NCBI RefSeq assembly: GCF_001194135.2
Contig: NC_069004.1
Location: 9,145,559 to 9,181,554 of the forward strand
Direction of reading: 5' to 3'
Source: Octopus bimaculoides
Taxonomy: Eukaryota
DNA length: 35,996 nt
In this document: positions 1 through 35,996 of the stretch, one piece after another
Position numbering within the stretch: the first letter of the stretch is position 1
How the letters are laid out: every line of letters starts with the position of its first letter
Notes under the pieces: generated by a model
What the model saw: only the letters and a program-made list of their open reading frames with translations
What the model was told of the DNA's origin: nothing
Database searches by the model: none
Made by a program: the position numbers and the translations under genes

Positions 1-41
<41 letters not shown>

Positions 42-591
42 TGGTTGTCTACTCCTTATGCAAAGTTTGACCACCTCCTGTACCTACACCTTAGAACCAT
101 CTGATGTGGCTTTTTAAACCAGATAACCAAGAGCATGCTTATTTTATATAGGAAATTAATACTCATCAGTAATGCTCACTCCATCACAGCTAGTAGAGGC
201 CAACACACCCTGTCAGTATTATGAAGAATGCCATTGGAATCGGTGACTGATTTCACAAAATGGCATTGTGTAAGTTATAAGATAATCAAGATGGCTAGCA
301 GCAATTTAAAACCAACAAGGAAATAATTCACTGTCATTATATATAAACCGACGCAGAATAGGATCAAGGCCTACTAAAAAAAAAAACACCTTGCCTCTCA
401 TCTGCATCTCCACACAAGCTGCAATGGTTTTTGTGAGCATGTGGTTTGTACAATTTTTCGTGGGTAGGAAGGAGGCAGGACATTTGATCACAGTATCTTA
501 TAACCATATTTTGTTTATACAAATCACACAGATTGTAAGTTTAACATTTGTTACTAGGCTGTTCTTTCTATATATATATATATATATATAT

Positions 592-623
<32 letters not shown>

Positions 624-835
624 TGTTTAACGTCCGCTTTCCATGCTAGCATGGGTTGGACGATTTGACTGAGGACTGGTGAAAACCAGATGGCTACACC
701 AGGCTCCAATCTGATTTGGCAGTTTCTACAGCTGGATGCCCTTCCTAACGCCAACCACTCAGAGAGTGTAGTGGGTGCTTTTACGTGTCACCCGCACGAA
801 GGCCAGTCAGGCGGTACTGGCAACAGCCAGATGGG
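624..835 (+). repeat. Interspersed SINE/LINE-tail repeat following (ATC)n
   Basis: CATGGGTTGGAC...CTGGATGCCCTTCCTAACGCCAAC recurs at ~12120-12270 (+) and ~25290-25460 (-). Confidence 0.7.
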
Positions 836-1494
836 NNNNNNNNNNNNNNNNNNNNNNNNNNNNNNNNNNNNNNNNNNNNNNNNNNNNNNNNNNNNNNNNN
901 NNNNNNNNNNNNNNNNNNNNNNNNNNNNNNNNNNNNNNNNNNNNNNNNNNNNNNNNNNNNNNNNNNNNNNNNNNNNNNNNNNNNNNNNNNNNNNNNNNNN
1001 NNNNNNNNNNNNNNNNNNNNNNNNNNNNNNNNNNNNNNNNNNNNNNNNNNNNNNNNNNNNNNNNNNNNNNNNNNNNNNNNNNNNNNNNNNNNNNNNNNNN
1101 NNNNNNNNNNNNNNNNNNNNNNNNNNNNNNNNNNNNNNNNNNNNNNNNNNNNNNNNNNNNNNNNNNNNNNNNNNNNNNNNNNNNNNNNNNNNNNNNNNNN
1201 NNNNNNNNNNNNNNNNNNNNNNNNNNNNNNNNNNNNNNNNNNNNNNNNNNNNNNNNNNNNNNNNNNNNNNNNNNNNNNNNNNNNNNNNNNNNNNNNNNNN
1301 NNNNNNNNNNNNNNNNNNNNNNNNNNNNNNNNNNNNNNNNNNNNNNNNNNNNNNNNNNNNNNNNNNNNNNNNNNNNNNNNNNNNNNNNNNNNNNNNNNNN
1401 NNNNNNNNNNNNNNNNNNNNNNNNNNNNNNNNNNNNNNNNNNNNNNNNNNNNNNNNNNNNNNNNNNNNNNNNNNNNNNNNNNNNNNNNNNNNNN
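836..1494. other. Assembly gap (others at 16702-16919, 21507-21611, 26512-26698, 35480-35579)
   Basis: Runs of N, mostly next to microsatellites or repeats. Confidence 1.
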
Positions 1495-1555
<61 letters not shown>

Positions 1556-1966
1556 GCAGTTACGTGTGTCTGTGGTAGTTGACTTTTGTTGAAAGTTCAT
1601 TGTTTTCTTTCTTCCACTTACCCCAATAATGATGTCAGCCTACACCTCCACATGAGAGTTTCTGTGTGTGTGTTTCAAATCCCAGGTACTACACTGCACA
1701 CACACACCAACACGCATATACGCACACATAGACAGAGGCTGTGAAAATTATTAAACCGTTTTGAGAAAAAAGTGGACCCAATTTGCACCAGTTAAGTGCC
1801 GAAATATTTCATAACTTAAACAGGTTTGATCTTTCCTTTTAGTTTCAAAAAAAAAAACCCTATCTACAATGTACATATGTGTGTGTATGTTTGTATGTAT
1901 GTATATATTTGTATATGTACCTATGAATGTGTGTGTGTGTAAGCAATGTTTGTGTTGTATATGTAA

Positions 1967-2173
1967 GTAGGTGCAGGAGTGGCTGTGTGGTAAGTAGCTT
2001 GCTTACCAACCACATGGTTCCGGGTTCAGTCCCACTGCGCAGCATCTTGGGCAAGTGTCTTCTACTAAAGCCTCGTGCCGACCAAAGCCTTGTGAGTAGA
2101 TTTGGTAGACGGAAACTGAAAGAACCATGTGGTTGGTAAGCAAGCTACTTACCACACAGCCACTCCTACGCCT
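1967..2173 (+). repeat. tRNA-derived SINE head followed by an inverted copy of its own 5' end
   Basis: GGAGTGGCTGTGTGGTAAG...GGTTCAGTCCC Pol III box A/B-like head, also seen at ~19143 (-) and ~22633 (+). Arms 1969-2020 and 2122-2173 are reverse complements. Confidence 0.75.
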
Positions 2174-2499
2174 GTATGAAATTTTTAATTTTCAAACCTT
2201 TGTTACAAACTTTTGGCCACAACTATAAAATAGTCCTTCCTTCCTAGGATAAAAAATCTTCCTGAGTCATAGAGACTCATAGGGTTAATTTCCATTATAC
2301 TGCCCACTGACAATTAATGCCTCATAAGTGAATTTAGTGTGTTTCATTGACCAAACCCTTCAAAACTCCCTAGCCATACAGCCTTTTGTCCTTTGACTGG
2401 ACAATAGGCTGTATGGCTAGGGAGAATTTCTAGATTTGGTTTCAGATCTTGAGCAAGCGGGGCCAAATGAGGTCCTACATATATATAATGTGCAAATAT

Positions 2500-2960
2500 C
2501 CCTGCTCCGGTAAAAACTAACACTTCTCTCCTCCGAGCTTATGCCACCTTCACAGAATTGTACACACCTACTCACCCGTGTCAATCGTTTTTCGCGGTGG
2601 CCTGAAGCTTGGCCCTTATCTGAAACTTTGGCAGAAACAGTCGCCAAAACGCATATATCCCAATGGGTTTCACGTTTTGGCCACACTTGCAACTATCACC
2701 ACCTACAGAGGACGTCAGTTCGATTCCCACCTCTTCACTGAGCTGACTCATCTCCTTGGGTGTAAACACACCTACACTACAGCTTACCACCCTGCAACAA
2801 ATGGCATGGTTGAACACTTTCACCACCAACTCAAGGTAACTATAAAAGCATCTTCAGACAGTTCTAATTGATTGGAACATCTTCCTCTCATCCTCCTTGG
2901 TATTCGCCCCACGGTTAAGGAGGAAGTTGGATATACTCTGGCTGAACTAGCCTATGTTCA
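2500..2960 (+). mobile_element. Ty3/Gypsy integrase fragment (frameshifted)
   Basis: HLLTRVNRFSRWPEAWPL..., RGRQFDSHLFTELTHLLGCKHTYTTAYHPATNGMVEHFHHQLK and LEHLPLILLGIR are typical Gypsy rve-core sequences. A TKSGRTVRWPARF pol-like tail lies at ~3185-3225. Confidence 0.85.
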
Positions 2961-3920
2961 AATATCATCTGAAGAAACTATAAGACTAACCAAATAGGAT
3001 TCCTTTGTGGGGTGTTAGTGTTGCTGTAAATACTCATATTTCTCATGACCTGAAGATTACCCCCAGCCAGTTAGGTATTTATTGCTGAGTTCCTTCATCA
3101 AGGAGGACTTACTTTCAGTTCCCTCCGTTCCTCGAACAGACTCAACGACTCCAGCAAATACCTCAGATTCTGCACAATCCCGGCACACCAAATCAGGAAG
3201 AACAGTTCGATGGCCCGCAAGGTTTGTTCAAGTCTTTCGGGTAAGTTCAAACTCTTCCCTTACCCATCTTCTGAAATGAAATGCCAACATCAACACATAA
3301 CCTAAATGACTGCATCACCCGGATACAAACCAAAAGAAAACAACAAACATTTTGTATAAATTTTCTACATCAACAGAAAACAGTTTTATGAACATTGACT
3401 GAACATTTCACAGACAAACTTTTCCACAAACATTTTTCATTTTTCTGTCAATTCCTTGCCTGTACATATGTTTTGCTTTCTTTGAAAAATGTTTTGCCTT
3501 CTTATAAAGTGAAAAGGAGCTCTGACAGTACAGACAGAAAAAGAATGAGAAGAAAATGTTTAGTGAATGGTTTTTATCTTTAATGTGTGAAAGCAAGGCA
3601 GTGTCAAGTGGTGAGGATATTTTATCAAGAAAAATGCACTCAGTCCAGGCAGCAAAAATTATTTGTATGAGGAAGAGACATGAAAACACAATATCAAAGT
3701 TATGAACATACATGACCATGTTGGATGGTTTTTCTTCCCCTGTGTGTGCCAGCTGGTGAAAACCACAGTAGGTGATGAGATGAAAGGTGATGATGGATGG
3801 TGAGAAGCAGGCACCACATCCAACCAAACAGATGTAAAATGATGACAATGATAAAGACAGTGACATAAACAATGACGATGGCAAGAAACATTTTACCTAC
3901 ACTTTCTGTTCAAATAATGC

Positions 3921-3926
3921 TTTGTT
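3921..3926 (-). terminator. Variant hexamer AACAAA at the homologous poly(A) position of exon A
   Basis: Context GTGGAACAAAGCATTATTTGAACAG aligns with the other four copies but has a T>C change in the hexamer. Confidence 0.4.
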
Positions 3927-4188
3927 CCACAAAATAATATACGATACATATTATGCTTTGTGTGAAATCACTGATAGAAAAATCATTTCATTCTTTGTTT
4001 CTGAGTGAGACAATATTTATAATTTCAGTGAGTTTTTCTTTTTTGCCCGTGTTCCTTTTCTTCTTTTATTTATCCTACTTATTATTTTTTCTGAAATGCC
4101 TGGCCACAAATTTTTGTGTCAAAGAAGAATGTTTCAGAAATACGAAAGATAATATTCCTGTAGAATACATGAAAGCTAACATAGTGGA

Positions 4189-4723
4189 CTAAAGGTGACG
4201 TGTCTTTGGTTTTGCAAGTTCTGTTAATCGTTCACTAGCAACCACATGCTGTGTGGTGGGGTTCACTTTGAAAGGGTTGTATGTGACCTTACTCATTCTC
4301 CTAGACAGTGGTGTGCTTAGTTCTACCAGCCTTTGCGATATTTTCATTTTCAATGTCAACTTGTTAATGCGGTCCTGAATCTGTTGATTCACTCTGTTAC
4401 ATGAATGGCATGACTTTCTGACTGCTAGCCTTTCCAGCGTTGGACAGAATGTACCATTGCCAAAAGAGGCTCTTTTGCTATCATACAACTTACTTTTTTG
4501 AAATTCCGCAAGCCTACAAATTGAGTGACGTGGTATTGGTACAGCAAGTACATGAATTTGAGGTGATAGTATTGCATTTTTGGCTGAGGGTAGCACTTCA
4601 GATGGCACTGGTCTCACTCTTACAATATGTGGATGAAATTTCTTTGAAACTGCAAGGTGAATCACTCTTGGACTGCTATTAGCATTCAGAGCAGTGGTAG
4701 GCACTGGCCACTGGGCTGTTGCT
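4189..4723 (-). CDS. THEG: THEG-like terminal exon A (most distal); (R)ATAQWPVPTTALNANSS...ASERLTELAKPKTRHL*
   Basis: Same acceptor (CAG at 4726-4724) and phase. Intact frame to TAG. Repeats 2 and 3 have lost the core Arg. Confidence 0.78.
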
Positions 4724-4789
4724 CTGAAAGAAACACAAATTGTTTAATGAATGCTCTCTTTATTTTTCTCCTAGTATATGTATTTACAT

Positions 4790-5350
4790 AGCTTGTTTGA
4801 AGGAGAGGAGACTTTCAGGTTAGGGATAGAAGGCTGGGGTAAGAAGGGAAGACCTAAAACTGAAAATGGAATTGCTGACTTGTGAGAGAGGTTACAGAGT
4901 GTAAGGAGGGTCATTCATTTGTATTCATCAGTGTTGTGATTCCAAGTATGTTTAAGTGTAAGGGATTTTCTTTCTACTCCTCTGGATATGTGAAAATGCT
5001 GCACAGTGATGGATGAATGATGGTGCATATACCAACCCTGTTAATTTGTTTGTAAAATTTGCCAGAGAAAGAGAAAAGGGTTAGGATGAATTCATCTATG
5101 TTGAAGAACATAGCTGTGAACAGCAACCAAAATCCAGGAGGTGCTGTTATGCTAGGTGATAGACTGCTTTCTACACCACCAAAACTAATTATGGTCTACT
5201 GGACACAATTTGTGTATTGCAAATCTTTAGCAGACTTGACAGGATATGCTACATGTACAAATATGTCACATGTAGAAAGATGTCACATGTAGATTTTGTT
5301 AGAAAATAAAAATGCACTCAGTACAGGCTGCAAAAATGTCTGCATGCAAA
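4790..5350 (-). mobile_element. Deleted Penelope-like remnant and shared flank between exons B and A
   Basis: Shares the catcagtgttgtg segment with 6648-6660, shares the 3' end with the other spacers, and 5120-5346 matches 9329-9555. Confidence 0.45.
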
Positions 5351-5632
5351 ATAGCCATAAAAACATACCAGATTTAGGGCTATACACAAGAATATTGGAC
5401 ACCTTTTTTCTCCTTGAATATGCCAGCTGGTAGAAACCACAGTAAATGATGAGTCAAAGAATGAAGATGATCAGTGAATCAAACCAGACCCATCCAACCA
5501 ACCAATGAATATAAAAACATGAAACATGTAAAATGACTGCAGTAATAAAGACAAAGATAACAACAAAGACATTGACATAAACAATGATGATGGTAAGAAA
5601 CATTCCACCTATACTTTCTGTTGAAATAATGC

Positions 5633-5638
5633 TTTATT
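5633..5638 (-). terminator. Poly(A) signal AATAAA of exon B
   Basis: Same conserved context ~280 nt after the stop. Confidence 0.65.
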
Positions 5639-5917
5639 TCACAAAAATAATATATAAAATATATATTATGCTTAGTGTCTCATCACTAACACTCAAATTA
5701 TCTCATCATTTTTTTTTCTAACTGAGATGATATTTTTATATTTTGGAGTGGTTTCATTTTTCATACATTTCTTTGGTTTGCTTTGTTTTAAGGGATTTTT
5801 TCCCCCCTTCTTATTTTCTGAAATGCAAGTCCACACACTTTTGAAAAGAAAAAAATATTTCAAAGATTCGAAACATGAAGATTTCTGTAGAAAAGATTTA
5901 AAGTTAAAAGAGTTAAC

Positions 5918-6452
5918 TTAAAGTTGGTATTTCTTTGGTTTCGCAAGTTCCACTATTCGATCGCTAGCGACAGCATGCTGTGCAGAAGGGTTCACTTTGA
6001 AAGGCTCAAATGTGTTCTTCATCAGTCTCCTAGGATGTGGGCTGCTTAGTTCCTCTATTCTCGGTGATGGTACAGCAGTCAGTGCTGCCCTGGTAATGGG
6101 ACGCTGACTTGGTAGATTTGGTACAAAATTTGGATGCAATGACTTGCTGACTGCTAACTTCTCCAGCCTCGAATAAGTTGTACTACTGCTAACAGAAGCT
6201 GGTTTGATTGCATACAACTTACTTTTCTGACCTGGCTGAAGTTTAGTGCTTATTCTCCGCGGTACTGGTACAGAAAGTAAAAGAATTCGAGGTGAAGGTT
6301 TTACATTTCTAGCTGATATTGGCACTGCAGTTTGCACGGGTCTTGGTGCTATAAAAAGTGGATGAAATTTCTTTGAAACTGCAAGGTCAATCACTCTTGG
6401 ACTGCAAGTAGCATTCATGGCAGCGGAAGACACTGGCCACTGTGGTGATGCC
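5918..6452 (-). CDS. THEG: THEG-like terminal exon B; (R)ASPQWPVSSAAMNATCS...ASDRIVELAKPKKYQL*
   Basis: Same acceptor (CAG at 6455-6453) and phase. Intact frame to TAA. All five repeats keep the core Arg. Confidence 0.8.
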
Positions 6453-6559
6453 CTGAAAGAAACACAAATGCTTTAGTGAATGTTCTCTTCCTTTTTTTTT
6501 TTTTCTTAGTTTATTTATTTACATTGCTTTTTGAAGGAAAGGTTTTCAGCATGGGGTGA

Positions 6560-7780
6560 GAGGAAATGTTGGGGGTCAATTGAGGGAATAAATAGGATAA
6601 CTGAACTGGAAGTACATGAAGTTAAGGGTGGGACATTTATCTATACCCATCAGTGTTGTGGGGCAGGCAGGTTTGAGTGAGAGGGTGTAGATCTTTCTAT
6701 TTCCTTGGGTGTGTCGAGGTACTGCACATTGATGGATGGGGGATGGAGTGGCCTCCTGTGTTGAGTTGTGTCGCATATGTAGTGGTGTGGTTCAGGTATG
6801 TCTACAGAGGTGATCAACAATGCAATTGCCTGTTTCCCCAATATAAAATACACCATAGGATTTTGGGATGATACTGTAGTTGAGTTTTCATGATGTGCTG
6901 TGAATGTTTCGGGTGAAGTGGTGTTGTGGCCAGGACCCAATTATAATTGTGGTCTAGGTGATGTGGAGACAGGTGCATTTAAGGGCACTTGGTTGTGTGT
7001 GGATAGGTCCTGTGGAGCTTCAGTATAGGAGGTTACCAATGTTCCTGTCTTTCTTGGAAGTAGGGGAGTGATAAGAACTGCTGTTGGATTGGAGAATTAT
7101 ATTTGGGATTTGCAGACAATTGTGTTTTAGTAAGAGGGCAGATAGCTGTAGTAGGTGTCCATCTTGGAGCTGTGGATGTAGAGGGGTGGAAGAAGAGTGC
7201 CGCTGTCTCTAACCTGGCAGAAAAGAGTGCATGGGTACTATCAATTCAGGAAAAGTTTGCATTTTACTCATATTTGGGTTCAAAATTTTGATTCAATACT
7301 GCATAGTCAATGAAGCTGGTGGAATTTGGAGAATGGTGTAGCAGACTGTGTTTAAGATCTTAAAAGGAATAGTGGAGAGAGGAATGAGAAATATTGAAGG
7401 TGATGTTGAGAAAAGCAATTGATATATCAGTTATGATGAGAGTAAGTTCCAAGATGAGGTAAAAAGAGTTAAAAAAAAAAATGAAACTATCAATCTGTTG
7501 CCTGGTGAGAGTGATAGCACCAACAGGAGTTGGGCAAACACTTAATTCTTAATATACCCTACTAAAAAATTTGTGTAGGTGGGAGTCATATTGGTGCCCA
7601 TAGTGACACCACTAAACTGTTTGTAAAATTCTCCAGTGAAAGAAAAGAGGGAGGGAGGTTGATATCATTTAAGTGAAGGAATCAGACAGTGTTGTGTACA
7701 CATAGGTGCTGTCAAGTCTTGTAAGCTTTTAAAAGCTGATGACATTACCTATGGAAGATGACTGAATAGAGTGGTTTAAC
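6560..7780 (-). mobile_element. Decayed Penelope-like retroelement, paralog of 10780-12010
   Basis: FSFTGEFYKQFSGVTMGTNMTPTYTNFLVGYIK at ~7550-7650 (RT motif B). The endonuclease part is nearly identical to 10805-11188. Confidence 0.75.
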
Positions 7781-8219
7781 ATGCATAGTGAGATGGAGCT
7801 TTGACAGCACAGGGAGAAAAGAGAACAAGAAGGATTTAGTACATGGGTTTTATCTTTAATGTGTAAGTGTAAGGCAGTGTCAAGCGGTGATGATGTTCCA
7901 TCAAGAAAAATGCACTCGGTTCAGGCAACAACAACTATTTATATGAGGAACAGACAAAAAAAAACCTTACCAAAATTATGGACATACACAACCATGTTGA
8001 ATGGCTTTTCTTCCCCAGTGTATGCCAGCTGGTGATGAGACAAAGGATGATGAGGACACTGAGATAAATGCACCACATCCAACCAACCAAAGTAAAAAAA
8101 AATAAATAGATGTAAAATGATGATGATGATGATGATGACAAAGATGAAAACAAAGATATCCACATAGACAATGACGATGGCAAGAAACATTTCACCTATA
8201 CTTTCTGTTCAAATAATGC

Positions 8220-8225
8220 TTTATT
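8220..8225 (-). terminator. Poly(A) signal AATAAA of exon C
   Basis: Same conserved context ~295 nt after the stop. Confidence 0.65.
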
Positions 8226-8340
8226 TCACAAAATAATATATAATACATATTATCTTTTGTGTATAACCACTGATACAAAAATCATTTCATTCTTTTGTTT
8301 CTCAGTCAGACAATATTTATAATTTCAGTGAGTTTTTCTT

Positions 8341-8379
<39 letters not shown>

Positions 8380-8519
8380 CTATGTTCCTTTTCTTCTTTT
8401 ATTTTTCCTACTTATTTTTTCTGAAATGCCTGGCCACAAACTTTTGTGTCAAAGAAAAACGTTTCAGAAACACGAAAGATAAATATTCCTGTAGAAAACA
8501 TGAAAGCTAACATAGTGGA

Positions 8520-9054
8520 CTAAAGGTGGTGTGTCTTTGGTTTTGCAAGTTCTGTTAAACGTTCACTAGCAACCGCATGCTGTGAGGTGGGGTTAACTTT
8601 GAAAGGGTTGTATGTGTCCTTAATCAGTTTCCTAGACAGTGGTATGCTTAGTTCTACCAGCCTTGGTGGTGTTTTTATATTCAATGTTGACTTGGGAAAG
8701 GGCTGCTGAATCTGTTGACTCATTCTGTTATATGAACGAGGTAACTTTCTGATTTCTAAGATTTCCAGCTGTGAATAGTTTGTACTACTGCTAACAGAGT
8801 CTTTTTTGTCTTCATACAACTTACTTTTCTGAAATTCCACAAGCTTACACACTGAGTGACGTACTATTGGTACAGCAAGTACACGAAGTCGAGGTGATGG
8901 TTTTGCATTTCTGGCTGACAGTGACACTTCAATTGGCACTGGTCTTGATGCTACAAAATTTGGATGAAATTTCTTTGAAACTGCAAGGTTAATCACTCTT
9001 GGACTGCAATTAGCATTCAGGGCAGTAGTTGACACTGGCCACTGGGCTGTTGCT
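8520..9054 (-). CDS. THEG: THEG-like terminal exon C; (R)ATAQWPVSTTALNANCS...ASERLTELAKPKTHHL*
   Basis: Same acceptor (CAG at 9057-9055) and phase. Intact frame to TAG. About 65% aa identity to exon A by hand alignment. Confidence 0.8.
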
Positions 9055-9119
9055 CTGAAAGAAACACAAATTGTTTAATGAATGCTCTCTTTCTTTTTCT
9101 CCTAGCATATTTATTTACA

Positions 9120-9560
9120 TTGCTTGTTTGAAGGAGAGGAGGCTTTCAGGTGTGGGACAGAAGGAAAGGTTGGGAAAGATTTGCTATTCAATGTGGCCTA
9201 CAACAATCTTTGGATAAGTTGCACCCATGTTGGTGCTCACACCAATCCTGTTAATATGTCTGTAATATACTCCAGTGAAGAAAAAAAGGTTAGAATGGGT
9301 CCATCTATGTTGAGAGACATAGATATGTACAGCAACCAAAATCCAGGAGGTGCTGTTATGCTAGGTGATAGACTGCTTTCTACACCACCAAAACTAATTA
9401 TGGTCTACTGGACACAATTTGTGTATTGCAAATCTTTAGCAGACTTGACAGGATATGCTACATGTACAAATATGTCACATGTAGAAAGATGTTACATGCA
9501 GATTTTGTTAGAAAATAAAAATGCACTCAGTACAGGCTGCAAAAATGTCTGCATGAATAA
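9120..9560 (-). mobile_element. Internally deleted Penelope-like remnant between exons D and C
   Basis: 9185-9300 aligns with the RT motif-B region at 11830-11930. Its downstream end matches the 3' ends at ~4790, ~6525 and ~10740. Confidence 0.5.
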
Positions 9561-9846
9561 TGGTCATAAAAATCCAGCAAGATTAAGGACATACACAAGG
9601 AGGTTGGAAACCTTTAACTCTCCTTATATATATGCCAGCTGGTGGAAACCACAGTAAATCATGCGACAAAGAAATGATGATGATCAGTGAAACAAGCCAG
9701 ACCCATCCAACCAACCAATGAATGAAAAATGTAAACATGTAAAATGACGATAACGATGTTGAGGACAAAGATGATAGCAAAGACATCAACATAAACAATG
9801 ATGATGGTAAGAAACATTTTACCTATACTTTCTGTTGAAATAATGC

Positions 9847-9852
9847 TTTATT
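9847..9852 (-). terminator. Poly(A) signal AATAAA of exon D
   Basis: Same conserved context ~300 nt after the stop. Confidence 0.65.
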
Positions 9853-10148
9853 TCACAAAATAATATATAATATATATACTATGCTTAGTTATCTAATCAG
9901 TGACACTCAAATCATTTCATCATTTTTTTTTCTGACTGAAATGATATTTTATATTTTGGAGTGGTTTTGTTTTGATATATATATGTGTATATATATATAT
10001 ATATTTTTTTATTTGCTTCGGCTTTGTAGGGTTTGCTTCCTTCTTCTTTTTCTAAAATGCCCATCCACAGGGTTTAGAGAAAAAAAATATTTTTTAAATT
10101 CAAAACATGAAGACTTCTGTAGAATAGATGAAAGTAGAAATGGTGAAC

Positions 10149-10680
10149 TTAAAGTTGGTATTTCTTTGGTTTTGCAAGTTGCAATATTCGATCAGTAGCA
10201 ACCACATGCTGTGTGGTGGGGATCACTTTGAAAGGCTCAAATGTATTCTTAATCATTTTCCTAGAAGGTGGGGCACTTAGTTCTACTAGTCTCGGTGATG
10301 CTATAGCAGTCAATGCTGCCCGGGTAATGGGACGCTGTTTCTGTTGATTCGGGAGAAAATTTGGATGCAATGACTTGCTGACTGCTAACTTTTCCAGCCT
10401 TGGATAGGTTCTGCTGCTAACAGAAGCTTGTTTAACTTTATGCGAATTACTTTTCTCACCTTCCTGAATTTTAGTGGTTATTTTGCGCGGTACCGGAAGA
10501 GCAAGTACAATAATTCGAGGTGAAGGTTTTACATTTCTAGCTGACAATGGCACTTCAGTTTGCACGGGTCTTGGTGCTATAAAAAGTGGATGAAATTTCT
10601 TTGAAACTGCAAGGTCAGTCAGTCTTCGACTGCAATTAGCATTCATGGCAGCGGAAGACACTGGCCACTGTGGTGATACC
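10149..10680 (-). CDS. THEG: THEG-like terminal exon D; (R)VSPQWPVSSAAMNANCS...ATDRILQLAKPKKYQL*
   Basis: Same acceptor (CAG at 10683-10681) and phase. Intact frame to TAA with one in-frame codon deletion. About 74% aa identity to exon B by hand alignment. Confidence 0.8.
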
Positions 10681-10779
10681 CTGAAAGAAACACAAATGGT
10701 TTAATGAATGCTCTCTTCCTTTTTTATGTATATTTACGCTGCTTGTTTGAAGGAAAGGAAGCTTTCAGCATGGAAGAGG

Positions 10780-12010
10780 AGGAAAGTTTAAGGTGCCAGG
10801 GGGTATAAATAGGATAACTGAACTGGAAGTACATGAAGTTAAGGGTGGGACATTTATCTATACCCATCAGTGTTGTGGGGCAGGCAGGTTTGAGTGAGAG
10901 GGTGTAGATCTTTCTATTTCCTTGGGTGTGTCGAGGTACTGCACATTGATGGATGGGGGATGGAGTGGCCTCCTGTGTTGAGTTGTGTCGCATATGTAGT
11001 GGTGTGGTTCAGGTATGTCTGCAGAGGTGATCAACAATGCAATTGCCTGTTTCCCCAATATAAAATACACCATAGGATTTTGGGATGGTACTGTAGTTGA
11101 GTTTGCATGATGTGCTGTGAATGTTTCGGGTGAAGTGGTGTTGTGGCCAGGACCCAATTAAAATTGTGGTCTAGGTGATGTGGAGACAAGTGTTGCATCA
11201 TTACTGAGTGCATTTAAGGGTACTTGATTGTGTGTGGATAGGTGCTGTGGAGCTTCAGTATAGGAGGTTACCAATGTTCTTGTCTTTCTTGGAAGTAGGA
11301 AGTGATAAGAACTGCTGTTGGATTGGAGAATCATATTTGGGGTTTCTATAGGAGAGTGGATGGCTGTAGTAGGTGTCCAACATGTGGGTTTGCTTGTAGA
11401 AGGATGGGAGAACGGTGCCACTATGTACAGCCTGTCAGAAAAGAGTGCAGAGTCCACAACTGATTGTGGGTACTCTTAGTTCTTGGAGAAATGTTGCATT
11501 TTCTCATATTTAGGTCCAAATTTTGATTCAGTGTTGCATAGTCAATGAAGTTGATGAAATTTGGAGAATGATATGGCAGATTGAGTGTGTTTAAGGTCAG
11601 AGGAATTGTGGAGAGAAGAGTGATAATTGATGATGGAGATATTGAGAAAAATAAGATATGTAAGATATTGAAGGAGTGTAAATTCAAAGGTTAGGTTAAA
11701 GGAATTAATAAAAGAGATGAACCTATCAAACTGCTGCCTGGTGAGAATGGTAACACTGAAACAGTTATTAATAAACAACCATTCAGCTTTGGATCGTGTC
11801 CTGTGTGTTGAGAAAATATCTGCTTTTCAATATGGCCTACAAAGTGTTTTGCGTAACTAGGGTCCATCTTGGTGTTCATAGTGATACCACTGAGTTGTAT
11901 GCAAAATTCTCCAGTGAAGGAGGAATGGGTTTGGACAAGTTCATCTAAATGGAAGAATGTGATAGCGTTCTGGACAGGCAGAGGCTGGTGGTTCCAATAT
12001 CCACCAAACA
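10780..12010 (-). mobile_element. Decayed Penelope-like retroelement (RT + GIY-YIG endonuclease remnants)
   Basis: Frameshifted pieces QLSGITMNTKMDPSYAKHFVGHIEKQIF (RT motif B), FINNC...QFDRFISFINSF (decayed YIDD region) and IGETGNCIVDHL...PTTLMGID (GIY-YIG C-terminus) resemble Penelope-type ORFs. Boundaries approximate. Confidence 0.75.
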
Positions 12011-12015
12011 TATGT

Positions 12016-12074
<59 letters not shown>

Positions 12075-12287
12075 CGTACACACACACACACACACACGAT
12101 ATATCATTATCATCATCATTTAACATCTATCTTCCATGATGGCATGGGTTGGACAGTTTGACGGGAGCTGGCAAGTCAGAGGGCTGCACCAGGTTCCAGT
12201 TGTCTGTTTTGGCAACGTTTCTATGGCTAGATGCCCTTCCTAACACCAATTACTTTACAGAGTGTACTGAGTGCATGGAAATATATA

Positions 12288-12340
<53 letters not shown>

Positions 12341-12363
12341 ATCATCAATAATATATATATACA

Positions 12364-13244
12364 CAAGGTGCGATGGGTAAATTGTTACCATTTTATATTT
12401 TTCATTTCGCAAATGCACATTGTTTGTTTTTGATTTTGTCGACTACACAGTATAGTAGGGTTACTATACAGTTGAGCACTGTATGTTAGTAAAACAGTAC
12501 CGTGACGCAATTCACCCAGCCAGAAATTTGGGAACGACATGATGTACTGCTTGGCATTCACACTCGAAGCTGCAATACGAACATTTCAGAGTGTTTTGAT
12601 ATCAGTCTGAGGACATGTACCGAGAGTGATAAAGATAAAGCATCCAGTCAACATCATGGTGTTTGGAGTGATCACTAGTGATGGCAATGTTATGCCTCCA
12701 TTTAACATTCTCACATCACCTCAGACTCAACACGGATGCCTACATCAAGTGCCTGGAAGAGGTAGTGTTGCCCTGGGTTAAGAAGGTAGCTGCTGGAAGA
12801 CCCTATGTCTGACAACAGGACTCTATATCATGTCACACAAGCAGGAGAACTCAGTCATGGTTATCAGACAATTTCTGCGACCACATCACCCCTAACATCT
12901 GGCCACCTAACTCCCCAAACTGCAATCCCTTGATTATTATGTGTGGGGCACAATTGAGCAAGAGACCAACAAAACTCTTTGTAACACCAAAGATGAGTTG
13001 AAGGTAAGGATTATGGCAGCATTCACCAACCTAAACAAGGGGACTGTTCAGAATAGTTGCAGGAGATTCCAAAGTCGTCTGGAGGCCATGGTTGATGTCA
13101 TTGGCGATTTTATTGAATAAATTTACTCTTTAGTATTTCAAGATATTTTAATGCAATTTTGGTAAATATATCTGTTAAAATGAGATGTCAAGTGTTATTT
13201 TCATTTTTGCGTAATTTAGATGACAGTTTATTCACCGCACCCTG
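12364..13244 (+). mobile_element. Non-autonomous maT (DD37D Tc1/mariner) DNA transposon inserted into the Penelope remnant
   Basis: Imperfect TIRs CAAGGTGCGATGGG ... TTCACCGCACCCTG followed by TA. The transposase C-terminal remnant includes QQDS...IWPPNSPNCNPLD, with the family's 37-residue spacing. Confidence 0.8.
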
Positions 13245-13246
13245 TA

Positions 13247-13313
<67 letters not shown>

Positions 13314-13321
13314 ATAAAATC

Positions 13322-13360
<39 letters not shown>

Positions 13361-13968
13361 ATTAGTTATGGGGGAGACAATTTCAATGCCTCTGAAAATG
13401 GTGGAAGAAAGAAAGTAGTAGTTATTCTTTGACCAAATATCTGAACCAAATGTTTGAAACAAGTGGAATCTATTAATGGCAGCCAAAATCCAGGAGGTGA
13501 TATTAAGCCAAATGTTCAGTTACTGTCTACACTACCAAAAATAAGAATGGTCTGTTGTACACAATTTGAGTGTTGCAAATTTACATGGACTTGATTGGAT
13601 ATGCTCCATGTAGATAGATTCCACATGCAGATTTTGTTAGAAAATAAGAATGCACTCAGTACAGGCTGCAAAAATGTTTGCATGAGGATTGGCCATAAAA
13701 GCTGCCAAAATTACAGACACACACAAGGAGGTTGGACGCCTTTTCTCTCCTTGAATACGCCAGCTGGTAGAAACCACAGTAAAAAATGAGACAAAGGATG
13801 ATGACAAGTGAAACAAGAGGAGACTCATCGAACCAACCAATGAAAAAAGCATGTAGATATGTAAAATGATGATGACAATGTCAAAGACAAAGATGATAAG
13901 AAAGACATCAACACAAACAATGATGATGGTAAGAAACATTCCACCTATACTTTCTGTTGAAATAATGC

Positions 13969-13974
13969 TTTATT
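13969..13974 (-). terminator. Poly(A) signal AATAAA of exon E
   Basis: Conserved context GTGAAATAAAGCATTATTTCAACAG ~290 nt after the stop, followed by GU/U-rich sequence. Confidence 0.65.
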
Positions 13975-14263
13975 TCACAAAATAATATATAAAATATATA
14001 TTATGCATAGTTATCTAATCTCTAACACTCAAATCATCTCATCTTTTTTTTTTTTTTGTGACAGAGATGATATTTTATGTTTTGGTGTGGTTTCATTTTC
14101 ATATTTCTTTTCTGTTTTTTGTGGGGAGGTTTTTTTAATTTTTTTTTTTATTCTCATTTTTCTGAAATGCTGTCCACACACTTTTGGCCAAAAAAAAAAT
14201 GACATTTGTAAACCTTGAAACATGAATATTCATATAGAATAGATGAAAGTTTAAAATATTGAA

Positions 14264-14780
14264 CTAAAGGTGATGTGACTTTGGTTTTGCAAGTTCCCTT
14301 AAGCGTTCACTAGCAACCACATGCTGTGTGGTGGGGCTCACTTTGAAAGGGTTGTGTGTTTCCTTAACAAATCTCCTAGAAGGTGGAGCGCTTAGTTCTC
14401 CCACTCTTGATGAAGCTGTCTTGAGAGGTAGGGGGTAAATCAATTGACTCGTGCGAGTAGGAAGTAACAACTTGCTTATTCCTAACTTTTCCAATCTTGC
14501 ACTAGTTGTACTGCTGCTAATAGAAGCTTGTCTAATTTCATACAACTTGCGTTTCTGAAATTCCTCAAGTTTAGCAGTTACTTTGCGTGGTACCGGTGCA
14601 GCAAGTACACGAATTCGATGTGATGGTATTGCATTTCTGGCTGATATTGGTACTTCAGTTTGCACTGGTTTTGGTTCTAGAAATTGTGGATGGGGTTTCT
14701 TTGAAACTGCAAGGTCAATCACTCTCGGACTGCAATTAGCATTCAGGGCAGCAGTAGACACTGGCCACTGGGCTGACTCT
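14264..14780 (-). CDS. THEG: THEG-like terminal exon E (most proximal); (R)ESAQWPVSTAALNANCSPRVIDLAVSK...ASERLRELAKPKSHHL*
   Basis: Acceptor TTGTGTTTCTTTCAG at 14781, phase 2, and open to TAG. It holds five S-x-R-(ILV)-x-x-L-(AS)-x-(PS)-K repeats spaced ~30-40 aa, resembling the THEG repeat. It has an in-frame 6-codon deletion relative to the other copies. The ORF-track M is a GTG inside the exon. Confidence 0.8.
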
Positions 14781-14944
14781 CTGAAAGAAACACAACTTGT
14801 TTTATGAGAAAGACTAAGATTGGCTGTCGTTTATATCAGAGTTCGGCAAAGGGGTCAATATTCATTATCCGAGTGGTCAATAAACACCTGAAACAATTTG
14901 TGCATTTGGTGTGTTGAATTATTCTCAATATAACATGACAGGAT

Positions 14945-15175
14945 TTAAAGTGGTGAACTGGTTGAATCAATAGCATGCCAAGCATAATTCTTGGCAGCAT
15001 TTCATCCATCTTTACATTCTGAGTTCAAATTCCACTGAGGTTGACTTTGCCTTTCATCCTTTCGGAATTGATAAAATAAGTACCAGCTGAACATTGTAGT
15101 CGATATAATCGACTTACCTTCATCCCCGAAATTGTTGGCCTTGTATCAATATTTGTATCAAAATTTGAAATCAGT
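14945..15175 (+). repeat. SINE-like interspersed repeat
   Basis: TTCTGAGTTCAAATTCCACTGAGGTTGACTTTGCCTTTCATCC...AAATAAGTACCAG; a related minus-strand copy lies at ~18000-18120. Confidence 0.6.
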
Positions 15176-15923
15176 ATAATATGAGTTGAATTTTAAGTAT
15201 TTTCAAGAAATTTCTTATCAGAAAGTGGTTAATGATACAAAAGAACACATGAACTGTTGTTGTTTCTTTTTCTTTGTAATGGAAAAAATTTTTTATAATA
15301 CTTTTCGATTCTATTATAGAAATTTCCACGATAGAAGTCAATAAGTTCTCGACAATTCCATAAAGGGGCCAATAATATTAGGAACTGGCTGACCCTCAGT
15401 TTTGATGATCATTTCCACAAGTACCTTTACTATTTTGAGAACATCACCCAGTCGTTCTCAAAATCTATTGAAACACCTTTCTGTTTATGAAATCCCCTTA
15501 AATCACAATTTGACCTTCATTTGCAAAAACAGGGAACGATACAGAATTTTTTTCCCTAGCATGCCTTTCTTTCCCTTGTTTAATGAGAGCATGCTAGATG
15601 AAAACTTAAGTCATCATTATACAAAAACAGATCTTTGTTTATTAATCGATGTCTGTAAATATGTCTAATTATTGAGCCGTTCGCTGTCTAAAAGATAACA
15701 TGAAATATTACCTGACTTGGCAACAGGTGAGAGTGGATTCACATCAGGAAGAACACCTGGCTGAAAAAAAAAACCTGCTTCAACAACATTTGTCAGATTA
15801 GAACCACGTAACCGTGTAAGCATGACAAGAGGACATTAAACAGATGATGATGACAATGATGGTGGTGGTGGTGGTGGTGGTGGTGGTTGAGGCACTGGTG
15901 AAAAGAAAAGAATTCAAACATAC

Positions 15924-15990
15924 CTGGGTGGAACATATCTTGCGTGTAATTGCTTGGATTGAGAAAGAACCATAAGTCTTTGAGACACTG
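15924..15990 (-). CDS. THEG: Constant internal exon (67 nt, phase 1 to phase 2) of the THEG-like gene, (A)VSQRLMVLSQSKQLHARYVPP(R)
   Basis: Acceptor TATCTTTACCATTCTCTCTAATCTGCAG and donor CCCAG|GTATGT. The translation is a THEG-type repeat that aligns with SPRVIDLAVSKKFHPLFIAPR of the terminal exons. Its final AG joins the first base (A or G) of each terminal exon to make Arg (AGA/AGG) in frame. Confidence 0.8.
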
Positions 15991-16919
15991 CTGCAGATTA
16001 GAGAGAATGGTAAAGATATAGTGTGTTAAAAGTGGATCGCTACACATTTGTGCATGTGTGTGTGTGTGTGAATATGTGAGAATGTGTATGCATAGCCTTG
16101 CGTATCTCTGAGACTGAGTGTGTCTCTCCTTGCTGTCATTTAACCCTAGGTTAGCCCTAATCCTGTAGACCTATGACCAAAAACACTCCAGATGTGACCA
16201 TCCCTTTCTTTCTTTTTTTTTTAAGTGCATCTGAATGACCTTATCCAATATGTCCTTTCAACTTCTAAAATTTTTTTGTAAGACAGCAGTGATACAGGGG
16301 AGACATAGCTGCTATTTCTAGCAAGTCAAAGGAACCTGTACAGCAATGGCACTCAATCTTTTTAACTTCATGTGGTATTAGAGATCGGGCACTAATGATC
16401 AGTTTTCAAATTGACTGATATTCTTGCCTATATATATATATATATGTATGTATGTATGTATTATTTATTTAAAAGCAGCAGAAATGTAACAAAAAACTGT
16501 TACTCGGAGTTTCACGTTCCCGTTCATTGGACAGTTTTGTTAGAAAATCTAACAAAGCTGTCCGATGAACGGGAACATGAAACTCCGAGTAACAGTTTTT
16601 TGTTATATTTCTGCTGCTTTTAAATAAAGCATATTACTCTACCTCTGGTATTTGAGTACTCTTTTTTCTACCTTGTTGCACATTTATGTGCTTACTCCGG
16701 TNNNNNNNNNNNNNNNNNNNNNNNNNNNNNNNNNNNNNNNNNNNNNNNNNNNNNNNNNNNNNNNNNNNNNNNNNNNNNNNNNNNNNNNNNNNNNNNNNNN
16801 NNNNNNNNNNNNNNNNNNNNNNNNNNNNNNNNNNNNNNNNNNNNNNNNNNNNNNNNNNNNNNNNNNNNNNNNNNNNNNNNNNNNNNNNNNNNNNNNNNNN
16901 NNNNNNNNNNNNNNNNNNN

Positions 16920-17945
16920 AGAATTGGTCCATTCATACTGGCCATCTTTCCAACATTCACCACCTTTCAACAAATTTGCCATGAGACAATACTTCTGTCT
17001 CTGCTCTCACCTTCCTTTTCAAGTGGAATTTGAAAAAGTTGATGAGGCCTTGGCCAAAGAGGAAAGTGTCTGACTTTAGCCCTTTCAAACGGGTCCACCA
17101 TACCACCTCTTTTGCTAAAGCCACCAGACAAATGAAAATTGCCTTTCCCTCCCGGTTAAAAGTCAGTGGGGTAATCTTCACTATGGATTCAGCTGATAGC
17201 CGGATCCGTCTTACACGCGACAGTAGCTTTTCAACATAAACCCACAGGTCAGCAATACTCGGGCACTGGACGAGTGCGTGCAGAATGATTTCGTTGCTCT
17301 GAGTGCACCTCAGGCAGGCCTGGCTGATGGCACGTCCGTGCTGGTAGAGTTTATCCCGAACAGGCAGCGCCCCTCGGTAGCAGTGTCAGGCAAGGGACTT
17401 TTGGAAGTTATCCATGGGCCTCGGCCTGAAAGTTCCGCCAAATAGACTGCTTAGCTGGTCATCGTCGACACCTAGAGTTTTCCTGAGAATGTCATCACAC
17501 TTTTCCTGCACTAACCCTTTATAGAACGCTAGAGTGGAACTACTACTGATCGCATTGCAGGCCTGTCGGAGGGCGGTGAGAGCTTGACAGCACTCGAGGT
17601 GCGAAGCGCCCTTTCCTAGTCTATGTTTGATCCAAGATTGCAGCTCAATCAAAGATACGAGCTGTGAAAAGGAGAGCCTGACGAACGGCGACCACACCTG
17701 CTTACCATCCAGGAAAGGCTTGGGATGCCGTAGCCTGAGTGAATGTCTGCACATCAGCAACCACGGCAGGCCCAGACCTCTGCTCAGTGGCTGTTGACAG
17801 CAGATGGAGCACCCCTTCCACAGACAGTCAAAGAGCAAGCGTACCAGCTTGGCCAACCAGCAGTCAGGACGAGGGACGACAGTCAAGCGGTAATAGATGA
17901 CGGATGTGATGTACGCATTCGCCATAAAAATGGTTTCAAATTTTG
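16920..17945 (-). mobile_element. Tx1/L1-clade LINE 3' fragment (post-RT region with CCHC knuckle)
   Basis: ANAYITSVIYYRLTVVP...LFDCLWKG...GLGLP..., then CLRCTQSNEIILHALVQCP (CCHC) and IFICLVALAKEVVWW. Interrupted by a stop. Confidence 0.8.
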
Positions 17946-18502
17946 GGACCAGGCCCCAGGAATTTTAATGGAGGAGTTAAGTCAATTACATCAACCCCAG
18001 TGTTCAACTGGTACTTATTCTACTGACTCTAAATGGATGAAGGTCAAACCTGACCCCCAGCAGTATTTGAATCCAGAACATAAAGTATTTTGTCCAAAAT
18101 GCCAATCTGCCAGGTTGTCACCATCACTGATGATGATGATGATGATGGCGATGATGATGAGGATTTCTTTTATTGGCCACAAGGACCCAAGACATGGAGG
18201 ACAATATTGAAGGATAAGTTACAGCACAAAAAAATGTAAACTGACTGGCTGGTGTAGTGTGTTCTTGAGCAAGGCACTTCATTTCACATTGCTCCAGTTC
18301 CCCTTTTTCTATCAGTGGGGAATGTTGGCCTGCTCACCTAGCCATCAGGGTGTCATTATTTGAAGGCTAAAACAATACAAAAGCACATTGTGACCAGCGA
18401 TGTGTAACAACATCTGATAGCCTGGTCGGTCATGTGATCATGCGATAAATAAACCAGAATTACATTTGACAGAATAATCCGAATACTAAAAGGTTAACTT
18501 AC

Positions 18503-18506
18503 CCAT
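18503..18506 (-). CDS. Candidate start-codon exon end (ATG + G, phase 1) of the THEG-like gene; 5' boundary unknown
   Basis: Minus strand reads CAGCCAGCATC-ATG-G|GTAAGT, with a perfect donor, A at -3 and G at +4. Phase 1 matches the 67-nt exon at 15990 (G|CA = Ala), giving MAVSQRL... Additional exons could lie in the N-gap at 16702-16919 or further upstream. Confidence 0.5.
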
Positions 18507-18549
18507 GATGCTGGCTGTTTGATAATTACTAGTTTTCAGAAAGGAATAC

Positions 18550-18652
18550 AATTCACTGCTGGGGTATATGAATCCCTGCTGGAGTATATAACTCACTGCT
18601 AGTGTGTATATACCTCACTGCTAGTGTGTATAATTCGCTGCTGATGTATAAT
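18550..18652. repeat. Five degenerate ~20-22-bp tandem units (ACTCACTGCTAGTGTGTATA-like)
   Basis: Directly visible tandem units ~45-150 nt upstream of the candidate ATG on the minus strand. Confidence 0.7.
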
Positions 18653-18754
18653 AATTGAGGCAGATCTGTTTGTGAGTAAAAAAAATATAAATAAATAAAT
18701 AACGAAATAAAAGCAACAATGTTAAACTGATATATTCTTTTTACGCTTTTACTT

Positions 18755-19143
18755 GTTTCAGTCATTTGATTGTGGCCATGCTGGAGCACCGCCTTTAGTT
18801 GAGCAAATCGACCCCAGGACTTATTCTTTGGAAGCTTAGTACTTATTCTATCATACTCTTTTGCCGAACCGCTAAGTTACGGGGACGTAAACACACCACC
18901 ATCGGTTGTCAAGCGATGCTGGGGGGACAAACACAGACACACAAACATATACACACACATACATACATATACATATATACGACGGGCTTCTTTCAGTTTC
19001 TGTCTACCAAATCCACTCACAAGGCTTTGGTCGGCCTGAGGCTATAGTAGGAGACACTTGCCCAAAGTGCCACGCAATGGGAATGAACCCGGAACCATGT
19101 GGTTGGTAAGCAAGCTACTTACCACACAGCCACTCCTGCGCCT
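18755..19143 (-). repeat. Full-length tRNA-derived SINE
   Basis: Same head as 1967, central (TA/CA)n tract, and tail shared with 22900-23120. Confidence 0.75.
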
Positions 19144-20490
19144 ATGACACATTTTTTTTACAGATTTTGGCAGAAAAATCTCCCATATTTTACATAGCTA
19201 CTGCTTTGGTGCTAGTAAAGTCAAGTAGTTTATAATAATCCTTTCTACTTTAGACACAAGGCCTGAAATTTGTGGGCTGACAATAACCTCAATGAATGGA
19301 AAATATTTGTCAACACATGCCTTCTTGCAGACAAAAGAGTTCTCATGCTTGGCTTGTTACTATGGAAAAAGACATGAATGTGTCAGTGGCTTACGATTGG
19401 TTAAAATTACCCCAAATTTGCAAACTTTAAAAGCTAATAACTCTTTATTTATCGATTCATTGTGAAAATGAATCTGAAACCATGTTATTATACTGAATAT
19501 GAAATCAGTTTGAGCAGAAATTGAAGAGATTGAAAACTGGCAGCCAAAGAGAATAGATCTCCTCTTCCTTGCCATCCTCTGAGGCAAATTCCTCTTCCAT
19601 TTTGTCTGTAGAGACCATGAAATAGACTGACAAGCCTTTTTAGATATTACTTGTTATTTATTGTTTTATTCACCAATATATTTAGATAACTTCAAAACTG
19701 TTTCTCACTGACACAATATTGAATAATGAAACCTTTTTACGCACCTGCACTAGTTTTACCAAAACGTAAATTTTCCACTTCCTGTCTTCAGTGAAACTCT
19801 TAGAATATTCCAGAAACTTGATTTGTTTTTTTTATTTTCTTTAGTTTTTTTTCTCCTCCCCTTTTAGTTCTAAAAGCATAAAAAAAAGTAGTTGCATTCA
19901 TAAAAGATGGAATCAACAGACGGACAATTCTATTACCTGCCAGTGGCATGCAGTCTGGCACTGAATGCCCGTTGATTTTTATATAACTCGAAAATCAATT
20001 TAAGAATGTAATGTATTTATAACCACATTGAAAAGTTGTCCAAATCACTGGAAACTGAGTTAAAATAGTTATTTGGTTTCAAAGGGGATCCATCCAGATT
20101 GATACTTTGCTGTGTTTCCATTTTACTTCCACTAGGCATGCTTAAAGAAAAATGCATAGGAAATCTTTTGTCCCCCATTTCCTATCTTTCAATAACTATC
20201 ATTTCAATGCCTGTAAGATTCTTTTTCATCTCCATAAAATAACTACAGAAGGCACGTTTTGGCTTCCCCTCCCTTTCTATCAGTTCCTCTTTGTCAACAA
20301 TTCTTTGTAATTGATGTCACTAATGCAATAGGCTAAATGGTCAAATGGGTTTGACTTTTTGACCCCTAAAAATTCTGACTGAAACATATCAACAATCCCT
20401 TAATTCTTAATGAGTCAGCTCAAATGTTGCTGTGACTCTGGAATATCTATTTCACTCTGTTGTAAGTTTTGAAATTATTATTATTATTAA

Positions 20491-21005
20491 CCATCCTCTG
20501 CACTGTTAAAAAAAGTATGGAGCGCAAGTGTAATTTTAATAAAGAACAAAATAAGAATTTTTAACACTAACGTAAAAGCGGGGTTATTGTATGGGGCTGA
20601 GACATGGCAAACAACAGTTAAGTCAAATAAGCAAATACAATCATTCATTAACAGGTGCTTGCATAGTATACTTAAAATCAGATGGCCCGAACACATAAGC
20701 AATATGGAGCTATGGCAAAGAACGAATCAAGTTTCAATTAGGGAGCAAATATTTAAGAGAAAGTGGAAGTGGATTCATAGCACAATTAGAAAAGACACAC
20801 CAAATGTAGTGAAAAGTGCTTTACAGTGGAATCCGGATGGATATAGAAAGAGGGGTAGGCCTAAGAACTCGTAGTGTAGATCAACACAAAAGGAACTAGA
20901 GAGAGGGGGACATTCATGGCAGAGTACAGAAGCGAGAAATTATGTGACATGGAATTCAATTATAAGTGGCCTATACTCGAGTTGGAGGGTTAAAGGCAAG
21001 AAAGA
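20491..21005 (+). mobile_element. RTE-clade LINE 3' end
   Basis: NTNVKAGLLYGAETW...FINRCLHSILKIRWPEHISNMELWQRT...KRKWKWI...ALQWNPDGYRKRGRPKNS is a classic RTE ORF C-terminus. Confidence 0.85.
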
Positions 21006-22630
21006 AAAAAAAAGAAAAAAATCCCCTGCACTGAACAAAAACATTCTGAAATCAGAATTATAATACAGCTGATTAATCTTTGATTGATTTACAAAAATTA
21101 TCTTTCTGTTTTGTTGAAACTGATTTACAATTCACGATTGCAGTAAAATGAGGTATACTGTGACAACGTGAAATGAAAGTGTTCAGTTTTTTTGTTTTTT
21201 TACAACTGAAAGTGATTTTTTTTCTACAAAATGAAACTTGTAAGTTACAAAAAATATGAGAGCAGAAATAAGTCAAATCTCCAACAAACTCTTCTTTACA
21301 ACTTTGTCACAGTATTTCTCATTTTACTGCGGGAAACTTCTCTGAAAGAAATCTTTGCAGAAAAGTGAGTAGATTGATTACATATTTCTTTCATTATTTT
21401 ATCGCAGTTTTTTTGCCCAGCGAATTCCTGCGAGATTTGGCTGCTATTTCTAGTATATGGGTAGCCTGCCTGATGGCCGTAAAATCAGGAGGGGAGAGGT
21501 TGGGTTNNNNNNNNNNNNNNNNNNNNNNNNNNNNNNNNNNNNNNNNNNNNNNNNNNNNNNNNNNNNNNNNNNNNNNNNNNNNNNNNNNNNNNNNNNNNNN
21601 NNNNNNNNNNNTTTTTTTTTTTTTTTTTTTTTTTTTTTTGAAAACTGAAATTTTACAAGGAATTTTTTTTCAGAATCACAATCTCTGTATTTTTCTATGT
21701 ATTTCCCCCACCAAAAAAATTTCTGAAAAAAGTGAAAAATGGTGGGAAATTGAAATTTTGAAGTTGCAATTTTCGCCAATTTTTTTTTCAGAACTGGAAT
21801 CTCCATAACCAAAAATGTGGGTTTCCATAAAAAAAATTTTTTTTTAAAGTGGGGTGGGAGGGTTCAGTTACATCTCCGCCATGTGCACCAAGTATTTATT
21901 GTCTGACTAACTTCGTAAGTCACCGCATGTCACTGTTACCTACTATTGTTGTTGTTGTTTTCTGTGTAGTTCTTGTTTATCACCACTACCACCATCAGTT
22001 CAGCCCCAACGAAGTAGATTTATAATCAAGACATCCCACCCATGACCATTCAGATCTTTGTTTTTATCTTTTATCTCTTCTTTTTGACTTGTTGCTGTCA
22101 CTGGACTGCGGCCATGCTGGGGCACAGCCTTGAAGAGTTTAGTCAAACAAATTGACCCCAGTACTTATTCATTTATTCTTTTTTCCCAGTTCTTATTTTA
22201 TCAGCCCCTTTTGTTGAACAGCTAGGTTACAGGGACGTAAACAAACCAACACCACTTGCCAATTGGTGATGGGAGACAAACACATACACAAAAACAAACA
22301 CACATTGATATATACATATATGAATATATATGATGGACTCTCTTGTTGAAGACAACATGTAGCTGAATGACCTGCACAAATGATTTGTTTATAATAATAG
22401 TCAAATGTTTGTGCCGCACATTAGTTCATTCTCTCCATCAAATCAACACTGTCTGAACAGGTGCACAGGTGTACCATATGTCAGGTGTTGAAGCGATCGC
22501 ATGACAACATCAGATGAAGTGTTTTGCTCAAGAAGACAACACACCACCACCTGCTCTAGGAATTGAAACCATGATCTCGCAATCATGAGTGCAACACTCT
22601 TACCACTAGGCCACGTATATATCTATATAT

Positions 22631-22802
22631 AGGTGCAGGAGTGGCTATGTGGTAAGTAGCTTACTTACCAACCACATAGTCCTGGGTTCAGTTCCACTGC
22701 ATGGTACCTTGAGCAAGTGTCTTCTATTATAGTCTCAGGCGAACCAAAGCCTCATTAGTGGATTTGGTAAACAGAAACTGAAAGAAGCCTATCGTGTGTG
22801 TA

Positions 22803-22891
<89 letters not shown>

Positions 22892-23125
22892 GTATATATC
22901 TATGTGTGTGTGTCTTTGTGTCTGTGTTTGTACCCCCATTACCACTTGACAACCGGTGTTGGCGTGTTTACATTTCCATAACTCAGTAGTTCAGCAATAG
23001 AGACTGATAGAATAAGAACTAGGCCTAAAAAATATGTCCTGGGGTAGACTTGTTTGACTCAAAACCTCTCAAGGAGGTGCTCCAGCATGGCTGCAGTGAA
23101 ATGACTGAAACAAATAAAAGAATAT
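22631..23125 (+). repeat. Full-length tRNA-derived SINE with expanded central (TA)n
   Basis: Head, microsatellite and tail collinear with 18755-19143. A further minus-strand tail fragment lies at ~22075-22330. Confidence 0.75.
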
Positions 23126-23399
23126 ACCGTATTTTAACATGTATAAGGAACCCTCGTGTATAAGGAATCCCCTCATTTGGAGATTTAAGGTTTGAGGAAT
23201 TAAGTAATTTATTGATATCTGTAATACTATCCATGTATAAGAAACACCTACATTTTTTTAACCTAATTTTTGACAAAAAGGGTTTCCTTATACATGTTAA
23301 TATATGGTATATATATATATATGTGTGTGCACAATGGGCTTCTTTCAGTTTCTGCCTACTAAATGATTTCATTTGGCTTGATGGGTCTTCTTCTCAAGC

Positions 23400-23660
23400 A
23401 CAGCATATGGCCAAAGGTCTCAGTCATTTGTCATTGCTTCCATGACAGTTTCAATGCTCAAAAAGTGATTTTTACATGCCACCGGGTGTGAGGCCCAATG
23501 TTTGAAGATCATGCTTCACTACTTCATCCCATGTCTTCCTGGGCCTCTCTCTTCGACAGCTTCCCTCCATTGTTAGAGATCAGCACTTCTTCATACAGCT
23601 ATCCACATCCATATGCATCACATGATCATACCAATGCAGTCATCTCTCTCGCACACCACA
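23400..23660 (-). mobile_element. RTE-type LINE 3'-end fragment
   Basis: Minus translation LHWYDHVMHMDVDSCMKKC*SLTMEGSCRRERPRKTWDEVVKHDLQTLGLT. Confidence 0.7.
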
Positions 23661-23737
23661 TATACATAGATATAATTGCCATGATAGATCACTGACCACT
23701 AGACATTTTTTTTCTCTCCTTGTTTCTTTCTGTGTTC

Positions 23738-23773
23738 CTTTCTGTGGAAGAGCATAGGCTCGAAACGTTAAAG
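23738..23773 (+). ncRNA. Minimal type-I hammerhead-ribozyme-like motif (variant core)
   Basis: CTTT-CTGTGGAA-GAGC(ATAG)GCTC-GAAAC-GTT-AAAG. Stem I is CTTT/AAAG, stem II is GAGC/GCTC, and GAAACGT gives a loopless stem III. The core has T at the normally invariant A6. Confidence 0.4.
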
Positions 23774-25914
23774 ACTTTTTCAATTCCCGAGCGTTATACT
23801 AATACATCTGTTTGTTTTCTACACCACCTGTCTTCATCTTTGGGGTTTTTTTGTGAATTCTCCCTATATATATATATATATATACTGTTATGGTGAGTAT
23901 CTTGACACCCCATGTGAGACGAACTGAACTCATATAAGTAGCTGTATGTTTGACTGAGAGAGAGAGAGAGAGAGATGAGAAATTGCAGAAAGTCGAATGA
24001 TGTCATTTGTGAGTTCGTGAAGTCACAGGAAATTGTTGAGAAGTTGTTATAGTTTGTTGAGAGTTGTTTTGAATTGGTTACAGTTGGCAGAGTATTTGGG
24101 AATACATCAAGTGGAGACAGTTGGTGTCTGTCCTGTTCCGTTGTACTGTATATCACACTGTTATAGTGTAGGATACAAAAGTGACATACAGTAGTCACAT
24201 TACAAGAGTGTTGACATGGATATCCACTTACAAAAGTGGCGACTAGTGATTTGATTCTTACATTGGTCATTAACAGTTTTTTTATGATACAAAAAAATTC
24301 ATAAGAATAACATAAGAAAATTGTCAAAAATAATTGCAATTAATTTCAATTATTCCCAAAATTTACTTCTAAATTCTAAAAACTGTTATCATACCAAAGA
24401 ATTTTGTGCAAAAAATCATGTAAAAAAAAATCGCCATAAACAATCGCAGTAATGAAAACTTGGAAATCCAAAATTTCAGTATTGCGGGTCCAGAGTCGAC
24501 CCGGAATGTTTTTAATTTACTCATGGAGTTGGCCTGATTCCAAAATGGTATGACATGTTGGGCTACAGCCTCTAGGAGTAAAGTTAAAAAATTGTGACAC
24601 ACAGACACACTGACATTCGCATTTATTATATTAGATAACATGATGTATATGCAGAAGAAAAATGAATATAGATTTATAACACAATGTGTATTCATATAAA
24701 ATTGAACATGTATCTGTGATAACATTTTTTTCTTTTTAATACATTTTATCATGTTTGCATAGACATGACAGAATATTTGTAGCAGAAATTCTTTTCATGG
24801 TTGAATGGTGCTGCTGTAACCACTCAACTGTAAAGTTTTATTTATTTATATATCTTATATTTGTGTGAGTGTGTGTTAATTTAAGCAAATTAGAATTAGT
24901 AGAGTTAGGTCTAGTACTATGTTCCTTCAAACTTCAAATATCTCAACCCATTTGGGTAAACCCCATTTTTTGAGAATGTGTGTTTGTAATTGGCATAATG
25001 ACCCTCCTCAGATACAATAAAATTTGTTTCAAGACACAAGTTCACATCAAGAATCTTGCAAACCAAATACAAAAACAAAATGATAATAAAAAAATGCCAG
25101 TGCTATCTGACTGGCACTCATGCTGGTGGCACATAAAAAACACCATTCAAGCATTGGACCTCACGGAAGCAGTGACAAGTGACCGAGACCTTTGACAATA
25201 TACCATACTTGTGAAGACCTGTCAAGAAAAGTGAGATCATAGCTGTGGCCGATACCAGTGTCACGTTAGTGACACACCAGTGGCACATAAAAAGCACCCA
25301 CTACACTTTTGGAGTGGTTGGCATTAGGAAGGGCATCCAGCTGTAGAAACCATGTTACATCAGATTGGAACCTGGTGCAGCTCCCCAGCTTATCAGTTTT
25401 CAGTCAAACCATCCAACCCATGCCAGCATGGAAAGCAGATGTTAAATGATGATGATGAGATTTGATATTTTTTCCTTGGGGAAACATTGGCCAGTCTCTT
25501 TTCCTTTTTTTTGTTTTTTGCAATAATTGTTGTTTGTAGTAGCATCACTTCTTAGCATAACATTTTTACATTATATCAAATATCCTAAAAGTAAATGATT
25601 TTTTTTTTTATCTTCACAAACATTTCAAAATTATATTTTGGACCATAAATTGGTATCTCTGATCTAGACACTGTCAATGATACCACTAGATTTGAACTAA
25701 TGCTCATGAAATGGTGAGTTATACATTTTAATCCTTTTGATACCAACATGCCTAAGACTGACCTTAGTTCTATGATACGATCTTCCTGTTTTAAAGTGAG
25801 TTAAATTAAAAACTTCCATCAAACTTTCATGTTAATTAATGTTCCAAACACTGACTTACTAATATGAAAAAGTTGTTTAAATTTCTTCATTGTTTTCGAA
25901 ATTACTTGAAACAA

Positions 25915-26115
25915 AGTTATGTGTTGTGTATGGATGAAGACAGCTACATCAAGAAGTACCAATCTCTAATTGTGGAGGGATTGTGTGGAAGGGGTAGTCC
26001 CAAGAAGATGTGGGACATAGTAGTGAGAAAGGATCTTCAACTGTTGGGCCTCACAGAGAGGATGATAAAGCACCAAGACTTCTGGTGGTTTGCTGTGCTT
26101 GAGAAGACACGTTAA
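25915..26115 (+). mobile_element. RTE-type LINE 3'-end fragment
   Basis: MDEDSYIKKYQSLIVEGLCGRGSPKKMWDIVVRKDLQLLGLT; same family as 23400-23660. Confidence 0.7.
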
Positions 26116-26269
26116 GCTAAGTAAAATTGTGGCTGTCTTGCATACAGGCATGTCCCCTATATCCGTCTTTGACTGAGTGATCCTAATCTTGGGGGCTTGT
26201 GAATGCTGGTGCCACATGAAAAAAGTACCCATGCCCATGTCACGTAAAGTGCATCTATGCCAATGCATG

Positions 26270-26511
26270 GATGTGCATCTTGTTGGCACTCCGTCGCTTA
26301 CGACGTCGAGGGTTCCAGTTGATCCTGCTCGTGAAATTAACGTGCAAGTGGCTGAGCACTCCAAAGACACGTGTACCCTTAACGTAGTTCTCGGGGATAT
26401 TCAGCGTGACACAGTGTGACAAGGCTGACCCTTTGAATTACAGGCACAACAGAAACAACAGGAAGTAAGAGTGAGAGAAAGTTGTGGTGGAATAGTACAG
26501 CAGGGTTCGCC
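26270..26511 (+). repeat. SINE-like interspersed repeat
   Basis: GTGCAAGTGGCTGAGCACTCC...GACACG has a degenerate minus-strand relative at ~34350-34520. Confidence 0.55.
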
Positions 26512-26707
26512 NNNNNNNNNNNNNNNNNNNNNNNNNNNNNNNNNNNNNNNNNNNNNNNNNNNNNNNNNNNNNNNNNNNNNNNNNNNNNNNNNNNNNNNNN
26601 NNNNNNNNNNNNNNNNNNNNNNNNNNNNNNNNNNNNNNNNNNNNNNNNNNNNNNNNNNNNNNNNNNNNNNNNNNNNNNNNNNNNNNNNNNNNNNNNNNAT
26701 ATATACA

Positions 26708-27557
26708 CAGGGTGCGGTGAATAAACTGTCATCTAAATGACGCAAAAATGAAAATAACACTGATATCCCATTTTAACAAATATATTTACCAAAATTACAT
26801 AAAATATCTTGAAATGCTAAAGAATTAATTTGTTCAATAAAATCGCCATTGGTTTCAACCATGGCCTCCAGAGAACTTCGGAATCTCCTGCAACTCTTCT
26901 GGATGGTCTCCTTGTTTAAGTTGATGAATGCTGTCATAATACTTGCCTTCAGTTCATCTTTGGTGTTGCAAGAAGTTTTGTTGGTCTGTTGCTCAACTGC
27001 GCCCCACACATAAAATCAAGGGAGTTGCAGTCTGGAGAGTTAGGTGGTCAGATGTTAGGTGTGATGTGGTCGCAGAAATTGTCTGACAGCCATCTCTGGG
27101 TTCTCCTGCTTGTGTAGCATAGTAGAATCCTGTTGCCAGACATAGGGTCTTCCAGTAGCCACCCTCTTGACCCAGGGTAGCACTACCTCCTCTTGGTACT
27201 TGATGTAGGCCTCTGTGTTGATTCTGAGGCCATGTGGGAAGATGAATGAATCACTAGTGATCTCTCCATACACCATGATGTTGACTGGATGTTTGATTTT
27301 TATTACTCTCGGTACATGTCCTCAGATTGACACCCAAACACCGAAATGTTTGTATTGGAGCTTCCAGCACAAATGCCAAGCAGTACAGCATGCCATTTCC
27401 AAATTTCTGGCAGAGTGGATTGCATCATGGTGCTGTTATTTTTTGACAGACGGTGCTTAACTGAACCTACAATAATGTGCTGTTGACAAAATCAAAAACA
27501 ATGTGCATGCACGAAATTAAAAATATAAAATGGCAACAGTCTACCCATCGCACCCTG
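26708..27557 (-). mobile_element. Second maT copy, opposite orientation
   Basis: TIRs CAGGGTGCGGTGAATAAAC / CTACCCATCGCACCCTG-TA. Translations LRINTEAYIKYQEEVVLPWVKRVATGRPYVWQQDS and WGAVEQQTNKTSCNTKDELKASIMTAF. Confidence 0.8.
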
Positions 27558-27686
27558 TATGTGTGTATGACATAGAAATCCATAACAATCTGACTAAGGA
27601 GGCTTCTAACATTGAAGGTGGGCTCTATAGAGTTGAAACTTTGAAGGAAATTTGGCTGATATTTCTAGCAGGGTGAGAAACTACAC

Positions 27687-28884
27687 ATGATGATGATGAT
27701 GATGGTGGTAGTGGTGGTGGTGATTGTGGTGGTGGTTGTTACAGCGGTCGTGGTGGTGGTGAGAGTAGTAGTGATGATGATAGTGGCCACAGCGGCGGTA
27801 GTGGTGGTATCAATGATAAGTCATAACGATGATAACAAGGTTATTCTTGGAAACGACTTTCATTTTGTTTTCTGAGAAATTTACTTTCACGACCAGTAGT
27901 AGCTGCAACAGATGGTGGTAGTTGTAGTGGTCAAGGTTATGGTAATGCGGTGGTTGTGGTGATGTAATTCTGGAAGTGGTGGAGGAACAGTGACCCCACA
28001 GTGGCTGCAGTGGTAATTGCAATAGTGGTTGTGGTAGTAGTGGTGGTGGTGGTGGTGAAGGTGGTAGAAGTAATGGCGATGGTTGTTGAGGTAGTAGTAG
28101 TGGTGATGGTGGACGTGGTAGTGATGGTTGTTGTTTTTGCTGTGGTGGTGGTTGTAGTAGTAGTAGTGGTGGTAGTAGTAGTAGTGGTGGTGGTGGTAGT
28201 AATAGTAGTAGTAGTGGTGGTGGTGGTAGAAGTAGTTGTGGTGGTAGTAGTAGTGGTGGTGGTGGTAGTAGTGGTGGTGGTGGTAGTAGTGGTCGATATG
28301 ATGGAGACGGGTCAGTAATACGAACAGTAATTAATGTGTGTATGACATAGCCGTGCTAGAGCAAATGGCGGCGGCGCCGGCGGTGGTGGAAACGATGATG
28401 AAGTCGTTACGTTAGTGTTTACAATAATCACAGTGGCGTAGTGGTGTTGGTGGTGGTGATGATGATAATGATGTTTTGCCTTTGTCGTGGTTGTTATTGT
28501 TGTTGTTGTTGGTGGTGGTGAAGTCGTGTCGGTGTTCATAATGGTGCCTGGTGAGGTCGCTGCAAAAGCGGCGACGCTGGTGATGCTTTTACATTGTGGT
28601 TGCTGTTGCATGTGGTAGTGATGGTGGCGGTGTTAATGTTGTTACTGGTGCTGGCGATTGTTGATGTTGTTATTTTGGTGGTGGTGGTGGTGGTGGTGGT
28701 GGAAGCGAAGGTGGTGGAGGCTGTTGTGGTAGTGGTGACTGTGGTGATGGAAACTGTGGTGGTGAAGGCGGTGGTGATAGTGGTTGTGGAGGGGGAGAGT
28801 ATTGAGTATTTCCAAGAAAACCATAAATCGGAAAAGTCCCAGAAATATCACCACCACCACTACCACCATCATCATCATCATCAT
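27687..28884. repeat. Low-complexity (GTG/GTA/ATG)n trinucleotide-rich tract
   Basis: Produces the poly-V, poly-P, poly-H and poly-T ORFs. I found no continuous open frame across the tract. Confidence 0.85.
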
Positions 28885-29373
28885 AGAGGAAGGTTGGCTC
28901 TTCATGGCGAAAGATCTGACTCACATCATCCGGTCTTTCCAAAGTTGTGTGAGTGCGTGCGCTCGAGTGTGTACGTGCGCGTATGTTTAAGTATGTTTGT
29001 GTATGTGTGCATTCGTTCATTCGTTTCTGTGTCCTTTTTTTCTTCTTTTCTTTTCCATACTACCACGAATATCATTGAAGCATAGTCCAACGGGTACCCA
29101 TCCTGTCGCTAACCCTTACCTGTTTTTCAAGTAAGGGATCACCTATTTCACATGTATTCCAAGACGCAAAGCAAGCAGAACGATTCTTATTTTTTTTATC
29201 GTAATTTTTTTTACTTGAGCAAACTATCAAAAGTTGAAGTTTGTGTCATGAGTATGGAAGATTATTAGTTCATGAAAGCCAGCCTGAAACCAGTTTGTTT
29301 GTCATCGGAAGAAAATAGTAATTTTTTTGCTTCGTTATTGTCAATATAGGAATGCTTCATCGCACTATATAGC

Positions 29374-29427
<54 letters not shown>

Positions 29428-30149
29428 GTTATGCTGTTCTTCTTCAAGATACGACGGTGTTGATAATAGGTATTTTGCTGTAATTTCTAGCAGGCTGAGC
29501 GACCGCACTGAGCATTAAGTGATGGCGATTTTTTTCTTTCTTTTAATCCGACGTTATTTTAATATCGAAATTTAATTTCTTCAATAATCTTGCTATTAGA
29601 TTGTCACTTACAGGTATGCAGAAAAGTTCCTTAAATTCTTTACCCAATAATCCAGCACTTTTCGTTGAGTTTTACTAATTTTTTCCATGATGTTCTCTCT
29701 AGCCATCGATGTCATACTTCACATTCAAATTGAAACGTGATCAAGTGCTTGAGTGTTATTTATTCGCCTTTATCTACTTGCTTATTTTGATTTTAATCAT
29801 TGAAATTGTATGGATAATACCGTACTAAATTCTGGTGCCTCAACTTAAGTACCATATTCATCTGAATCTAATTTTTTGCTATATATATAAAAAGACATTT
29901 AAAACAATTCATGGCTGATTCGGGGACAAGTGAAGTTGATGTGTGACAATTATTATTATTATATTTTCTTCAGAATTACATTAAATGATATTTAAGTGGT
30001 TTAAATGCAAAATATAATTAGCGGAGGAGCTGCATCAGAAAATTTCCCTGTTTTCTCTCCCCCACCCTTTGGTAGGCAGCATCCTTTCCTTTCCAATATA
30101 GACTAGTTCCAGTAGGGAAATGGATGAAGCTCTGTTACAGTGGAGAAAG

Positions 30150-30925
30150 CTGCGTTTGTCAGTTCTTGATACAGATGAGGATAGACGGAAAGAGAGTATG
30201 GGGCAATCTGCGCTCAGATGCTACTTTCAACTCTCTCTTTGACCAGTCTAATCAATTTTCAAGGTGTCACCTACATTCCGCAAGTGCGAAATTCTCGGGG
30301 GACTGGATTGATGCCTTGCCTGTGGCCAACATTGGCGGTCTATTTAGTATGCATGAGCTCCACATCTCCATTGCACTCAGAGTGAGAGCCGACGTCTGTG
30401 GGGGACTGACATATCGCTGTGGTAGGCCCCTCGACTCCACGGGCCTTCACATATTGTCTGGTCACCTACATGCTGGTCGTTTCGCTCATCAGACCGAGCT
30501 AAACTTAAATCAGTAAGCGGGCCCTGACTCGCATGAATACCCCTCAGTTCTAGAGCCGGTAGGATTATTCAGAAGAGATGGGAAGAGACCAGATGGTCTT
30601 ACCCTTTGTCTCTGGGTAAGAGGTAGGTGCCTCATCTGGAACGCCACAATCTGTGACTCCTTTACTCCCTCCCACATCCTGGATGCCGCGGTAAACGTGA
30701 GGGTCACTGCTTTCGTAGCCGAACGGAACATCCGTCAGTGAACCATATCTGCCAGCCTGTGACGTTTGGAGGGGCTGGGCCGCTAACAGTGAATTTCGTT
30801 GTCGTCTGCTTCACAGATGGCAGGTGATGCTCGTAAGAGTGCTTGGCTGTACAAACGCCTCAGCCTCGCCATCGCCCGCGGTAATGCCACGAGCGTGCTG
30901 GCTTGCTTCAGTAAGTTTCGTTGAA
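30150..30925 (+). mobile_element. CRE-clade non-LTR retrotransposon 3' fragment (restriction-like endonuclease)
   Basis: SGDWIDALP..., [50 protein letters not shown] (RPD motif) and AWLYKRLSLAIARGNA. Frameshifted. Confidence 0.8.
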
Positions 30926-31777
30926 CCTTGAGGTAGGTGTTCGACCAATTGATGCACTTAGTGTTAAATTGATTTTTCTCTTCTTTTTTTTTTCTTTCTC
31001 ATGTTTGTGTTCTTCGGTTTCGGATTTGGATTTTAATGTGGTTTTGTAACATATATGTACCATATAATACGTGATATGTATGTAATTATTAAATTCAAAT
31101 TTTAATTTTAAAAACCAAACTAACCAAAAAAAAAAAAAAAGGACTATACATGTATTTTAATTTTAGATAATCTTTAAAGGGATATGATGCTGCAAAGACA
31201 TTTTTTGACATTCTTTTCAGAAGGGAAGTTGATCAGGCCGCTTACTTCCCTAGCTATCATTACTTCATGGCGAAGGAAAGAACGCGAAACTAAATGGTTG
31301 TTAAATATAGAACTGTTTATTTTCAGGTCCCAAGAATGTGTGTGTCATGTATTTTAGTTTTAGGTTGATGCTTAGAGATGACCTTTAAAGAGACATAATA
31401 TTGCAAAGACTTTTTTTCTCGTCATTCTATTGGGAAGTTGATTGGGCCACTTACATCCCTAACTATAATGGAGGCAGAAAATAGCAAGAAATTGGGCGGT
31501 TGAGTGAAATACAAATGTTTATTTTTCTAAGACCCAGCGACGTCTTAAGGCATGGGTACACTGGACAGTTGCCCAAGGGCCTCACGCATCAGGGGTCCCA
31601 GTTCTGATTTATGTATACTATAACTTGCTGCAATAAATAATATTACAGGGCCCATTGCATTGACATGCAGAGAAACAGATAAATCTGATAAAACGGTGCT
31701 ATTGAGAAAGCAAGCGGCACGATCAACTTCCGAAAGAATGTCACGAATGTCTGTGCAATATCAATGTCCCTTTCAAG

Positions 31778-32153
31778 TAAAGGTTCTCAACCATTCTGTG
31801 GACCCCGTTGATTCCTATTGTGCTCTACTGCACCTCCATAACTATTTGAAGTTTCAAAAATTCCATTATATTTTTATAGTTAAACTTGATAATAAATTGT
31901 ATAAGAAAATTGTTGAAATAGTTTGCGTAATTATGGCACTTTGTAAAATATATTCCTTTTCACTGAATTATAGCAAATTGTAACACACAGAATTTATTTT
32001 GATAAGACTACACACAATAAATATTTACATTGGTAAATGCACATAGCATAATTTAACGATCCCATCTTACACCTCTAAAGCTTACAGATTTTGAACAATT
32101 AAATTTTATATGGAACCTCAAGAGTCATGTTGGACCCCGCTTGAGGACCACTG
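31778..32153. mobile_element. hAT-like MITE
   Basis: Ends GGTTCTCAACC ... TTGAGGACCACTG resemble CAGTGGTTCTCAA-type TIRs. No TSD verified. Confidence 0.5.
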
Positions 32154-32484
32154 TTTTAAAGGTTATGGTCTATAGTAGTCTTCTTAAAAACCTTCAGTGT
32201 TTGACTGCTGACGTATGTGCTCAAGTTTTGTCAACAGCATACTTTGAGGCATTCCTATTTAATTGATTTCATTAAGTAAACCAGTCTCCATAAAACTGGG
32301 GCCATGAGTCCATATCTACGAGTCGATATTTACATATATATATATATACCACATTTCGATCAGCTTGATCAACGGAGATCAAAACAGACTGAAATGTGGC
32401 GTAGATTATATTGATTATCGATTTATAGACAAAAGGTCACAAATTATGTTCGGGGTGGCAGAAACGGTTATCGACCATCCACAG

Positions 32485-32675
32485 CTGTGGTTCTCAACCG
32501 GAGTTCATACGGCCTTTGGAGATCCATATAAGATTTGTTAAAATTTATACTTCTACAATTCACAGAATATTTTAATAATTTTTTTAATACAATTTCTAAC
32601 ATTCGATTATAGAAATATATCAGTTTTTGAACAACGTCTGGCTAGGAGGGTTCACCCGATGGTTGAGAAACACTA
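32485..32675. mobile_element. hAT-like MITE
   Basis: CTGTGGTTCTCAACC ... GGTTGAGAAACACTA inverted ends. No TSD recognised. Confidence 0.5.
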
Positions 32676-35636
32676 ATCTGCCGAATTTGATAACAGAAGC
32701 GGGGGACACGTAACTAAAAACTACATAAATGTAGGTTTAGGTTTCTAATACAGGACAATGGCAGCAAAAGGCAACACGTTTTGATGGCAAAGATACAATC
32801 GATTAAGTCTACTCGACTATGGCGAAAGTAAAGAATACACACACCCAGTGGTTAGGGTTTTTGTTACGCCAAAAACGGGTGGTGTACGAATTCTGCCCTC
32901 GACAATTAATTTATTGATCATCGGAAGTATCAAAAACAAAGGTGTTTCAGATGAGAACATGATCTGTCATTCGCTTTCCCCAACCTTGATCCAAACAGTA
33001 CGGCATTTTTGTTTTATCTTTTTCCATTTCAATGACGGAGTTTAAACAATCCGTTAAATTCAAATTTTATTTAACAAAGAATCTATTTTGTATATTTTGG
33101 GAGTCACAGCAACGGAGAGGGAATCTTTTGTAAGAATCTTAAATTTGTTTAGAAAATTTTATTTATGGTTATATCTAGAAGAAAATAAGTTCCTTAATCT
33201 GTAGACAACAAAGAAAGCATTGGTAAATTTAAGAAAATATCAAGTGTTTGGTCACATATAAAGAAATACGAAAATTATGCGTTAAATGATGAGAATCAAA
33301 TAGCGAAAGTAATTAGCATCTCTTAAAAAATATTAAGAGGACAGGAGATAGATGAATGTTCAAATAAATAAATATATATATATGCGTGTGTAAATAAGGG
33401 CTTACCACAATTTGATGGGCCAAAATTCCCATTTCTTGGTATATGTAGACCTTTCTATACGGAAGGACAAAAGTCGAACTACAAGACAGTTATTCTAGTC
33501 GAAATTGTCATGTCATCGAACACGTCACAAACGGTTTGTCTTCTTCGAAAATATGATTCAAGTTGGTGATGGTATTTGCTTTGTCTGTCTTTCTTCAGTA
33601 AATAGTTGATATTATTTTTCTTTTCTTTTTCCTTGTCTTTCGTATGTTTTAACAATCTATCTCTCTCGCCTGTCCATTTACACAAACGCGCGCGCAGGCA
33701 GACAGACAGTCAGATAGATAGATTAATTGGCTTGAAACATCAAAGTTACTGCTAATAGTATTCGTTCTTTTCTTTATTATAGGCATAAAGCCTAAAATAC
33801 AGAAGGGACACCTCAAGGACAGACAGCACAAACGTGGGGTACATACAATTAACGAATGAATTATGAGTTATGAATATAATGATAATGCAATGGCTTTCCT
33901 ACCCACCACCCAAAGTAGGGAGTTTGGTTTTACTATTTTTACAATCAATAATTGTATCCAGTTTGTATCGTGTTCATATCAAAAAAAGCTATTAACTCTT
34001 CGAATGTGTTAAAGAATAAATTTGTACTCAACCAATTTGTATTGAGTAATCCTTCAGTTTAATGCAAAACTGTTTTTATTGTAACATAAAAACAAGCGTC
34101 AAAACATAATTACACACACATATATGCATACATAAATATACACATACATAACAGCATAAAATATAATAGATTTATATGACTGTATATGGTAGAATAGCTT
34201 AGATGTTTGCTGCGCAACCACATGTCATTTGAGCAAATACTATTTTCTGTAGCCTCGGGTTGATCTATACCTTGTTAGTGAAATGGAGTAGATGGAAACA
34301 GTTTAGAAGCTCGTCGGATTAATTGTACCCGTAATTCAATAGGTACAGCTTTATCACACTGTGTATCTCGCGCTGTGTCATTCTGATTCTGTTTGAGAAT
34401 AAATTAAAATATCGTGTCGTCTGTGGGATACTCAGCCGCTTGCACGCTGAGTCAGGAGCAGATAATTTAGTTGATCAAACAACTGAATTCTCATCGTTGA
34501 AGGACGGAGATCCAGAACCTTGATATATTTTCTACCCTTTTATTAACCATTTGAAAAAAAAATGGGTTAACATGCAGTTTAAGGATTTAGAAATGAAAGT
34601 ATACTGATTGGGAGTGACGATAGTAACATACTACAATTTTATAGAAATAATTGAATACCTTCTAGTGATATCTTAAGTATTTCAGAAATGGCAGTGGAGA
34701 TACCCCGTTCTAACATATACCCAGCAACGAAGAACATCACTGAAAAGCAATACGATGGTTTCGTGTCGACACATAATAGCCACCACAGCTACATGTGAGC
34801 AATATAATAATTCTTCACAACTGGTGGACTATAAGGAAAGAATCAACGAGAAGTGGTGACGTTGTTCCTACCGATTCACGTTCTATGCATTGATTATGTG
34901 AAATGGATTGTTTTACATGAAATTAACAGATTTCACTGTCATCGCTTCCGGTCAATTTAGGTTTATTTTGTTTTAAAATCCCCTGAACTGCATATTAACC
35001 AAATTTTGTACCCTTCCCCCCCCCCCAGTTCTGTAAAATTTTCCCAGCATAAGCGTAAGCTGGAGGCCGGATGATGTGCCACCCGGAGCAGCTCCTGGAT
35101 TTGCTGGGCCCCTACAGCCAGTACAGACTTATATAGCGTACCCAGTAAAAACGTCACCCAAGGTGGATTACCCTCTACACGCCACTTCTTATCTTCCGAT
35201 CGAACTATTTCCTTGACTTTCATTATTTAGAACGTAAATCAATAATCTTAATTTAATGTACATTCATATATTTGTTTAACCTCATTCGCTATTGTTATAA
35301 TACATAACATGGTTAGATAGTCTTATTTCGTATTTATTATTAACACACCTACAAACGTCTTTTGCTTCTTCTTCAATTATTAACAGTTTTTCCGTCGTCT
35401 GATTTTTCCTCTAACGTTTTCGTACTGTAGTGTTTGGGCTGTGACGAGCTATGTGTTGTGGTGGAGAGGGGTGAGGCAANNNNNNNNNNNNNNNNNNNNN
35501 NNNNNNNNNNNNNNNNNNNNNNNNNNNNNNNNNNNNNNNNNNNNNNNNNNNNNNNNNNNNNNNNNNNNNNNNNNNNNNNCTGTGGCTGCAGTATGCTGTC
35601 TGAGTGACTCAGAGTTGAGGAGACTGCATTACCATG

Positions 35637-35996
35637 CATCACATGGGAGTGGACAGGACGTTGTTCCTCGCCAAGAAAGTTGAGTCCGAGGTAACGAGGC
35701 GGAGCGTGCAGAGAGTGGTTAGCAGCTGTGACAGGTGCCAGTCTATTGACCCTGCTCCGGGCGTACATGAGGCAGGAAGTATTCCAGTGGCCCACAACTG
35801 GAAACGACTGGCAGTGGACGTAACACGCTACTGGCAGGGGACGTACCTCTCAATGGTTGACTGCAGTCCGGGGCGGTTGGCCATATGGAGGGAGATGAAG
35901 ACGGGGACTGCAGAGGAAATCGCAGGAGTGTTAAATGGGATATTCCTGGAACGAGGCCCCGTGGATGAGCTGCTGCTGGATAATGGCACTGCATTT
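35637..35996 (+). mobile_element. Gypsy-type LTR retrotransposon integrase, open frame running off the window end
   Basis: HHMGVDRTLFLAKKV...CDRCQSID (HHCC zinc finger), WKRLAVDVT (first catalytic D) and ELLLDNGTAF (second D). 120 codons without a stop. Confidence 0.85.

What the first reader, a model, noticed from the sequence alone, without database searches (positions are those of the whole stretch)
3921..18506. Constant-5'/variable-3' array: one THEG-like gene with five tandem alternative terminal exons
Seen in sequence: the five 165-171 aa 'ORFs' have no ATG start. Each begins 19 nt downstream of an identical TGTGTTTCTTTCAG acceptor in phase 2 and carries its own stop, ~280-nt 3'UTR and poly(A) hexamer. 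I found only one copy of the upstream 67-nt exon (15990-15924), and its AG end makes Arg in frame with all five. The spacers contain only UTR, shared flank, transposon remnants and simple repeats, with no recognisable promoter or upstream exon. Established knowledge: THEG/SPMAP2 proteins are testis-expressed repeat proteins linked to sperm microtubules, and Drosophila lola and mod(mdg4) use common 5' exons with arrays of alternative 3' exons. Inference: one gene makes five ~195-201-aa isoforms sharing a 24-aa N-terminus, chosen by mutually exclusive acceptor/poly(A) use. I am not aware of this architecture for a THEG-family gene.
Basis: partly seen in the sequence, partly recalled or inferred. 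Interest (0 to 1): 0.92.

Follow-up and report, generated by a model that had tools for sequence, protein, structure and literature searches.

The report
Octopus THEG gene's alternative last exons
A sperm-tail protein gene of the two-spot octopus has two tiny shared exons followed by five duplicated alternative final exons; the layout is real, but NCBI already annotates four of the five as isoforms X1-X4 and the architecture is a well-known type.

Summary
The core observation holds. Five paralogous THEG (PF14912) exons lie on the minus strand. Each sits behind an identical TGTGTTTCTTTCAG acceptor in the same phase. There is one copy of a 67-nt exon (15990-15924) and one ATGG exon (18506-18503). 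The assembly gap lies in intron 1 and touches no coding sequence.

The window is Octopus bimaculoides chromosome CM046624.1. RefSeq already models one gene with four isoforms: X4=E, X3=D, X2=C, X1=B. Their CDS spans match the window coordinates exactly. O. sinensis has the same ordered array.

Copy A is the exception. It is not annotated. Its acceptor and ORF are intact and the ORF is conserved in O. sinensis.

The acceptor and poly(A) blocks are the most conserved parts of each unit. The coding sequence evolves almost neutrally (pooled dN/dS 0.86) yet never loses frame.

"Private first exons" used by older gene models are poorly supported. No Dscam-like docking/selector pairing was found.

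This is a 3' tandem-cassette (alternative last exon) gene, a known class.

The parts
18553..18643 (-). Putative core promoter / 5' flank. It holds 4-5 tandem 20-22-nt units (CAGCAGTGAnnTATATAC) 47-137 nt upstream of the ATG.
   Evidence: TRF. The region is 95% identical to O. sinensis against a locus background of about 86%. Promoter function is inferred, not shown.
18503..18506 (-). Coding part of constant exon 1 (ATG G), followed by donor gtaagt. The 5'UTR extends upstream, and the TSS is unknown.
   Evidence: Sequence. The RefSeq proteins start with MA, which requires ATG+G joined to CA of exon 2.
15991..18502 (-). Intron 1. It contains the assembly gap 16702-16919, a LINE fragment (about 16920-17950) and an 86-nt-arm foldback (16459-16633).
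   Evidence: (zf-RVT 30.1 bits against cut-off 27.5). The O. sinensis intron 1 is 23.5 kb.
15924..15990 (-). Constant exon 2, 67 nt. It encodes (A)VSQRLMVLSQSKQLHARYVPP plus the first two bases of Arg. The acceptor is ctgcag| and the donor is |gtatgt.
   Evidence: It is unique in the window. It is 94% identical in O. sinensis, with 3 synonymous and 1 non-synonymous change. It is present in all RefSeq isoforms.
13969..14780 (-). Terminal cassette E. CDS 14780-14264 (stop 14266-14264); AATAAA at 13974-13969. This is RefSeq isoform X4.
   Evidence: The cassette contains no Met codon at all.
9847..10680 (-). Terminal cassette D. CDS 10680-10149; AATAAA at 9852-9847. This is RefSeq isoform X3.
8220..9054 (-). 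Terminal cassette C. CDS 9054-8520; AATAAA at 8225-8220. This is RefSeq isoform X2.
5633..6452 (-). Terminal cassette B. CDS 6452-5918; AATAAA at 5638-5633. This is RefSeq isoform X1.
3921..4723 (-). Cassette A. CDS 4723-4189 has an intact acceptor and ORF. The conserved poly(A) hexamer is mutated to AACAAA (3926-3921), and an alternative AATAAA lies at 4070-4065. It is not annotated as an isoform.
   Evidence: (the joined protein is not in the collection). The ORF is conserved in O. sinensis with in-frame indels only.
6874..6978 (-). Candidate 'private first exon' type 1 upstream of B. A homolog lies upstream of D at about 11219-11091. It is used only by O. sinensis model XP_036368976. The donor CA|GTATCA is weak.
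   Evidence: It has no THEG similarity, and its flanks are as conserved as the segment itself.
9240..9320 (-). Candidate 'private first exon' type 2 upstream of C. A homolog lies upstream of A at 5111-5030. It is used by the 2015 model A0A0L8HJN6.
   Evidence: An in-phase GT donor exists only in O. bimaculoides copy C. The four homologous copies read GT|ATGAGC or GT|ATATGC / GT|ATGTGC.

Best explanation
This is one transcription unit of the Octopus bimaculoides THEG-like (sperm microtubule-associated protein 2-like) gene. A promoter lies just above 18506. Two short constant exons follow: ATGG, then 67 nt. Then comes a tandem array of duplicated terminal cassettes in the order E, D, C, B, A. 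Each cassette has its own 3' splice site, about 175 codons of THEG repeats, a stop codon and a poly(A) site.

Splicing the single exon-2 donor (15924|15923) to one acceptor, plus cleavage at that cassette's poly(A) site, yields mutually exclusive mRNAs. These encode 195-201-aa proteins that share 24 N-terminal residues.

Shown here: the sequence anatomy, the identity with four public RefSeq isoforms, and conservation in a second and third octopod.

Inferred:
- Cassette choice is positional/kinetic, a competition between 3'ss and poly(A) sites of near-identical strength. It is not RNA-pairing directed.
- The proteins decorate sperm axonemal doublet microtubules.
- Cassette A is at best weakly used in O. 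bimaculoides, because its conserved AATAAA is destroyed.
For: 1. RefSeq isoforms X1-X4 equal N24+B, C, D and E exactly. They share a start, and their spans match the window coordinates.
2. There is only one exon 2 and one exon 1 in 36 kb. Both are 95% conserved against about 86% background.
3. Cassette E has no Met. C and A have none until past codon 100, so they cannot be translated alone.
4. The acceptor TTGTGTTTCTTTCAG is identical in all 5 O. bimaculoides copies, all 6 O. sinensis copies and the 3 cassettes recovered from a third octopod. The first exon base is always a purine, which keeps Arg.
5. Across 11 units, conservation peaks at the acceptor (0.93) and the poly(A) block (0.90). It falls to 0.53-0.70 in mid-exon and 0.1-0.6 in the 3'UTR.
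6. The THEG periodicity runs through the exon2/cassette junction as it does in bovine THEGL from PDB 8OTZ (query 7-87, 30.4 bits, i-E 3.8e-6). In sea-urchin THEGL from 8SNB the match covers query 9-196 (E 1e-16).
7. The ORFs are kept by selection. All 5 exonic indels between species are multiples of 3, while 35 of 44 flank indels are not. P(no stop) is 0.06-0.17 per cassette under random substitution. A third species shows the same pattern.
8. The array order E-D-C-B-(B')-A is collinear in O. sinensis.
Against: - No RNA data could be examined here, so junction use rests on Gnomon models whose evidence I cannot see.
- That annotation is fallible at this locus. O. sinensis isoforms X1 and X3 are E/C chimeras with non-canonical junctions. 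An older O. bimaculoides model concatenated three cassettes into 487 aa. O. sinensis annotates cassette B as a separate gene with its own first exon.
- Cassette A is unannotated and lacks the conserved AATAAA.
- Protein-level constraint is weak (dN/dS 0.59-1.27), so coding function relies on the ORF-maintenance argument.
Confidence: 0.8

Rival explanations
1. The cassettes are a tandem family of independent two-exon genes. Each is transcribed from its own promoter, with a private first exon in the spacer. The shared-exon isoforms would then be annotation artefacts or minor products.
For: - The 2015 UniProt model A0A0L8HJN6 gives cassette C a private 27-aa first exon.
- O. sinensis RefSeq XP_036368976 gives cassette B a private 32-aa first exon.
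- Homologs of these segments exist upstream of several cassettes in both species. The type-1 ORF stays open, with in-frame 9- and 21-nt indels.
- The 400 nt upstream of each acceptor is more conserved (92.8%) than the exons (87.9%).
Against: - The type-2 in-phase GT donor exists in only 1 of 5 homologous copies.
- The type-1 donor CA|GTATCA is weak. All 5 substitutions between species are non-synonymous, and the flanks are equally conserved.
- Neither segment has THEG similarity, and both would interrupt the repeat periodicity seen in solved homologs.
- E has no candidate private exon and no Met.
- In O. bimaculoides, B and C are modelled from the shared exons.
Confidence: 0.1
2. Only the proximal cassette or cassettes are really used. 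The distal copies are silent duplicated relics, and the X1-X3 models arise from multi-mapping reads among paralogs.
For: - Near-neutral protein evolution (pooled dN/dS 0.86).
- Demonstrable paralog-chimera artefacts in O. sinensis models.
- A is unannotated and has a damaged poly(A) signal.
Against: - All 11 ORFs in two species, plus 3 in a third, are open and carry only in-frame indels. The joint probability under neutrality is about 1e-5 for stops times 3e-4 for indels.
- Acceptor and poly(A) blocks are frozen in distal copies as much as in E.
- Cassettes differ by 14-30% in nucleotide sequence, so unique mapping is easy.
- All four O. bimaculoides models use canonical GT-AG junctions.
Confidence: 0.07
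3. The array is an assembly artefact: haplotypes or reads were stacked in tandem around the gaps.
For: The window has five N gaps, one of them inside the gene.
Against: - The copies are 70-86% identical to each other, not allelic.
- The gap-free O. sinensis assembly has the same ordered array, with one-to-one orthologs at 85-91%.
- A third species has distinct E-, B- and D-type cassettes.
- No gap lies between the cassettes.
Confidence: 0.02

Closest known systems
RefSeq gene models for this very locus: O. bimaculoides 'testicular haploid expressed gene protein' isoforms X1-X4 (XP_052832213-216), and O. sinensis isoforms X1-X4 (XP_036368680, -682, -683, -684)
   Same: They have identical exon 1, exon 2 and cassettes B, C, D and E. 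The protein sequences match the window translation residue for residue.
   Different: Cassette A is not modelled, nor are A and B' in O. sinensis. O. sinensis X1 and X3 are chimeric models, and its cassette B is called as a separate gene.
3' tandem cassette clusters / 3' variable regions, e.g. Drosophila PGRP-LC, CG42235 and Pip (Pan et al. 2018, PMC6191721, citing Hatje & Kollmar)
   Same: The 3' terminal cassette is duplicated behind constant exons. Each copy has its own 3'ss, stop and poly(A) site, giving mutually exclusive C-termini and 3'UTRs.
   Different: Those fly genes use docking/selector RNA pairings. No such complementarity above shuffled controls was found here. The protein family and the animal phylum also differ.
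Drosophila lola and mod(mdg4)
   Same: They have constant 5' exons plus an array of alternative 3' exons.
   Different: Those genes combine a BTB constant region with zinc-finger/FLYWCH variable exons, and mod(mdg4) needs trans-splicing from the opposite strand (from my own knowledge, not checked here). Here the only domain is THEG, and all cassettes are on one strand in transcription order. The variable exons also make up almost the whole protein.
THEG/SPMAP2 and THEGL/SPMAP2L, including the THEG-like chains in sperm doublet-microtubule structures 8OTZ (bovine) and 8SNB (sea urchin)
   Same: They share PF14912 repeats. The match is E 1e-16 to 8SNB_8A over residues 9-196 and E 7e-15 to 8OTZ_Dn. 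8SNB is the 48-nm sea-urchin doublet (PMC10973386).
   Different: The octopus proteins are shorter: about 200 aa against 268-450 aa. They are also made from alternative paralogous terminal exons. I found no such description for THEG genes elsewhere in the literature searched.

Membership tests
THEG / SPMAP2 protein family (Pfam PF14912) | THEG repeats scoring above Pfam's gathering threshold | tested here: met
   All five cassettes score 81.6-126.2 bits against a cut-off of 27, with 2-3 repeat stretches each.
THEG / SPMAP2 protein family (Pfam PF14912) | Sequence homology to THEG-like proteins resolved in sperm axonemal doublet microtubules | tested here: met
   phmmer gives 8SNB_8A at E 1.1e-16 and 8OTZ_Dn at E 7e-15.
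THEG / SPMAP2 protein family (Pfam PF14912) | Testis or spermatid-specific expression and axonemal localisation | not testable with these tools
3' tandem cassette cluster (alternative last exons by duplication) | A single constant upstream donor shared by all cassettes | tested here: met
   Exon 2 is unique in 36 kb. There is also one orthologous copy in O. sinensis.
3' tandem cassette cluster (alternative last exons by duplication) | Two or more homologous tandem terminal exons, each with its own 3' splice site in the same phase and its own stop codon | tested here: met
   There are five cassettes with identical 15-nt acceptors and the same phase, and each has its own stop.
3' tandem cassette cluster (alternative last exons by duplication) | Each cassette has its own poly(A) signal | tested here: inconclusive
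   E, D, C and B share a perfect 23-nt AATAAA block. A has AACAAA there and only a non-homologous AATAAA at 4070-4065.
3' tandem cassette cluster (alternative last exons by duplication) | Mutually exclusive mature mRNAs observed | not testable with these tools
   Only the annotation is available. Four RefSeq isoforms exist, and no transcript contigs were found in the Logan-derived proteins.
Competing-RNA-pairing (docking/selector) controlled clusters (Dscam exon 6, PGRP-LC) | A docking site in the intron after the constant exon, complementary to selector sequences upstream of each variable exon | tested here: not met
   Ungapped helix scan: 48-97 of 100 shuffles reach the observed score. Gapped duplex energies fall within the shuffle range and show no shared docking site. 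Only D is marginal.
lola / mod(mdg4) type loci | BTB constant region with variable zinc-finger/FLYWCH exons; opposite-strand cassettes needing trans-splicing (mod(mdg4)) | tested here: not met
   Pfam finds only THEG. All cassettes lie on the minus strand in transcription order.
Independent tandem gene family | Each copy has its own start codon or first exon with conserved splice donor | tested here: not met
   E has no Met. The type-2 donor is in phase in only 1 of 5 copies. The type-1 donor is weak and shows no coding signature, so it remains inconclusive for B and D only.

The most novel reading that the evidence does not exclude
The array may be a diversity generator for a sperm axonemal microtubule protein under sexual selection. 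The processing signals (acceptor, poly(A) block, constant exons) are frozen. The cassette coding sequences are kept open but change at or above the neutral rate (pooled dN/dS 0.86, and 1.25-1.28 in the central third). The unannotated cassettes (A here, A and B' in O. sinensis) would also be used, so individual sperm or axoneme regions would carry different THEG isoforms.
Probability: 0.15. Interest if true: 0.55.

Novelty: already known. Interest (0 to 1): 0.2.

Why it matters
The result confirms that the public four-isoform model of this octopus sperm-protein gene is anatomically sound, and that the older conflicting models are not. These are the 487-aa concatenation, the private-first-exon models and the chimeric O. 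sinensis isoforms.

It flags one intact cassette in O. bimaculoides (A) and two in O. sinensis (A and B') that are still unannotated.

It also gives a clean example in which splice and poly(A) signals are far better conserved than the protein they serve. That is mildly useful for studying alternative-last-exon evolution and fast-evolving reproductive proteins. It does not reveal a new kind of system.

Tried and rejected
1. Hidden copies of the 67-nt exon in the spacers. blastn-short (word 7), tblastn (word 2) and an HMM of the cassettes against all six frames found none.
2. Dscam/PGRP-LC-style docking/selector pairing between intron 2 and the 400-500 nt upstream of D, C, B and A. An ungapped helix scan and RNAduplex were run in both species. 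Scores sat inside the shuffled controls and no common docking site emerged. The first attempt timed out.
3. The private first exon of UniProt A0A0L8HJN6 (type 2). Its donor is not conserved in phase.
4. The private first exon of XP_036368976 (type 1). Its ORF is conserved, but so are the flanks, the donor is weak, and the substitutions are all non-synonymous. It is not excluded for B and D.
5. O. sinensis X1 and X3 as evidence that cassette E can be an internal exon. The junctions are non-canonical and lie at homologous positions, so they were rejected as chimeras.
6. Homology of the shared N-terminus to the N-terminus of annelid THEG-like proteins. The match is visually suggestive, but BLASTP does not extend into it.
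7. Logan contigs as cDNA evidence. All four retain intron and flank, so they are genomic.
8. Literature on THEG in cephalopods. None was found, and the hits were text noise. The third species (SRR11869391/85) could not be identified.
9. One Pfam call failed because of frame errors and was rerun.

Full report
**Observation**

The minus strand of the window carries five paralogous ORFs with GTG as the first start codon:
- A, 4189-4704
- B, 5918-6433
- C, 8520-9035
- D, 10149-10661
- E, 14264-14761

The 14-mer TGTGTTTCTTTCAG occurs exactly five times, against 0.05 expected by shuffling. Each occurrence ends 19 nt upstream of a GTG. In each copy the reading frame stays open from the base after the AG. 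The first exon base is A or G, so an upstream exon ending in AG yields Arg. All five translations are THEG repeats, PF14912, at 82-126 bits against a cut-off of 27.

The 67-nt exon at 15990-15924 has a ctgcag| acceptor and a |gtatgt donor. It is unique in the 36 kb by nucleotide search, peptide search and an HMM search. It encodes VSQRLMVLSQSKQLHARYVPP(R), which is itself a THEG half-repeat. The finding's upper boundary, 18506, is the ATG of a first exon ending ATGG|gtaagt.

**The assembly gap**

N 16702-16919 lies inside intron 1 (18502-15991). On its upstream side in gene orientation is a truncated non-LTR retrotransposon, with a zf-RVT match of 30.1 bits against a cut-off of 27.5. On the other side, about 70 nt away, is an 86-nt-arm foldback at 16459-16633. 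No coding base is near the gap, so reading frame is not affected.

The exon1-exon2 join across the gap is validated by the gap-free O. sinensis ortholog. Both exon regions there are 95% identical, and the same 24 residues are encoded with one substitution. Intron 1 in O. sinensis is 23.5 kb, so the true length here is unknown.

**Identity of the locus**

A protein search returned Octopus proteins. Exact look-ups show that the window is O. bimaculoides GCA_001194135.2, chromosome CM046624.1. RefSeq models one gene, 'testicular haploid expressed gene protein', with four isoforms sharing one start:
- X4, XP_052832216, 195 aa = N24+E
- X3, XP_052832215, 200 aa = N24+D
- X2, XP_052832214, 201 aa = N24+C
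- X1, XP_052832213, 201 aa = N24+B

Their CDS spans are 4243, 8358, 9987 and 12589 nt. These equal 18506 minus the stop coordinates 14264, 10149, 8520 and 5918, plus one. The N24+A protein is not in the collection.

**Structure and history of the array**

Self-comparison shows:
- A~C at 80% (3508-4833 vs 7787-9164)
- B~D at 83% (5017-7520 vs 9227-11756)
- E~B/D at 76%

O. sinensis has the same array in the same order, E, D, C, B, an extra B', then A. The blocks are collinear at 85-87% identity. Each cassette is closest to its ortholog, at 85-91%, so the array predates the species split. Genomic contigs from a third octopod (SRR11869391/85, species not identified) carry E-, B- and D-type cassettes.

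**What is conserved**

Across the 11 units, mean pairwise identity peaks at three places:
- the acceptor (0.93)
- the first ~100 nt of the exon (0.85-0.91)
- a ~70-nt block around an AATAAA 280-300 nt past the stop (0.90)

Identity falls to 0.53-0.70 in mid-exon and to 0.1-0.6 in the 3'UTR. The 15-nt acceptor is identical in all 14 copies seen.

Between species, the exons (87.9%) are less conserved than the 400 nt of intron upstream (92.8%) and equal to the 3' flank (88.6%). Yet all 5 exonic indels are multiples of three, whereas 35 of 44 flank indels are not. The third species shows the same pattern.

Ortholog dN/dS values are:
- E 0.94
- D 0.59
- C 1.27
- B 0.67
- A 0.96
- pooled 0.86, with 1.25-1.28 in the central third and 0.52 at the C-terminal repeat

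Random-substitution simulation gives P(no stop) of 0.06-0.17 per cassette. Jointly with the indel pattern, neutrality is rejected for the set. For A alone the combined probability is about 0.003. The cassettes are therefore fast-evolving but genuinely coding.

**Copy A**

Its acceptor and ORF are intact, and the ORF is conserved in O. sinensis. But the otherwise invariant 23-mer TTTTGTGAAATAAAGCATTATTT carries two mismatches only in A, turning the hexamer at 3926-3921 into AACAAA. The four cassettes with a perfect block are exactly the four RefSeq isoforms.

**Rival: private promoters and first exons**

Two public models use spacer exons.
- UniProt A0A0L8HJN6 gives cassette C the N-terminus MSLNIDGPILTFFSSLEYITDILTGLV, encoded at 9320-9240.
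- O. sinensis XP_036368976 gives cassette B the N-terminus MYLSLHHNYIWVLATTPLHPKHSQHIMQTQIQ.

Homologous segments exist upstream of C, A and B', and upstream of B and D, in both species. For the first type, an in-phase GT donor (GT|GTGAGC) exists only in O. bimaculoides C, and the four other copies lack it. For the second type, the ORF and a weak donor (CA|GTATCA) are kept, but the flanks are equally conserved and all five interspecies substitutions are non-synonymous. Neither segment resembles THEG.

In contrast, the THEG periodicity runs straight through the exon2/cassette junction, as in bovine THEGL of PDB 8OTZ (…[34 protein letters not shown]; query 7-87, i-E 3.8e-6) and sea-urchin THEGL of 8SNB (query 9-196, E 1e-16). 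Cassette E has no Met at all. I give the private-promoter model about 0.1 as the main mode. It is not excluded as a minor mode for B and D.

**Cautions on the annotation**

O. sinensis isoforms X1 and X3 are E/C chimeras whose junctions lack GT-AG and sit at homologous positions. An older O. bimaculoides model (XP_014772091, 487 aa) concatenated E, part of C and B. The four current O. bimaculoides isoforms all use canonical junctions. I could not inspect RNA evidence, and no spliced transcript contig was found.

**Mechanism of choice**

A Dscam/PGRP-LC-type docking/selector pairing was tested and not found. The 3' splice sites and poly(A) blocks are near-identical between cassettes. I therefore infer positional/kinetic competition between splicing and cleavage, but this is not shown.

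**Comparison with known systems**

Pan et al. [quoted passage not shown] This locus meets the structural criteria of that class.

It resembles lola/mod(mdg4) only by analogy. There is no BTB domain and no opposite-strand cassette.

By sequence it is a bona fide THEG/SPMAP2-like gene related to proteins resolved in sperm doublet microtubules. 8SNB is the sea-urchin 48-nm doublet (PMC10973386). No paper on THEG in cephalopods was found.

**Verdict**

The core observation is confirmed, with one factual error (A's hexamer). The claimed novelty is not there, because the gene models are already public and the architecture is a known kind. Interest is low (0.2). The residual points of interest are the unannotated cassettes and the contrast between frozen processing signals and near-neutral protein evolution.

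Noticed in passing
window 16459-16633: A near-perfect foldback sits in intron 1 about 70 nt from the assembly gap. It has 86-nt arms, 93% complementarity and a 3-nt loop. It could be a MITE-like element or an assembly artefact near the gap.
   Followed up: partly
window 16920-17950 (minus strand): A truncated non-LTR retrotransposon lies in intron 1, in the same orientation as the gene. It has a zf-RVT domain (30.1 bits) and an upstream 179-aa ORF (17386-17925). It runs into the N gap.
   Followed up: partly
window 18553-18643: Four to five tandem 20-22-nt units (CAGCAGTGAnnTATATAC) lie 47-137 nt upstream of the start codon. They are 95% conserved in O. sinensis. They could be promoter elements or transcription-factor sites.
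   Followed up: partly
window 18735-19147; also 22629-23124 and 1968-2124: A high-copy interspersed repeat of about 410 nt, SINE-like. It has roughly 20 copies at 84-93% identity in the 50-kb O. sinensis locus, mostly inside its 23.5-kb intron 1.
   Followed up: no
L002 46685-47216 and 48403-48964 (O. sinensis): Two further intact cassettes have the same acceptor and an AATAAA but are not annotated in RefSeq. They are B' (a C-like 5' half with a B-like 3' half) and A-like (with a 10-11-codon in-frame tandem duplication that repeats the ARPLPTKIAKP stretch, and a 5-residue C-terminal extension YSSQC past the position of the O. bimaculoides stop).
   Followed up: partly
L002, O. sinensis isoforms X1 (XP_036368680) and X3 (XP_036368683): These RefSeq isoforms switch from the E-like to the C-like cassette at homologous positions, with no GT-AG. 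They are probably chimeric transcript or assembly artefacts.
   Followed up: yes
L002 39372-39550 vs 44961-45140 (O. sinensis D and B cassettes): Residues 2-59 of sD and sB (58 aa) are identical, and the upstream type-1 segments are 97% identical. The 3' halves differ, which suggests a recent gene-conversion tract.
   Followed up: no
window 12363-13251 vs 26701-27558: An inverted 890-nt repeat pair at 82.7% identity, flanked by (TA)n microsatellites. It also matches O. sinensis L002 36387-37243. It is probably a transposon remnant in the E-D spacer.
   Followed up: no
window 9124-9657 (+ strand): A 177-aa ORF lies on the opposite strand in the D-C spacer. It overlaps the conserved far-3' flank of cassette D. 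It has no significant Pfam match.
   Followed up: partly
window 28025-28293 and 28676-28789: GTG/GTA-rich 18-21-nt and 48-nt tandem repeats with strong GC skew (0.57). They give a low-complexity poly-Val/His ORF at 28594-29085.
   Followed up: no
window 15840-15885 (minus strand): A (CCA)n/(CAT)n microsatellite starts about 40 nt after the exon-2 donor. It is conserved in position in O. sinensis.
   Followed up: no

Follow-up and report, generated by a model that had tools for sequence, protein, structure and literature searches.

The window, a stretch of 35,996 nt from Octopus bimaculoides (GCF_001194135.2 NC_069004.1:9145559-9181554), carries on its minus strand a tandem array of five alternative 3'-terminal coding exons (A to E) of a THEG/SPMAP2-like gene. 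Along the transcript the exons follow one another in the order E, D, C, B, A. The initial ORF limits on this strand were 4189-4704, 5918-6433, 8520-9035, 10149-10661 and 14264-14761; the true starts of the exons lie 19 nt further upstream, directly after a conserved acceptor, tgtgtttctttcag, which is identical in all five copies. The sequence TTGTGTTTCTTTCAG, at the 3' splice site of the variable exons, is likewise invariant (11 of 11 copies). Each exon has its own stop, and the homologous stop terminates all five. The features of the gene are:

18503-18506, minus strand: exon 1, 3' end (ATG start codon and a single G), then donor gtaagt (reads ...catcATGG/gtaagt)
15924-15990, minus strand: constant coding exon 2, 67 nt (reads ctgcag/CAGTG...CCCAG/gtatgt)
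14264-14780, minus strand: variable terminal exon E, 171 codons plus stop (RefSeq isoform X4, XP_052832216.1)
13969-13974, minus strand: AATAAA of exon E, within the block TTTTGTGAAATAAAGCATTATTT, 290 nt after the stop; conserved
10149-10680, minus strand: variable terminal exon D, 176 codons plus stop (isoform X3, XP_052832215.1)
9847-9852, minus strand: AATAAA of exon D, 297 nt after the stop; conserved
8520-9054, minus strand: variable terminal exon C, 177 codons plus stop (isoform X2, XP_052832214.1)
8220-8225, minus strand: AATAAA of exon C, 295 nt after the stop; conserved
5918-6452, minus strand: variable terminal exon B, 177 codons plus stop (isoform X1, XP_052832213.1)
5633-5638, minus strand: AATAAA of exon B, 280 nt after the stop; conserved
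4189-4723, minus strand: variable terminal exon A, 177 codons plus stop; open frame behind the conserved acceptor, absent from annotated proteins
3921-3926, minus strand: hexamer of exon A at the homologous position, mutated to AACAAA

The constant part of the gene consists of exon 1 (ATG plus G), whose start position agrees with the common start of four RefSeq products, and exon 2 (23 codons). Exon 2 encodes AVSQRLMVLSQSKQLHARYVPP, with one THEG repeat inside, plus the first two bases of an Arg codon, and it is 100% identical to residues 2-24 of XP_052832213-16. The splice phase is compatible: exon 2 ends ..CCC AG/gt and the variable exons open with A or G, completing the Arg codon. All variable exons share the resulting N-terminus of 24 residues, and each adds 171 to 177 of the ~200 residues, arranged in five THEG repeats. 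RefSeq already has isoforms for E, D, C and B, and A is unlisted; the four entries, which are models and not reads, join the constant exon from one start to each of these exons, and exons B and C match their isoforms at 100%. Choice of one variable exon would end the transcript there, giving four or five proteins with a common N-terminus. A conserved 5' splice site at the variable-exon ends was not noticed on plain inspection of the sequence.

Behind each variable exon lies a conserved 3'UTR with a poly(A) signal of its own. The AATAAA of the conserved block is present in 10 of 11 copies from two species, O. bimaculoides A being the sole loss; a separate AATAAA lies 119 nt after the stop of exon A.

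The Pfam family PF14912 matches every octopus isoform and ORF, and a profile search leads to metazoan SPMAP2 and SPMAP2L. Structure entries give the same picture: PDB 8SNB chain 8A, the THEG-like protein of the sea-urchin sperm doublet, is matched over residues 9-196 (E=1.1e-16), and bovine THEGL in PDB 8OTZ is matched with E=7e-15, the similarity to both spanning the full length of the octopus protein. Judged by this similarity, the octopus proteins are homologs of sperm doublet-microtubule proteins. SPMAP2 and SPMAP2L occupy the outer face of sperm doublets, a niche like that of the ArcMAP paralogs (PMC7617938). Like SPMAP2 (THEG) and SPMAP2L (THEGL), the octopus protein is built of consecutive x-R-[ILV]-x-x-L-[AS]-x-[PS]-K repeats, and these short arginine/leucine repeats would line up on successive tubulin protofilaments. 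A role in the axoneme or on microtubules is putative, as are expression and location in sperm. The octopus protein is shorter, ~200 aa compared with 268 to 450 for SPMAP2/SPMAP2L, and the gene is built differently: mammals have two paralogs as two separate genes, whereas in the octopus four or five alternative whole-body exons share one promoter and one N-terminus.

Amino-acid identity among the variable exons ranges from 46 to 75%. Two intron stretches are nearly the same:

10801-11100, minus strand: candidate conversion-tract partner, upstream of exon D, 99% identical to 6584-6883
6584-6883, minus strand: candidate conversion tract, intron stretch upstream of exon B, 99% identical to 10801-11100

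We read this identity as a probable recent gene-conversion tract, running into the first ~180 nt of both exons. Within the first 180 nt, the nearest neighbours are the within-species B/D pairs in three of three species sets, and tree topologies disagree between exon partitions. Gene conversion thus evidently homogenises the upstream intron and the exon ends repeatedly, B with D and A with C. The central segment shows clean orthology in every window. Exon E had no conversion partner in the window-wise nearest-neighbour comparison, and its rate is as high as that of the others. The extra exon B2 of O. sinensis is mosaic, C-like in its 5' part and B-like in its 3' part, and the intron upstream of it is A-like.

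The preliminary description of the locus had noted variable exons that keep their frame while diverging strongly, and its observations are confirmed. All five copies are open with the homologous stop, their sole indels are 3 nt (D) and 18 nt (E), and the 59 residue differences counted between A and C and the 45 between B and D are correct, over 177 and 176 residues respectively. The length of 171 residues over which it compared A with C and B with D was too short: with the exons starting 19 nt further upstream, A to D have 177, 177, 177 and 176 codons and E has 171. The frame constraint that it proposed is strongly supported. Across O. bimaculoides, O. sinensis, O. vulgaris and one further octopod, 19 of 19 copies are open behind the same acceptor, with 0 stops, frameshifts or losses of a splice signal. 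Between the five O. bimaculoides/O. sinensis ortholog pairs, 5 of 5 exon indels are multiples of 3 (chance probability ~7e-4), whereas in the flanking 500 nt of the same pairs 29 of 38 indels are not, in line with the description of flanks full of arbitrary indels. Under random substitution at the observed ortholog divergence, the chance of one copy staying stop-free is 0.05 to 0.17, and the joint chance (product) for the five pairs is 1.2e-5. Furthermore, 32 columns, which correspond to the THEG-repeat cores, are invariant across 13 sequences; of the 32 to 36 columns that do not vary among the other sequences, 0 to 3 differ within the ortholog pairs of B, C, D and E. Over shorter time, six exons compared between O. 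sinensis and O. vulgaris, species whose non-coding DNA differs by 1.4 to 2.2%, show 5 non-synonymous and 8 synonymous changes (pN/pS ~0.2). Together these data strongly support the view that selection maintains frame, length and ~32 repeat-core residues.

The second part of the earlier interpretation, diversifying selection, is only partly supported. It had been drawn from a hand count of ~70 non-synonymous to 15 synonymous differences between A and C, and Nei-Gojobori counting returns nearly the same values, 71.0 and 14.0, over 406 non-synonymous and 125 synonymous sites (5.1:1 against 3.25:1 expected; omega 1.64). By itself this excess is weak. Across the ten within-species pairs omega spans 0.48 to 1.64, and A-C stands at the top. 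Its excess stays after CpG masking (omega 1.76), and relative to omega=1 it gives p=0.12 in a Fisher test on the counts and p=0.023 in an ML likelihood-ratio test; in the central segment the ML omega of the pair is 3.57 (p=0.005). Mean dN/dS is not significantly above 1: over the whole sequence omega is ~0.95, not distinguishable from 1. Pooling the five ortholog pairs gives omega 0.94 (p=0.65 vs 1), none of the five rejects omega=1 singly, and the partitioned M0 model gives 0.956 (p=0.63 vs 1). On B/D and on the C-terminal third, selection is on balance purifying (omega ~0.6 to 0.7). Relative to the non-coding divergence of 0.0935, the non-synonymous p-distance is higher for A (0.149, p=7e-4), for C (0.138, p=0.004) and for the pooled exons (0.119, p=8e-4). 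Synonymous divergence (0.134) likewise exceeds the non-coding level (p=0.0015), indicating that part of this 'faster than introns' signal is not selection on the protein. The linkers between the repeats, mainly alignment codons 61-140, evolve at or above the local neutral rate.

Such linkers could arise in the same architecture with no positive selection at all, an explanation that we consider a serious possibility, if one falling somewhat short of even. Here the cores would be under purifying selection and the linkers, like a disordered spacer between tubulin-binding repeats, would drift at omega=1 with only length and frame constrained, and the modest likelihood-ratio signals would reflect recombination, multi-nucleotide mutation, uncertain alignment and segments and branches chosen post hoc. 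The overall omega of 0.94 to 0.96 and the rapid synonymous sites agree with it. So do three features of the site models, which we fitted to 13 sequences of recombining paralogs with our own GY94/F3x4 code, NJ topologies, hand-chosen breakpoints and no multi-hit model. Their test statistic weakens from p=3e-4 unpartitioned to p=0.038 once each segment has a separate tree; under the partitioned M1a, which already fits, 80% of sites have omega=1, and the extra site class has an omega of just 1.4 to 1.7. Codons with multiple hits between A and C are in surplus (18 observed vs 12 expected, p=0.015), and multi-nucleotide mutation could be inflating omega on the A/C stem branches.

Other results speak against drift alone. 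After recombination partitioning, the site models still favour an additional class with omega ~1.5 to 1.7 (M1a/M2a p=0.038, M7/M8 p=0.027, M8a/M8 p=0.008), with the NJ trees, hand-chosen breakpoints and code just named. In the central segment, M0 omega is 1.18 and M1a/M2a gives 2dlnL=9.24 (p=0.0098), assigning 59% of sites to a class with omega 1.68; the observed value was reached in 2 of 200 parametric bootstrap replicates (~0.01). The stem branches of A and C carry many replacements and almost zero synonymous change (omega ~17, 2dlnL=9.07, chi-square p=0.0026; reached in 2 of 75 bootstrap replicates, p ~0.03), and the non-synonymous divergence of both exons exceeds the non-coding level. Finally, constant neutral drift does not predict that recent pN/pS (~0.2) should lie far below long-term omega (0.94); the counts are 5:8 for O. 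sinensis/O. vulgaris and 237.5:84.5 for O. bimaculoides/O. sinensis (Fisher p=0.0096), the short-term sample being 13 differences between two species, a proxy for a McDonald-Kreitman test and not true polymorphism. Taken together, the evidence for diversifying selection is suggestive only.

We therefore lean, with modest confidence, towards an array of alternative terminal exons that is constrained in frame, subject to gene conversion and endowed with fast linkers that are partly adaptive. On the adaptive component by itself our judgement is evenly balanced. In this proposal, part of the linker divergence would be adaptive, chiefly in a burst on the A and C branches right after their duplication, and the rest would be near-neutral drift of linkers whose length is constrained and whose sequence is free. 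The fast linkers thus hint at adaptive diversification without proving it.

The preliminary description had itself named relaxed pseudo-exons as an alternative, in which the copies are decaying and open by chance. For B to E this is refuted by their RefSeq isoforms, almost intact motif columns, the low joint chance of open frames and indels that are all multiples of 3, and the low recent pN/pS over six exons likewise opposes it. As an account of the array we regard it as very improbable; what support it has is confined to exon A, for which alone it remains. This exon is in no annotated protein of either species, its translation has no match among database proteins, and its conserved AATAAA is gone in O. 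bimaculoides. The core Arg of its repeat 2 is replaced by Gln in the O. bimaculoides copy and by Leu in that of O. sinensis, its two orthologs disagree at 8 of the 41 columns that are invariant otherwise, compared with 0 to 3 in the other pairs, their omega is 1.08, and its chance of being stop-free (0.05 to 0.07) is not negligible. A too, however, has retained the acceptor, an intact frame in two species and the 32 set-wide invariant columns. Exon A thus looks partly relaxed.

It is equally improbable that gene conversion generated the excess divergence as a side effect, with tracts from diverged paralogs producing clustered differences, ortholog divergence raised above that of the introns, distorted trees and spurious omega above 1: conversion is clearly active at the locus, the B2 exon of O. 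sinensis is mosaic and synonymous and non-synonymous divergence are both above non-coding, but conversion moves both types of difference together and thus alone cannot push omega above the paralog level, the cleanly orthologous central segment carries the signal, and exon E, with no conversion partner, is equally fast.

In its high mean omega of ~1, its suggestive site-class evidence for omega above 1 and its sperm-specific family, the octopus gene resembles rapidly evolving male reproductive proteins. Unlike gamete-recognition and seminal proteins, its product is by homology an axonemal structural component, so that no obvious selective agent presents itself, and the support for omega above 1 is modest.

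The exon array has several known counterparts. Like Dscam1, it holds tandem homologous exons of which one would enter each transcript, but the octopus exons are terminal and not internal cassettes. Dscam-type docking/selector pairing between the conserved element upstream of each acceptor and the constant intron was no better than shuffled: the best duplex energies were -17 to -23 kcal/mol, and shuffled controls averaged -19 to -22. Competing RNA pairing of this type finds no support in these energies. In the Drosophila genes lola and mod(mdg4), constant 5' exons are spliced to a single member of a tandem set of terminal exons, every one of which carries a stop and a poly(A) site. The octopus proteins likewise have a common N-terminus and variable C-terminal bodies; in contrast to lola and mod(mdg4), the variable exons are close paralogs with ongoing sequence exchange through gene conversion, and no evidence of trans-splicing was found in the octopus gene. 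In the clustered protocadherins and UGT1A, variable first exons are spliced to constant exons, and the choice is made by promoter. The octopus array resembles these in its large paralogous exons, each coding for the bulk of the protein and attached to a shared part, and in its dynamics of duplication and conversion. It is also their mirror image: the variable part is the 3' end, and splicing together with polyadenylation would select the exon.

The window is genomic DNA of Octopus bimaculoides; the gene matches the chromosome stretch CM046624.1:9151078-9167064 and lies on the minus strand. Two constant exons supply a common N-terminus, MAVSQRLMVLSQSKQLHARYVPPR, and each of the five variable exons, transcribed in the order E, D, C, B, A, encodes ~88% of a small protein.

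Exons of the gene, with the RefSeq isoform that ends at each variable exon
18506-18503, minus strand: end of exon 1, reading ...catcATGG followed at the junction by gtaagt
15990..15924, minus strand: exon 2, constant, 67 nt, flanked by ctgcag before and gtatgt after
14780..14264, minus strand: variable exon E, open from acceptor; XP_052832216, 195 aa
10680..10149, minus strand: variable exon D, open from acceptor; XP_052832215, 200 aa
9054..8520, minus strand: variable exon C, open from acceptor; XP_052832214, 201 aa
6452..5918, minus strand: variable exon B, open from acceptor; XP_052832213, 201 aa
4723..4189, minus strand: variable exon A, open from acceptor

RefSeq lists four products that have one common start and distinct ends at E, D, C and B; the variable exons are therefore alternative last exons. 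Translated, copies B and C match RefSeq 'testicular haploid expressed gene protein isoform X1' and isoform X2, respectively, at 100% identity. An almost invariant acceptor, ...TTGTGTTTCTTTCAG, stands directly before each variable exon, and exon 2 ends in phase 2, its Arg codon being completed by the first base (A or G) of every variable exon. Past each stop, at ~263 to 297 nt, lies a strongly conserved 3'UTR block, TTTTGTGAAATAAAGCATTATTT, with AATAAA. On reading the variable exon ends we noticed no conserved 5' splice site. GTG is not the true start of the five open reading frames; the near-invariant acceptor precedes each and the frame is open from there. We rejected five separate genes, since no copy has its own start codon or promoter, acceptor and phase are common and the RefSeq isoforms start together. 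Five assembly gaps (N runs at 836-1494, 16702-16919, 21507-21611, 26512-26698 and 35480-35579; 1,269 bases in total) leave the exon array untouched.

We propose that transcription begins upstream of 18506, that exon 2 would be joined to one acceptor among several of equal strength and that cleavage at the poly(A) site of the chosen exon would terminate the transcript, therefore leaving one variable exon per mRNA. This would yield four or five SPMAP2-like proteins that share the first repeat exactly and the tubulin-binding cores almost exactly, and that differ in their linkers. A docking/selector RNA pairing of the Dscam type, between the conserved pre-acceptor element and the constant intron, was rejected, as the pairing was no better than that of shuffled sequence.

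Other features of the window were recorded alongside the gene. Intron 1 contains, just downstream of the start-codon exon, a GC-rich region (17001-18210; 51% vs ~35% for the window) with overlapping ORFs of 179 aa (minus) and 155 aa (plus), for which a CpG-island-like promoter-proximal region and a transposon are both candidates. Each of the five variable exons (4189-14780) shows strong CpG depletion, with 6 to 13 observed vs 22 to 26 expected. At 28010-28330 and 28639-28797 lies a G-rich tandem array that has periods of 9, 12 and 15 nt and a very strong GC skew of 0.57. Within a GC-rich kilobase (49%), a 130-aa ORF at 30124-30516 may resemble the C-terminal portion of a protein from a non-LTR retrotransposon. 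A short interspersed repeat has copies at 1958-2133, 18735-19145 and 22620-23124, each of which matches at least 15 places of the O. sinensis locus (50 kb) with 70 to 93% identity. The window gave no structured RNA, tRNA or Rfam match.

At the loci of O. sinensis (L001) and O. vulgaris (L002), the constant exon is accompanied by six copies, with gene order conserved: E', D', C', B', B2', A'. Best matches track gene order, thus the duplications are older than the split between O. bimaculoides and O. sinensis. The sixth variable exon, B2', sits between B' and A' (L001:46685-47219; L002:49678-50212) and is absent in O. bimaculoides. Two octopod genomic contigs from SRA runs (SRR11869391 and SRR11869385) add one B-type and one D-type exon. 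Across O. bimaculoides, O. sinensis, O. vulgaris and the SRA octopod, 19/19 copies are open and have the same acceptor.

Public models of the locus need care. The RefSeq isoforms are automatic models, and several older or automatic models look like concatenation artefacts: multiple terminal exons are strung together in the O. vulgaris 296-aa model and in the old O. bimaculoides XP_014772091.1 (487 aa). UniProt A0A0L8HJN6 and the 209-aa protein of O. sinensis, which begin within the intron, also look like artefacts. O. sinensis isoform X1 joins the first half of E to the second half of C; we read it as a model artefact because the junction in E has no GT donor, and for the same reason rejected the exon-internal splicing that it suggested. 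A literature search found no paper on this octopus gene or locus.

The preliminary description held that the copies keep their frame while their flanks do not, and this claim is strongly supported by the open frames, the exon indels and the motif columns. The amino-acid differences that it had counted recur here (A vs C, 59/177 residues; B vs D, 45/176), as do the only indels among the five copies, of 3 nt in D and 18 nt in E. Between the five O. bimaculoides/O. sinensis ortholog pairs, 5/5 exon indels are multiples of three, whereas 29/38 of those in the 500-nt flanks are not. In the fast centre of exon E, a compensated frameshift was rejected in favour of the single 3-nt indel seen in a nucleotide-level alignment. 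Under random substitution at the observed ortholog divergence, a copy would stay free of stops with a probability of 0.05 to 0.17, giving a product of 1.2e-5 over the five pairs. Orthologs rarely differ at motif columns, scored for each pair as those invariant in the other eleven sequences (B 0/32, C 3/36, D 2/34, E 1/33), vs 19 to 32% at other columns; for pair A the count is 8/41. Between O. sinensis and O. vulgaris, six exons show 5 non-synonymous and 8 synonymous changes (pN/pS ~0.2), and non-coding divergence at the locus is 1.4 to 2.2%. Together these results show that the copies are functional coding exons, with exon A a partial exception.

Exon A is the only O. bimaculoides variable exon without an annotated isoform; RefSeq omits it although it is open, and it occurs in no protein of a 15-billion-sequence collection. 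Its conserved AATAAA hexamer (3921-3926) now reads AACAAA in O. bimaculoides, the sole change among 11 copies. The core Arg of repeat 2 is replaced in exon A of O. bimaculoides and of O. sinensis, by different residues, and exon A of O. sinensis and O. vulgaris contains an internal in-frame duplication (ARPLPTKIAKP twice).

The copies have exchanged sequence. In the first ~180 nt, B and D are mutual nearest neighbours within each of three species sets (p-distance 0.00 to 0.06), and in O. bimaculoides A pairs with C at both exon ends; the exon centre (nt 181-480) tracks orthology, and partition trees differ accordingly. The B and D units share a 300-nt tract of 99% identity in their upstream introns. 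B2' is a mosaic that resembles C over its 5' 180 nt (p-distance 0.05 to 0.10) and B in its 3' part, and its upstream intron is 98.4% identical to that of A' (8 differing positions in 500 nt). Furthermore, C and A of O. sinensis and O. vulgaris (L001:40995-41538 and L001:48403-48967) have lost the homologous stop and gained a five-codon extension, YSSLC or YSSQC before the new stop; the same loss in two paralogs points to gene conversion at the 3' ends. Tests of dN/dS must therefore allow for recombination.

Diversifying selection had been proposed from a hand count of about five non-synonymous differences to one synonymous between A and C. The count is reproduced (71.0 to 14.0 over 406 to 125 sites, Nei-Gojobori), yet the 5:1 ratio alone does not demonstrate selection: by counts omega is 1.64 with a Fisher p=0.12, B-D gives 0.68, and the ten within-species pairs span 0.48 to 1.64. 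By pairwise maximum likelihood (GY94, F3x4, kappa estimated) A-C reaches 1.99 (p=0.023), and CpG bias was rejected as the cause of the excess, since omega is 1.76 with all CpG codons masked. The five ortholog pairs give ML omegas of 1.08, 0.71, 1.47, 0.62 and 1.01, and pooled 0.94 (p=0.65 vs 1).

Site models were fitted with our own implementation to 13 sequences, a small sample, with a separate NJ topology for each of three segments whose boundaries were chosen by eye. With shared parameters, the joint fit gave M0 omega 0.956, M1a/M2a 2dlnL 6.54 (p=0.038), M7/M8 7.25 (p=0.027) and M8a/M8 7.04 (p=0.008). Without partitioning, M0 omega was 0.93 and M1a/M2a 2dlnL 16.2, a p of 3e-4 that is inflated because of recombination. 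The central segment (codons 61-140) had M0 omega 1.18 and M1a/M2a 2dlnL 9.24 (p=0.0098), a statistic reached in 2/200 parametric-bootstrap replicates; M2a placed 16% of its sites at omega 0.15 and 59% at 1.68. Codons with posterior >0.9 (alignment columns 73, 74, 77, 87, 90, 91, 97, 98 and 115) all lie in the inter-repeat linkers of this segment. In the N-terminal third (M0 omega 0.80; 2dlnL 9.35, p=0.009) the signal is a single site class comprising 1.9% of sites, and the C-terminal third (M0 omega 0.74; 2dlnL 0.25) was not significant. A branch model of the central segment assigned omega ~17 to the two post-duplication branches leading to the A and C clades, over a background of 1.01 (2dlnL=9.07 vs omega=1, chi-square p=0.0026; reached in 2/75 bootstrap replicates). 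Multi-hit codons are in excess for A-C (18 vs 12 expected, p=0.015), and the fitted models have no multi-hit term.

We compared these rates with non-coding divergence between O. bimaculoides and O. sinensis (p-distance 0.0935 over 7,948 sites across the locus). Non-synonymous p-distance exceeds it in A (0.149, p=7e-4), in C (0.138, p=0.004) and pooled (0.119, p=8e-4), but so does synonymous p-distance (0.134, p=0.0015), for which conversion from diverged paralogs, constraint on introns and under-counting of non-coding differences at gaps are candidates. The non-synonymous to synonymous ratio differs between the short term (5:8, O. sinensis vs O. vulgaris) and the long term (237.5:84.5, O. bimaculoides vs O. 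sinensis; Fisher p=0.0096), the short-term sample being 13 differences between two species rather than true polymorphism.

The exon-wide mean rates of replacement and silent change are equal. This average conceals ~20% of codons, in the repeat cores, that are strongly conserved, a C-terminal third under net purifying selection, and linkers evolving at or somewhat above the neutral rate. A simpler account, that the linkers drift neutrally and are constrained in length only, agrees with the equal mean rates; we give it a real chance, if short of an even one. Several partly independent tests, each at p ~0.01 to 0.04, are suggestive of an adaptive component in linker divergence, most pronounced along the A and C branches that directly follow their duplication. 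Diversifying selection stands as a suggestion, at the level of linkers and not of the mean.

All copies contain Pfam PF14912 (THEG repeat), and a profile search finds SPMAP2/THEG and SPMAP2L in animals ranging from sponges to mammals. Each octopus variable exon has five repeats of the pattern x-R-[ILV]-x-x-L-[AS]-x-[PS]-K, with a sixth in the constant exon, and the 32 columns invariant in 13 sequences are the repeat cores. A search of solved structures aligned isoform residues 9-196 to a chain of 8SNB, the sea-urchin sperm doublet microtubule, named 'testicular haploid expressed gene protein-like' (E=1e-16); the isoform also aligns with bovine THEGL in 8OTZ. Judged from this homology, the octopus protein probably has a microtubule role. 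A published comparison (PMC7617938) puts SPMAP2 and SPMAP2L at the outer face of mammalian sperm doublets, where their niche is similar to that of the trypanosomatid ArcMAP paralogs; the latter arc over protofilaments and contribute to each one a helix and a conserved arginine.

Array architecture, fast evolution of sperm proteins and conversion around a divergent core are already known kinds of phenomenon; the locus leaves the general picture unchanged and, on a small scale, is reasonably suited to testing methods that tell conversion, multi-nucleotide mutation and selection apart. If the adaptive reading of the linkers is true, exon duplication, alternative 3'-end choice, gene conversion and selection would jointly shape one sperm-axoneme protein, and a lineage would multiply a microtubule-decorating protein without multiplying genes. 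One further reading, which we consider unlikely, is that the array is a one-gene route to a set of SPMAP2-type paralogs at distinct fixed positions on the octopus sperm doublet microtubule, where conversion would keep the tubulin-binding repeats uniform and the linkers, diversified adaptively after each exon duplication, would specify position or partners. Were the copies to hold such distinct positions, the octopus array could be likened to the SPMAP2/SPMAP2L pair of mammals and to the 1-2-3-4-4-4 pattern of the trypanosomatid ArcMAPs.
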